A stretch of DNA of 64,000 nt. Origin: Phyllosticta citribraziliensis (lineage: Eukaryota). The first letter of the stretch is position 1. Every line of letters starts with the position of its first letter. Below are positions 1 to 64,000 of this stretch, one piece after another. The notes under the pieces are model-generated. The model was given only the letters and a program-made list of their open reading frames with translations. It did no database searches and was not told where the DNA came from. The position numbers were made by a program, and so were the translations under genes. Location: contig NW_027117350.1 in NCBI RefSeq assembly GCF_038025025.1, forward strand, positions 62,001 to 126,000, read 5' to 3'.

Positions 1-2756
1 TATATTAAAGACTAATTACTTTATACCTTATTATAATAGAGGGGTATCTATAATAAGGATTTAGATTAGTTTTCCTTTAATAAGATAACTAGCTTAGAGG
101 TAGTTCTTAAAAGAGAGAGTAATTAAGTACTACTTATAATTAGTAGTAGTATTATACTTAAAGAGCTAGGAGTCTCCTAAGATAAGAGGAATTTATAAAA
201 TAGTAGTAATATAGTAGAAGACCTAATTAATATAGTCTTCTAATACTATATTTACTAGGGTAGTATATTTAAGGATAGAGTTAACTAACCTATTAGTATT
301 AAGGAGCTTTATAGGTAACTAGAGTAGGAATATATTAATATAATATTTATATATAATTCTTATTAATTATATTTACTTTAGTACTACTATTAAATAAGAT
401 CTCTATAGAGGAACTATCTATTAAAGAGTAAAAGACTAAGTAGCCCCTAACTTAGGGTTAAGTAATATCTAGTATTAAAATCTTATAAAATAGTAAGCTA
501 AGAGTTAAATCTTATTTAATAGGAAAGGAATAAAGGGATATAAGCTATATTAGCTAAGAATTTAGAGGGTAACTATCCCCTAGGTTTAACCTTTTAACTT
601 AGAGTTAATATTAGTTTCCTTATTAATAGAAGAATATTCTAATAAACTAATATCTATAAGATTTATATAAGTAGGATAGGAGCTAGTATTCTAAATAGGA
701 TAGATAGTATTATTAGTATAGTATCTAGAATCTTAGTAGTAGAAGTAGTAGTCCTAAGTAGTAAGCCTTATATAGCTAGTTAAATTAAGCTTCTTAGAAG
801 ATAGTTTAGACTTATACTAGGCTCTAATCTAATCTAGAGGCCTTATAGCTATAGGCTTCTATTTAGGGCTAGAGTTAGTATTAGGGGTTAAGGCTAGTAT
901 ATAAAAAGTAGAATAGATAGAGTTACTTCTAGCTAGCTAGTTTTACTAGTAAGAGGACTAGATATAAGGCTAGTAGGTATTAATACTAAGAGTATTTCTT
1001 TTAATATTTTAGAGAATTTTAAGGGCCTTAAAAGTCTAGGTAAAGATTAAATAGAGAATATAATAAGAGAGGGAGGGGTAAAGAGAGTAAATAAAGCTAT
1101 AGAGTTATTAGTCCTTTATATAATTAGCTTAGGACTAGAGAGTAAGGAGTCTTATATAGAACTAGAAGGTATTTTTATCTCCTCTCTAGTAAATAGAGTA
1201 GAGTTTAATATAGGCCCTTTTAACTAGATCTAATATACTAGACTAGTATTTAATTTTATAAAAGAAGTTAAAAAGGGAGATAAGGTAGCCTTCTTAATTA
1301 TAATAAGTAAACTATTCTTATATAAAGATAAAGAGAGGATTATTAAGAAAGTAAAGAGTATAAAGTATCTTCCTCTTTTCTATAAAGTAGAGAGGTATAT
1401 CTACTTTTAACTTAATTTTAATAGTAAAGTACTACTAGATATATTTATTAGAGTTTATACTATTAAATTTCTCTAATAGATATATACTAGATTTCTAGAA
1501 GGATTTAAATAGGTTAACCTAAGTAGTAGTAGAGTCTTTATAGAGGAAGGGGGTCTCTTTATAGTTATATATTAGGGGTTAGGTAGTAATTATATAATTA
1601 CTAAGAGCTTAGCTTATAGGTTCTTAAATTATAGTAAAGTAAGGAGGCTAGACTAAGTAATAGAGAGAGAGGTCTTTATTATTATTAATAACCTTAATAT
1701 AAAGAGTATTAGTAACCTTATTAGAGAGCTAGTTCTATAAGGAGATAGCTTTAACCTCTAAGGTATAAATCTCCTTAATAAGGGTTTAATAGTCTACTTT
1801 CTAAGCTAATATAGTAGTATCTTATCTTTCTATCCTAATATAGAGCCTATTAATAGTATAGCTAAGACTAAAGTTCTTTTTCCTAAGTTTATTAAAGATA
1901 CTTTTTATACTATTATAGGAGGCCTAGAGGTATTTAAAAGTAGTTATTTCTTTTATAATAAATAAAGGAATTCTAGAGATAGGGATATAGTAAAGTATTT
2001 AATAGTAGTCTTTAATAAGGTCTTAGAGAAAGGTAAATAAGGAGGGGGTAATATTTAGAGTTTTAGTAATAAAATCTTTAAAGATATATAGGGATTTCTA
2101 TTTTAAAGGGAATAAATAGTAGGCTCCTCTATTATAGATAGAGAGGCTAGTAAGGTTTAAGCTAGAATAGATAACTAGAATAGTAGTATAATTAGATAAG
2201 AAGTTACTATTATTATTAATACTAGTAGTTTCTAAGCTAAGGAGTAGGATATTAGCTAGGTTTATATTTAGATATATAATAAAAGGGCCTTTACCCTTAT
2301 CTAGTTAAGGTCCTTATTTATTAATAAAGAGTAGATAGCTAGAGGCTACTACCTTAGCCTTATTAATATTAAATTTAAGTATATTAGAGATTTAAGAGGC
2401 TAATTTATTTAAAGTATTTTAAGTAATATCTACTAGAGTATTAGTAGTAGAGGAAGCTTAGAATAAGACTAATTAAGAGTAGATAATAGGGATATAGTAT
2501 AAGTACTTTATAAAGTAGTAAGGGTAGGAGCTAGAGGCTTTAGAAAATATAGTATTCTAGGTACTAATTAGTAAGGTAGATTTTTAAAATAGAAAATAGA
2601 GGCTACTTTAAATATAGTAATAAGGTTATTAGGTAAAGTTAAAGAGACCTTAGACTTATATAAGGCTTAAAGAGGTAAGTACTATATTTAGCTAACTAAA
2701 AGTCTAAGATAAAGAGAAAAAGGAGAAGTAGTACTAAGAAGAAGGTAGAAATATAG
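1..2756 (+). pseudogene. RIP-inactivated long ORF of unknown function (5' end outside window)
   Basis: Frame +1 (translated ~570-2200) reads as coding-like codons interrupted only by TAA/TAG, which RIP can derive from CAA/CAG/TGG/CGA. The purine-rich + strand continues to ~2750. No motif recognised. Confidence 0.45.
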
Positions 2757-4494
2757 TTATAATAGGCTAATTACTTAGCCTACTAAGTAAGTATATAGTT
2801 ATATACTTACTTATACTAGGTTAGGTTCTAGTAAACTAGTCCTTATATAGGCGCGGGCCTAATAAACTAGGACTAGTAATATAGTTATATCCTCTTTTAG
2901 TTAATAATAAGTCTTAAGTATAGGATACTCTATAGCCTAGCTAGAAGGATAGATTAAGGGGGACTATAGTTAAGTTACTAGTACTATATACTTAGCTTAA
3001 TTATACTAATAGTAGAGTAGTCTACCTAGAAAGATTTATTATAAATAAAGTAGGCCTTAATAAGAGATCTTAGAAGGGGTTATAATAGAGTAGGTTATAA
3101 GTTAAGTAAGGGAAGTAAAATTAGGATAACTAGATAGTAGGATTAGCTATAGAAAAGAGGGGATACTTATTAGGTAATATAGCTAGTATTAAGGTACTAG
3201 TATAGCTACTCTATAGAGGTTCTATAAGGAGTACTAGAATAAACCCTAGTCTTAATAGAGCTAATAGCTAGGAGACTACCCTAGCTCTAATCTAATATAA
3301 AGAAGGGGGGCTAAGGTAGAGTAGAGGGTAATTAGTATTAATCTAATATTATTTTAATACTTTATTTAGGAGTATAAAATATAGTTAAGGGAGTTATTAG
3401 ATAACTAGTAGGAGTAAATAAGGGTAAGATAGGAGATATAGTAGGGTGCCTAAGTAACCTTAAGGAAATAGTATATTAAAGAATTATCTATATATTACTA
3501 CCCTATTAAGTAGTTAGAGTATATAATAACTAGGATAACTATAAAGAAAACTATAGATCCTTTAGATATACTAGTTCTAATATATTTATAGTAACTACCC
3601 TTATCTCTTTAGGATATATAGAAGGGCTAAATCCTCCTAGGAGGAGCTACTTTTCTAGAGTCTAAGGGTAAGTAGAGGTACTTATAGTAGGGAGTATAGT
3701 AGATAATTATATAGTTAGAGTTAGTTATAGGGGTTAAATTAGTAAGCTATAAGATATATAAGAGTATTCTATATACTATTACTACTACTTATTAATTATA
3801 TAACTAACTACTTTCTTAGCTAAGCTAGTTAGGGAACTATCCTTCCTAGTCCTATACTATATAATTAGATAGACTTATTATACTTCTTTAGACTATTAAG
3901 AGCTAGTACTAGTATAGGATAATAAATATATAACTAGATAATTATACTATCTTATATAGTTAAGGATATCTAAATAGGCTATTTCTAATATATATATATA
4001 TACTAAGGAAAGTTATTATTCTAGTTAACTAAATTCTATACTCTTTTTACTATTTTATCTAGTAGTCTATCTATATTAGGTATAGCGCCCTAGGGAGCTT
4101 TACTAAATTATATAGAAGTAAGTTTTTTAGAGTAATTAGTTAGGATATAAAGTAGAAGTATCAAGGAATAGTATCCTAGCTATTTATAAAGGGCACCTTT
4201 TAGAGCTAAGAGTTAAAATAGTAGTAGCTTTTACTATTAGGCTTATTTAAGGGAAAGATTATTAGATCTAGTATAGCTTTTACTATATATTTAACTAAAG
4301 GGGAAAAGTAGGTAGTAGTACTTTTATACTTTTAGCTAATATTTTAATATAGGTCACCCTATAGAGATAGTAGATTCTTATCTAATAGGAATAAGTATTA
4401 TAAGTAAGGTTTATTAATTAGGCTAAGCTAACTATTAAATAGGGACCTATAAGAAGGGGGGGCCTACTAAGGAAGGTACCTATAAGGGGGTCAC

Positions 4495-4526
4495 CTATAG
4501 CACTAATAAGTACGCGCGCAACTAGT
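4495..4526 (+). mobile_element. Helitron-like 3' terminus (GC-rich palindrome followed by CTAG|T)
   Basis: 'gcactaataagtacgcgcgcaactag|t': CTAG at 4522-4525 is followed by T, and a CG-retaining palindrome lies just upstream. The neighbouring gypsy pol frame is cut exactly here. Confidence 0.4.
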
Positions 4527-7500
4527 TATTAATAACTATCTAATAAGCCCTAAGAAGGTTTTAAGCTTCTAAAGGGTATTTAGGAAAGTAAGGTCCTTAA
4601 TAGTATAGATCTTATCTTTATAGGTAATTACTCTATAGCTATAGATATACTAATCTAAGTATAAAACTAAAGGGTATCTAAGTAGTATCTTACTAGGTAA
4701 TAAAGAGATCTATCTATTATCTAGTACCTTTAGTATAGAGTCTAGGTATATAAGATATTTATTAAAAGTTTTAGAGTATATTAGTATATTATTAATATAT
4801 ATAAAAGTAAAATCCTAGTAGCTAATATAGTATAGGATATTATTAAATTAGTACTAGATATATAGTATACTATTATAGAATCCTATAAGAGCTACTACTA
4901 GGGTTTCCTAGCTATAGTAACTCTAGATTATTATATAGTACTAGTAGGCTTACTTAACTAACTATTAATAGAAGAAAGATTACCTATTAATAAGTAAGGT
5001 ATCTAAATATCCCTATAAATAGCTTACTAAGTCCTAGATTATTTTTAAAGTATACTTACTATAGTATATTAGGGTATTTAACCCCTAAATATCTATAACT
5101 CTATAACCCTTATACTTATACTAAACCTATAGGGGCCTATCTCCTAATCTAGGAAGCTAGTAGTACTTATTCTTCTAGATAATAAAAGCTAGCTAAGTAA
5201 ATTCTATTAGCTTATCTATCTATAATATTTTAGGTATCCTATCTATAGTAATCTAGTTATATAAGTCCTTAAAGGTCTTATTTAGTACCTACTTACCCTT
5301 ATAGGATATACTATATACTTAAGTTAGTAGGAGGTATCCTAGCTTATCTTATTAGTTATCTACTAGATTAATAGGTATCTAGTCTTCTTTAGGTATATTA
5401 ACTATAGTATATTAGTCTATAAAAAGTAGTAGATACTTCTCTAGGATCTTCTAAAAGGTATTAATATAATCTAGTAGACTATAGATATAAATACCATTAT
5501 CTAGGGTAGTTTCTAGCTCTAGTAGGATTCTATTATAGAATATACCTATTATAGAGTAGTTAGATACCTAGTAGTAGCTATTAATTTCTATAGCTACTAA
5601 GTATCTAAGCCTTACTTATTATAGGGTTATAAGTAGCTTATCTATATTATTATAAGTAAATAGCTAACTAAAATCTAAATTATATACTATATAATATAGG
5701 ATACTACCTTAAACTAAGAATAGGATCTAGCTAGTCTACTAATTAGGCTAAAATTTATAGAGATAGTTAGAGAGATCCTTACTAGCTATTATACTAATTA
5801 GTACTAAGGAGTATAGCTTAATAATTATATACTATATAGCCTTAATAACCCTATATACTAGGGTAGTATACTTCTATAGTACTACCTTAGTCTATAGATT
5901 ATAGTAGAAGGGCTAAGTTACTATACTTTATAAGCTATTAATTAGGACCCCTTAAGGTTAGATAATATTTATACTAATAATTAGTAGGATTAGTATATTA
6001 TTAATTACTCTTATATAGTATTATACTATCCCTATAGCTTATAAGCTATTAGGTAGTACCCCTAGTAAGTAGAGTAGTAAGAGGATATACTTATTAGATA
6101 CTATAGGTTTACCTACTATTCTATATATAGTACCTACTATTAGTAGGGTCTAGATCTTAATATTTAGTAGTTTATTATATAGGAAGCTTCTTACTACTAA
6201 GGATAAAGATACTCCTATATCTAGGTAAGCTATATTAAGGAATCCCTTAGATATAAGCTAGAAACTTATTTCTATAGATTAGTATATAGGGAAATAGAGA
6301 GGTACCTAGATATCTATTATATTTACTAAGGAACTAATTATCTATAGATCCTAAATATTTATAGTTAAAATAGTATTAAGTACTTTAGATATCTAGTTAA
6401 GCTAATAATTAGATTATTTAGTTTTATTACTCTTAGACCTATTATATACTCTAGTAGGATAGTCCCTTAAATATATAAATAGTTTATTATATAATATAAA
6501 GTATATTAGATAAAACTAGTATCTATATAGTAGGACTAGTTAAGTATTATCTAGGGTCTTATTACTAGTACTAGCTAATAGGCCTAATAGGGTAAGGGTA
6601 ATAAAGAGTATAAAGTCCTTATAATAGTAATAAGCTATATCTTCCTCTATAATATCTTTATCTACTAATACCTTATTACCTTTATCTAGAGTACTATCTA
6701 AAGTATCTCCTTCTTCTTTATTATTACTACTATCTAAGCTACTAGTATAGTAATTAGGCTATACCTTAGCTAGGCCCTTATCCTTCTAGTTCTAGTATTA
6801 GGATTTTAAATTAGTAGTATTTCTAGTATACTTAGGTAGAGTAGATAGGGCCTTTTTAATAGGATATATAATCTACTTCTTAGCTATAGTATTATTTATA
6901 TAACCCTAGCCCCTATAATAGAAGTTATTAGTATTATTATAGGGATTTTATAAGATTCCTTACTAATTAGTATTATATATAAAAGATTACTTACTTACTT
7001 AGGGATATACCTTATTATATAGCTTATACTATATATACTAGTATAATTTAATATCCTAGATAAAATCTTCTATAGTAGTATCTACTTATAGGTATAGGAT
7101 AAGTATATAATATTATACTTCTATCTTATTCTAGGCCTATATTAACTAGCTATATACCCTAGTAAGGCTAGATACCTTATTATAATAGATATAATCTAAT
7201 ATAAAATCTACTATTAGGGTATTATTATATATACTATATTTATTAAATTTTATTTTATCTAGCTACCTTATAGCTTTATAGACTAATAATCCCTATTACT
7301 CCTATAGTACTTATACCTAGTTATTAATACTATTACTATCTAGGAGTATATCCTAGTAGGCCTTTATTAATTATTAGATATACTATTTAGAGATATATCC
7401 TTTAAGGTATTACCCTAAGTTTTTATATATAACTTATACTAGAATATATTATAAGGATATATCTATAGCTTTAATAAATTATTTAATATTTTAGTAATAG

Positions 7501-8105
7501 GTCTATATTCCTTTAATTATAATATTACTAGGTTTAAATTTAGCTTCTAGGAGGTATAGGTTAAAGAAGCCTACCTTCTTAGGGCTAGACTTTAGTACTA
7601 GTAACTACTATTAATATAGGGGAAATAATTACTACTAATCTAGGTTAGAGGTAGTCTATAGACTAGTATTACCTAGGTATTTTATAGCCTTCCTTTTATA
7701 ATTTATATACTAGATTATAGCCCTTAGGCTCTCCTAGTTAGTTTAAGCTTCCTAGATAGTATCCTATTAGGCTTACTAGTATATTTCTAGGGTTTAGAAT
7801 AATTTACCTAATTATATATTAATTTTAGCTATACTAGTATTAATTATAGTAAGTCTTATTCCCTACTAGCCTAGTAACTTAGATTAGTCCTTTAACTATT
7901 ATATTAGGTTAGTAATAGCTATATCCTAAGTACTAAGATTAGCTTTAAGGTACTAGGCTTAGGCCCCTATAAATACTAGTAGGTCCTCTATATTACCTTA
8001 TTTACTATCTCTAGATCCCTTACTAGTTCCTCTACCCCTAGATATTATAACTCTCTAGTAGTATTAAGAACCTATATTTAATTAGCTTATAAGGTGGTAT
8101 TTAGG
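4526..8105 (-). mobile_element. Truncated Ty3/gypsy retrotransposon (gag-protease-RT), RIPped
   Basis: Minus-strand de-RIP motifs: gag 'EVGFFDP' (~7555-7585), protease 'ACLDTGAS' (~6207-6230), RT 'VALMGFCNS..YVQR' (~4860-4900), YIDD (4788-4799), 'LETFLGLVGW' (~4535-4565). It ends abruptly at 4526 with no RNase H or integrase in the window. Confidence 0.85.
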
Positions 8106-9499
8106 TACTCCTAGGGGTAGGAGTATAGGAAGTAGCTTATATTAGTTATATTATAGTAACTAGGAAGGTTTTAATAAAGGGAATTAAGTATTTAGGTAGT
8201 TAGTATTAAATTAAGTATCTAGGTACTTAGTATTATACTAGATAATTATATTAAGAGATCTACTATATATATCTAAGGAGAGGTTATTACTACTTATATT
8301 ATAATAGTTAGGAAAATAAAAGGCTCTATAGTAACTAGGTTAGTATAGGTTTAGATCTATAGAGTAGGATTTATAGCTTAATATATAAGAGTAGTAAAAA
8401 AGATTAGAAGGTATATAAGGAGAAGTTAAATATCTAAGGGATATATTAAAGGAGGAAGTATTAAATAGTTATTATTAGATATAGCTAGGTATTAAAAGAC
8501 TAGTAGATTCCTAGGTAGGTAATAGTAGGTATATTATACCTATATTAAGGCCTAGGATCTAGTATAATAACTACTATTATAGTTATTTAGTTACTATAGT
8601 ACCTAGTTATTATATACTATTTTTATAACTAGTAGATCTATATAGGCTAAACCTATAGAGGGTAATTATACTATACTTCTTAATTATACTCTAGGAAGAC
8701 TATTATACTAAGGGTACTTATAGTATTAAAGAGTAGATAGGAGTTAAAGTATATAGTATTATAATATATTAAGAAGTAGTAGGGGTTAAAGATAAGAGTA
8801 CTAGTATAGCTAGTATACTTATAATACTAGCTAGGAAATATATAGTATCTATAGATTAGCTTATTAGTACTAGTATCTAGCTTATAATTATCTAGGATTA
8901 GCTAGAAGAACTAAGTAGTAAGCTTATAATACTAGATAGTAGGATAGAGCCTTATAACTAATTCTTATAGGCTAGTATACTAATCCTAGTAACCTAAGTA
9001 GTATACTTATTAATAAACTCCTATATAGTATATAAGAGTGCCTATTAGCCTTTAGCTATAGAATTCTTAGTAATAGGGTATCTAAGAAGTACCCTACTAA
9101 CTAGATTTCTTATACTAGCCTAGATCTTAGGAGGATTAAACTATTATATAAAGATAAAGATTAACTAATAGGTTAAGGTAAGGAGTAGATCTTAGAGGGA
9201 CTAAGGGCTAGTATCTAAGAGAGTCTATAATTACTAAGTAAGTAGTTAAAGTCTTATAGGTAGTTCTTATTACTCTATAGTTATTAAGATAGACTAGGTT
9301 AGATTCTAGGTATAGGAGGATATTAATATACTATTAATATAGTAGAAGATATATTATATATTTAGATCTAAGTAGCTAGTATAGTAGTAGTAGAAGTAGT
9401 ATAAAAAGGGTTTTAACTTATAGAATAACTCTTTTTAGCTACTATATATAATAATCTAACTAGATATTTATAGTATTAATTTAGGTATAAGAGTTATCT

Positions 9500-10149
9500 T
9501 ATTTCTTAGACTATCTATATAGCTAAAGTACCTATTCCCTATAACTACTAAGCTTACTAAGCTTACCCTTAGTATCTAATAGCTTTACTAGATCCCTATA
9601 GGATCTACTACTATATCTTATACTAGATAGGTAGCTTTACCCCCTATAAGTTACTAACTATATAGTTAAGGTTACTTATATCCTAGATATAGTTAGTATA
9701 GCAGCCCTATAAGAAACTAGGTAGGTAATAATAATTAATAAATATATAAGTATTAGTATTATTATAATACTTAGTATAGCTAATAGGGTTATTAATACTA
9801 GTATACTAGATAAGAAAAGTATTATATAAGCTAGTATAAGTCTCTACTAATATATAGTTAAAATTTTAGGCTAAAACTATAATATATAAATATAGTAGAC
9901 TATCTCCTAGAGCTAATATATATCTAGTATACTCTTATACTTTATAGCTATCTAAGTAAGCCTATACTAGTTAGTTAAGGTATTCTTATATTAGTAAAGA
10001 AAACTTACCTATATAATACTCTTAATATTCTCTTAAGGTATGTTAAGTACCTATTTAAAGTCCTACTTAATAGGCTCCTCCTTAGAACTAATAGGTAATA
10101 TAGTAATATAAATCTTACTATTATTACTATTATATAAAGTAATAGGCAT
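9500..10149 (-). pseudogene. RIPped intron-containing host-like gene fragment
   Basis: Surviving ATG at 10149 opens ~47 codons up to a GTAAGT donor (10008), followed by a CTAAC branch point and TAG acceptor at ~9963-9967. Product not recognised. Confidence 0.3.
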
Positions 10150-11119
10150 TAAGTACTTAGCTATAGGGACCTAATAAGCTATAGGATTATAATAATAGTA
10201 TATATAAATAGGTTCCTCTTCTTCCTTATCTAATACTATCTATATAATAGTAAAGTAATAATAATATAGTATAATAATAGGTAAAGCTAACTACTTAATA
10301 ATAGGCTAAGCTAATAATAACAATAAACCTTATATAATAACCAATAATACTAATTATATAGGACCTAATACTATAGGATAGTACTAGTAAAGTAATAGTC
10401 CTAGCTAAATAAGCCTAGCCTAGCCTAACTATATAGTTATATAAGTAACCCTAGTATTTTATCCCTCTATAACTATATCAGTTAGTAAGATAGGGTAATA
10501 AAGTAGTAAAACCTAGATATATAAAGCTACCTAGTAATAAATTAGTCCTATTAGAACTAGATAAGTTAGTAATAATCTTTAAGTAAGATAGGCTCTCTTA
10601 CTATAGTACTACTCTATATAATAGTCCTAGTAGATACTACTAGTAGGAATAGCTCTCTAAGTAAGTAGTAACTAAGATAGATTATAGATAATACTATATA
10701 ATAGAATAGTAGTATATAAGGATTTCTAACTACTAGTATAAGTAGTAGCTATAGTAATAGGAGATAAAAGACTTAAAGAGATATTAGGGTTAGTTTCTAT
10801 CTTATATAGCTCTTTTAAGCCTTTATATAACTATTAGTTTACTAGATTATAGCTAATTTAGCTAGGATAATAATATACTTTAGTAAGGAGCTTAGAATAT
10901 AGCTAAGGTAGATAGTAACCTTTTATAGGTTATATAGTAATAGAAGATAGTAATAGAGAAAGATAGTATAGTAATAAAGCTAGACTAATAATTATACTTT
11001 ATAACTATATAGAATACCTAAATTACTAAATACTACTACTATATATTATAAGTCTATACCTATATAAGTGCCTATAGCTACTAATTCTTATAATTTTAGC
11101 TTCTCTTTAGGGGGGGTAA

Positions 11120-11476
11120 TATTATAATAGGTATTATATACTTATATAAGTACTAATACTAGTATAGATAAACCTAGTATTATATAGTTATAAGCTACTA
11201 GCTACTATAACCTTAGGCTAATACTAGCCACTATAGCCTTAGACTAATACATTATAATAATCTATTAATACCTCACCTTTAAGATTAACCTAATAATAAT
11301 TACTAACCTTTATATAAAGGTTTAGAGGTATATAGGTATAAAGGAAAGGTTAGGAAGTAAGTATATTTTATATTTTATTCTTTTAACTTATTATATTTAA
11401 TTAAGATATATATATATTCTCTAGTAGTTCACCTTTAGCCCTAACCTAAAAAATAAGAATCTTATAAGTTATAATA
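11120..11476 (+). mobile_element. LTR (3' LTR preceded by polypurine tract), gypsy family B
   Basis: Termini tattataa...gttataata are RIPped TGTTGTAA...GTTACAACA. It is preceded by 'tagggggggtaa' (PPT-like) and homologous in inverted orientation to 12693-13093. It has an internal 26-bp tandem duplication at 11198-11249. Confidence 0.8.
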
Positions 11477-12692
11477 AATATAGTATATAAGTATATATAG
11501 CTATTTCTTAGTATCCTTATACTTATATAGACTCTATAGAAGATTATCTAGGAATTTAAAGATATCCTTATCTAAAGTAATCTTATTAGCTTTTATATAA
11601 GAAGTAAGGAAAGGAGTTAAGTATTATAAGACCTCTCTACTAATATAGGAAATAATATATCCTATAATATTCTTCTTAGTTTCTTCTAGTATACCTTTAG
11701 TAAAATAGTTATAGTTTTATTTAATTTTATTTTAAATAAGGAGAGTCTAGTATTTATATAAGGGATCTTCTCTATTAGTAAGAAGAGGAGAATTAGGAAT
11801 CTTTCTATTTTAATATTTCTTATTAGAGAAAGAAGTAGATATCTTAGCTATACTTTCCCTTATATAGATAGTTAGAGGGCTAAGAGACTTTTATATTCTT
11901 CTAGTAGAAGGATCTTAGGATATAGTAATAAATTTTAGGCCTTAGTCTTTAATTTTTAAGGGCCTTATAACTAAATCCCTTAAAGATTCCTTATAGGTAT
12001 TAGTATAGTTTAAGAGTATTTACTTAAGAGCCTAATTTTATCTTTATATATAATTTAATTACTACTATACTTAAAGCTTATTTAAGGGAGCTACCTTAAT
12101 CTTAAATTATTTAATATCTTAATATAGTACCTTTATAAAGGCTTCTATAATTAGAGCCTTTATTATATAGGTAGGTCCTAGATTTTAAGTATACTCTTTT
12201 ACTTCTACTAATCTAACTATGTAGAACTTATAGAGGAAAATAGGAGGAGGTCCTTATTTTTTCTTAATTAAAGATTATCTAGGGTTATATAAGTCTTTAG
12301 TTCCTTTATATAAATCTTATTAGATAGATTAACTAGTATTAGTACCCTTAGTAATACTAGATATATTAGCTTTATTCTTAGCTATATATCTTTAATAGTT
12401 TTTTACTTAGAATATTCCTTAAGTAGGTATAGATAGGATACCTCCTAAATATTTATATACTACCCTATAGTCTTAACTAAAAACTTCTATAGTTAATATA
12501 TAGTTAATACTTCTTAGCTATTAGATAATACTAATATATCTAATAAGGATAACTTAGGTTTACTAGAGAAAAGTAATAAGTAGTCTTATATAAGATTATA
12601 GCTATATATAATATTACTTAGGTTAAGTATTATAATACCTTTATAGGTAATAAAATAGGATAGAGCTAATACTTAGAATAATTTTTTATATC
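11477..12692 (-). mobile_element. Truncated gypsy gag following the 12693-13093 LTR
   Basis: Minus-strand de-RIP 'KIPDxPLLTDGEDP.YE.W...Q.K...N.DHF' (~11705-11803) is the typical fungal gypsy Gag motif. It is cut off at the 11476 LTR end. Confidence 0.7.
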
Positions 12693-13093
12693 TATTATAA
12701 CTTATAAGTTTCTTATTTTATAGGTTAGGGCTAAAGGTAACTACTAGAGAATATATATATATATATCTTAATTAAATATAAAAAATTAAATATAATAAAT
12801 TAAATATAATAAATTAAATATAATAAATTAAATATAAAAAATTAAAAGAATAAAATATAAGAGATATTTACTTTCTATCTATTTCCTAACCTTTCCTTTA
12901 TATATATCTACCTCTAGTTCTTTATATAAGGGTTAGTAGTTAATATTAGGTTAATCTTAAAGGTAAGATATTAATAGGTTATTATAATATATTAGCCTAA
13001 GGTTATAGTAGCTAGTAGCTTATAATTATATAATACTAGGTTTATCTATACTAGTATTAGTACTTATAATAGTATATAATACCTATTATAATA
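12693..13093 (-). mobile_element. LTR (5' LTR), gypsy family B
   Basis: The reverse complement aligns end-to-end with 11120-11476. It contains about 5 tandem copies of a 14-15-mer (aattaaatataa[t/a]a) at ~12770-12845. Confidence 0.8.
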
Positions 13094-14250
13094 GAGGGCA
13101 CCTATTAGGAACACCTAGACCTTAATAATTAAAGAAGGAGTTCTAATACTACTTATATTTATACTAATACCTCTAGTCTCTCTAGTAGTAAAGGTATAGG
13201 TATAGGCTTAGTTATACTACCTAATAACCTTATTAATAGTAGGTCTAAGTCCTTAAATATAGAGTACTCTAACCTAGTATATAATAGGGAATTAGAGGGT
13301 ATTACTAAGGTATTTAAATATACTAGTAGAAATATAAAAAATAGATATCTATACTATATATATATATATATATAGATAACTAGGTAAGAGGCTTAAAGAG
13401 GTAAATAATATATTCAGCTATCTTAAATCTAAACTAGAGAAGAAAAGAAGAGATAGAGGAAAGAGAAGAGAGAGAACTAAGTACTATCTTACTTAATAGC
13501 TAGGCTTAGTAAGCCTAGCTTATAAGATTATATAATAGGTTTACTAGGTTAGATTCTAGTACCTAGGTCCTTTAGGTTATAGCCTAATACTAGGCTACTA
13601 TATATAGGATAATTAATATTTCTAATAACCTAGGATAGTCCTTGTAATTAAAAGTCCTAGATATAGCTAAACTAGCTATATCTAGAGGTACTTCTATAGT
13701 ACTAGAATAGGTACTAAGCTATATAGATATATATAGAAATAAATTAGCTAATTCCTTAGCTAAGGAAATAACTAATAAGGATCCTAAACCCTACCCTAAA
13801 GCTCTAGTACTTATAAGCCTAGATATAAAGGATACTATTATATAGGACTAGTAGACTATTATAAATAAGGTAAAAGCTAAATCTAATAATATCTCCTCCT
13901 ATTATAGTACTTATATAACTAGACCTAGCTATAAGCTTAAGGTACCTATAGAAATACTAAGAATTATAGCCTTTACTTTTTATTAGCTAAAAATAGGATA
14001 TAGATACTTTAAAGCCTACTTATTATATATTAAATAGTCTCCTATTAGTATATATAGATATAGTAGCTCTAAGGAAACTCCTATATACCTCCTACTATCT
14101 TATAGGGAGTATAGAGATTAAAGAAAATTACTTAGTATTATAAGCTAATAGGTTACCTAATTAGTAGGCTAGTTCTAAGTAACTATTTATCTAATACTAA
14201 GGCATATAAGTATAGGAGATAAAGCTAAGTAAGGAGGGTATATAAATAAG
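13094..14250 (+). mobile_element. LINE (Tad/I-like non-LTR) ORF2 3' fragment: RNase H plus CCHC knuckle, RIPped
   Basis: De-RIP motifs: 'YIYTDAS..GIGIG' (~13150-13210), 'VYNGELEGI' (~13275-13302), 'LEWVPSH.DI.GNELADSLAKE' (~13700-13767), 'QLK.GHGYFKAYL...C.CG...ETP.HLLL.C' (~13985-14105). Confidence 0.85.
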
Positions 14251-14785
14251 GTAAAAGTTAAATTAGTAGTAGGCCTACTTAGGAGTATTAATTATAAGAA
14301 AATAAAGATAGCTATCTATAGTATCTATATAATAAAGTCCTTTTATATTCTATTACCTAACTTACCTTAGGAATTATAATAGAAGGAAGGAAGGTACTAT
14401 AAGAGAATAAGACCTTATCTTAACCCTATATTATATAGTAGTTTACTAGCTTATTAATAGTAATATATTTCTTAAAACTAACTACTTATTTAAGTCCCTA
14501 TAATAGGTATAGGAGGTTCTATTCTTATTTCTATTATTATATTAGTATTATATATATAGGTACTAGGGTTAAATTATCTAAGTAGCTATAGCTCTTAGAG
14601 AGTTAGGTAACTTTAGTATATATAGCTTATAGCTATAGCTAGTAGTTATAGTATAGGTATACCTAGTACTTAATACTAAGTAGTATTTAATATAATTATA
14701 GGTTTTTAGCTAACCTATAATACTTAGAGAAGATATCCCCTCTCTAAGTATTAAAAACCTATCTAAAAACTTAGAAACTATAAAG

Positions 14786-14950
14786 TATAACTCATCCTAT
14801 AGATAGGCACATAAGCTAAATATATCTTAATTAGACTAACTACCCTAGCCAGGGCTAGGGGCTAACTATACAGGCCAGGGCCCCTACCTATACTAAGGCC
14901 ACTACCCTAAATATACTAGGCACTAAGCAAAGATATACAGATATATAATA
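14786..14950 (-). repeat. 3' LTR of the 12-kb element (165 bp)
   Basis: Ungapped match to 26657-26821, with differences being C/T or G/A transitions. Ends tataac...tataata are RIPped TG...CA. Confidence 0.93.
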
Positions 14951-14981
14951 AAATAGTAGCTATATACTAGTAATATCCTTA

Positions 14982-17597
14982 TCATAAAGTCCAGTTATCC
15001 TCCTATATATAAAACTCTAGTTTCCCTATTAAGCCTAAGTAGTCTAATACTTTATAGGGCTAATCATTAGGTGTCTAATATAGAATATTAGCAATACTAA
15101 TATTAGGGGCCATAAGACTTACCTATCTAGCAGGGTAATTAGTAGTATAGTTAATATTAGTTTCATACTATTATTAATTATTAAGAAGCTTAGTAAGTAG
15201 GTTATTCTAAGCCTTAAAATTAATATTATTATTAGTAGGTAGAATATAGATATACTAAATATTAATATTATAGTCCTCCTAGAAAGTCTAGGGTAGTAGT
15301 CTATATATAACTATAAAAGCCACCCATACTACCATACTATTACTAATACTAATATTAAAACCCTTAATAAAAGCCTTAGACTTAGTAAGGTAGTAGTAAT
15401 AGACTAAGGGTATATATCTTAGGCATATAAGCTAGTCATCCTTATACTAAAGGGGGTTATAATCTAGGAGTAGGGTAATATAGTAACCTATACTAAGTTT
15501 AAACTATAATATAGAGATAATTATCTTATTCTAAGAAGCTTAGGTAAGGAGACTACCTAGAATTAGATAAGTAACTATAGTAGGGTCTATAATACTTAAT
15601 AGTATAGGGATATTATACTCTATCTATAGGGTATAGGTCCTAATACCTATAGTTTTAGGGGTTCTTATTATTAGGTAATTATAGATCCTAGTTAGTATAG
15701 CTTTATTATTATTAAACCTAGTAGTAAAGTAGTTATTAGGTACCTTAGATATAACTATACCCTAACTTATATAGGTAGGGCTACTACTAGCTATATAGTA
15801 GGCTTCTTCTTATATAAGGAATATAGTAGCTTATATATTAGCTTTATTATTAGCCTACTTATTCTACTAGTATATCTCTTATAATATCTCTTTAAGGATA
15901 TAATTAAGCTAGCTACTATAGGTACCTAAAATAGCTATAGGGTAGTTAGGTTATACTTCTAATATACCCTTATTATATATCTTAAGGAAATTAGGGTCCC
16001 TTATAATATTACTAGTATCTTCTAAGGTAATATTAGATAAAGTATATAAGTAGTAGATAAAGTCCTTATCTTTTATAGGGACTACTAGGGCCTACTAGTT
16101 CTTTCTATTATCTACCTAAGGGGTATAGTACTTATTACTAATAATAAACTCTCTATCCTTTTCTACTAGGTACTTTATAAACTTTTAGAGCTATAGTATT
16201 AGGAACTAGTAAAAATTAGTAGGATCTAATATTAGTAGGTAGAATTATAATTCTATAGGGAAAATTAAGTATATATAATCTAATATAAATTTAGGGACCT
16301 TAAAGGTATAGTCTAGGATTAGAAATAAACTATAGTACTTATATAAGTTAACTATAATAGTATACTATAAGATAGTAGAATTAATATCTAGGTCCCCTTC
16401 CTTCTTATAGCCTAGGAACTATTAATAACCCTAGTCTCTATAGAATAAGTATCTACCTAGCTTAATAAGATAGCTAAAATAGACCTATCCCTACTTATTA
16501 ATAATTAGTAAACTAAAACCTATAGGGTAATATAGTCTATTTATACTACCTTCTATAAGGAAATAGGGATATAGGCTCTTAGTATTATAATCCTTAAGAT
16601 TATAACTAGTATAGTAAAGCTAAATAACTATTAGGAGTATAATAATAAGTTAACTAGATAAATAGACTCCTTTTAGTAGTAGGGTATTATTATAGATAAT
16701 ATAGTAATAGGCCCCTATATACTTAAAAAGTAGCTATTTATAGGTATTTTAGAGGAAGTAACCCTTTCTATAATTAGAGGGTTTAAAGGTATTAATATTA
16801 TATAGCTTTAGCTTCTATAACTCCTTTAGATATATCTAGTTACTAGCTATAATTAATCTTACCTTACCTTTACTAGGGTTATTATTATTATCTTTATAGA
16901 GTATTAAGGTATTATTATCTATAGTACTATATTTATTAATATTATAGGTAGCTCTATCCTTACCCTTATAGTAGGTTATAACTAGGGCCTTATTATTACT
17001 AGATATTAGGATAAACCCTGCTACTTTATTAGTATCTAGTATAATAGGGGCCTTTTTAATTAGCTTAAGAAGCTATTTATACTCTAAAGGAGTAGTTATA
17101 GCTATTAGTAAAGTACTATTTAGTTAGTTTCTATTATAGTCTAGGGGCTAGCTATTATTCTTCTTTATATTAGGGGTCTTACCTTTACTACTTTATCCTA
17201 TAACTATAACCTCCTCCTTATTACTTTCCTTAGTATTATTACTTTAAGTATATTAGGGTTACTTAGTAATGGTAGGTAAGCTACTTATAGGTATACCCTA
17301 CTTAGTTATTATTAGTATTTCTAATAGGAGTAGGAGTAAAGATATACTTCTAGGTATCTCTAGGGGTATAACTATAGCCTTTAGTATAGTACCCTTAGGT
17401 TTAGTTAATATAGCTAGGGGTGAGCCTATAGTACTACCTTTAGTACCTTTCTTTAGCTTTATAGTATAATAAGGAACTATATTAAGTAAGTTAGGCTTAT
17501 TAGCCTTAGTTAAGTAGGTAAAGTATTAGGTACTAATAGCTTTAGTAGCTAAAGTAGTTACTAATATACTAGGGGTACCTTTCTTCTTTAGGGGTAT
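14982..17597 (-). pseudogene. Extra ORF3 of the 12-kb element (~871 aa, unknown function), RIPped
   Basis: One continuous frame runs from 'ata ccc cta aag aag aaa ggt' (de-RIP MPPKKKG) at 17597 to TGA at 14982-14984. Internal stops are only TAA/TAG, and in-frame C-ending and AAG/GAG codons occur throughout. Confidence 0.7.
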
Positions 17598-18149
17598 AGT
17601 ATAAAGGATAGTATATAGTATAAGTTAAAGGGTATACTAGTTATAAGGGTAGGTTAATAGTATAGTAAAGATTAGCTATATATTAAAATAGTAGATCCTA
17701 GGTTAGTAGGTACTAAGCCCTAAATAGTCTTAGATTAAAATAACTAACTTAGGAAAATCTATTTAGCCCTCTATATTACTTATATATCCTCTATACCCCT
17801 CTAAATAAAGGAATAAAATAAAGAAACTCCCTTATAACTCTATTATTCTTTATTATCTATTATTCCTTCTATTAAATAAAGGAAACTATTACTCTCCCTA
17901 TTATATAGAGGGGTAATTACTATATAAACTATAATATAAAATAATAATAGGAAATAAGGAAGAATAGGAATACTAATATTAACTATACTATATTTATAAA
18001 TACTATAGGCTGAGGGCCCTTATATAGGGGGGATTATTATTAAAGGGCTAGAGTACCTGGCCTAGGAATAGGTTTAGTAGCTACCCTATAGCTTAGTAGT
18101 ATCCTTACTATTAGCTAAGATATAATTATTAGTAGGGTATATAACTATA

Positions 18150-21100
18150 GTATATGCTAGTAGTTTTAGTATATATAGTAGTTATCTTCTTATAGAGTAT
18201 AGGGTGGTACTAGTCTTAAGTCTTTTATTATACTCTTTAATAAGGTCTATAGTATTTTTAAGGTTATTAATATTATACTAGACTTAATACTAAGGGCTAT
18301 AGCCCCTCTATTTAATTAAGTACTAGAGCTATTTTATAAAGGGGTTATATTAGTAGTCTAGTAAGGTTTTAATTTTATACTTAGGGGCTAGGTTATTAAT
18401 ATTTACTATAGGTATAGGGTCTAGAGGTACTTAGTAACTATAAGGGTTATTAGTAGGATTATACTTAAGTTAGCTAATTAATATAATAGGGTAGATTTTT
18501 ATTAGCTCTAAGAGGTTAAGCTTATATATTAAGGGGCCTATAACTCTCTTTACTTAGTAAGACCCTATTCTTAGTAGTTATAGCTTTTTTAGTAGGTTAC
18601 TATAAACCTTATACCTAAAATATAGGTATAGAAGTACCTTATCTCTAATCTTAAATTAGACTAGCTTATAGTAGGAGTTATAGTACTCCTTCTAGGTAAT
18701 AGTAGTAAAAGCTAGGGCTTCCTAGACTTCTACCTAGTACTAGGTATATAGTACCTTAGTATTAATATCCCTTATACTCTTAAGATTACTAAATATAGTA
18801 GTCTATAGGTTAAAGCTATATAGAATCTTATATAGTATATACCTAGTAGATATATTATAGGATATATTTATTATCCCTTATATATAGGGAAGTATATCTA
18901 TCTATATATAATTAGAATTAGTAAATATAAAATAATATATTATATATTCTACTATCTAATTAGTATATTTAGACTATCTATTAGCCTATAGGTAATATAC
19001 TATAGTACTATAGAATTATACCTTTAGTATTATAAAAACTTATATAATAAATTTAGATAGTTATTTTATATCCTAGTCTAAGATTAATATATTAGATAGG
19101 CCCTAGCTATAACTATATAGGTCCTTAAACTAAACTAAGGCCTATTACCTAGTAGTCTATATCTCTAGCCCTAGGGTAAGTAAGATTACTTTAGAGAACT
19201 TATATATAGTAGTAAGGAGACTATTAAAACTACTATCTATAATAGCTAGGAGCTTTATAATAAAATTAGTATATAATATAAAGAAGGGGATCTTAATTAT
19301 AGTAATTAGTATTAAGCTATTATAAGGGTAGTACTATTTAGTAGTTATATACTTATAGTTAGGGTAATTTTCTATATATAAGTATAGCTACTTATATAAC
19401 TAGTATATATAAAATAAGGCTTAGATAAAGTCTATAGCTTAATTAGGGTCTTAGTAGCTATAGGTATTATATATAAACTAGAAGATTTCCTTCTTATAGG
19501 CTAAAGGGATATATAGGTATTCCCTATTCTTCTTAGTATAGTTAATAAAGTAGATAAGCCTATAGTATAGGATAAATTATAGTCTTAGGATAGGATTATC
19601 TTTACTAGGGTATATCTCTATACTCTATAGCTATCCCCTATTACTTACTTCTTCTTAAGGGGCCTCTACTAGTAAGTTACTTCCTTTAGGTATATTTACC
19701 CTAGTTAAGGCTAGTATATCTACCTTAGTTAATATAGGTATATCTACCCTAGTTCTATCTTAGGTTACCTTAATAGGCTAGCTTTTAAACTACCTCTCTA
19801 GGGCTATAGCTTATTTAAGTACTTATAATATATAAGCCTACTATAGATCTACTATATAGCCTTCCTATACTTTATTCTTAAAAGTATTAATTATCTCTAC
19901 TAATATAATATAGAAGTAGCTTATAGCCCTAGTAGGATTAGGGTTATATATTACTATAAACTATATAGGATCTATATTATCTAGGAATTCTACCTTATCT
20001 ATAATATCCCTATTATTATAGCTAGCTTTTAAAGATAACTAGCTTAAGGTATCTAGTATAATATAATTCTATCTAGGGTAGTACTTTATAGTTAAAGGAA
20101 ATTATAAGAGATACTATAATACCTATATTAGGTATAGATTTAATTACTTATTAGATTAAGAAGTAGTAAAAGTCTTCTACTATACTAGTACTATTACTAT
20201 AGTATAGTCTATAAAAAGTATTATATAAGCTACTAATTATACTAGAGTATATAGTTTTTTAACTACTTAGTATACCCTAGTTATCTTGAGTTTAGTAATC
20301 TAGTACTATATTTCTATATTAGATAGCTATTATAAGAGGAATATAATTAGCTTAATTAATTAATATAGGAAGTCCTTTATCTATTTTAGCTATAGGGGTA
20401 GTTTCTCCTTATTAGTATTAGCTACTATAACCTTTAGTTACTAGTCTTCTATTTCTAGCTTAGGGTCTCTAGTAATATAGTATACTATAACTCTAAATCC
20501 TAACTCCTTTAAAGTATCTATATTAATATATAGTAGTTATAATAGATTATAGTAAAACCTTTAATATATCTTATAAAGTATATTATATATTATATTAAAT
20601 ACTACTATTAGTAATAGCTCTAGTAGTATTAGCTTAGCTACTATAAAGTATCTCCTTACTTACTTATCTTTTAGGGCTTTCTATAGATATAATATCTTAA
20701 TTACCTCTAGGGGCTTAGCTAGTTAGGTATAGTAGGGGTAATTATCTTATAGCTATCCTATTAGACTAATAAATATTTTAAGTTCCTATAGTATATAAGG
20801 GAAAACTATATCCTTAAAGGCCTAGATCTTAGTATTAGAGGTAGTAATTCCTAGCCCTAATACCTATTAGCCTAGGAGTATAATTAATAGGTATCCTAGA
20901 TAGGTTTTCTTAATAGATAGGCTTATATTAACCTAGTCTAATATGGTAAAGATAGCCTCTAAGTACTAGATATACTTATCTAGTAATTATAAGAAGATAA
21001 TAATATTATTAATATAGGGGTATATAAAGGCCTAGTAATTCTAGAGTAATATATTATATTATTACTATATATATTAAATGCTGTTATAGTAGCCTATAAG

Positions 21101-24100
21101 AGTAATATTACTTTATTCTACTCTATAATAGGTAAGTATTACTAGCTTATAGTAGTCCTCTATATATACTCTCTATTAGTAGAAGAATACTATTATATTA
21201 ACTACTAAAATAAAGAGGTACCCTTAGATTTCTAAAATAATATTAGATATTAGTAGTAGAGGGTAACTATCCTTCTCTATAATAGTATTTAGTATATAAA
21301 TATTAATAATAATATAATCCTTCTATTTAAACTCCCTATTCTTACTAGGGACCTATCTCTATACTATAAAGACTAGGAACCCTAGACTTATATTACCTTA
21401 TGCCTATTTAGCCTTACCTTACTTATATATAGGGTTAAGGGTATTATCTTAGAATTCTTTATCTTATTATAAGGCTATATATAGTTATATTTATTAGAAT
21501 TTATCTCTCTAATCTAGGACTAGTAGAATATATATCTACTCCTCTTTAGGAACCTTAATAAACCCCTTTTAATTAGTAAATAGGTCCTTAAATTAGTCTA
21601 TAAAGGCTTAGTAATATTCCCTAGTCTTAGAAGGGCTAAAGATTAGGATACTATTATTTAGCCTTCCTTTTTCTATTATTAGGAGTAATAGGTTTAGGGC
21701 TACTAGGCTATAGTCTCTATTAATAAGCTAGTAGCTTATATTAAACTCTACTACTATTAGACTACCTAATTATAAGTTCTTTAAGATAGTTAGGGTCTAG
21801 TTAGAGTTATTTTATATAATAATCTATATTATATTAGTATTTACTATAATAGAATATAGGAATCCTCCTTTTTATAGAAAGGGAATAGGTCTTATACTAT
21901 AATTAGGGTAGAACTTATAGTATTAGATTAGTAATATTAGTCTAGGTATATAGATAGGTACTTTTATAGTACTATAGGGTAGTATTATAGTATACTTACT
22001 TACTATAATATATTAATATACTAGTATTATATATATCTTTATTATTACTAAGATTCTAAAGCCTCCCTTACTAAGGTAGGGCTAAATTACTTAATCCTTT
22101 CTAAGGTCTATAATTACTACTTTAGGATATAAGAGGTTATTCCCTATTAATAGTAGGACTAATATATCTTAATTAATAATATATATATAGTAAGGGATAT
22201 AGGCCATAGCCTTACTATCCTTTATATACCCTAGTAGGTAGAGGGGTAGGAGTATATAGTCTATATATAATATTATAGTACTAATACTATTAATTTATAT
22301 AGGCTTTAGAAGTATAAGGATCTTTATATCTAGTAGTTACTCCTATAAGAAGCCTCTAGTAATTAATAAGGATAATACCCTAGTATTAAGATATATAATA
22401 TCTATAAGTCCTAATATATAGAGCTAAAAGCTATACTTAAGGGACTAGTAATAAGGGAATCCTAATAAGCTATTATCTACTAGTAACCCTAGTAGTACTT
22501 ATTTAGATATTAAGATAGGGGGATCCTTACTAGATAAAGCCTTTTTATTAGTTCCCTTAATTCTAGGATCTATTATACTTACTATTATAAATAAACTACC
22601 TATTAATAGGGTACTACCTTTAGCTTTACTCCTCTAATCCTAGTATAGCATAGTATATATAGCTAAGCTAAATAGAAAGAGTAGGCTCTATACTAATATA
22701 TAGATTACTAGAATAAGTTATAGTTAAAAAGGGGCTATATATTATCCTATTATATAGCCCTAAGTCCTTTTAGGGACTCTTACTTATTATTAATAGTAGC
22801 TATAAATATATCCTTACCCTATATATTATAGGTAGCTCTTAAAGATCTATATTAGTAACCTATACCCTATAAATAGTAGTATAACTATTATTTTAACTAG
22901 AATCTCTCCTAATAACTATTATATACTATTAGGTATATAGGGGCTAGTCTAGGACCTATATCTAGCTAGTCTAGGGATTAGTTAAAAGCTACTAAATAAT
23001 AGTATTAGCTATAGTTATAGACTAATATATTAGGAGGCTAGTTAATAGATTCTATTTTCTTTTCTCCTATAATCTTAGAGGTAGGGGAACCTAGCTCTTC
23101 TAGGGTAGATTTCTCCTCCTTACTAGACTCCTCTCTAGTTTCCTTACCTTATATAAGGTACTATCTATAAGTAGTTTATCTCTTACTAATACCCCTTATA
23201 TTATTAACCTTAAATAGTTATAACTAGGATCCTAAACCTAACTCTCTTTTTAATCCTACTCCTATATTTACTAGAGTAGGTAATATAAGTTATTTTAGGT
23301 AGGTAACCTACTTATTATTACTTAGTCCCTTAGTACTTATATTATCCTAAGGGGCTATATATCCTCTATTAGTCCTTTTATAGTTTACCTAGCTATAGGG
23401 GTAACTTTAATTAGTTATCTATCTCTAGCCTTACTAGGGGAAGGTTCCCTTACCTACTTTATAGTATTATACTAGGTACTCCTAAATTTAGTAATAGCTC
23501 TTAATTATTTTAATAAAGGACTATATAGTTATTTAGGGTATAGGCTCCTCTAGCTACTACTAGTAGAAAGGATCTATTTTAGTAAAGGTATTAATAAGCT
23601 AATTATAGATAGTCTAGAAGCTAGCTATATATCCTAAATAGATATAAGTAATTATAAAGTCCCTAGTACCCTTATTATATACCTCCTTAAGACTAAAACT
23701 AATAGTATTTAAAATATTAATTACTTTATACCAGGTTATACCAAAATCCTCCTAAAGTAAGGTAGCCTAGTATTTAATACTAGCCCTAGTATATACATAG
23801 GTACAGTCCTCCTCTATAATTTATAAAGTAAACTATATATTAGTAGTTCCTTTAAAATACTTCTATAGATTAAGTTATACTATCCTAGTACTAAATATTA
23901 TATAAGCTATCTAAGTACTATTAATAAATTATTCTATAGTATAGTAAACTACCTTCTTATATTTTATAGTACTACTACCCTAGCTAACCTTATCTTTACC
24001 TAGATTAGGGTTAAAGTAGCTAATATTATTAGGGTAGAAGTATAGGAAAGTATAAGAGTAGTTATAATTATTATCTATATACTAAGTAATTTATTAGTCT

Positions 24101-26328
24101 ACTACTAGTAGTAGAGACTACTTATATATTATACTATTAGGAAAATAGAACTAGAAGTATAATAATAGTTATAATTATATAAGGTTTAATAGTCCTCTAT
24201 AATTATAGGTTTTAGGAGGAGGAAAACTAGACTAGGTATAGTATTCCTAGTAATACTATACCTTTATATCTAGGTAAAAGTAACCTATATTATCTTAGGG
24301 GTAGTAGGTATTATTTATAGTATTACTAATAGATTTAAGACTAGCTAGGTACTTACTTAATAAGCTATAAAGGGTATTAATACTATTATTTATACTCTTA
24401 AAGCTTTCTATTTATACCTATTACTAGTTAAGGATAAGCCCCTAGAGTCTAGTAATCTAGCTTATTAAAGTAGTATACCCTACTAGGCCTTATAGGATCT
24501 CCTCTATCTTATTTATAGTATTATAGTACTATCTTTCCTTACCCTAAGTATCTATTCTTTAGCTAGTAGGGCCTAGCCTAGCTATAAACCTCTAAATATT
24601 AAGGCTACTAATATTAAAGCCTATAGTAGGCATACCTTATATTAGTATAGATAATATAAAGGTTCCTATAGTTTAAGCTAGTAGAGGTAGGAAGATTCCT
24701 ACTATAGAGATTATTAATATAGTAGCTCTAGTAGAAAAGGGGGCCTATACCTACTTTATACTAGTACTATAGGTATTAAAAGTATAGATATATAATTTTA
24801 GTAGGGGTACTATTATTCTAGATCTCTAAGTATTTAAGAAATTTAAATAGTCCCTTTACTAGGTCTTATTATCTTTATCCCCTTAATAATTATTAAGACT
24901 ATTATTATAAGGGTTATTATACTACTTAGTATTATAATTAATATATAGGTTCTCCTTATTATAGGGTAATATCTCCTCTATATTCTTATTACTATTATAC
25001 TAGGGGTTTAGTTTAACTATCTCTATTAAGGAGGTATAATATCCTTTACCTTTATTAATAGGGACCTATAAAGCTATAATTAAACTAGTATATAAATATA
25101 TACTCTTCTATCTATAAGTACTAACTAAGGTTTAGCTAACTTGACTTAAGGGCTAGGCTCTTAATTAAAAGTGTAGGAGTAGTTTTATAAAACTAGGAGA
25201 ACTATAATTATGTCCTTATAATATTTAGGGTAGAGTAGTCTTAGTTAAATTATTAGGTTAAGCTAGAATATTAAGTTATAAGGTATACTCTATATAAGGT
25301 TTATAGGTAGGAGAGTTAAGTATAAGAGTTAAGGGGTATCCTTAAAGAGTGGTGATAGGAGTATAGGCTAATAAGGATAGTAGATTAGCTAAGTATATAG
25401 TTAGGGTAGCTTAACTAATTAGGTAGGTATTACCTAAGGGATAATTATTTAACTACTTTAATATCTAGCCTAGGGTTATTAGATTAGTTATTAAAGGTCT
25501 TATAGGTAGTAACTTTTAAGGTATTACTAGGGTACTTCCCCTTTTTACTTTAGGGATACCTATTATTCCTAGGGCCTTATTTATTTATTATAGGCCTGAG
25601 TTAGGGGTTATTAGGTAGTCTAGGAGTATTTATATAGAGGAACTAAAGCTTCTAGGTTTTAGTATAGTAGTACTTACTAGGTTATCTATAATAGCTAGGG
25701 ACTATTATTTATATAGGCTAAACTAGTTATATAAGGATCCTTATCTAGACTAGGGTACTTATAAATCTAGTAATCCTAAGACTTATATAGGTATAGGAGT
25801 CTAATTTAGCTAGCTCTTTATAGCTTAGCTAAATAGTAAATATACTGAGCCTTAACTAAAATAGGAGCTATACCTGGCTATTAAAGGGGCTGCTAGGGTT
25901 TAGAGGTGTAGACTGGTTCTTAGTATTATTAGGGTGTTTATACCTAGGGTGACTGGGGTACTTATACTAACTTGTATATAGGATACTAGTAATAGCTTAT
26001 ATAGCTTATTATATACCTTGCTTACCTACTTAATAGTGTGAATAACTATACCTTTCTTATAATTACTACTGTTATCCTATTAGAATAGGTAATCTAGGTG
26101 GTACTATTTAGTGATATTTTATTATATTAATAGGCCCTAAGCTATTAGGGGGTTAAAGAGCTTAGTAATCTATTTTATTTATTATAGGATCTTAGGAGTG
26201 AGTAGCTTATCCTTATAGGTCTAGTTCTTCCTATAGTCTATAAAGGCTTTAAGCTCCTAGGCTAGTAGTATATCCTAGTTACTAATTATATTATCCTTAT
26301 AAGGATGGTTAGGTATAGTAGGATTTAT
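18150..26328 (-). pseudogene. gag (with long N-terminal extension) and pol of the 12-kb element, RIPped
   Basis: De-RIP motifs: gag 'DDIGYF.PD' (~24268-24294), PR 'VCLDTGAS' (~22372-22400), RT 'MGYCNS..YVQR' (~21062-21100) and YIDD (21005-21016), integrase C-term 'G[P/S]Y.V.RVVG...KIHPVVSISQLE' (~18465-18570), chromodomain 'YLIKWRGYGP' (~18290-18325). Pol is in a different frame from gag. The pol end coordinate is approximate. Confidence 0.88.
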
Positions 26329-26656
26329 AGTAGTAAGGTAGAATCCTAGTAGATATAGGGGTAGTTTATAGTTAATACCCTAGGTAAAAGATTAGAAGGG
26401 TATTTTATAGTTTAGGGTAATATATTATCCTAATCCTATAGTAGGCTACTAGTCTTTTAGTTAGTTAGGGGAGGGTCTTAGTAAGGGGCTAGCCTTATAT
26501 ATCTATATTACTATTATAAACTAGGGCCTTTAGGTAGGGTAGTAGAAGTAACTTTATAGTACTAGTATACTATAATATTCTAGGTAGGTACTTTTATATA
26601 TATTCCTTATACTATAGTATTAATTAGTAGGGTTATAGTACTTTTAGCTACTACTT

Positions 26657-26821
26657 TATAACTTATCCTATAGATAGGTATATAAGCTAAATATATCTTA
26701 ATTAGACTAACTACCCTAGCTAGGGCTAGGGGCTAACTATATAGGCTGGGGCCCCTACCTATGCTAGGGCTACTGCCCTAAATACACTAGGTACCAAGTA
26801 AAGATGTATAGATGTATAATA
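26657..26821 (-). repeat. 5' LTR of the 12-kb element (165 bp)
   Basis: Matches 14786-14950. On the minus strand it is followed by aag+tagtagcta (PBS-like TGGTAGCTG after de-RIP). Confidence 0.93.
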
Positions 26822-27689
26822 TAAAGGCTACCTTAGCCTTTATTAAAAAGACTAATATAGCTACTAAATAGTAGTATATTAAAAGAGAACCTACTATATA
26901 GTAGGGTTAAGGAGTTAAGGAGTTATAGATATATATATATATATATATATATATCTCTATATATCTTACTCTCCTACCTGTTAAACCTAACCTTTTTCTT
27001 TATAAACCTTTACTCCTTTAGTTTTTACTTATTTCTACTTATATTACTAGTTTAGTAATTTTCCTATAAGGGCTAGGCCTAAAATGTCTAATTATAACTA
27101 CTTAAAAAATCCCTAAGAAAGACTATAATATATATATATACACTCCTAATATAGTTATAACCTAATAGGATATATAATATATAAGCTATATAGAACTACT
27201 AGAATAGCTATCCTTATCTCTTATAGTCTTAGACTTAACAGGGATATCAAACTAAATAATTAAATAAATCACTTCTCCTTCTAGGCTAACTAGATTGGAC
27301 TAGTATACACGTGAGCGATAGGCGCCGAACGCCGAACACCATGAAATGCCAGCGGCGCGTCGCGCGCAACAACTGTCTTATATATTGTTCAATGAATATA
27401 TATAATATAGATGTTATAAGATACAATATCTACTTTAGAGCATCTTAAGAAGGGAGCTCTTAGCATTGAAAGAGTTCATTCCATACATCATCATAGAAGA
27501 CCGATAACCGGATCGGTGTTGACCGACTTCAAGTCTTCTTCAAGACCAATTTTTCTTTTCTCACCAAAGGACAAAGCGAAGAAGGAATCATATCATGGCA
27601 AGCCCCAAGCCGTAGACACCGAGTTTGCTCCTCTAATTCATGATAACGAACGCAGGAAAGACGGTTCAAAGCACGCTGAAATCCTCCGT

Positions 27690-29858
<2,169 letters not shown>

Positions 29859-30507
29859 TCATGGAACAGCTCGGGCGCGGTCGAAGACGGGCGCGAAGAC
29901 GGACGGCAGGGGCTTGAGGAGCGCGGAGAGGTAGAGGGACTCGAGCGGTGGTGTAACGGTGGAGGGTCGGCGGCGGCGGAAGAGGAAGAGGTGGTGATGG
30001 ATGCGGCGCCTTGGAGTGGGATTGTTGGCGGAGAGGGCCTTGGGTGGTCGTGGGTGTCAGGCCTGTGCCTGTAATGATTGGCGACCTGAGTGGGTGATCG
30101 GAGCGCGGGCGACGGCCGGCGTGTGCGCAGGCACGAACCGACGACGACGACTGAACCCAACGGTCCGCAGCGGTAGCGCCACGCCTGTCAAGAAGGGTAC
30201 CGGGAACCGACAACGACAAGAGGTGTTGCAGACAGGAGCTGGTGGAGTTGGTGGTGGTGGTGGTGGTGGTGTCTCCGTGTGGAATGGACGAGGTGGCGGG
30301 CAGAGCAGCGGTAGGGTACGAGAGGCGGGCTGGCTGGCTGGCTGGCTTGCTTGCTTGCGGGCAATTGAGCGGCAACCAAGACGAAGAAGAGAGGTACCAG
30401 GGAGCGGTTCAAGACAGGTTGACGTCCAGGTCACAGCAGGTTACATGGCAATACATACACACACACACATACATGTGTGTACTAACCACCTCAGCACCGC
30501 GCAGCTA

Positions 30508-30543
30508 GCAGGGCAGGGCAGGGCAGGGCAGGGCAGGGCAGGG
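30508..30543 (+). repeat. (GGGCA)6-GGG pentanucleotide microsatellite
   Basis: Read directly: six perfect GGGCA units at 30511-30540 plus GGG. Confidence 0.9.
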
Positions 30544-30773
30544 TACGGTAGTAGGGCCAGGCCAGGGCTCGCGCGCCATGACATCAGCACCCATCACCTC
30601 CCCTCTCCCGCTGGTCCAGTCTGCTCACCCCCACACTGGCTGACTACATACACTCCAAACCTCCCTATCGTACAGTGCCTACTCCGCTGCGTGACGCTGG
30701 CCAAGACACGTCCCTCCGTCTGTGTTTCAAAACTTTTACGTCACCCCCATTACACTCCCTACATGTACACTCG

Positions 30774-33700
30774 CTACCTGGCAGTAATCACCGACATCCA
30801 CTTTTGCTCGTCCTTGCGGTCAAAGTTGAGCAGCATCCCCAGCACCGGCACCAGCTGCATCTGGTGCTTCTTGTCCTTCTGCTCCAAGAACTGCAGCAGC
30901 ACGTTTTTCAGATACACCACGTCCATGCCCGACTCTGTCGCAATCGAGGGCGATCTTCCTTTGGCCATGATCGGTGATGACACTCTCCCACGCGCCGCCG
31001 ACTCGATTGACGACCGCGAAGACTGCTCTCCCGACTGCGTTGGCGACTTTGCCTTGGCTTGCGCGCCGCGAAGCTCTTCAGCGAGAGACTGCTCTTCGTT
31101 AGCTGGCCATGCCTGCAATCGAGCCTGACGAATTTCTTACCTTGCTTGACTTTTGCAACTTCTCCAGCCGCGTCTGCGCTTCTTCCACTGACCGCCGTAG
31201 CTCCATCTTTTCCCTCTCCAACTCCCTCGTCTGCCTCTCGCCCTCGTCTAGCGCATCTCGCAGCTGATTCATGGCCGACCTGACTTCGGCAACCTCTTCC
31301 CCGGCATGCGCAGCCTTTCGTTCCAGCTCCTCCTTTTGCTTCCTCACTTCACGTTCTTGCGTTGCCAACTTGTCCTTCTCCTCCTGTATTCGGCTCAGTG
31401 ACTTTTCGGCATCTCGCAGCTTTTGCTTGGCGTCTTCCAGCTCCCTTGCGCGCCTGCGGCCAATTGTGTTTGCCTGATCCTCCGCTCGATCTCTCTCTTC
31501 AATGGCTAGGTCCATGCGCTCCCGCATCTCCTTGACCCGCGCCTCCGCTCGGCTCTCCACGTCGGCCAGGAGCCGCCTCATCGTCTCTCCTTCGCGGCTG
31601 CGTTCGCTGAGGAGCCTGTGTGCATCTGCCAGCTCCTCTTCGAGGCTCTCGCATCTTTCCCGCACCTCTTTCATCTGTGTGCCAATCTCCTGAGTTTGGT
31701 CTTGCATGCTGTTCATCAGGCTCTGCGCGCTTGCGTACTGCGCGCTCTTCAACTGGATTTCTTCGCGCAAGGTTGAAACTTCGCGATTCAGCTTTTCGAC
31801 CTGGTGCTCTAGGTCCTTGGCGTTGGCTTGTGACGTCTTCAGCTCCTCTCGGATCCTGGACATGTCCCTGGTTTGTCTTTCTCGTGCCTCGACAGCCTCG
31901 GCGCGCTCGCCTTCTGTCCTCTCTAGATCCCTCTGCGTCTTGCTACACGTCTGGTCCAGTGCCATGTTCTTGCTTTGCTCCTGCTTGAACTTCTCGGACA
32001 GGGTTCTGACCTCACTGTCCTTGGCCGAAATCTCCGACTTGTACGTCGTAATTTCAGAGCGCAGCTCCCGCTCTCTTGCCTCCAGCTTCCGCACTTCGCT
32101 CGCCTTGTTTCCAAGCTCTTCCTTTGTCGATCTCAGTTCGTTCACTTCCTTGCGCAGTGAATTAAGCTCCGGCTGCGCCTTTTGCAGAACCTCTCTCAAT
32201 TCCGACAGGTCCTTGAATCTTTGGGCAGCCAAGTGCTGCGCTGCGCTGAGGTCGGTCTCCAGCGAGTCGGCCTTGCTCTTCAACTTCTCAAAATCCTCTG
32301 CCAGTGCCTGTCGCTCCTTTTCTGACGACATGCTCGAAACATGGCTTGTTTTGAGTGCCGCAATCTCCTTTTCCAGCTTCTCAACCGTGTCTTGCAGAGA
32401 TGACTTTTCAGCCTGCAGCTCCTTCAGCTTCTCTTTCGATTCAACGTGACCCTGGCCGACTTCAACAAGTTCGTGCCTCAACTCATCTAATTCTTCCTGA
32501 AGCGCCTCTTGATCTTTGAGTTTGCTGGACAGCCGCACGACCTCTTCCTCCCTCTCTGTCAAGCTCTTTTGCGTCTCTTCCAGTGTTTCCCTGAGAGCCG
32601 TCTCCAAGTCTTCCCCTCCTTCGGCTTTCTCGTCAGCTGCAGCTACAAGGGTAGATTCAGATGGCGCAGGAGTACTAGATCTCTCTGGCGTTTGGCTCGT
32701 AGCTGCAGCGCCACCAGCGACGCCTTTGCCTCCCTTCTTTTTCTTCTTGTTGTTCTTCTTTTTGGCGGCTCCCGTGCTGGCCGTGGTAGGTGCGGGAATC
32801 TTCTCGCTTGCGGCTGGCGTTTCTTCTGTCTTGGCAGACGTGTTCTTATTGTCAGAAGCTTTTGAAAGTCGGGCGTTTTCATTCTCGGCCTGCTTGAGCT
32901 GAGTTTTCAGCGTCTCCACAAGCCTGTTCAGAGTGTCGGTTCGGGTTTCAGCCTCAGATTGAGACTTGCGTAGGTCAGCAAGTTCACGCTCAAGCGCCCC
33001 CGACTGGTCTTTCAAACGTTCGCTTTCCGCGTGATCATCTGGGCGCAGGGAAGAACTCTTTCGCAATTCCTCGAGCTCTTTGTTAGCAGACTCGATGCGA
33101 GACTTGAAATCAGCATTGGAGGTTTCTAGGGTTCCACGGGCCTTTTCGGCATTTTCTAGCTCCTCGTGGGCGTGCTCCAGTTTCTCCTTCAACTCATTGA
33201 CCCGAGTTTCCATTGATCTTGCCTGTTCAGCCGTGTCTTTCTCGAATCGTTCTTTTGTATCCCGAAGAGATTGCATATCCCGAGTTGAAGTCTCGAGACT
33301 CTGGACGAGCTGTTCTGCTGATTCTTTGGCTGATGAAAGCTCTTTTTTCAATGTTTGATTCTCGGTTTGAAGCGTGGCGACCTGGCCTTCCTTTTCGTGG
33401 AGCTCCTTTTGAATACGAGGGAGCTCGCTGTCATACGAAAAGAACTCTTCGGTTTCGTCCGAGGCACCCTTACCGTCTCTGTGATCCTGGCTTTCTTTAT
33501 CCTTGGCATCCGCGTCGCCTTTCCCAGCAGCTTGTTCAGATGGTGCTGAGGTGCTTCCAGAACGGAGTGTGGATATCTCTTCTTGAGCTTGCGCTGCGCG
33601 TTTCTCTGCATCGTCCAAATTCTGCTTGAGGGAGTCTCGTTCTGCAGATAGTCTTTTCAGTTCGTCCATCACCATGTCGCCCTTGATCTTAATTTGGTCC

Positions 33701-34419
33701 AGATATTCTATTAATGCACCGGGATCATTGACAGACGTCAGAGGAGTGTGCTCTCTTAGAGCAGCCTCAAAAGGTTCGATTGCTGTCACTCGGGCATGTG
33801 CAATTCTGTAAGATCGTAGCAATTCTTCCTAGGTCAGTTCCGCCTGAATGTTCAGGTAGTAGGGAGCCATACCAGAGTACTTGGGCTCCAACTTCTCCAG
33901 CTTCCTCAATCGCATGCGGGTTTCCATCGGCAATTCGGCCGCGGTCGTAGAATCACCGGCCTCCTGCTTTCCATCGGGGCCCTCTTGTTCTCCCATGGCG
34001 ACGTTTCCATTTTCGGTGGGGGCTACTGCCTGGGCAGTCTCGTCCTTCTCATCGGCGGGGTTTGGAGTCGTGCTTCGGCTTAACTCATCCTCGCCAACGA
34101 CGAACTCCGGGTCGAATTCAGCGGGATCTGGGCCTTTGGCGTTGGATTTGTCTCCAAGGTCGGGAGTGCGAGGGCGAGCAGGACGCCTGCCGGGCGAGAG
34201 CGTGCGAGAGTTTGAGCGGCGGATGGAATTCGATCGTCCCGGAGTCTGGGATCTGGATTGTTCTGCGACCTGGCGTTGGCGCGCCTGCTCCTCGGCGATG
34301 CGAGAGTCTATGGCGCCTTTCAGACGCTGGGTCACGGTTAACATGACGCGCGGTGAGTGGACACAAAGCGGGGAGCGTGGGAGAAGTTGACAGAAGAAGA
34401 GAAAGCGTACCTGGAACAT
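30774..34419 (-). CDS. IMH1: GRIP-domain golgin (Imh1-like coiled-coil protein), 4 exons
   Basis: MFQ|RLKGAID N-terminus (intron 34327-34410), ~900 aa of heptad coiled coil, and a C-terminal GRIP motif 'YLKNVLLQFLEQKD...LVPVLGMLLNF'. Confidence 0.88.
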
Positions 34420-34697
34420 GGTAGTAGCCCTTGTATGTCAGGGAGGAGAGTCTACGAGGAGAGACCGAGGGCGAAGATTGGGCGCATTCCGTTGAGTGGG
34501 AAGGAGAGTCGCGCATGCAGGTGTTGGAACTCGAACGACGTAGATCCCGGCGGCAGGCCCCCATCTCGGCCCCGTCTTGGCGCGCTCAGGCACGGGCCCG
34601 CTCTCGGTCCGACGGCTCTGTTGGCGGCAACCACTGGCAGAAAATCTGACCACATTATTCCGTCCACCACGCTCGTTCATCGAACCTCCAGACACAC

Positions 34698-36096
34698 ATG
34701 TCCACCATGGCGTCCGTTCAAATCAACCTCCCGCTCCCCATCCTCCCTGCAGGCTGGGCTGCCGACAAGGACTTCAAGGCCGTCGGCACCCTTGCCGCCG
34801 CCACCCAGCGCAATGTCGAGCCTGTCGGCCCTCACTTCCTGGCCCACGCGCGCAGAAAGCGTCACAAACGCACCTTTTCCGAGGATGACCGCATCCAGGC
34901 TGAGAAGGCCGCCACCAAAGTAGAGGAAGAGGACGATGGCGATATTTCTGAGCCGGAAGACCCCGTCATGTTCCAGCGCGATGCCAAGGACTGGAAGGTG
35001 AGTCTTTGTTCAATCAACATGGTCTGGCACTCTCCTAACTTCAACCCAGAACCAAGACCACTACGCTGTCCTTGGCCTCACCAAGTATCGTTGGAGGGCC
35101 ACTGAGGACCAGGTCAAGCGTGCCCACCGCAAGAAGGTCCTCCGCCACCACCCCGACAAGAAGGCTGCTGCTGGCCAGGCCCAAGACGACAACTTCTTCA
35201 AGTGCATCCAAAAAGCCACCGAGGTCCTGCTCGATCCCATCAAGCGCCGCCAGTTCGACTCGGTCGACGAGGGTGCCGACGTCGAGCCGCCCACTAAGAA
35301 GGAAGCTCAAAAGGGCAACTTCTACAAACTATGGGGCAGAGTCTTTGAGTCAGAGGGTCGCTTCTCCAAGCTTCAACCCGTTCCTCAACTAGGCGACGAG
35401 AAGAGCAGCAAGGAGCACGTGGAAACCTTCTACAACTTCTGGTACAACTTTGACAGCTGGAGGTCGTTTGAATACCAAGACGAGGATGTGCCCGACGACA
35501 CGGAAAGCCGTGACCAGAAGCGTCACATTGAAAAGAAGAACCTCAACGCTCGCAAGAAGAAGAAGACTGAGGACACTGCCCGCCTCCGGAAGCTAGTCGA
35601 CGACTGCCTGGCAACCGACGAGCGCATCAAGAAGTTCCGCCAGGAGGAGCACGCACAGAGGAACAAGAAGCGTTTCGAGAGGGAGGCCGAGGCCAAGCGC
35701 CAGGCCGAAGAAGCACAGAAGAAGAAGGAAGACGAAGCTCGTCAACAGGCCGAGAAGGAGGCCGCGGCCAAGTCTGAGAGAGAGGCGGGCAAGAAGGCCA
35801 AGGAGGCTGCAAAGAATGCCGCGAAGAAGAACAAGCGCGTCATCAGAAGCGCTGTCAAGGACGCCAACTACTTCCACGCCGGCGGGGATGCCCCTGCGTC
35901 CCAGATCGACGCGGTTCTCAACGAGACCGATGTCTTGATCACCAAGCTGGACAATGAAGAGTTGGCCGCCGTGGTTGCCAAGCTGAATGGCAAGAAGGAT
36001 GCCAAGGACATTCAGCAAATCTACACTGAAGAGGTCAAGCGTTTGATCTCGGCTGGCAAGGTCAAGGAGGGCGAGCTCAAGACGCTCGAGGCGTAG
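34698..36096 (+). CDS. ZUO1: Zuotin (ribosome-associated J-protein)
   Basis: VEPVGPHFLAHARR, J-domain 'DHYAVLGL...RHHPDKK', FYNFWYNFDSWRSFEY, and a charged C-terminus. Intron 34998-35049. Confidence 0.96.
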
Positions 36097-36812
36097 AGCA
36101 TTGCGTGGGACAGCGGGCCAAGACGTATCGAAAGCTATGTGTTTTGGAATCGAAGACTTAGAGGTTAAGGATAGAGCAAAAGAGAGTAGAAACAGAGTAT
36201 GGGGTTGATTAGATTGACAGGGAAGGTTCCAATTGAGCACCACTTGTTCAGGTAGAACCGAAGCGTGCCATAGTGACTTTCTGCCTGACGAACGGCGACC
36301 ACGTACATGATGGTTCAAGTGGGATTCTGGTCAACGACTGATACCCAATCGAAGTAACATGCAATGTACGTAGAACGGCTGCGAGGTGGGAGTAGCCCCG
36401 CCCCGGCGAACCCGTTCCGTTGGTTGTTCGGTTGGTTGCATCACCAGCCAAGCCCTCCACTCCCGCCCGCCCGCACGCCTTCTTCTGTTGCCGTATGGGG
36501 AACTCCTCCACCCAACTCCACACTCCAGCCATCTGCTAGCTGCTGCAAACCTGTCGCCGACCAACTCTCGTCTGCAACTCGGCCCACCATCCGCCTTATA
36601 CCCACCGAATTCCCTCGCTCTCACCCCGCTCGATCTTGACCAGGCTTGGACGAGCGCGTGTGACCGTCTCCCCGTCCCGCTGGTTCCATCTGTGCCAGGC
36701 AGCCTCTCTTGTCCTCCGACCCCCGACCTCTCTATCCCACAGCACCACGAGCCGCTGAAGCTCGCGCTACTGGCAAGCGCTCAACTGTCTCTTTGCGACC
36801 TCAGCCGTCGAC

Positions 36813-38355
36813 ATGCCGCATCCTACACCGGGCCAACTAGACGACAGATCGCCGTCGCCATCATCTCCAGTCGATCATGCAGCCGCCCCTGCGGCGCAAG
36901 GCGCAAAGCCTACTCCAGTGCTAGAAGCCGTCAAGGCCCAGGAAGCACACGATATCCGCCGCCCGTCCATACAATTTCTGGCAAACAATGGATTGCCCAA
37001 ACGGAGTGGCAGTCCCAAGGTCAAGCCGGGACGTCGCCTTTCGTCGCCTCCCCCGCCACCGTAAGTGTCGCGATCAGCTATGCTTGTTCAATCATAAGGA
37101 CGTTGGTCTGTTTGAGTAGTTCCAGCACGGCTGCACGGCACATGCCATGAACTCCTATTGCGATTGTGCGGCGGGGCCCAAAGCTAACAGGCTTGACAGT
37201 GTATTCCAACCGCGCGTGTCTTTCGACACTTTTGACAGGCCTGCCGATTTCATCGAGGAAAACTCCTTCACTTTGATCCGAAAGCACAAGGACTACGAAT
37301 ATACCAAGCGGTCGCGCACCTTTCTTTGTGGTCTCGACTCAAACGACTACTCGGAATACGCCCTTGAGTGGCTCATAGATGAGCTCGTGGATGATGGCGA
37401 CGAGATTGTGTGTCTGAGAGTTGTTGAAAAAGATGACAAGGTCGCCGCCGAGAGCAGCGTCGACCATGGCAAATACCGCGAAGAAGCAGAAAAATTGATG
37501 GGGCGGATTCAAAGCAAGAACACTGAAAATAAGGCTATCAACGTAGTCCTCGAATTTTCCGTCGGCAAGGTCAACAAAGTCATTGATGAAATGGTAAGTT
37601 GCTCGAAAGGACCTGTCCACGTGCCAATCTGATTGTCGAGACAGATCAACCTCCACGAGCCTGCAATATTGATCGTGGGCACTCGAGGTCGGAGTCTAGG
37701 CGGTTTCCAAGGTCTCCTTCCCGGATCCGTATCCAAGTACTGTTTGCAACACTCTCCCGTCCCAGTGATCGTTGTCCGTCCGACAAGTAAGAGAGCCAAA
37801 ACGAAGCGCAAGCGCCTACAAGATCCCTCGAGAACTGGCTACCGAGACCTACTCGACAAAAGTGGGGCAGCGGGCGGGCATCTCCTCGACACAGATCACA
37901 GACACAGCCTCATGCTGGACGAGATCCAGCAGGCCGGAAACGAGGACGAGGCGGCTGCAGTGGCAAAGGCAGTTGGCTTCATACCGCCCCCGGATGAAGA
38001 CTTACCACCGAAGACCCCGGACAGTATCAACAGCGGCCTGTTGAGCGGCGAGAACTCTCCTGATGACACGAGAGACATTGGGCCTGTCCTGAAAAGTCCG
38101 GAACTACGAAACCTAGATACGCCAGTTGACAGCGAGGCCAGCGATGACGACGACGATGGCGATGACGAGGAGGGAGGCGTTCGGATGATTCCACCAATGG
38201 ATTCCCCTGCTGAATCGGAAAGCATGTCGCGGGAGAACGAGTCCCCGCGCGATGAAGATGAACATGCGGAGGAGGAAAAAGAAGCCAATGTGGAAATGGA
38301 GGCGATGTCTGACGAGTCTAGCCCCCCCAAAAGCCCCAAAACTTCTGCAGAATAA
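36813..38355 (+). CDS. Universal stress protein (USP) domain protein, 3 exons
   Basis: RTFLCGLDSNDYSEYALEW and LIVGTRGRSLGGFQGLLPGSVSKYCLQHSPVPVIVVR (USP fold). Introns 37061-37199 and 37594-37644. Confidence 0.9.
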
Positions 38356-39057
38356 AACAAACGAGTCGGATCAGACCCAAAATACTACTCCTGAAGCTCG
38401 CGGGTTTTGGCGACTGCGCAGCTCTCACGACTTGACAAATCCCCTGATGACGTGCTATTCCACTTACAATCGTGGCCATGTGTCTCTGCATGCATCGCTG
38501 GCTTGACCATCCAGCTAGTGAAGTACAATTCATTAGAGTGTCAAGGGGAATCGCAACTCATCGGCAAAGCGGCCGCGGGAGGGAGCACCCGTTCAAAGAC
38601 ACCTCCGCTCGACCTTGAAAACTAGGGTAGCTACATGTTGTTCATCACCACAGCTACGCCCGCGGAGCATATACTCGGCATCGAGCACTACCCCTTACTG
38701 CGCTCGAGAGGCAGGGTTAAAGTAGCCAGCACAGAATTCACACTTACTTCTCCATCCACAGCTTGTCAAAAGAATCCCACGAAGCTTCTTTTGCTCTCGA
38801 CGCTTCAATGATGATGATCCGCTCTTTTATCGTGAGGTCCGTTAAGGATTTTCTCTCTTGCTACTAAATACAAGCTGTCGTCAGCTGTTGTGGTTGTAAA
38901 ATAGGTCTCTACTCCTGGACCCCGTAGGAACAGCAGCATCAACGCCACCAAGAGATCTAATTCTAAAAGACAACGATACGACGCCGCATTAACGCCCTCC
39001 CAAAGACCTTTGCTCCTCTCGCACCACGTCCGATGGCGAGTGAAACCCCATGTTTTA

Positions 39058-40724
39058 TTAATTCATTTTCCCCATTTCGACGTCTGCCTCGACGAAATCA
39101 TCATCTTCTCCCCACTCTCCTACACCAACTTTTCTTCCGAGCCAAATCACCATTGACGATATTATAACGGCAGCGAGAAACCACCCCTCAAACCACTTTT
39201 CGACAAAGTGTGGTTCGAGTGGAGCTCCGAGCGCCTCGCTGATGACACCTCGGTACTCAGGCGGCAGATTGCTCCTCAGCAAAAGTGCCGAGCTGATGAC
39301 GTACGTCGCACTGATTTGCGAGATGATGAGCGCAATGTTGGACTGCGCGTGCTGCAATATTGTGGGAGCGAGGCGGCTGAAGATCAAAAAGGTCTGTACT
39401 ACGCTGTTGAAAGAAGCGAGAAGCATGACGCCAGAGAGAAGGAAGGAGATCTGTCGAGACCAGGCCGCGCGATCCAGGGAAGGGTCCCAGTGCTTGGCGA
39501 GCAGAGCGAGGATGTTGTTGACTGGGTCGCTGTTTGAAAAGGTGGTGCTCGGGGACGAAAACCGATGGAAGGTGGTCAATGTTGTGGCGCCGATGCGATA
39601 GAGACAGTAGATGGAGAAGCCGTAGGAAAAGCAATTCAAAAGGCGGCCAAGGGGTGTCTTTGAGCGCAGCTGAGCCTGTCGGCGATTCTGGAGGGCTAGC
39701 AGGGAGGTCGACAATGAAGCAGCCATGGTCTGCAATCCAGAAACTTCAAGTTCGAGACCATTGCGCTCTTGTTGCTCGGCGTTTGTCCGGATCGACCCAA
39801 TGATGCGCGACATGAATCCTTCTGGTGGGTTGTCGGAGATTCTGCGCTGGACTGCGCGCAAACGGCTCTGCTTTGCTTGGAGCATGTCGTGGGTCGCTTC
39901 GAGTCCGGCGTGTTTACGAGCAATATCTGCCTCGGTCACCTTAATTTCGATCAGCATAAATGCTCCTTATTCTTTGGCCGAGTATAACCTACTGTGCGAG
40001 TCTTGATGCCAAAATTTTGCCAGAGTGACGATATGGCGGCGAACCCAGCCAAGCTAGCCATCAAGCTAACGCCAATCACACCGATACGTTCGAGACAGCC
40101 TTCGCTGAAACTGTGTTTGTCCGTATAGCTCTTTTCATGCAGATAGTTTCCAAGCAGGACTTCCCCAACACCCCAAAAGCACAGCAGCCATAGAGCCAGC
40201 CCAATGCCTTCTAGGAGCCACGCAACGCGTATCTTGCTCTTGGCCGAGTCGGTAAACTTCCATCCTCCAGCAGAAATGACCGAATGGATTTCCAGAGCAG
40301 GCGTGACGACAATGAGGAGAAGCAGGAGCAGCGAAAGCGTCACGCGCAGAGCAACGCCGCGGGCGACAGGGTTCACGGAGCCCGAGATTTCGCAGAGGAG
40401 GAGCTCGACCAGCACTGCGCTGAGGGCGATGTTGGACGAGAAGACGAGGCCGGCGAGCCTTGGGACGCACGGCAGAGCGAGTCTCGTCCACTTCTTCCGT
40501 AGCGAATCGCGGAAGGACACCTGGGAGGTTGGCGATCCCAACGATTCATGTTGAAGCTTGGAATGTGGGGTGCGGGAGAGAAGAGGAAAGATGCGGTGCT
40601 GGACGGCGACGGCGACAGCTACGAACGTGGCCAAGAATGGCAAGCAGGAGAAGACGATGGTCGACATTGAGCGGCGCAAGTAGTCCGGGACACAGTCGTC
40701 GCAGTCATGATCGTAAGGGAGCAT
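39058..40724 (-). CDS. GPR89/GPHR Golgi pH regulator-like multi-pass membrane protein
   Basis: LERIGVIGVSLMASLAGFAAI, central coiled loop, SRQISFLLSG, Y..SSALLLRSNLP, WFEGWF. Intron 39940-39992 with an AAG acceptor. Confidence 0.88.
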
Positions 40725-41698
40725 GGGCGGAGGTCAGAGTCGAGTCTGGGGATATAGGAGCTAGCGTTGACGAGGATCGAAGGAGTTGTCGCGTGGACGC
40801 ACTCTGACGAAGCGAGAGAGAGAGGGAGTCATCAGGTGGAGAGGGACGACGACGTGGGCGAGGGCGAGGGAGTGAAGCAAAGGGCGGGTGTCGCTGTCAC
40901 CATGGATTGACCTTGCGTCGAGCCGGAGGCCTCGCAGCGGTGGACGACGGGGAGCATCCTTGCCTGACTAAGCGTGCCTAAGCTGCCACTGTACCCAAGT
41001 CCTCAGCCGTAGCCGTTACAGAATGCTGACCGTCAAACCTCAAACCGACGACATGAATGGAAGTCTTCACGTCAGTTTTCCGCCTCTGCATACGTCACTA
41101 CACGCCCTGCCTTGTGCACCGCCACCCGTCTGACGACGCCCACGCCACAAGCCGCGGCTGCAGCCAGGGAGGGATTGGAGCTGAGCGTCTTTTGCTGTCG
41201 CAGTGCGCCTTGGGACTTGCTGCTCGCTACCACTGCTTTACACTAACTACATGTACTCTCCATGAGTTGTCATCGACTACCGCTGAAAGGATCAGGAACT
41301 CATTTCTTGACACCCACTGCGACGCCAAGCCGTTTCTCGCATGCTCAGTCTCAACGTTGACTTCAACACTCTGCACCTCCTTTTCACCCAGGTTTGCAAC
41401 CTTCCGACAAATGCTTTCCGCGTTTTTCTTTGTTTTCCCATTTCCTCCTCGGCCGAGCGCTCAGAGATGGCCGCGGGGACTTATCAGAAATTTCCTTTAT
41501 TCACACCTACCACTCAAACTTTGTCGACTCAAAAAGACTCTTGGTATCTGTTGCATTTTGGCGCACCGTATGCGCCTTGTCTCATTCTTCCGCAACTAAC
41601 AAGATGCGTCCGCGTCTGGGTTTGGTTCCATTCCTGGGTACGAGTCCCGGGATCATTACTGGATCATAACCCCCTTATCTCCCCGCCCCTTTCATATA

Positions 41699-41790
41699 GC
41701 AGCGGTAGCTCAGTGGTAGAGTGTAGGATTGCAGTTTCTGTGAGACAGCATCCCATCCCGAGGTCCCCGGTTCGATCCCGGGTCGCTGCT
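41699..41790 (+). tRNA. tRNA-Cys(GCA) with ~20-nt intron (41735-41754)
   Basis: Acceptor stem GCAGCGG/TCGCTGC, A-box TAGCTCAGTGG, anticodon GCA at 41731-41733, T-arm CCCGG-TTCGATC-CCGGG, U73 discriminator, and a T-run terminator at ~41795. Confidence 0.88.
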
Positions 41791-42371
41791 TCTCTTTTTG
41801 CGGTCCCTTTTTGGGATCCAGTACCCCTGGATGTGGTCTATGAGAAGCACTTTCGGTTGCTGAGGGCGTTGGATGCCATTTTGTTTTTGAAAATGACAGC
41901 AATGTTGTCGAAATGCCGTGTTCAAGAGCGCAGCTTGACCTGCGAAGAAGGCGAATGCGGGTTGAAGGGATCAGTGGACACAAAGGAGGGCACATCGTCC
42001 GTTCCCCGCCCAAGTCACCTTGAAATTATGTGAATTGCAGGGGTTGCCAGTCAGGATGCACGCATTACAGCAAGGGAACCCAAGATTTCGTTCGCGAACC
42101 AAAGATGTCATGAAGAAAGCCGAAACAACGGATCAAGTCGACCTACGAGCAAGACTACACAGCTGATTCCCCAATCGAGACAGTCACGCTAGAACGATAT
42201 GCAGCAAGGCCATGAGCGACAGGTTTAGGCGCGAAAGGGTTCATTGATACAGCTATAATGCAAGTCCGTGTCGTCGTCCATTACCGATTATAGTCTCTAT
42301 TGAAAGCTCGAGTCTATGCATGTGCCTGGATGCCCCTGATCCCCAAAACTCCTTGCAACGAAACGTCTGAT

Positions 42372-43256
42372 TTACGGGCAAGTGAGGTCGAAAAGGGGGT
42401 TGAAGTTCTCATCGAGAACGCCAAAAGCCTGCGAAGCCGGAGCAACGTAGTAGTCGCGGTTGATGTACCACCAGGTAGGGTAGTCGGGACTGATGCCGCA
42501 GAAGACGTCGTCCCAGAAGGTCTTGCCGTTGGCGACGGTGGCCTTGCTGGCACCGTAGTCGGGCCCAGCAGTGGGCCAGCCGGTTTCGGTGATCCAGAGC
42601 TTGGCAGCCGAGTTGTAGGTGTTGATGTTGTTTTGAGTGTCGGTGAGGGCTTGCTGGAAAGTCTCCTTGCCCTTGGAGACGTCGACGCTCTGCCAATAGG
42701 GGTAGGCGTCCATGCCGACAAAGTCGACGGCCTTGAACAGTGCCGCGGCGGAAGCGTTCCAGGCGTTGTAGGTGTCGACGTGACCAATGGGGATGTTCGA
42801 GCCGCCGTACTTGTCCTGGCTCACCATGCCGCGAACATCGTAAACCTTTTGGGCAAGAGTGTCGGCATTGGCGTCACCCCGGTAGAGATCCTCGCTGCCG
42901 ACTGAAATTCCGGAGATCCAGTTGATGCCGTGCGCCGCCATGGCCGCCTCGAGGGCGTCCTTCTCGGCCTGGAAGTGAGCCTCGTCCTCGGTCCAAACGC
43001 CAACCAGGAGCTTGATGCCTTGGTCAACTGCGGGCGGCACAGCAAGCGCCAGCGTGTTGCAGTCGCTGGATGCGTAGACGCGCACGTCGGTAAAGTCGCC
43101 AAGGGACTTCATGTTCTTGAAGTTATATGCCCAGTCGGCTTGGGTCTTGCAGCTTCCGTCGGGCTTCTGCGCGGCCATGTTGAAGCCCCTCGCGTTGGCG
43201 GCGGCGGCGAAGGGAAGCGCTCCCGCAATGAGGGCGGCGGCCTGAACGGACTTCAT
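42372..43256 (-). CDS. Secreted GH17 beta-1,3-glucanase/glucanosyltransferase (EglC/Bgl2-like)
   Basis: Signal peptide MKSVQAAALIAGALPFAAAA, VRVYASSDCN, ISVGSEDLYR, DAYPYW, WITETGWP (catalytic Glu). Single exon, no Ser/Thr-GPI tail. Confidence 0.92.
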   Translation of the reverse strand: MKSVQAAALIAGALPFAAAANARGFNMAAQKPDGSCKTQADWAYNFKNMKSLGDFTDVRVYASSDCNTLALAVPPAVDQGIKLLVGVWTEDEAHFQAEKDALEAAMAAHGINWISGISVGSEDLYRGDANADTLAQKVYDVRGMVSQDKYGGSNIPIGHVDTYNAWNASAAALFKAVDFVGMDAYPYWQSVDVSKGKETFQQALTDTQNNINTYNSAAKLWITETGWPTAGPDYGASKATVANGKTFWDDVFCGISPDYPTWWYINRDYYVAPASQAFGVLDENFNPLFDLTCP

Positions 43257-44276
43257 GTCGAATGTCGAATGATGGTATTGTGGTAAAGACCGTGGATTAC
43301 TATCGAAAAGAAGGACTATGGTGGGATGGTGCAAACGACTGTTGACTGGAGAGTGTGGAGGCCTGGATACATTGGTCCATGGCTTTTGAATAAATAGAAG
43401 CTGGCTGGTTGAGCCATGGTCAACGGCGGCTGTCAACTGCAAGCAAGCAGGGGGCCCTGCTGGGAAAAATGGGGACCAATCTCGTAAAAGGCGAACGCAT
43501 GCGCTGGAAAAAGGGTGGAAAAGGAGTCGCGCGACAAGGAGACACGAGCGCCGGAGGTGCCTTGACCAGGCACTGTCGCCGGCGCATGGCCGGTGGTGTG
43601 GCTGTCGGCACCGCCGCTTACCGGAGCGCCACCTTCTCCACCGTGACGCGAGCCGATGAGCGACGTTTGCAAACCTGGGCGGGTCCTCCCGTGCCAACTG
43701 TCGAGTCTGGGCCTTGGACTGGGCAGAGTAAGGCTGCCTCCGTAGGCGTCGACCCGCGGCGGTTGACCGGAGCATCTTTGCTTCAGGGGGCGGTAGGGAT
43801 GCCTTTGGCGCAGCGGAAATCCGACGTCGAACCCACGCGGAAGAAGAAATGATCTGGGGTTCAAGGTCAATAATAGCACGCTGTCTTCTTCCTGTTGCAC
43901 CTGTATCCAGAGATGACAGGGTCGATAAGGCGCACGGGCACGCGGTCCTTGGAAAGGCCGTCGTTTCTCGCTATTAAAAGCCTCAGGATTGATCCAAAGA
44001 CGCGGAGCTTGCGGGCTCGGACTTGTGTCCATTCAATATCTGATGACTCTATACATGATTGTCTTGTCTAACTCCAGACCGTTGATAACGTACCTTTGTT
44101 CATCGGAATCCAGCGCTTGCAACCAGCGCCGAAAACTGCCCACACCTGAATTCATGGACGACGTGCGGAAGGAATCCGTGAAAGTGGATGTTTTGACCCT
44201 ATACATAGCTCCACAAGCGCGAAGCATCCATGATCTCGGATAGCGGGCTCATTTCCTCTACAGAGGCTTTCAAATT

Positions 44277-45326
44277 TCAATACCACTTCAGATCCAGGAG
44301 TTGAAGGCGGTCGTGCATGACATAGGGTTGACTGTGTTGGAAATCGAAAGCTTGCAAGAGGCCGGTCAAGTGAGTGGCCGCAGCACACAGAACCAAGACG
44401 TGGAATATCTGGTGAGAACTGCCCCAAATATCGAATTTTCCAGGAGACAGTCTTTCAGGAAACCGAGCCTGAGAGGATTAGCCCTGATCGACCTTTTTGG
44501 GGTGCTGGCGAAGCTCACGGCATAGATGCCTGCACCGACGATGTACAACAGCCCGTGCAACACGAGCCAGTCGAGGGCGATTCTTTCCCGAAGTTTGTGA
44601 AGACCGTATAGTCTGAGGCCGCTAACGACGGGAAATATTGCTGAAAGGCCGAGACCGACAAACATGGCAGCCCGGATGGGTCGGAACGCTGGCGTCCGAA
44701 ACTTTTCAGAGACGGCAGCAATGGCGCAGACCAGACTGTTGGTGGTGATCTGTTGCTGACTTAGTGCACTGGCTCGATCTTGACAAAGGAACAGATTTCA
44801 TCATGTGGCTCACCATGACCCAGTAGAACCTGACGTGGCCAGGATGCTCGAGCAAGCCATAGTAGACGCTCGGTATGAAGCTGCCCCAGATCAAGAAGAC
44901 GATTCCCATGTAGTCGAGCTTGTTGCCCAGCTTGGCTACGCGAGGAGAGTGGTTGCTCAAGAGGTGGTAAGTGGCACTCATACCAAGACACATGGCAGCA
45001 CCAGCAAAGAAGCATCCAAACATCAAGATGTCTTCTTGATTGGCTGTCTCGTAACGCGCTCTGAGGGCCGAGTAGAGCAGGCAGCTTCCAATGGCCGCGG
45101 CCACGGCGCCGAGAAGATGGCTGTACACATTTACAGTCTCGTTGTGGATGTAGAAAAGACTTTTGATTGATTCAAAGTAGGAGTTGGACATTGGCCGATA
45201 GCCGCTGCGGATGTAGTGATTGTCCTGCTGCCATGGCTGAATCTCGTGCCAGAGCAACGTCAGACGCGATTCCAGGCGTTGCTCAGCGTCGGCAGTCGCG
45301 CGAGCAGCATGCTTGACGGCGTCCAT
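44277..45326 (-). CDS. PAQR / haemolysin-III family membrane protein (Izh-like), 3 exons
   Basis: WQQDNHYIRSGYR, HNETVNVYSH, SATYH, LDYMGI, RFPERLSPGKFDIWGSSHQIFH. Introns 44750-44813 and 44469-44518. Confidence 0.93.
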
Positions 45327-45675
45327 TTTGTGCGTGCCGTATTGCCAAGTGCGACAAGTCGACCAAAGGCAGGGAGGCTGGGATTTGGAGGTCGAGGGCA
45401 ACGAGACGAAGAGTCGTCCCGTTGTGTTTCCCTGATGGTCCGATTCAACAGAAACCGAGGCCAAAGCCGTTGAATGCGTCGGGACCCGGAAGGAGGGAGG
45501 CACTGACACGAGGCCGAAGAAGTTGAGCCCGGCACATGACTCGGGCCCGCCCGGCCTGGCGACGTGTGACGTCGATGCCTCATTCGGTTCCACACCCACC
45601 AACTGAACGGAACAGAGCACCTCGGATCCTCACCACCACCACCCTCGCGCCACCAACACGCCTCTGTGGATCCAA

Positions 45676-46802
45676 ATGACTGCTCAACAACGGCCCACTG
45701 GGCGGCGAGGCCCCTCGATGCAATGGAGCAGGCTGAAGTCGGCCCCCATCGATCCTCTCGAGGCCTACGGCTTGCCGTCCAAGGGAGAGACAAGGCGCGC
45801 CCAGCACCCCTGGTCATCCCAGGTCCGGCGGGATGCTAACAGCGGCTCAGGCTGAACGACTTTCGCGCCCAGGAAATCTACTACAACAAGATTGTGGAGC
45901 GCTACATGAAGTTTTGCGCTGGAGCTGGCGGCGCAGACAAGCTGGAGAAGCAGTTCGAGGCGCTGTACCTTGCAAACGACGCTTCTGCGACTCCGGCTGC
46001 TGGAGCAGCGGCGAAAAAAGTATCCACCGTCCCTCCCAAGCCTGCCAACATCAGTGTGCCGAAATACGTGCGGCCTTCGTTGAACATGTCGAAGAGCGCG
46101 CCTATTTCGGTCATGTCAACCATGAATCCATCGACTAAGCGTGACCCGTCGCAGACTCTCCAGTCCCCTTCGATAGCCAGCCGGAGCTCGAATGTCGAGT
46201 TGGAAATGATTCTTTCTGCCATGCGCAAGCTTCGAGAAGGAATATTATCCTCGCATCGTGTTGACCGTTTCGCCCAGCGGGCCTACATATTCATAATACA
46301 TGCCTCCATCCTGAGTAGGGCCTGGGAATCATACCTTCCTGCTTTACTCCACCTGCTACAGGCCATCCATGAGCACACGCCCTTGACCACATCCGAGTTT
46401 AACGAATTCGCCGGGTTGCACATTCTTGACATTGCTTGCCGGCAAGGAGACTTGGCCACGGCATTCAGAAAAAAGAGCAAGGTCGAATATGGCTACCACG
46501 ATCCGACAGGGAGGGTGGACAGCCTACTCAAAGCGTTGGTCATGGACGACTGGGTCACCTTCTGGCGACTGTCCAAGAGGGTGGAAGGCTACCAGAAGCG
46601 GATCATGGAGTTCAAAGAGGAGGAGATCAGGCTGCACGCTCTCAAGTGCATCGGCCGAAGTTACTTCAATGCTGAGAGGAGCTTCATCGAAAAGTGCACC
46701 GGAAGGTCCTGGGAACAGCTCGTCAAGATGAACGGAGTCGGCTGGGAGCTCCAAGATGACGGAGAAAAAGTGACCATCAGGACACCCAGACTGCGACGAT
46801 AA
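45676..46802 (+). CDS. Conserved fungal protein with PCI-like (CSN8/PSMD8/eIF3K or SAC3/GANP-type) domain
   Basis: Exon 1 is MTAQQRPTGRRG...DPLEAYGLPSKGET. Exon 2 (from 45851, after CTAAC...CAG) carries AMRKLREGI, WESYLPAL and LKCIGRSY...GVGW. Family assignment is from recalled motif similarity only. Confidence 0.7.
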
Positions 46803-47523
46803 AGCAAGGCGTCTTGGTGATGTTTTTGGCACAACGCACATCGGTCGATGAGGTTGGTGGAGTTTCGGCGCTTTGGATCTTTCTCATCAGGCATTGGCAT
46901 TCCTAACCGGTGGCGCTACGGGTGGTCCTCGCATAGACTGTCCATGTCAGCAGTTGACAAAGGAAACAGGAGTGATGGAAACACGAAGATTGGACGAGGG
47001 GGCACCGTGGCCCGACCTCCTCTTAGAGACTTGTTCGAGAATATGGATTTAGAGCAATCTTCAATCGCGCGTCTCAGCACCATGCCCACCCACCCTCTTC
47101 CCTTTGGCCGCGCGACGTGTTTTGCATCTGTACAAGTCTTGTCGCATCGCGTGTTGCACATGTCAAGGTCATCGGTCTCATGGTGATCCTGAGGTCCAGG
47201 AGACGAGGTTTGGAAGCACACCGACAGAAGACTACTGGCAACAATGAAGCTAACGATCCAACAGACTTGAAACACCAGCACCTTGAGGGTGTGAATGTGC
47301 CGATCAATCTCAGAGCACCCCCCTTAGCTGCACCAAAGGATCGTCGTCGCCGCCATGCACTTTCCAAGGCGACGGGGTACTCTGGAAGACGACGTTGTCT
47401 TCCGAGGCCAGATCTACGACCGAGACGGACAAAGTGAGAGAGGCCTGCGGGCAACGACTAGAGAGGCGCGTCGCGTCGGGAGCGGGCTGCAACATCTTTA
47501 ACCCTCAAACATGCACAACGAAA

Positions 47524-47550
47524 AGCAGCAGCAGCAGCAGCAGCAGCAGC
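47524..47550 (+). repeat. (AGC)9 microsatellite
   Basis: Read directly from the sequence. Confidence 0.85.
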
Positions 47551-49534
47551 GTCGATGTATGTAGCGGTGAGGGGAGTAGCACGGGCAACCAAGCAAGCAG
47601 TTCGACGGTTCGACGGAAGACGGGAGGCAAGCGGCATTGATGAGCGACGTCCAGAGCGGCCGCCTCGGCGGTGGCCGTTTCACAGACCGGCCTGCGAGCC
47701 AGCCAGATGGCGTAGGGGGAGGTCGGCATGCTACGGAGGACGGACGGACGGGGCGCGGGAAGCGCGGAGAAGACGGGGCGCGAAAACGCGACGAGAATGC
47801 GAATGGAAGGGAGGAGAAGAGAAGAGAGGTCACCGCTGTTTTGCGCAGCAGCCGCGGAAAAGACATGAGCATGTAAGGATGGAGTCCAGGTGAGATTATC
47901 TAGGGAGGGAGGGAGGGAGCAGGCAGGTGGGCGGTGGTGTCTGACGGACACGCGCATACATGGAGAACTGACGGACAGAGACACCACAGACTGACGGACA
48001 GACGGAGAATTGCGAACGAGGGAGGCGGCGCAAGGCAAGCAGGCAAGCGGAGGCGCGCGGTGCAGTGAGACGAGACGCAGCAGCAGGCGGACGCATCAGC
48101 GGCACCAAAGGAAGAGGGAGGCTTTGAAGACGGACACATGGGAAACAGCTGCAGCCGCCGCAACGGTTTGGATTGCTTGATTGATTGATTAATTGTTGTC
48201 GTGTGCCCTGCCACCATTGCACAAAGGGGTGGCGAGGAAAGACAATGGCAACGCAACGACGCCGCCCTTTTATTTTGGCATTGGATGATGATGTTTTGGG
48301 CTGGGCGCATGGCGCATGGCTGCTGCACGTCGTCGTATGGGGGGGACACACAGATGGGGGAATCCCGCAGCCGCAGACGCCGCTGCAGCCTTTCCTTTCT
48401 GGCGACTGGCAACAGCAAGGGTTCCGAATCTCTTTGCCTCGCTCTCTCTCGCTCTCTCTGGCTGCTGTTGTGCGGGAGCGAGGACCGGCACGCCCACGGG
48501 AGCATGCCGTGTGTCAGGCGCTGAGTGGGAGGGTTTCGCGCGTGTGCCTCCCCTCTTGTGCAATCCACCGCGTGTCCATGACAACGGCCTCGCCTCAGCT
48601 CTGCTGCGCTCCGCGTGGGACTCCAGCACCCTCTCTCTCTCTCACTCTCTCTCTCTCTCTCTTTGACTCAGGGCCCCTTGATGCAATCCACTCCCCCCCA
48701 CCCCCACACCCCCTTCCATGTAGCCAGGGCGACGACGCGTGTGAACATGTCTTTGACTGGCCTTCAGCCAAACGGCCCCAACCGCCGCCATGCAAAGCCC
48801 AGCCTTGCCACGGGCTCCGTGCATGCCAGCCTCGTCATTCATGGCAACCGTCCAATTGTGTTCAATGGGTACCGGCATGTGGCAAAGTGTGCGACGTCTC
48901 TCTTTTGGACTCTGTAGTCGATTCCATTGGCCATGCCTCTTGGCTTGGCTTCAACAACTTCGAGGCTATCTAACAGCCACGCTTGCGCATAATCGTACAA
49001 TGTCGGCGTCCTAAACCCGGACATAGAAGCGAACGTAGTTCGAGGTTCCAGCTGTATCACGAGAACTCCCTGAAATGCCATCATTTTGAACCCATTTCCC
49101 CCGTGACGCATCAGAAAAACAGCCAGCCCAGTAAGAAAGACTCTTTGGAGAAAAAAAGTAAAGCAAGGATCCGCTCCCATTTCTTTCGCTCAAGTCGAAG
49201 GAAAAACTTTCGGCCACCGCTTGACCGAACCGGAGAAAGTCGAGACGAAATGCAGTTGGAGCCGGCCCAGTCCTCTAGTTCCTATTCGTAGCAAGAAAAA
49301 AAAATAAAAAAAATTGAAGACACCCGCACCGGCCTTTCCGGAGACGCCGTTGAATGGTTCGCAGCCTCGCATTCGCAAAACCTGAAAACACCAAACAGGA
49401 AGAAATTATGGTAAAAGTCCTCGTCTCGTCGTGATTTTGTTGAAAGTGTAATAGTTGAAGGTAAAACAGTGTCGTGAAGGCGTAAGAAGCATCCCAAGAT
49501 TGCGCTGGAGTAAGATTCCTGGGAAGAGTGGAAT

Positions 49535-50899
49535 CTAGTGGGCGCAAAGGGGTCGTTGGAAGGATAGCTGCTGCGAGAACTGCTTGACTAGGTTTCCGGC
49601 GTGCTGGAAGAAGGGGCTTATCCAAGCATTGGCCGGGGCGACGTATGAGTGTTGAGAACCAATGCCTCCTGGACACTGAGCCGCATTGGACGGGATAGCC
49701 GAGTGAGAAGAGGCTGACGAGGCCGAGGAAGCATGGGAGTAGACGGAACCAGCATCGGATCCAGAGTTGCCCGACGCATTGGAGAAGCGAGGAAACTGAA
49801 GAGCGTAAGGAGGAGGGGAGATTGGAGCCTGGGGGACGTAGTTGGCAATGTACTGCTGGGGGAGGTTTACCAGACCAGGCTGGTAACCGGCAGCGCATTG
49901 GTCGTACGGCTGCAGGGGAGGAGATGGGAGAGGAGCCGGAGCGTAGACGGGAGGAGCGGCAGGCTTCGTGAAACGAGGACACCTGAGAATTGCGTCGCGC
50001 AGCTCCGGAATCTTTATCCGGGTGTCAGGGTTGGTGTCGAAGATTCTTCGCAGGATAGCATCCAGCTCGTACGAGATGGGCAGAATGGAGCGGAGAAAGT
50101 TGGGGTCCTTCATGAAGGCACGGAAGGTGGAGTCCTCGAGAGAGGCCTTTTTCCACGGGTTGCGGCCGCACGTGAGGTTGACCAGAATGACGCCCAAAGA
50201 CCACACGTCGTTGGGGGCGGACTGATACGAGGCATAGGCCTTGGGGTTTGGTTGTTGGCATTCTAGCGCGGGGTTAGTCGGAGATGCATTGAGGTTGCTG
50301 TGGTTGATGTACGAACCTGGTGACATGTAGAAAGTGGAGCCACATCCAAAGTCGGACGTCAAGGGGTCAGAAGTGGCCAGGCCAAAGTCGGCCAGCTTGA
50401 CCGTGTTGCCGTTGTCCGTGACCAGGATGTTTTCGGGCTTCAAGTCCCGGTGGTAGATTCCAAGGGAGTGGCAGTAGCTCACGGCGTCGAGGATCTGAAG
50501 GAAGGCACTCCGCGCCAGCTCTTCATTACGAGCATACCTTCCGCGCTCGGTGATGTTGGAGAAAAGGTCGCCGTCCGGGCAGTATTCCAGAACCACGTAG
50601 GTGCAATCCGGGGAGTCCATGATCTTGACCAAGGAAACAACGTTGGGGTGGCTGCTGGCCCGGTGGTGGAGCTGAATTTCGCGCTGCTGGAATTTCCTCT
50701 GGCGGGGCTCCAGGTTGAGCTTGTTCAGGGCCTTGACGGCATACTGGATTCCAGTGTGGACGTCGACGGCCTTGTAGACGGTTCCGTAGGCACCCTCGCC
50801 GAGGACGCCGGTGAATTGCAGGCTGGGGACGTGGTCGGGCCTGGAGTGGGGAGCAACGCAGCCATTGAGGGTCGGAGATGCCGGGGGGGTCGGTAACAT
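49535..50899 (-). CDS. ran1: Ran1/Pat1 (Vhs1/Sks1-like) Ser/Thr protein kinase, 2 exons
   Basis: MLPTPPASP start, LGEGAYGTV, YAVKAL, YHRDLKPEN, KLADFGLAT, SDFGCGSTFYMSP|E, NDVWSLGVILVNLTCGRNPW (Ran1 family hallmark). Intron 50263-50316. Confidence 0.92.
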   Translation of the reverse strand: MLPTPPASPTLNGCVAPHSRPDHVPSLQFTGVLGEGAYGTVYKAVDVHTGIQYAVKALNKLNLEPRQRKFQQREIQLHHRASSHPNVVSLVKIMDSPDCTYVVLEYCPDGDLFSNITERGRYARNEELARSAFLQILDAVSYCHSLGIYHRDLKPENILVTDNGNTVKLADFGLATSDPLTSDFGCGSTFYMSPGSYINHSNLNASPTNPALECQQPNPKAYASYQSAPNDVWSLGVILVNLTCGRNPWKKASLEDSTFRAFMKDPNFLRSILPISYELDAILRRIFDTNPDTRIKIPELRDAILRCPRFTKPAAPPVYAPAPLPSPPLQPYDQCAAGYQPGLVNLPQQYIANYVPQAPISPPPYALQFPRFSNASGNSGSDAGSVYSHASSASSASSHSAIPSNAAQCPGGIGSQHSYVAPANAWISPFFQHAGNLVKQFSQQLSFQRPLCAH

Positions 50900-50945
50900 G
50901 ATGCGGAAGGAAGCAACGGCCTGGGGGTCCGAGAAGACTGGATAG

Positions 50946-50948
<3 letters not shown>

Positions 50949-50982
<34 letters not shown>
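50949..50982 (+). repeat. (AG)17 microsatellite 50 bp upstream of the kinase ATG
   Basis: Read directly. It is (CT)n on the coding strand, probably within the 5' UTR. Confidence 0.85.
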
Positions 50983-50985
<3 letters not shown>

Positions 50986-51406
50986 GAGAAGAAAAGGATT
51001 GTTGTTGGAGGGACAGGAAAACGCCAGGATTCCCGAGGAAGGGAGCGTGGAGCGGTGGAGGGAGAGATGTAGGAGGTGGAGTGGAGAAAGGTGGGCGAGG
51101 CGGATGAGGCGGTGTTGCGGGAGAGATGTATTGGGAGAGGTAGTGGTTGAGGAGAGGTGGAAGGAAGTGAAGGCAGTGGTCTTGACAGGGAAGGGCAGAG
51201 CCGAGGTGCGGGCAGTGGGTGATAAGTGGTGGGCGTGCACCGGTTGCAAGGCGAGACAGGGCTCTTGGGTTCAGCGCATGCAGCGGCCATGACGAAGACG
51301 GAAAGGCAGCGGGCCATGGCCTGGCGCAATGGGACAAGGAAGCAAGCAAGCAAGCACACAGACACAAAGGCTTACGGCGGCGGGATGTGGATTGACGAAG
51401 GATCAG

Positions 51407-51693
51407 AAGCACCAACCAAGCACCAAGCACCAAGCACCAAGCGGCGCCGGCCCAAGCCCCCAAGCCTCTTTGAAGCGTGCAGGTTGCAGGTTACTTTGCA
51501 ATCCATCCCTGGCGTGCGTCACGTCGTGGCCCTGGCCCTGGCCCTGGCCCTGGCCCTGGCTGGCTTCCCTTTCCCTTTGCCTGACCCTGGCCCTGCGTCT
51601 GCGTCTGCGTCTCGTCTCAACCGTCTTTGCTGTGTGCTTCCGGGCGTGCATGGCAGCTGCAGTGCACATCGCATCGCATCGCATCGCATCGCA
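51407..51693 (+). repeat. Cluster of short tandem repeats: (AAGCACC)n, (GGCCCT)5, (CTGCGT)3, (TCGCA)5
   Basis: Read directly at ~51407-51441, 51528-51560, 51593-51610 and 51669-51693. Confidence 0.8.
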
Positions 51694-54600
51694 CCAGTCG
51701 CTGGCAGGCCCATGGCCATGGCCCTGCACCCTCTCTACTGTGGTGGTTGTCAAGTCTCGCTCTGCTCTGGTCTGCTCGCCCGGCCAACAGAGAATGCGCA
51801 GCGGTCAGGCCGAAATTGGACGTGCAGAGAGAGTCGTCAGGTCAGGTCGTGGTGACTGATTGGCTGGGGCGACACGACAGCTTGGGAGAGAGAGAGAGAG
51901 ACGAATTGGGAGACGAGATAATATGGGAAATTGTGGGACGTGGGGCCAATCACGTCGGGCAGCGGGTTTCAGGGAGGCAGGTCTGGTCATGCGGGCGGCT
52001 GAGATTTCCGTCCGACAGGCCGACGTGGACGTGGACTGGCCGTCGACGTGGTTGACCGGCCGCATGACTAGCCCCCCTCCCCAATCCGGCACCGATCGCC
52101 CCCCCAGCGGAACCGACGCGACGCTCTCGAATTTTCCACGCCTTATCGATACATGTACTGTGCACTTCGTACAGTACATGACTCGGGCGGGTCCGTCACT
52201 TGCCGCCGTCGCGACTAGACTCTGCCATCGAAACACGTTGCTGCCAACAGAACCTAACCGAGCCCAGCCTCACCGCGCACAGATTGCCGTGGACCCGCGC
52301 GAAACACGCTCAACCTGTCGAGTGTCCTCTTCTGGACCTACGCTTCGCCACCGGCTCGTGTCCATCGTTATTTTTTGACTCTGCCCCATTGCGTGCTTGG
52401 CTGCCACGACTGCTGCTCTCGCCTCCAGGGTTGCCCCCATCCCCCTCCCCTCGCCTCCCCTCCCCTCCACACTGCCATGCCCGCTGACGTTACTCACTCG
52501 TCGCAATCGCAAACCACCATCGCATTAACATGGTGTCCTCCCACTCTGAAGCTGCACCCCCGCCCAGGCCTGACGCCAACCGTCGCCAAAACCTAAAATT
52601 CTGCTTCCAACCAAGGGTCCTCTTTTTTTAATTTTTCCTTCTTCTTCTTCTCATGCATCCATCGCAAACAAAAGGCCTGCTGCTCTTGCTTTTGCTTTTG
52701 GCTCTCGCTGCGCCTATTGCTGCCCCCAATTGCTTCGCCGCCAATGGTGCGCCCCGTCACGACAGGGTCAAGAGTCAGCAAGAGGTTGGAACGTACCTCC
52801 ATGTCTCTTCTCCCCGACTCGTCCATGCATTGCAGGTGGCGGGTGGAAGCGACTCGTCCGTTCACTCTGCACTCTGCACTCTGCACCCTACAACTTCACG
52901 TCATGTCTTGCCACGCCCTCCCACCCGCGCCTTGCGGCTGATTCGCCTTGGCTGTGAACACTCTGCTGCTGTTGCTGCATCTCTCGCAAGTCCAAGCAGA
53001 CGCTCCCACACGAGGCTGAGTCGGTCCAACCCTCATGCGGTTTGTCTGACATCCGCCAAAGAGACGACGCTTCCCGTGTGTCGCATTCCATGCCCGAGGT
53101 CCACCCACCCTGAGCAAGACGGCCCTGAATTTCCAGTCATCGTGAGATTTTGTCCCGGTCCACCTGCACCATCAGGGAGTGCGCGTTGCAAACCCGGTCA
53201 GCTTCCCACCATCCGTCCGAATAGAGTTTGCTCGTCTATCTAGTTTGCCCTGCTACTGCCGCTTCCCTGACTCAGCACCGTGTCTATTACTCAAAGCTTG
53301 CCCACCTGCCCGGCCACTCCACGTTTTGATTGGCGACCGTCGACACTGAGTTGCGGTACGGAAAAGTCAAGACCTGCCGTTTCACCTTCCGTCATTGCCA
53401 ACACGCGCCTCGCGATACGTCTCAGCTTCCGCCGATGCGCTCGCTGTCTTTTAGACTTTCATCACCCCAACCAATATCGGCCCTTATGCTCCATCCAACT
53501 CTCCGACCTGTCAGACGCTGCGGAACCGCCATGTATGTAGTCGTCGAGGCTGACCGTGTCCTCACACCTCTGATGGCCTTGTGTGAGTCTGCCCGGCATC
53601 CGCCGCTGCCAACCCTCACTGTGCAAATCGTGACCATCCATCTCGGCGGCCGCTCCCTCTCATCGGCGAGGGAATATCAACCAACGTCATCACGTGAGAA
53701 AAGCTTGCTGGGTGGTTCGTTCTCGTCAGGCCAGATCATGCCGCTGAGCTTGCCGGAGCCGCTCGTAGTCATGGTCATCACCAGCCTGGAGCATGTCGAC
53801 TGTACGCGCGCCATTTATTGAATGTCTCGTCTTTGAACGCGATTGATCAAAGGTCACGTTGTCAATTCTACGGGCAGTGCCGCCCTTACCAAGACTCCCA
53901 GTGCTTGCTGTCTTGGCCGTCCCAAGCAAGCGTGTCATCGTCAAGCTTCCCGAGCGGACTGAGGATGAATTAAAGTTTGCACAGACTACACGGCGAAATT
54001 TGGCGTCGTGTTAACTACGGAACCCCAAGAAACCATAAATTCGGCACCGAAATTAGACTGACCCAAATTTAGGGGACCCGAGAGAGCAGAGACTACCGCC
54101 GTCAATGTGAAAGGAGCATCCTGCGCTCCTGCGTGCGCTCCTGATCAGCCGTTTGGGTGGAAGGGGTACTGGTGTTCCTTCGGCATGGAATCTGCTTGGT
54201 GCCATTCACGACTCCAAACGATCCGGAAGGCCACAGTCGACCAACATCAGCCGTCGACGTCGAAGCCGGGCATGGGGGCAGCCAAGGCCAATCGGCCGGG
54301 GCTACCAAGAGCCTCAATATCGACTCGACTTGTCAGAAGTGCACTTGCCACAGCATATTTACCTAACCTGCTACCAACATGCCACTGCTTGGATGACAGA
54401 CCCTGTGCTCACGACCGCCGAGCCAATGAGATGTCTCAATCGAACCAATGTTGCGGGAGCTCCCGTCAGACGTCTCGACCGTGTTCCAACATGCAATATT
54501 CCAGCTGCAACCACATTTGCCATACCCAGTGTGCGTCAATAGGCGCCAGGAGTGCCGTCAGTCGTCACCGCCGGCAAAGACGGCTCTGATCAAACAAGTG

Positions 54601-55480
54601 GAAGCGCTCTATCGATAGCGGGTGCTAGACGGTCCCGCAATTGCTGAAGCGTGGTGAGCGCCACTCGCAGCCTCCTTCGGCCAGCGACCTCCACGCACGC
54701 GGTGCCAACATCACGACTACCCCTGCCCCTAGCGAAGCAGCCGGGTAGATCTTTGATCCTCTTGGCCGAACCAAAAACCTCCGTTCACCTTCTCGCCTGA
54801 TGCAAGCGTCGACGATCTGCTCGTGGAGCGGGTGGGACGCTTCCTTTGCTCCACCCTCTCCAAGGATCCGCATAAACCCAAGTCGGGGTCCTCGATCCTG
54901 CGCGGCCTCGTCGTTGGTGGACATGTAATTATAGTGACACAGATTGCTGCAGCGGGGAAAAAGTGGATGGATGGAGGCCTGTTGGCGCGTCCTCGATCGA
55001 GGAAGGTGAGAGAAGCCCCCCGTTGTGCGAGTTGGGGGGTGACGATGACGTTCTCGGCTTGTCTCCGGGTCGCATCGCACCCGCAACTCCATCTGCACCT
55101 CATCTTCGTCACCGCATCCATCACACTGCCTGGCAGCCAACAGCAGCACAACTGCAGTCATCGCTCATCCGTGGCAAAGATCAAGCGCGCGGGCAAAGAA
55201 TCAGATTCTACAGCACTGCACATCTTTTCCGTGTCTTCGACAACATCAGCCTCGACAAAGCAGCACTGGCTTCTCCACACGTCATCATCAGTCGCCTGTC
55301 ATCCCGTTCACACACAGTCAGCTCCACACCCACCTCAGCTTCCCGCAAGTTGGATTCTGCCAAAACATTGTGGGAAGTCGTCTCCATCATCAGGTGAGCA
55401 TGCCGTGGGCGCCCAACCTTCAGCTCCGCCGGGCAACCCACTGAGCCGGCCTTGGGGATTTTCATTCTTTGCCACCCTTC

Positions 55481-56809
55481 ATGATGCAACACAATGGACC
55501 CTCCCGCAAGCGCGCCTTTCACAATCATCGGGAGCTGCTGCGCCACGGTGAGAATCTCAATCTCCGCCGCCATCGCCTCCCAGGTCCCTTGCCCTTCCTG
55601 AATCCAACGCGCGTCCATGTTGCCCTCGAATACAACCAGCACCAGGGGCAAGGCGCCGTTGACGCGGTCTACTACAAGTGGACCTCTCGCAACAATCGCA
55701 AGGGGCGTCATGCCTTGCGTCTAGACAAGTCCACCTTGGAGGATGCCAGAGGCGTGCAAGTTCTACGACTATTGCCACAGCCACCGGGCCATCGCTCTGG
55801 CGTCGCCTGTGCTTTGGCTCGCGCCTGCTGTATGTTTCCAGTCTGGGACATTTCGTACCTGGTGGCATTGATCTTCACCGCCGGCAGGGTCATTTGGGTC
55901 ATCAACGGCTTCTTCGTCTTTCTCCCGCTGATCATGCCGTCATCCGAATTCCACAACGAAATTCTGTCTGGCGGTGGGATTACTGCATTCACAGGCGCAA
56001 CTATTTTTGAAATCAGCTCGATCTTGCTGATGCTCGAAGCTGTCAATGAGAATCGGACGGGCTGCTTCGGCTGGGCACTGTCGATTGTCTTGGATCAACA
56101 TGGTCCCAACCATTCTTCTTCTCAGCCAGCTTTGGATGGTGAGAAAAGCATACACATGGTGCAGCTCACTCCAAAGCGCAGTACATGTGAGCATCACCAC
56201 GCGAATAGCCGTAACCTGGTAGGTCAGGATCAGCATGGCGCCTCAACCAACAGCGAACTCGAAAATGAAAAATCTTGGTGCTGGTTCCCTTCGTGCACCC
56301 AACTGCGCACTCACTACGCGTACGAGCTGGGCTTTTGGGCGTGCTTGATCCAACTCGTGGCAGCCACCATTTTCTGGGTTGCCGGCTTCGCGGCATTGCC
56401 AGGCGTACACAACCACATGTCCGACGGCGTGATCGACGGCGTGTACTGGACGCCACAAGTCGTGGGCGGCCTCGGCTTCGTCGCCTCAGGGTTCCTCTTC
56501 ATGCTGGATACGCAGACGCACTGGTGGAAGTCAGCCCTCGGTCAATTGGGGTGGCACGTTGGGGCGTGGAACATGGTTGGGGGCGTCGGCTTCACGCTCA
56601 GCCCTGCGTTTGGCTACGACATGGCGGCTACCTGGCCACAGTACCAGGCCGCATGCAGCACCTTTTGGGGCAGCTGGGCGTTTCTAGTCGGCAGTTTGCT
56701 GCAGTACTATGAGAGCCTGGAAAAGCATCCGGTCGAGGCCAGGCGCGCTAGCCCGAAGAGCAACATGGCGGATCAAGAGGCCAATCTTGACCTGAACTCT
56801 GGAGAGTAG
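55481..56809 (+). CDS. Conserved fungal integral membrane protein (~7-8 TM, unknown function)
   Basis: Single long ORF with YKWTSRNNRKGRH, FPVWDISY, EAVNENRTGCFGWA, YWTPQVVGGLGF, GWHVGAWN and TFWGSWAFL, and several hydrophobic segments. Confidence 0.8.
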   Translation: MMQHNGPSRKRAFHNHRELLRHGENLNLRRHRLPGPLPFLNPTRVHVALEYNQHQGQGAVDAVYYKWTSRNNRKGRHALRLDKSTLEDARGVQVLRLLPQPPGHRSGVACALARACCMFPVWDISYLVALIFTAGRVIWVINGFFVFLPLIMPSSEFHNEILSGGGITAFTGATIFEISSILLMLEAVNENRTGCFGWALSIVLDQHGPNHSSSQPALDGEKSIHMVQLTPKRSTCEHHHANSRNLVGQDQHGASTNSELENEKSWCWFPSCTQLRTHYAYELGFWACLIQLVAATIFWVAGFAALPGVHNHMSDGVIDGVYWTPQVVGGLGFVASGFLFMLDTQTHWWKSALGQLGWHVGAWNMVGGVGFTLSPAFGYDMAATWPQYQAACSTFWGSWAFLVGSLLQYYESLEKHPVEARRASPKSNMADQEANLDLNSGE

Positions 56810-57647
56810 GTGTTCTTTAGTCATATCGACGGCCCTTTCCGCCACGCGCCCACCCAACACTCGACTGACCGGAATCGATTCAAGGTGCCGGCCATGACCT
56901 GACATGATGGTCTGATTATTGCCACCGCCGCCGCCGCCGCCGCGTCAACGGTCTTGTACTCAGACACGGCAACACGATCAATCAGCCAGCTCCCCAAAAG
57001 CAAATAGCAAGTAACCATCGACTGACTGACTGACCGGAACCCGCAGATGTGTGAGGACGTCCAGGGAGTCTCGACGGACTCTCGGCATCAGCATGAACCC
57101 CGCGCGCCTTCCACAAAGGACAGACAGGGCTGGCGAGCTTGGGCTGCAAAGCGTAAGCAGACATTGCTCAAAAGCAAAGAAGTCGCATGGAACGAGGATT
57201 TCTTGCATCTTTCTTCTTTCTCGCTCGTCCCGTCCGCCCTCGTGTGAGGTCTTGCGTTGCCTCCGCTTCTGAGAGGCATGATTTTCTTGTTTCGCGGCTT
57301 CCTGTCCTGCTCGAGTCCAGCAAGGGGTGTGGGGGAGTTTGCAGAAGGTCGCGTTTCGATTCATGCTGGAACAATCACATGGCCGGGGCATCCAATGGAG
57401 TAGCCATCAGCTGGCGCCAAAAGTACTTGTAAGTTGTGGTGATGATGGTGATTCGAGTGGGATATGTCCTTTGCTCTCGTCAGAAAGATGGCACTGTGTC
57501 GGCACTCATGGCACCGCGAACTCTTCCCTTGGTACCAGCTTGCAGCGATCGAAATATTTACGGTGGAAGACTAGGAACGAAGCTACACTATGCAAATGCA
57601 TTTTTCAATCCTCATTACCCCTCCGCCAAGTTGGCAAATTGCATTAA

Positions 57648-59561
57648 TCAATCCCTGCGCCAAAACTTGAGACGAATACCACCATTCGGTCTCTTTTCTC
57701 CGTGCACCTCGGGCGAAGACGAATCACTGTCAAACTGCTCGGCATCGGGGAGGGACTGCTCGTCGGTGAGCCTGGGGTTGCGCAACACGAGGCCAAAGAA
57801 GATGAGCAGCACCGAGAGACCGATGCCGGCGATGCAGAGATAGCGCTGGACGGTGCGGTACGCGGCGATGGTTGCGTCGCGCTGGGGGGTGCCGGGAGGG
57901 TACTTTGCGGCCCAAGTCAGGGGGTCGCCGTAGACGGTCGTCGCGTCGGCGTCGCCCAGGCCGTTTTTGAGCTCGCTGGGCAGAATCTGCGACCATATGG
58001 CGCCCGAGACGCACGCGCCCAGCGCGGACCCGATGTTGTACATGCCCAGGAAGAGTCCCGTCACGATGGCGACGTGCTCGTGCCGCGTGGCCGCCTGGAT
58101 GGACGCCTGCGCTGGGTACGGGAATAGCCCGCCAGCGATGCCTAGCAGGACTTGCGCACCGACGATGCCGCTGTGCCCGCTCTCGCCGCCTCGGTAGTAA
58201 ATGAGGAGCCCGAAGGAGACCATCCAGAGACAGGTTCCGAAGACGATAAAGGGCTTGAGGCGCCGCACTTTGAAGACGACGACACCCAGGAGCCATCCCG
58301 TCAGCACTGAGCAAAAGCTGTATAGCGAAATGATGCGCGTGGCGCTCTTGATCGACTCGTTAAAGGCAACTATCAGGACCGTGTAGAGATAGTCAGACTG
58401 CATCATCCAGGTCCAGTTGAGCATCAGGGCGATGCCGAGAGCGCCCCAGACGGCGCGGTCCTTGAGGAGCTTGAATGGGATCAGGGGGTGGACTGCCTTC
58501 ATCTCCCACCAAACGAAGCCGGGAATGCAGCAAAAGCCTACGACGAGCGGAGCGATGATGTGGCCATCTTGCCATTTGCTCGAGACACCTCCGGCCAGCG
58601 TCAGGGGGACGAGCAGAAGAGCAAAGACTGCAATCATGAGAACGATGCCAATCGTGTCCAGTTGCCAAAAGAGGGCGTTGACAAGACCACGGCCGCCAAG
58701 GATTTGGAACGGCGTCTTGTAGCCGGCAAGGTCTCCAGATTTCGTAGCTCGCCGATGAGCTATCTGCAGGGCGGCCATAAGGGGAATGGCACTGACTGGG
58801 TAGATTATGGCCCACATGCCGACGCCCCATTGCCAAGTCGTCGTCTTGAGAGTTGATGAAGTGATGTCTCCACTGACCCACGTGTTGATGAGGGCTGGAG
58901 TTGCTGGAATGTACGAGAAGAAAAGACGAGAACGCAAAGACGTCACATCAGCGATGATCACTTCGACGAGGAGAATTACAAAGGTGTAGCCAATCTGGAA
59001 TCGTCAGCTCGTATTCACACTTGAGATCGGCAGGACGCACCTGGTAAAAGACGGCGCCAGCGGCAAAGGTGGAAACATTGGTGGCAGCGGCTTCGATGAT
59101 GGTTCCAAGGACGTAGAAGAAGATGGAAACGAGCACCAGCTCGACACGGCCAAAAACGTCGGCAATCTTTGATGCGGTGGGTTGGCCTGCGGCAGCAATG
59201 ACGCTTCGGAGAACATTGACGGATGCGAGGAGACTGTGTTGGCTAAAGGAAGCAGTTGCAGTTGTCTACGTCGAATCAGCTGGGTGGAATTCGAATTGGA
59301 TCATGTCCGACTTACTTGATATGTCGAGCGGACGGAAGCATCAAGGGAGTATGCATATGCGATCAGGAACACGCCAATGAAGAGGAAGACGCGGTCAAAC
59401 AGGGTCAAGTGGGCAGATATGGCCTCGATGCGCTTGACACCAGGACTCGTCGCCCCCAGTAATTGGAGCTCATGGTGGTCAGAAGAGGGGGCCTTGGCGT
59501 CGACGTGCTTGGAGTCGTGGTCGACGAAGTCGGGAGGGGTAGGGGCAGGGTCGGAGGCCAT
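57648..59561 (-). CDS. SIT1: Siderophore-iron MFS transporter (Sit1/Arn/MirB family), 3 exons
   Basis: [54 protein letters not shown], 14-TM pattern. Introns 59266-59315 and 58995-59040. Confidence 0.92.
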
Positions 59562-60347
59562 GTTCTAGTGCAACCAAGACGCAGGGCGAAGGAAGGAGGG
59601 AATTGGATGGCCTTTTCAATCCATTCCGCTAGGTAGGTTTATGACGTGTCAGAGCAGCGACGGACGAGGGCGAGGCTGAACGCCATGCGTCGACTGAGTT
59701 CAAAATTTTCGGGCTGGGCATTGCCATGACCTTGTTCAATGGCGCATGAGCGTGAGGCCGTACACAGACACACGGGAGAATGGCAGACCCGCGAAGGGAA
59801 AGTCCCTCATGCAGCCTCTGATTAGATTGATCTAATCGACCAATCTCCACGTCTCTCGGCAGGCATGCTCCCTGAATGCCCAGAGAAAATGTCCGTAGGC
59901 GCGGGATGAGGGCTCGGCGTGGCCGACGAGCGGAACTTTGTTGCTGCTCTCGGGGCTGATGTTCGACTCGACTGTCGCTGCTGATTGGGCCGTGTTGTTC
60001 TCATCACGAGCTCTCAGCGGAGAAAAGACTCGAAGGAGCTGAAGAGTCGCCGCTCTGGTGGCTGTGGAACTTCCAAAAAAGATGGCAAAGTAGCGGTGTT
60101 CCAAGCAACCAAGGAGGCTGCCCAGACCTGAGGAACCGGAAGTTGATGGAGAGCCCACGTGACCCGATGCCGGCGTTGAATTGAGTGCCTGAGTGCCTGA
60201 GGTGTGCGAGCGAGAGCCTCGGCCCAGCGAGCGGCCCAGCCCGACATTGGTTCAGTTGGATGGACATGGTCGTCACATCATAGCTTCTGCGCGCGACCAA
60301 CACCACCATCTCTCTCCATGACTTTTTGACCTGCGCCCTCTATCAAA

Positions 60348-61667
60348 ATGGTCCGCGAGGACCTCATCAGCTCCGCTGTGAGTCGCACCTCTTCCGCACC
60401 AGCTCTACCCCTCTAACCCGCCATAGGTCACTTGTAAGACCTGCTAGTTCCCACCCACTTTTCCATGCCGTCTCACTCTGCGCAGTCCTTCAGGACCCTT
60501 CGGTCGCAAGCGCCCCCGTCGAAAAGCGAATCGCCTTCCTACAGTCGAAAAATCTCACCCAAGATGAGATTGATGCCGCTCTAGCCCGCGCAGGCGACGG
60601 CGCTCCAGCGTCGGGGCCAGCTCCGAATACGTCGAGCACACCACCACAGAGCTATGCCTACCAGCAACCTCCGCCACCGCCGCCTGGCTATGGCGCGTAT
60701 CCGTCTTACTGGCAGCAACCTCCGCCACCGTAGGTCCATGACCTGTTGGAGTGGTCGCCCAATTTTGCGGTCTGGAAATTCAGATGGCTGACATGCCGGG
60801 ATGATAGGGTGCCAAAGCGCGACTGGCGAGACTGGTTCATAATGGCTACAGTCATGGGTGGAGTAGGATATGGACTATACTTCACTGCAAAGGTACGCGT
60901 CCTCGCATGTTGCGCACAGCTGGACATGCGCTGATTCCATCCAGCGTTACATTTACCCGCTTATTGCGCCGCCTACGCCACCCCAACTCGAACAAGACAA
61001 GACTGCCGTCGATGAATCATTCAACAAGGCATTTGCACTCCTCGAGCAGCTCAACACGGATACTTCCGCCCTCAAGTCTGCCGAAGAAGACCGCACGAAG
61101 CGCCTCGACTCCTCCATCTCCGACATGGAGACAGCCATGGAGGGATTGAAAGAATCATTGAGGCGGCGGGATGGCGACAGTCGAAGGCTGGAGGATGACG
61201 TCAAAAGCCTCCGCGACCTCATTCCCAAGGCTCTCGAATCGCACAAGGAAAGCACCGACAATAGATTGAAGGATCTATCCCAGGAGCTTAAGAGCCTGAA
61301 GACCTTGGTAGGCAACCGTATGGGAGGCGCTGCCAGCATCCAAGCGCCTCCCTCGCGCCCTGGCTCTGTGACGTATGGGGGAACAGGCATCCCTTCGACC
61401 AACGGGAGCGGCTCACCGGGTACATCTTCGCCTGTCGGTGTTCCTGGTGGCAGCGGCTTGGGCATTCCCCAAGATGCTCCGCAAACAAGTTCGCCAGCCC
61501 CGACTCCAGGCGCTGCCAACACAACTGCATCTACTCCGTACAGTAACAGATTTACCAGTGGGAGAGCATCAATTCCCGCATGGCAGATGGCGGCTTCGAA
61601 GAAAAACGAGGAAAAGAAGGACACATCCGAAAGCGGAACTGTTACTGAGGCTAGTCCCGGAACTTGA
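60348..61667 (+). CDS. PEX14: Peroxin Pex14, 5 exons
   Basis: Spliced N-terminus MVREDLISSA|VT|FLQDPSVASAPVEKRIAFLQSKNLT, RDWRDWFIMAT, coiled coil, IPAWQMA. Exons 60348-60377, 60427-60433, 60486-60729, 60808-60892 and 60945-61667. Confidence 0.95.
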
Positions 61668-63018
61668 AAAATGCGTGGTTCTAGTCAACTTGGGATTTTT
61701 TGCGGCACGGGACGTTTTGGCGTTTGGTGAACCACCGTTCAGAATGGAATGCACTTTGGGATCAAGAACTACAAATCAAGTGATGCTGTAGAAATCAGCA
61801 GATATCGTGCCGACACACAACACGCCCGCCACTTTCACGCTAGCCAAGACATTTGGCAGATACCAAGTTGGAATCATTTCTATCCTTCACCCCCGTGGAG
61901 AGTAGTCTTGTCTTGGAATTCGCTAATATGAATTTACGCAGTACTTTGCCAAACAACTTGACCTGCCTGGAAATGCGCTCGAAGCACCCAAACCATAAAT
62001 CAGCGAAGATCATCTGTCACCTCTGGCAAAGATTCTTGAAGAACACAGCAGTGCTTTTCGCAGGGACTTACTCTCCGTTCGCAGCTGATGCAAAGAGAGT
62101 CACGGCAATTTGCTGTGACGCTGCTTGTCGGTAACTCCTTATCACTGATGTACGCCCAATCACCACCGTGCAAGTCAAGAGCACGGATCCTCGATCCGGT
62201 GTTGCGCATTGGACGCCAGTTCAAGAACTCCTCTTTTCTTGAAAGTCCAACCAGGCTCTTTTGATACGCTGCTGAAACTGGGCGGTTTCTATTGACATGA
62301 TCCCAAGGCTCATTGCAACAGCGGAACACTCTAATCGTCTCCTAGTTGTCTTCGGATTGGACGAAGCTGTTCTCTGGCACTTCCAAGTCCGTCCATATCC
62401 GCGCGGCGATAGATCTACAAAGCATACTTAGTTGCAACATGGTAAGGCTCCTGCTTTGCGCTTCATGAAGACGGGTTGACGAATAACCTCGGACCATCCG
62501 GTGGCGGATATCACCGGAAAATCTGGCGGTGGAAGAGTCCTGGGACTCTCGGGCAGGTCGACAATTCGTTGTCGGCCTACTCTCACAACGGACTTTGAAA
62601 AATCTGGACTATTGCCTGCCTCCGACAACAGCAAAAGGAGCTTGTTGTTGCTACAGTGGAACATGATGAATTTACTTGTAAGCGCGTTGGGAATCTAAGC
62701 GTAGTGAGCTAGAAGCTGCACTTTCTACAGCCTCCTCTTATGACGTATCCTCTAACTTGCAGGGTTAGTCTGCCCCCCGCATATATCAAAGAACAAGGCG
62801 TGCAAACTTTCTCTTACTCAGAGGTGGGGGCTCGTACGCACGAAATATTTGGGCGGGTACGAATACTTAGCGGGGTTTTGCTCAAGGGACAGCGGCTTGG
62901 GTTGCTATAAGCTTTTAAGCTAAATTCTCGGCCCACAGGTATCCGCCTCTTCAAACAACACATTTAACAGCAACACGCACAACACCTTCACTCCAAAATT
63001 TCGGTACCAGCTTTCACA

Positions 63019-64000
63019 ATGTTTCAAGACATACCAGTCACAGTCACATTTGTACTTGCGGCAGTTGTCGCGTGGGTGGCTTACTTCATATACAGACTTG
63101 CCAATGAGGAAATCAAGATAAGGCGCTACGGTGGACATGCACCGAGCATGCAAAAGTGGTGGGATCCTCTCGGTAATTCTGTTCCACCCTGAGGAACCTT
63201 GAACTGACGGGCAACAGGAGCTTCATTCATTTACGGGCTCACGTCCCATTCTCTCCGAGATGAGACGCTGGAATTTTTCCACGATCAGTTTTGTCTCAGT
63301 TCTCACGGGAGAAAACGCCCCTACAATTATGAAGTCAGATTGTGTGGAACGCGGCTCATCTTTACTGCCGACCCTGAAAATGTTAAAGCCATGTTATCAA
63401 CTCAATTCAACGACTACGGAAAGGGGGAGAAAATGAGACAAGATTGGCATGACCTGCTGGGCGAGAGTACGTTTTGTGATTCTTCCGCGAACTACATCGA
63501 CTGACAAAAACCCGCCAGGTATCCTGACTGCAGATGGGCAAAGCTGGCAGAAGTCACGCCAGATTGTGCGCACCTACTTTACCAAGCAAAGGATCAGCGA
63601 CCTAGAATGCTTCGAGAGACACATGCAACGTCTGTTACCGATGCTTAGTGAAGGTGGAGCCGTGGATGTCAAAGACCTCTTGTCCCGGTAAGTCGATCGA
63701 CCTACGGCCCCTGAGACGAATTAGAATTACCAACAGGAATCGGCTTGCAGCTTCGCTCTCGATGCTTCCGCGGAGTTTACCTTTGGCATCGATATCAACT
63801 CGCTTCACGAGCCCAAAACTGAATTTGCGAAGGCTTTTGAGACCATCCGCGCCACCCAAGCACTGATTGAACGCGCCGGGGCGTTCAACTTTCTGGTACG
63901 GCGTGGAGAGTTTCGACGTCAGGTCAAAGTCGCAAAAGACTTCATCGCACACTACGTCCAGGAAGCGTTGGCCCTCTCTCCTGAAGATTTGCAGGAGCGC
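63019..64000 (+). CDS. Cytochrome P450, CYP52-clan-like (5' part; runs off window)
   Basis: N-terminal TM anchor, IFTADPENVKAMLSTQFNDYGKG, LTADGQSWQKSRQIVR.YF, RISDLECFERH, FSLDASAEFTFG. Three GT-AG introns are visible. Confidence 0.9.

Follow-up and report, generated by a model that had tools for sequence, protein, structure and literature searches.

A probable dead copy of a three-part chromovirus-type retrotransposon in a RIP-affected block of Phyllosticta citribraziliensis

Introduction

Fungal Gypsy elements span 4.4 to more than 13 kb, and the fungal chromoviruses are divided into 20 clades by Novikova et al. (2010, BMC Genomics 11:231, PMC2864245), whose Figure 3 legend lists an 'additional ORF with unknown function'. 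Section 7 of the same paper describes plant Ty3/gypsy lineages in which an Athila-type env-like ORF follows pol. Another large case is the Ty3/Gypsy family RLG_Rolly of Leptosphaeria maculans (Rouxel et al. 2011, PMC3105345; Grandaubert et al. 2014, PMC4210507), which is 11,875 bp long and has LTRs of 235 bp.

We analyzed a window of 64,000 nucleotides from Phyllosticta citribraziliensis (NCBI RefSeq assembly GCF_038025025.1, contig NW_027117350.1, positions 62,001 to 126,000 of the forward strand), which contains an element of 12,036 bp on the minus strand at 14786-26821; all positions are those of the window. A sequence-only reading of this DNA had credited fungal chromoviruses with gag and pol only and had rated the element the best candidate for a new system in the window. 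The first statement conflicts with the additional ORF and the lengths above 13 kb reported in PMC2864245 and with the size of RLG_Rolly given in PMC3105345; the second loses its ground, as fungal Gypsy elements above 13 kb and with extra ORFs have already been published.

Compared with the fungal chromoviruses as presented in PMC2864245, the element has the same LTR organization, the same PR-RT-RH-IN-chromodomain order and a fungal host. CCHC fingers occur in some of the gags covered there, whereas the gag of the present clade carries C-x2-C-x12-H and gave only weak Pfam zf-C2H2 matches. RLG_Rolly resembles the element in being RIP-degraded and in filling AT-rich blocks of a Dothideomycete plant pathogen, a comparison made by size and copy numbers alone (PMC3105345, PMC4210507). 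We found that the element belongs to a little-studied fungal chromovirus group with a very long gag and, often, a third gene.

Results

Borders and RIP state of the element

The borders of the element are defined by the following features.
14781..14785, no strand: left copy of the target-site duplication, TAAAG, identical to 26822-26826
14786..14950, minus strand: 3' LTR with respect to the element, 165 bp, pairs with 26657-26821
26657..26821, minus strand: 5' LTR with respect to the element, 165 bp, pairs with 14786-14950
26822..26826, no strand: right copy of the target-site duplication, TAAAG, 5 bp, the same as the left copy

The two direct LTRs are identical at 147 of 165 positions, and all 18 differences are transitions. 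Their ends read TA..TA, as TG..CA would after RIP; the LTRs of the relatives start with TGT(C/T)A and end with ACA, and their target-site duplications are likewise 5 bp long. Two contigs of the public run X3 join 14778 to 26820 and omit 12,041 nt. Since exactly this stretch is absent between the joined flanks, the borders are independently supported, and the earlier description of 12,036 bp between matched 165-bp LTRs with a target-site duplication is confirmed. The absence of a nested LTR inside the element, also claimed earlier, was borne out: the search for direct repeats of at least 40 nt returned the LTR pair only, the blastn self-comparison agreed, and diagonals of purine/pyrimidine-collapsed 28-mers revealed no second pair.

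The whole 1-27 kb block showed extreme RIP, with a GC content of ~27%. RIP is indicated by TpA/ApT above 0.89 and (CpA+TpG)/(ApC+GpT) below 1.03; the element gave 1.84 and 0.06, respectively, whereas the gene-rich part had 0.52 and 1.29. Together with the transition-only LTR differences, both indices mark the element as a RIP-mutated repeat. No stop-to-stop ORF of at least 80 aa was found within it, and coding frames are visible solely as lowered stop density, measured as the stops of one frame against those of the other five. The continuous minus-strand frames that had been described on both sides of gag-pol thus stand in part: the frames are stop-poor and on the minus strand, but they are not open over 80 aa or more. 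The copy is a dead relic, and nothing functions here today.

Pol and chromodomain

18203..21661, minus strand: pol relic in frame m0, with RT (~20869-21325), RNase H and integrase, collinear with relatives
18221..18640, minus strand: relic of the integrase C-terminal SH3 and chromodomain, BLASTP match to P0001 residues 1465-1602, E = 5e-17

Frame m0 between 22366 and 18200 contained 126 stops in 1389 codons, compared with 12.9% in the other five frames (p = 4e-6). A phmmer search with pol gave 4239 matches at E <= 1e-3, the best being P0001 (2.3e-105), and comparison with the pol of L005, one of the nearest relatives, gave a RIP-aware score of 1425 where shuffles gave 48 +/- 7. The order protease-RT-RNase H-integrase was recovered from collinear phmmer and tblastn matches, and the matched polyproteins showed the Pfam order RVT_1, RT_RNaseH, Integrase_H2C2, rve. 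As evident from the Pfam scan of P0001, SH3_Tf2-1 (1463-1524) and Chromo (1552-1602) lie in the very region to which the window aligns; RVT_1, RT_RNaseH, Integrase_H2C2, SH3_Tf2-1 and Chromo were present in all eight relatives scanned. Applied directly to the RIP-mutated window, Pfam returned a weak SH3_Tf2-1 match alone and missed the RT, and the chromodomain was accordingly recognized by its homology to P0001. This alignment upholds the earlier term chromovirus-like, and on homology we class the element as a chromovirus-type Ty3/gypsy retrotransposon.

Gag, leader and primer-binding site

21725..22366, minus strand: block on the protease side of the N-terminal region of the clade, in frame m0, same HMM as for gag, domain E = 1.9e-15
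22900..25650, minus strand: long gag relic in frame m1, ~900 codons, from stop density and the N-terminal HMM
25651..26644, minus strand: 5' leader, ~1 kb, no clear frame (37-44 stops per 335 codons in all six frames)
26645..26653, minus strand: primer-binding site TAGTAGCTA, 3 nt past the 5' LTR and preceded by AAG

The gag frame (m1, 25650-22900) contained 87 stops in 917 codons, where the remaining five frames had 13.0% (p = 6e-4). An HMM built from the N-terminal regions of 22 relatives, whose 560-1440 N-terminal residues are mutually homologous, recognized the conserved block A of the clade at 24036-23503 in m1 (7.7e-10), and the C-terminal part of the L005 gag gave a RIP-aware score of 144 against a null of 47 +/- 5. 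The protease-side block found with this HMM agreed with weak collinear tblastn matches. These results show a long gag homologous to the ~900-aa gag common to a clade across Pezizomycotina. In the leader, a short positive codon-usage score was observed in m1 at 26371-26191.

The primer-binding site beside the 5' LTR corresponds to TGGTAGCT after RIP, in which the TGG of the clade's TGGTAGC(T) has become TAG. TGGTAGC was located 0-4 nt past the LTR in 12 of 19 relatives, with transition variants in 2 more; the site reads TGGTAGCT in L005 and TAGTAGCT in the RIP-affected L053. The priming signals had been called atypical, a description that gives way to that of the clade's own site after RIP. The TGGTAGC-type site would match the 3' end of initiator tRNA-Met.

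Nearest relatives

RIP-aware pol scores against 49 loci were highest for two loci on public metagenome contigs, L005, which equals L008 (1346), and L003 (1303), followed by 1210 for the next locus. In a maximum-likelihood tree of 44 rows, the window adjoined the pair (L003, L005), with a top identity of 31%, to L003; thus, score and tree neighbor both place the pol closest to these two loci. The window branch had a length of 1.98, and support was 89 for the adjacent split, which sets the L003/L005 pair apart from the remaining 41 loci; the smallest starred set, of 7 rows, had 95. Because of this very long branch and these supports, the position of the window in the tree is unsure.

Intact elements with the same layout, for which the sequence-only reading had proposed a search, were found in L003 and L005, both arranged as gag-pol-ORF3. 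L003 encodes a gag of 880 aa, one stop, a pol of 1528 aa and an ORF3 of at least 1194 aa. L005 is 12,391 bp long and has the target-site duplication GCGAG; its 122-bp LTRs are 99% identical, its gag has 861 aa, and the 4.7 kb past pol hold an ORF3 of 432 + 896 + 171 aa. The window's element resembles both in its short LTRs (~120-165 bp), 5-bp target-site duplication, TGGTAGCT-type primer site, gag with block A (~860-880 aa in the relatives, ~900 codons here), large same-strand coding region after pol and total length of ~12 kb. However, several differences were present. The ORF3 of these relatives is longer, and no similarity between its sequence and the third frame here was detectable; an in-frame stop splits their gag from pol, whereas the copy in the window changes frame from m1 to m0; no inverted repeat surrounds their ORF3; and they are intact or nearly so, in contrast to the RIP-dead copy in the window.

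Among 26 loci with at least 1.5 kb downstream of pol, a non-gag same-strand ORF of at least 384 aa was found past pol in 12, which represent 10 distinct elements. The sequences of these ORF3s differ almost wholly between elements, save for one ~100-aa domain.

Third frame after pol

15331..17821, minus strand: ORF3 relic in frame m2, ~830 codons, from stop density and codon usage

Frame m2 between 17821 and 15331 contained 49 stops in 830 codons, against a pooled 13.9% for the five remaining frames (p = 1.4e-13), which is the strongest coding imprint of the whole element; TAA and TAG account for all 49. A score for codon usage, trained only on pol and giving +41 and +62 against -90 to -121 in cross-validation on pol halves, was positive in m2 from ~17370 to 15210. 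The large same-strand ORF that L003 and L005 carry between pol and the 3' LTR is therefore matched in the window as a coding imprint only. As had been claimed, the element is oversized, with its extra length on both sides of pol and on the same strand.

The post-pol segment is present in other copies. Of the 24 contig pieces listed, 11 map within 14951-18200, with 3-15% divergence that consists mostly of transitions, and two diverged contig records (record 2, 14922-15348, and record 17, 15074-15231) span position 15143, which proves to be the left edge of the inverted repeat described below. These bridging contigs and the three-part layout of the nearest intact relatives rule out that the extra segments are one-off insertions in this copy, the outcome on which the earlier reading would have fallen.

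No homologue of the third frame was found by word-based protein search, by Pfam, whose sensitivity is low on this DNA (the RIP-mutated RT was also missed), or by phmmer against PDB chains at E <= 10. Comparison with 481 ORFs of at least 150 aa from 80 loci returned only low-complexity artefacts. An HMM of the ~100-aa domain shared by the relatives (L003 residues 437-538) did not match the frame; the best RIP-aware pairwise score against 13 ORF3 pieces was 57 (null 46 +/- 4), and a RIP-aware ORF3 profile scored 43 (null 44 +/- 5). RIP, together with fast ORF3 evolution, may conceal a true match to the ORF3 domain.

3' end and inverted repeat

14951..15142, minus strand: 3' untranslated stretch ahead of the 3' LTR, final bases GCTACTATTT
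15143..15161, no strand: left arm of a perfect inverted repeat (19 nt) on either side of the third frame
17972..17990, no strand: right arm of the same repeat

A clean polypurine tract, as expected beside the 3' LTR of a chromovirus, was not found, and RIP does not explain this, since it cannot convert purines to pyrimidines. In the relatives, too, the 3' LTR is preceded by no more than a T-run and then a short G-rich stretch; the polypurine tract is a weak feature clade-wide.

The inverted repeat raises the question of whether the third frame descends from the transposase of a TIR DNA transposon of 2,848 bp (15143-17990). Such a transposon would have inserted into the 3' untranslated region of a master copy and thereafter multiplied together with the retrotransposon, and the family would be a ~9.2 kb gag-pol chromovirus with a passenger. 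We consider this origin doubtful, although it accounts for several observations. A perfect inverted repeat of 19 nt was reached in 1 of 200 dinucleotide shuffles, and in 12 of 13 further 3.5-kb stretches from the RIP block the longest was just 14-17 nt; the arms have the form of terminal inverted repeats, as in a nested TIR DNA transposon. They start with TAG, the RIP product of CAG, and CAG-type ends are those of hAT elements. Between each arm and the enclosed coding imprint lie 170-190 nt, the enclosed frame lacks similarity to the relatives' ORF3, and its stop density is below that of pol (5.9% vs 9.1%). Once the segment is removed, the gap from pol to the LTR becomes ~400 nt, inside the 87-650 nt usual for the clade.

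On the other hand, no flanking duplication of 2, 3, 8 or 9 bp was present at the arms (flanks gtaattag and tatttata), even with transitions allowed; the mismatches are transversions, which are not RIP products. Stop-free runs of 59 and 64 codons in m0 cross both arms, the one at the right arm extending over 18022-17845. The diverged contigs that bridge the left arm into the 3' end of the retroelement show that the junction is not private to this copy. The search of all PDB chains returned no transposase or any other match, while the RIP-mutated pol, as a weak control, found the Ty3 Gag-Pol structure 7q5b (5.6e-5). Finally, the nearest relatives carry an ORF at the same place.

It is distinctly unlikely that the 3.2 kb past pol are instead a captured fragment, either a host gene acquired by template switching or a non-LTR or Copia piece, rather than a gene of the lineage. 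Such a capture would fit a frame with a strong coding imprint that is nevertheless an orphan in all searches (protein, PDB, Pfam and relatives' ORFs), and the almost complete difference between the relatives' ORF3s makes turnover or repeated capture plausible. However, the strand and place match the ORF3 of L003 and L005, poly-A, a second LTR or other repeat marks of another retroelement were not found, and the ORF comparison across the 80 loci yielded nothing beyond artefacts. Highly improbable is a chance effect of RIP-skewed composition on a non-coding leader or trailer: the low complexity of DNA after RIP is extreme and allows random differences between frames, and plus-strand p1 and p2 are also lower (88 stops in 830 codons) than m1 or p0 in the same region, but the stop deficit of m2 against the pooled frames and its positive, cross-validated codon-usage score over ~2 kb argue against it.

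Discussion

In our judgment, the element is probably a dead copy of a chromovirus-type three-part family, with gag, pol and a third ORF, in a RIP-competent ascomycete. The product of a neighboring gene is 94% identical to a Phyllosticta protein. Before RIP, its minus strand would have read, from 5' to 3', a 165-bp LTR, a TGGTAGCT tRNA-type primer site, a ~1 kb leader, a gag of ~900 codons, a pol of ~1,500 codons (protease, RT, RNase H, integrase, SH3 and chromodomain), a third ORF of ~830 codons and the second LTR. Insertion into an older repeat would have created the 5-bp target duplication, and RIP would afterwards have changed C to T and G to A until every frame was closed. The long gag is a trait of the whole clade spread over Pezizomycotina, and the large same-strand ORF after pol is probably a trait of the sub-lineage nearest this copy (L003 and L005, ~12 kb). 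We infer that the third frame served the element as a functional accessory gene, whatever its role. Counting against this three-part reading are the lack of similarity between the third frame and the relatives' ORF3, the 19-nt inverted repeat, which has no counterpart around the ORF3 of 5 relatives, the frame change between gag and pol, the long branch and the missing polypurine tract.

The arrangement recalls the plant Athila-type elements described in PMC2864245, in which pol and the 3' LTR are likewise separated by a third ORF in the same orientation. These belong to another kingdom and clade, however, and nothing here suggests an envelope function. A fold model of the ORF3 domain shared by the relatives had a pLDDT of 30.

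Borders and mutational state of the element

The 12,036-bp element was found to be a copy of a long-gag chromovirus killed by RIP, the fungal repeat defence that converts C to T and G to A, and its family carried a third coding region in addition to gag and pol. The parts of the element were as follows.

14786-26821, minus strand, complete LTR retrotransposon
26657-26821, LTR, 165 bp
~25650-22900, minus strand, frame m1, stop-poor gag relic
21574-17975, minus strand, pol relic, read with X at every stop
17821-15331, minus strand, frame m2, third frame after pol
14786-14950, LTR, 165 bp

The two LTRs were identical at 147 of 165 positions, all 18 differences between them were transitions, and TAAAG was present directly outside both as a target-site duplication. 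The LTR ends, TA..TA, corresponded to TG..CA after RIP. Between the LTRs, we found no further direct repeat of at least 40 nt, and in the purine/pyrimidine-collapsed sequence, from which RIP differences are removed, the LTR pair was the sole 28-mer diagonal, which indicated that no LTR element was nested inside. A sequence-only reading of this DNA had described matched 165-bp LTRs, a perfect target-site duplication and the absence of a nested LTR, all of which were confirmed by these results; the continuous minus-strand frames that it also described were not found, and no stop-to-stop ORF of at least 80 aa was present within the element.

An independent check of the borders was obtained from one public sequencing run (X3), in which two contigs connected position 14778 with 26820 and omitted 12,041 nt, equal to the element plus one copy of the target-site duplication. 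This empty site may come from an allele or strain that lacks the insertion, or from a further copy of the repeat that the element entered. At the same site, a listed contig piece matched the right flank identically over 97 nt.

The block from 1 to 27 kb showed extreme RIP, with a GC content of ~27%, a TpA/ApT ratio of 1.84 and a (CpA+TpG)/(ApC+GpT) ratio of 0.06, compared with ratios of 0.52 and 1.29, respectively, in the gene-rich half. The copy itself is a fossil that merely enlarges this AT-rich RIP-mutated block beside genes. Purine content, which is unaffected by RIP, failed to tell the parts of the element apart, and Rfam and tRNA scans gave no match within it.

Polyprotein core and long gag

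The minus strand was translated with X at every stop. The pol relic read in this way gave 4239 phmmer matches at E <= 1e-3 among 1.84 billion representatives, with the best match at 2.3e-105. Pfam identified RVT_1, RT_RNaseH, Integrase_H2C2, SH3_Tf2-1 and Chromo in all eight relatives searched, and the stretch 18640-18221 of the element could be aligned with the SH3 and Chromo part of the best-matching relative polyprotein (P0001) at 5e-17. As judged from the domains of the relatives and from this alignment, the element is a chromovirus-type Ty3/gypsy retrotransposon. When Pfam was applied to six X-read frames and pieces of the element, only a weak SH3_Tf2-1 match was obtained and even the RT was missed; Pfam blanks on the extra parts therefore carry little meaning. 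As a positive control, the RIP-mutated pol still matched the Ty3 polyprotein among PDB sequences (5.6e-5).

The relatives contained an unusual 560-1440 residues upstream of RT, which were mutually homologous over ~900 residues. An HMM built from these N-terminal regions matched the element twice, in frame m1 at 24036-23503 (7.7e-10) and in frame m0 at 22366-21725 (1.9e-15). In addition, the gag relic in frame m1 contained 87 stops in 917 codons, compared with 13.0% in the other frames. The N-terminal homology, the HMM matches and the scarcity of stops in m1 together show that the long gag characterizes the clade and is not an insertion. The gag alignment of the relatives (P0001 residues 130-146) revealed invariant C130, C133, F137, S139 and H146, giving a C-x2-C-x12-H arrangement rather than a CCHC knuckle; Pfam found only weak zf-C2H2 matches in the relatives' gag (E 0.014-0.23), and its matches included neither a gag family nor a CCHC-knuckle family. 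Genomes of Leotiomycetes and Eurotiomycetes (Chlorociboria, Ascosphaera) and many metagenome contigs contained members of the clade. In the 5' leader of the element, a short stretch (26191-26371, minus strand, frame m1) also resembled pol in codon usage, with a score of 16 bits per 60 codons.

Priming signals

On the minus strand, the element read AAG-TAGTAGCTA right behind the 5' LTR. The motif TGGTAGC was found 0-4 nt past the LTR in 12 of the 19 relatives with recognisable LTRs, and the primer site of L005, a related element on a public metagenome contig, was TGGTAGCT. Transition variants of the site were present in two further relatives, as TGATAGC in L050 and as TAGTAGCT in the RIP-affected L053. 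Since RIP converts TGG to TAG, the element carries the ordinary tRNA-type primer site of its clade. A polypurine tract adjoining the 3' LTR was absent from the element, and the relatives contained only a T-run and a few G's at this position. The priming signals had previously been described as atypical; this description was not supported. A 9-nt inverted match adjoining both LTRs (TAGTAGCTA and TAGCTACTA) is best explained by the primer site together with a frequent RIP word; each of the two sequences occurred 9-10 times in 27 kb.

A former coding region after pol

The third frame contained 49 stops in 830 codons, all of them TAA or TAG, compared with 13.9% in the other five frames (binomial p = 1.4e-13). 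This coding imprint was stronger than that of pol itself, which showed 126 stops in 1389 codons. A codon-usage score trained on pol alone, and cross-validated on pol halves, was positive in m2 across ~2 kb. The m2 stretch was a protein-coding region.

Database searches with the third frame gave no match. A word-based search of 5.8 billion proteins scored 8000 candidates, none of which passed; phmmer returned no match at E <= 10 among PDB sequences, tblastn returned none among 150 relatives, and Pfam, which also misses the RIP-mutated RT, returned none. We also used a RIP-aware score, defined as the log-odds over possible pre-RIP codons, which raised the score between L005 and the element's pol from 912 to 1425, with shuffles at 48 +/- 7, and which provides a practical route to annotating RIP-mutated fossils. 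When the third frame was scored in this way, no downstream ORF piece among 13 from relatives passed its null, a profile of the relatives' shared ORF3 domain did not pass either, and neither did any of 481 ORFs of at least 150 aa from 80 loci. The top scores of the latter screen (60-69) were rejected as Q-rich gag tails on stop-rich wrong frames. The remaining 14.8 kb of RIP-mutated DNA in the window, when compared by codon pairs, likewise contained nothing similar to the third frame (59, with a null of 62).

Three small public runs from the same organism contained short contigs on the element that differed from it by 3-15%, mostly by transitions. Among the 24 listed of 67 contig pieces, 11 lay in 14951-18200 and several in the 5' part; as these are contigs, depth and the uncovered parts of the element carry no inference. 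Position 15143 was bridged by record 2 (14922-15348, 49 differences) and by record 17 (15074-15231, 24 differences). Other, differently mutated copies therefore carry the extra segment together with its 3'-end junction, contrary to the one-off insertion that the sequence-only reading had named as an outcome refuting its interpretation.

The position bridged by these contigs is also the outer end of an inverted repeat with perfect 19-nt arms (15143-15161 and 17972-17990) that encloses the third frame. Such a repeat could mean that the third frame is a captured 2.85-kb TIR transposon, which in that case entered a master copy and was propagated along with the family. Among 200 dinucleotide shuffles, a single one reached a length of 19 nt, and of 13 other windows within the RIP block, 12 reached only 14-17 nt. 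However, the arms had no target duplication alongside, stop-free runs of frame m0 traversed both arms, the left arm was bridged by the contigs, and the relatives possessed an ORF in the equivalent place but no such inverted repeat. We consider this capture rather unlikely.

Relatives with the same layout

A metagenome scan identified 80 loci, in which typical members were 6.7-7.7 kb long, with a gap of 87-650 nt from pol to the 3' LTR. Among the 26 loci that extended at least 1.5 kb downstream, however, 12 (10 distinct elements) contained a same-strand, non-gag ORF of at least 384 aa behind pol. The ORF3 of five elements had one ~100-aa domain in common and differed in the remainder; the AlphaFold model of this domain had a pLDDT of 30 and was unusable.

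Two of the relatives were intact or nearly intact three-ORF chromoviruses of 12 kb on metagenome contigs. L003 (703-11881) was intact, with a gag of 880 aa, one stop, a pol of 1528 aa and an ORF3 that extended past the contig end and measured at least 1194 aa. This ORF3 contained coiled-coil-like and low-complexity parts, and it had no homologue in the word-based protein search and no usable match in the ESM Atlas. L005 (528-12918; L008 was identical over the shared part) was a complete insertion of 12,391 bp with 122-bp LTRs of 99% identity and the target-site duplication GCGAG; it contained a gag of 861 aa, 4.7 kb past pol and 5 in-frame stops. By RIP-aware pol score, L005 (1346) and L003 (1303) ranked first among 49 loci, followed by a score of 1210, and both were the neighbours of the element in a maximum-likelihood tree of 44 rows, from which 6 near-duplicates of 50 had been dropped beforehand. 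The element is thus likely placed beside L003 and L005, although not firmly, because its branch was long (1.98) and the supports were 89 and 95.

In the available portions of the literature, fungal Gypsy elements range from ~4.4 to > 13 kb (Novikova et al. 2010, PMC2864245), RLG_Rolly measures 11,875 bp (Rouxel et al. 2011, PMC3105345), and fungal Gypsy elements are mentioned as having "additional ORFs of unknown function", which are not studied further. The term "third ORF" was absent from the available text of Muszewska et al. 2011 (PMC3248453). Our literature search found no dedicated study of a third ORF or of a C2H2 gag in fungal Gypsy elements, and the lineage may already stand in the per-family table of Novikova et al. 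2010; no specific description was found for Phyllosticta transposons.

One possible reading, which we offer tentatively, is that an ascomycete chromovirus lineage maintains a slot for a third gene, downstream of pol and upstream of the 3' LTR, and that the content of this slot turns over fast or is swapped. The 830-codon frame would then be a different, unseen occupant of the slot, perhaps from a TIR transposon, and ORF3 would be an accessory gene that acts, for example, against host silencing or in particle traffic. If this were true, these elements would be the fungal counterpart of the three-gene Ty3/gypsy lineages of plants and insects. The broader result is modest but real. Intact chromoviruses of fungi, 12 kb long, are present in public metagenomes; they have a gag of ~880 aa with a C2H2-like finger where CCHC is usual, and an orphan ORF3 of > 1,100 aa for which we found no homologue, family or usable fold model. 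The object of interest is these intact relatives and not the fossil copy, and an intact element such as L003 would be suitable material for studying the role of a third gene in a fungal retrotransposon.

Neighbouring features in the window

The minus strand at 4532-7583 contained another chromovirus of the element's clade, likewise RIP-dead, with the following parts.

~7583-7224, minus strand, gag block A (a conserved gag block)
~6299-5907, minus strand, protease-side block
5522-4545, minus strand, RT

In the codon-pair comparison with the element, it scored 600 for pol and 195 for gag. Its homology ended at ~4532, which suggests that it lacks RNase H and integrase.

Two repeat pairs were also observed. 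A pair of ~360-bp inverted repeats (11120-11482 and 12687-13093; 80-87% identity, with a perfect inverted stretch of 42 nt) may represent the ends of a TIR transposon or two oppositely oriented LTRs. A pair of ~220-bp direct repeats with 70% identity (2663-2884 and 13389-13607), 10.7 kb apart, could be the LTRs of another large nested element.

A sharp boundary at ~27000-27500 separated the AT-rich RIP block (GC ~27%) from gene-rich DNA (GC 50-60%). On the GC side, a GH17 glucanase was encoded on the minus strand at 42375-43274 and was 94% identical to a Phyllosticta citriasiana protein. A 95-nt gene for tRNA-Cys (GCA), which probably contains an intron, was located at 41698-41792.

Follow-up and report, generated by a model that had tools for sequence, protein, structure and literature searches.

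The 64,000-nucleotide stretch of DNA analysed here (the window) is divided by composition: bases 1-27000 have a G+C content of 21-31%, and the remainder 50-61%. The AT-rich part is a fungal repeat block in which almost all CpA and TpG have been turned into TpA. RIP indices of the block, and of the element described below, are extreme (TpA/ApT 1.82-1.84; (CpA+TpG)/(ApC+GpT) 0.04-0.06), as compared with 0.52 and 1.29 for the G+C-rich part. RIP yields transitions only, and leaves sequence written in a purine/pyrimidine code unaffected. Other features of the window include long inverted repeats at 11120-11495 and 12674-13093 (arms of the listed pairs 52-138 nt, 71-97% complementarity, approximately 1.2-1.8 kb apart), which are seen again in purine/pyrimidine code and look like an approximately 2-kb element with long terminal inverted repeats. 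A separate Ty3/gypsy-type reverse-transcriptase remnant, with a RIP-tolerant motif score of 9/12 and no LTR pair, lies on the minus strand at 4773-4808, and a tRNA-Cys (GCA) gene, the sole tRNA found in the window by ARAGORN, is at 41698-41792; its length of 95 nt suggests an intron.

Within the AT-rich block, 14786-26821 is one bounded 12,036-bp insertion with 165-bp LTRs (Table 1). It can be treated as a single insertion because the LTR pair is exact in purine/pyrimidine code, because the two LTRs are flanked by a TAAAG duplication, and because no other repeat pair is present inside. The LTRs are 89% identical, with 18 transitions and no transversions, and 15 of these 18 differences are between CpA or TpG and TpA; after purine/pyrimidine recoding the match is exact over the full 165 bp and ends abruptly on both sides. 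Within the element there is no second LTR pair: a RIP-tolerant local comparison of its two halves scored 32.8 at best, versus 211.8 for the true pair. The LTR termini read TA...TA, which may be the RIP product of TG...CA or may equally be original. In one sequencing run, X1, a contig joins 14133 to 26818 (the letters between were not reported), as would be expected from an uninterrupted, “empty-site-like” copy of the surrounding host repeat.

Table 1. Features of the insertion and of its borders, in window coordinates.
Feature	Position	Strand	Basis or remark
Target-site duplication TAAAG, left and right copies	14781..14785, 26822..26826	.	Same five bases flank both LTRs
3' LTR (minus strand as sense)	14786..14950	-	Exact purine/pyrimidine match to 26657-26821
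3-nt spacer, AAA on plus strand, between motif and 3' LTR	14951..14953	-	Mirrors AAG at 26654-26656
Inverted primer-binding-site-like motif, in the place of the polypurine tract	14954..14964	-	TAGTAGCTATA on plus strand, TATAGCTACTA on sense strand
Chromodomain-like core	18299..18322	-	RIP-tolerant motif score 7/8 and translation judged by eye; weak evidence
Integrase with C-terminal SH3-like part	18455..19285	-	Weak further stretch (query 806-1082) of the match to Ty3 Gag-Pol
Reverse transcriptase	20702..21346	-	phmmer against PDB chains; residues 119-333 of translated 18250-21700 minus
Primer-binding-site-like motif TAGTAGCTA (minus strand), adjoining 5' LTR	26645..26653	-	
3-nt spacer AAG (minus strand)	26654..26656	-	Between 5' LTR and motif
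5' LTR (minus strand as sense)	26657..26821	-	Exact purine/pyrimidine match to 14786-14950

The flanks on either side (13500-14785 and 26822-27500) are a high-copy repeat in run X1, with a summed depth of 1,288-4,592, as against 126-1,461 inside the element. Compared with other copies, this flanking repeat has another 598 bp inserted at 14134-14731 (joint 14133 to 14732, two contigs of the same run); it also has a purine run, AGAGAGGGGA, on the minus strand at 14736-14745. A (TA)n microsatellite is found at 26930-26955 (repeat span 26917-26969), approximately 100 bp outside the 5' LTR.

Evidence for the class of the element comes mainly from phmmer searches against PDB chains, with stops read as X. 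Seven sequences were matched at E <= 10 in the reverse-transcriptase region: Ty3 Gag-Pol (7q5b_A, E 5.1e-05), Ty3 RT/RNase H (4ol8_A, E 3.1e-04), and five retroviral RT chains. The integrase stretch is downstream of the reverse transcriptase on the same strand, and Pfam SH3_Tf2-1 was matched at 18464-18643 (E 0.021, 15.4 bits, under the cut-off of 30). A RIP-tolerant scan with short motifs found, in order along the minus strand, an integrase motif (11/14), an SH3 motif (9/12) and a chromodomain core (7/8). Because the Ty3-type reverse transcriptase and integrase matches fall on the minus strand, this is taken as the sense strand; judged by these matches the element is Ty3/gypsy-like, and it is probably a chromovirus.

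Other searches of the coding content were negative. Pfam gave no families at E <= 0.01 in the six read-through frames of 13501-27500, nothing except SH3_Tf2-1 at E <= 10 in seven chosen frames, and only two spurious matches (S10_plectin, 0.15; Sigma_reg_N, 0.12) at E <= 1 in 61 chunks of approximately 400 amino acids. Pfam is, however, almost blind to this DNA: a control chunk bearing the reverse transcriptase also gave no families, so that the Pfam negatives carry no weight here. A homologue search with the integrase region yielded 3,680 candidates, none at E <= 1, and the best minus-strand frames of 14951-17399 and 22800-25701 each had no phmmer matches among PDB chains. Together, 14951-18250 and 21700-26656 (approximately 8 kb) have no detectable homology in PDB or Pfam, although their stop density clearly varies with a period of three bases. 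Such codon periodicity, seen in stop-codon density and in purine-at-position-1 statistics, does not distinguish the strand, even over the known pol. Approximately 3.3 kb from the end of pol to the 3' LTR, and approximately 5 kb from the reverse transcriptase to the 5' LTR, are thus without assigned content.

With the minus strand as sense, 14951-14964 sits where the polypurine tract belongs. The sequence-only reading of this DNA had described the sense strand before the 3' LTR as not purine-rich, and the counts bear this out, with purines at 6 of 15 and 15 of 30 positions; if plus were the sense strand instead, the corresponding 15 nt before 26657 would have 4 of 15. The longest sense-strand purine run near the 3' LTR is 5 nt, the nearest runs of at least 9 are 0.85-1.2 kb from the LTR (15803-15811 and 16156-16164), longer ones are further off (for example, 17578-17589 and 17210-17219), and no purine tract adjoins either LTR on either strand. 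Since RIP makes transitions only (18 of 18 differences between the LTRs are transitions), a purine tract would have stayed purine: its absence is not a RIP artefact, and this is the firmest part of the finding.

In the place of the tract is a motif that mirrors the one inside the opposite LTR. The interior plus strand starts AAATAGTAGCTATA (14951-14964), and the reverse complement of 26645-26656 reads AAGTAGTAGCTA; over the innermost 12 bases at the LTR edges, AAATAGTAGCTA and AAGTAGTAGCTA share 11 identities, the twelfth position being a transition. The earlier claim that the same inverted motif borders both LTRs internally (14951-14964 and 26645-26656) is therefore borne out, each copy being directly inside its repeat. 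If the LTR termini are included, the mirror symmetry covers 24 nt, with 19 identities, 3 transitions and 2 transversions; LTR termini generally resemble each other's reverse complement.

How improbable is such a match? In 400,000 random position pairs from the same AT block, the chance of at least 11 of 12 identities in exact register is 8.75e-5, and that of a purine/pyrimidine run of at least 12, also in exact register, is 2.2e-4; under a looser rule (register within one base either way and an exact run of at least 9) it is 0.0015. On the other side, TAGTAGCTA is a common word, with 19 hits over both strands of the 27 kb (rank 116 of 19,034 nine-mers). One of them, at 26858-26866, lies 40 bp beyond the edge of the element; apart from the two motif copies, none of the 17 hits adjoins anything LTR-like. 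The likeness does not extend beyond 12 bases, where gapped extension was not significant (p = 0.48). Past the 9-nt core the two copies part by transversions, with AAAG at the 5' site and TATA at the 3' one, and at most one of them can therefore follow a tRNA further.

Relating either copy to a tRNA requires undoing RIP, and each TA step may descend from TA, CA or TG. With three TA steps of three states each, the 9-mer has 27 possible ancestors, one of which starts TGGTAGC (for TAGTAGC alone, one of 9 ancestors). TGGTAGC is the start of the tRNA-Met-complementary primer-binding site quoted for metazoan GalEa elements in PMC5445492. The 5' site could thus descend from a TGG-initial tRNA-Met complement; the restoration to TGGTAGCTG(CA) proposed from sequence alone survives as a possible ancestor, and its standing as the ancestor is reduced to one among 27. 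The tRNA-Cys gene of the window was considered as a source of the primer and rejected, as the expected site does not fit. Rfam searches of both junctions at E <= 10 returned nothing tRNA-like, and the motif used as a literature search word led to unrelated primer lists only.

According to three papers (PMC6317226, PMC2864245, PMC10085805), LTR retrotransposons and retroviruses prime their plus strand with a purine-rich RNA cut from the genome. With canonical Ty3/gypsy chromoviruses the element shares an LTR pair, a 5-bp target duplication, reverse transcriptase followed by integrase and, possibly, both a chromodomain-like C-terminus and a TGG-initial site that begins 3 nt from the inner edge of the 5' LTR. 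The canonical elements have both a tRNA-Met primer-binding site and a polypurine tract, whereas here a complement of the putative binding site is in the tract's place; the present element is also 12 kb long, with approximately 6 kb of content without identification. In Tf1/sushi chromoviruses, as described in the same three papers, the first bases of the transcript serve as its own primer and the polypurine tract is retained. They share with this element a fungal chromovirus-type pol and a stretch of their own RNA complementary to the primer-binding site, but in Tf1 the complement is inside the LTR at the transcript start, and here it is just upstream of the 3' LTR. Self-priming of the Tf1 type was not supported for this element: the best LTR complement is 10 nt, and 1,113 of 2,000 random 20-mers from the block do as well or better in purine/pyrimidine code, a test that RIP weakens.

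In fungal GalEa Copia elements (PMC5445492) the 5' LTR is immediately followed by a Conserved Hairpin Site, whose defining 9-mer is CTGATCAGT or CTAATTAGT and has an inverted partner 12-41 bp further in. Like the present element, they occur in filamentous ascomycetes, have short LTRs and a 5-bp duplication, and show next to the inner edge of the 5' LTR a priming signal that is not the conventional one. Their pol is of the Copia type, whereas the pol found here is Ty3-like, and the hairpin site was discarded as an explanation, both CTGATCAGT and CTAATTAGT being absent at both junctions on either strand. Long-range interactions in the RNAs of yeast Ty1 and Ty3 bring the surroundings of the primer site into pairing, or into bridged contact, with the surroundings of the 3' LTR. 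These elements keep a plus-strand purine primer, and their 3' partner, which is located in U3 or close to it, does not mirror the primer-binding site. In the present element, by contrast, the 3' motif is such a mirror copy and there is no purine tract.

Relatives of the element are present in sequencing data. Three runs contain small shares of it (0.13, 0.09 and 0.06), with no RNA run among those listed as containing the element. In run X1, 1,322 contigs align at 80% likeness, with differences that are mostly A>G and T>C, from which it follows that less mutated copies exist. One of these contigs, of 2,616 nt, spans the end of pol unbroken (16817-18885, approximately 94% alike). A contig of a second run, X2, covers 14922-15348, with 29 letters on the LTR side; under a 31-letter rule it was not counted as bridging. 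An apparent joint from 15452 to 18263 was judged from both sides to be a microhomology artefact and set aside. Purine/pyrimidine-coded patterns for the LTR/motif junction and for the LTR core had no hits in viral contigs and none in metagenome contigs.

The reading we tentatively prefer, while holding it at somewhat less than even confidence, is that 14786-26821 is a RIP-inactivated LTR retrotransposon of the Ty3/gypsy type (chromovirus-like), and that the mirror motif is genuine, inherited, and marks the start of the plus strand. The arrangement would work as follows. An ordinary-looking primer-binding site three bases inside the 5' LTR (26645-26656) is matched, inside the 3' LTR at 14951-14964, by the reverse complement of spacer and binding site instead of a polypurine tract. 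In the genomic RNA, the sequence of the primer's 3' end would then recur three bases ahead of U3, and minus-strand DNA copied from it would offer a further primer-binding site directed towards U3. The plus strand could be primed there by a second tRNA molecule, or by an RNA fragment left by RNase H on the site. Plus-strand DNA would start three bases outside the LTR, mirroring the minus-strand start, and both ends of the linear DNA would be made alike, offering integrase the same 12-nt LTR terminus and a 3-nt overhang. In the version with a second tRNA, one primer and one RNase H specificity would define both cDNA ends. This narrower proposal, in which a fungal chromovirus family gave up the polypurine tract and has the same initiator tRNA prime the plus strand as well, a second molecule binding a mirror-image site on minus-strand DNA, is considerably more doubtful. 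The geometry of dual priming is sound and coherent. The anatomy of the element, its sense strand, the missing purine tract and the improbability of the match are shown, whereas all that concerns priming is inferred. Points against the preferred reading are that there is one copy only, with extreme RIP, that the motif word is common, that the match stops after 12 nt, and that the required ancestor is one of 27. Searches of open-access texts found neither tRNA-primed plus strands nor a primer-binding-site complement in the place of the polypurine tract, and the prior is therefore low.

A serious rival, rather unlikely in our judgement, is a look-elsewhere coincidence in RIP-simplified sequence: the 5' primer-binding site would be ordinary, the 12 bases at the 3' LTR would resemble its complement by chance, and the polypurine tract would be weak or lost. 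The frequency of TAGTAGCTA in the block, with its 19 hits and the extra copy at 26858-26866, counts for chance, as does the lack of likeness past 12 nt; CpA and TpG are nearly gone (index 0.06), so that different ancestors collapse into the same letters. The scan from which the motif was picked took in very many windows, and a coincidence at the level of 1e-4 is therefore to be expected somewhere. Published fungal Copia elements are also described as highly variable in their polypurine signal (PMC5445492). Chance must nevertheless contend with an empirical probability of approximately 1e-4 in exact register at the same composition, and must further coincide with the full lack of a purine tract at that very place (6/15 purines) and with a 3-nt spacer that is mirrored too. 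A single decayed copy cannot decide between a new priming mode and coincidence.

Two further explanations each seem improbable. The 3' motif may serve RNA cyclisation only, pairing with the primer-binding-site region of the same RNA and uniting the R regions for the first strand transfer, while the plus strand is primed at another place or by a primer that goes unrecognised. In favour of this explanation, the two 12-mers are complementary to each other as RNA, and long-range pairing between 5' and 3' parts, close to the primer site, is described for yeast Ty elements. It leaves the missing plus-strand primer unexplained, however, and the pairing would compete with the primer for its binding site. 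Alternatively, the stretch at the 3' LTR may not be the original 3' end, the true polypurine tract having been shifted or lost through a nested insertion, deletion or conversion. The element, at 12 kb, has approximately twice the usual size, 14951-18250 is without recognisable homology, and sense-strand purine runs (17578-17589 and 17210-17219) are found 0.7-1.1 kb downstream of pol; the approximately 3.3 and 5 kb without assigned content keep rearrangement alive. Against it, there is no second LTR pair or repeat to indicate a nested element, the 2,616-nt X1 contig across the end of pol (16817-18885) indicates that this junction is not private to the present copy, and the rearrangement would need to end exactly at the LTR edge and yet mirror both spacer and site.

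Should the match turn out to be coincidence, the locus would be a caution about word matches in RIP-simplified DNA. Annotation tools that require a purine tract would miss elements of this kind; RIP cannot hide a purine tract, so that even a fully decayed copy allows its absence to be scored. If the preferred reading of the mirror motif as the start of the plus strand is true, a tRNA-end sequence at the position of the polypurine tract would be a second solution to plus-strand priming, and the purine tract would be dispensable.
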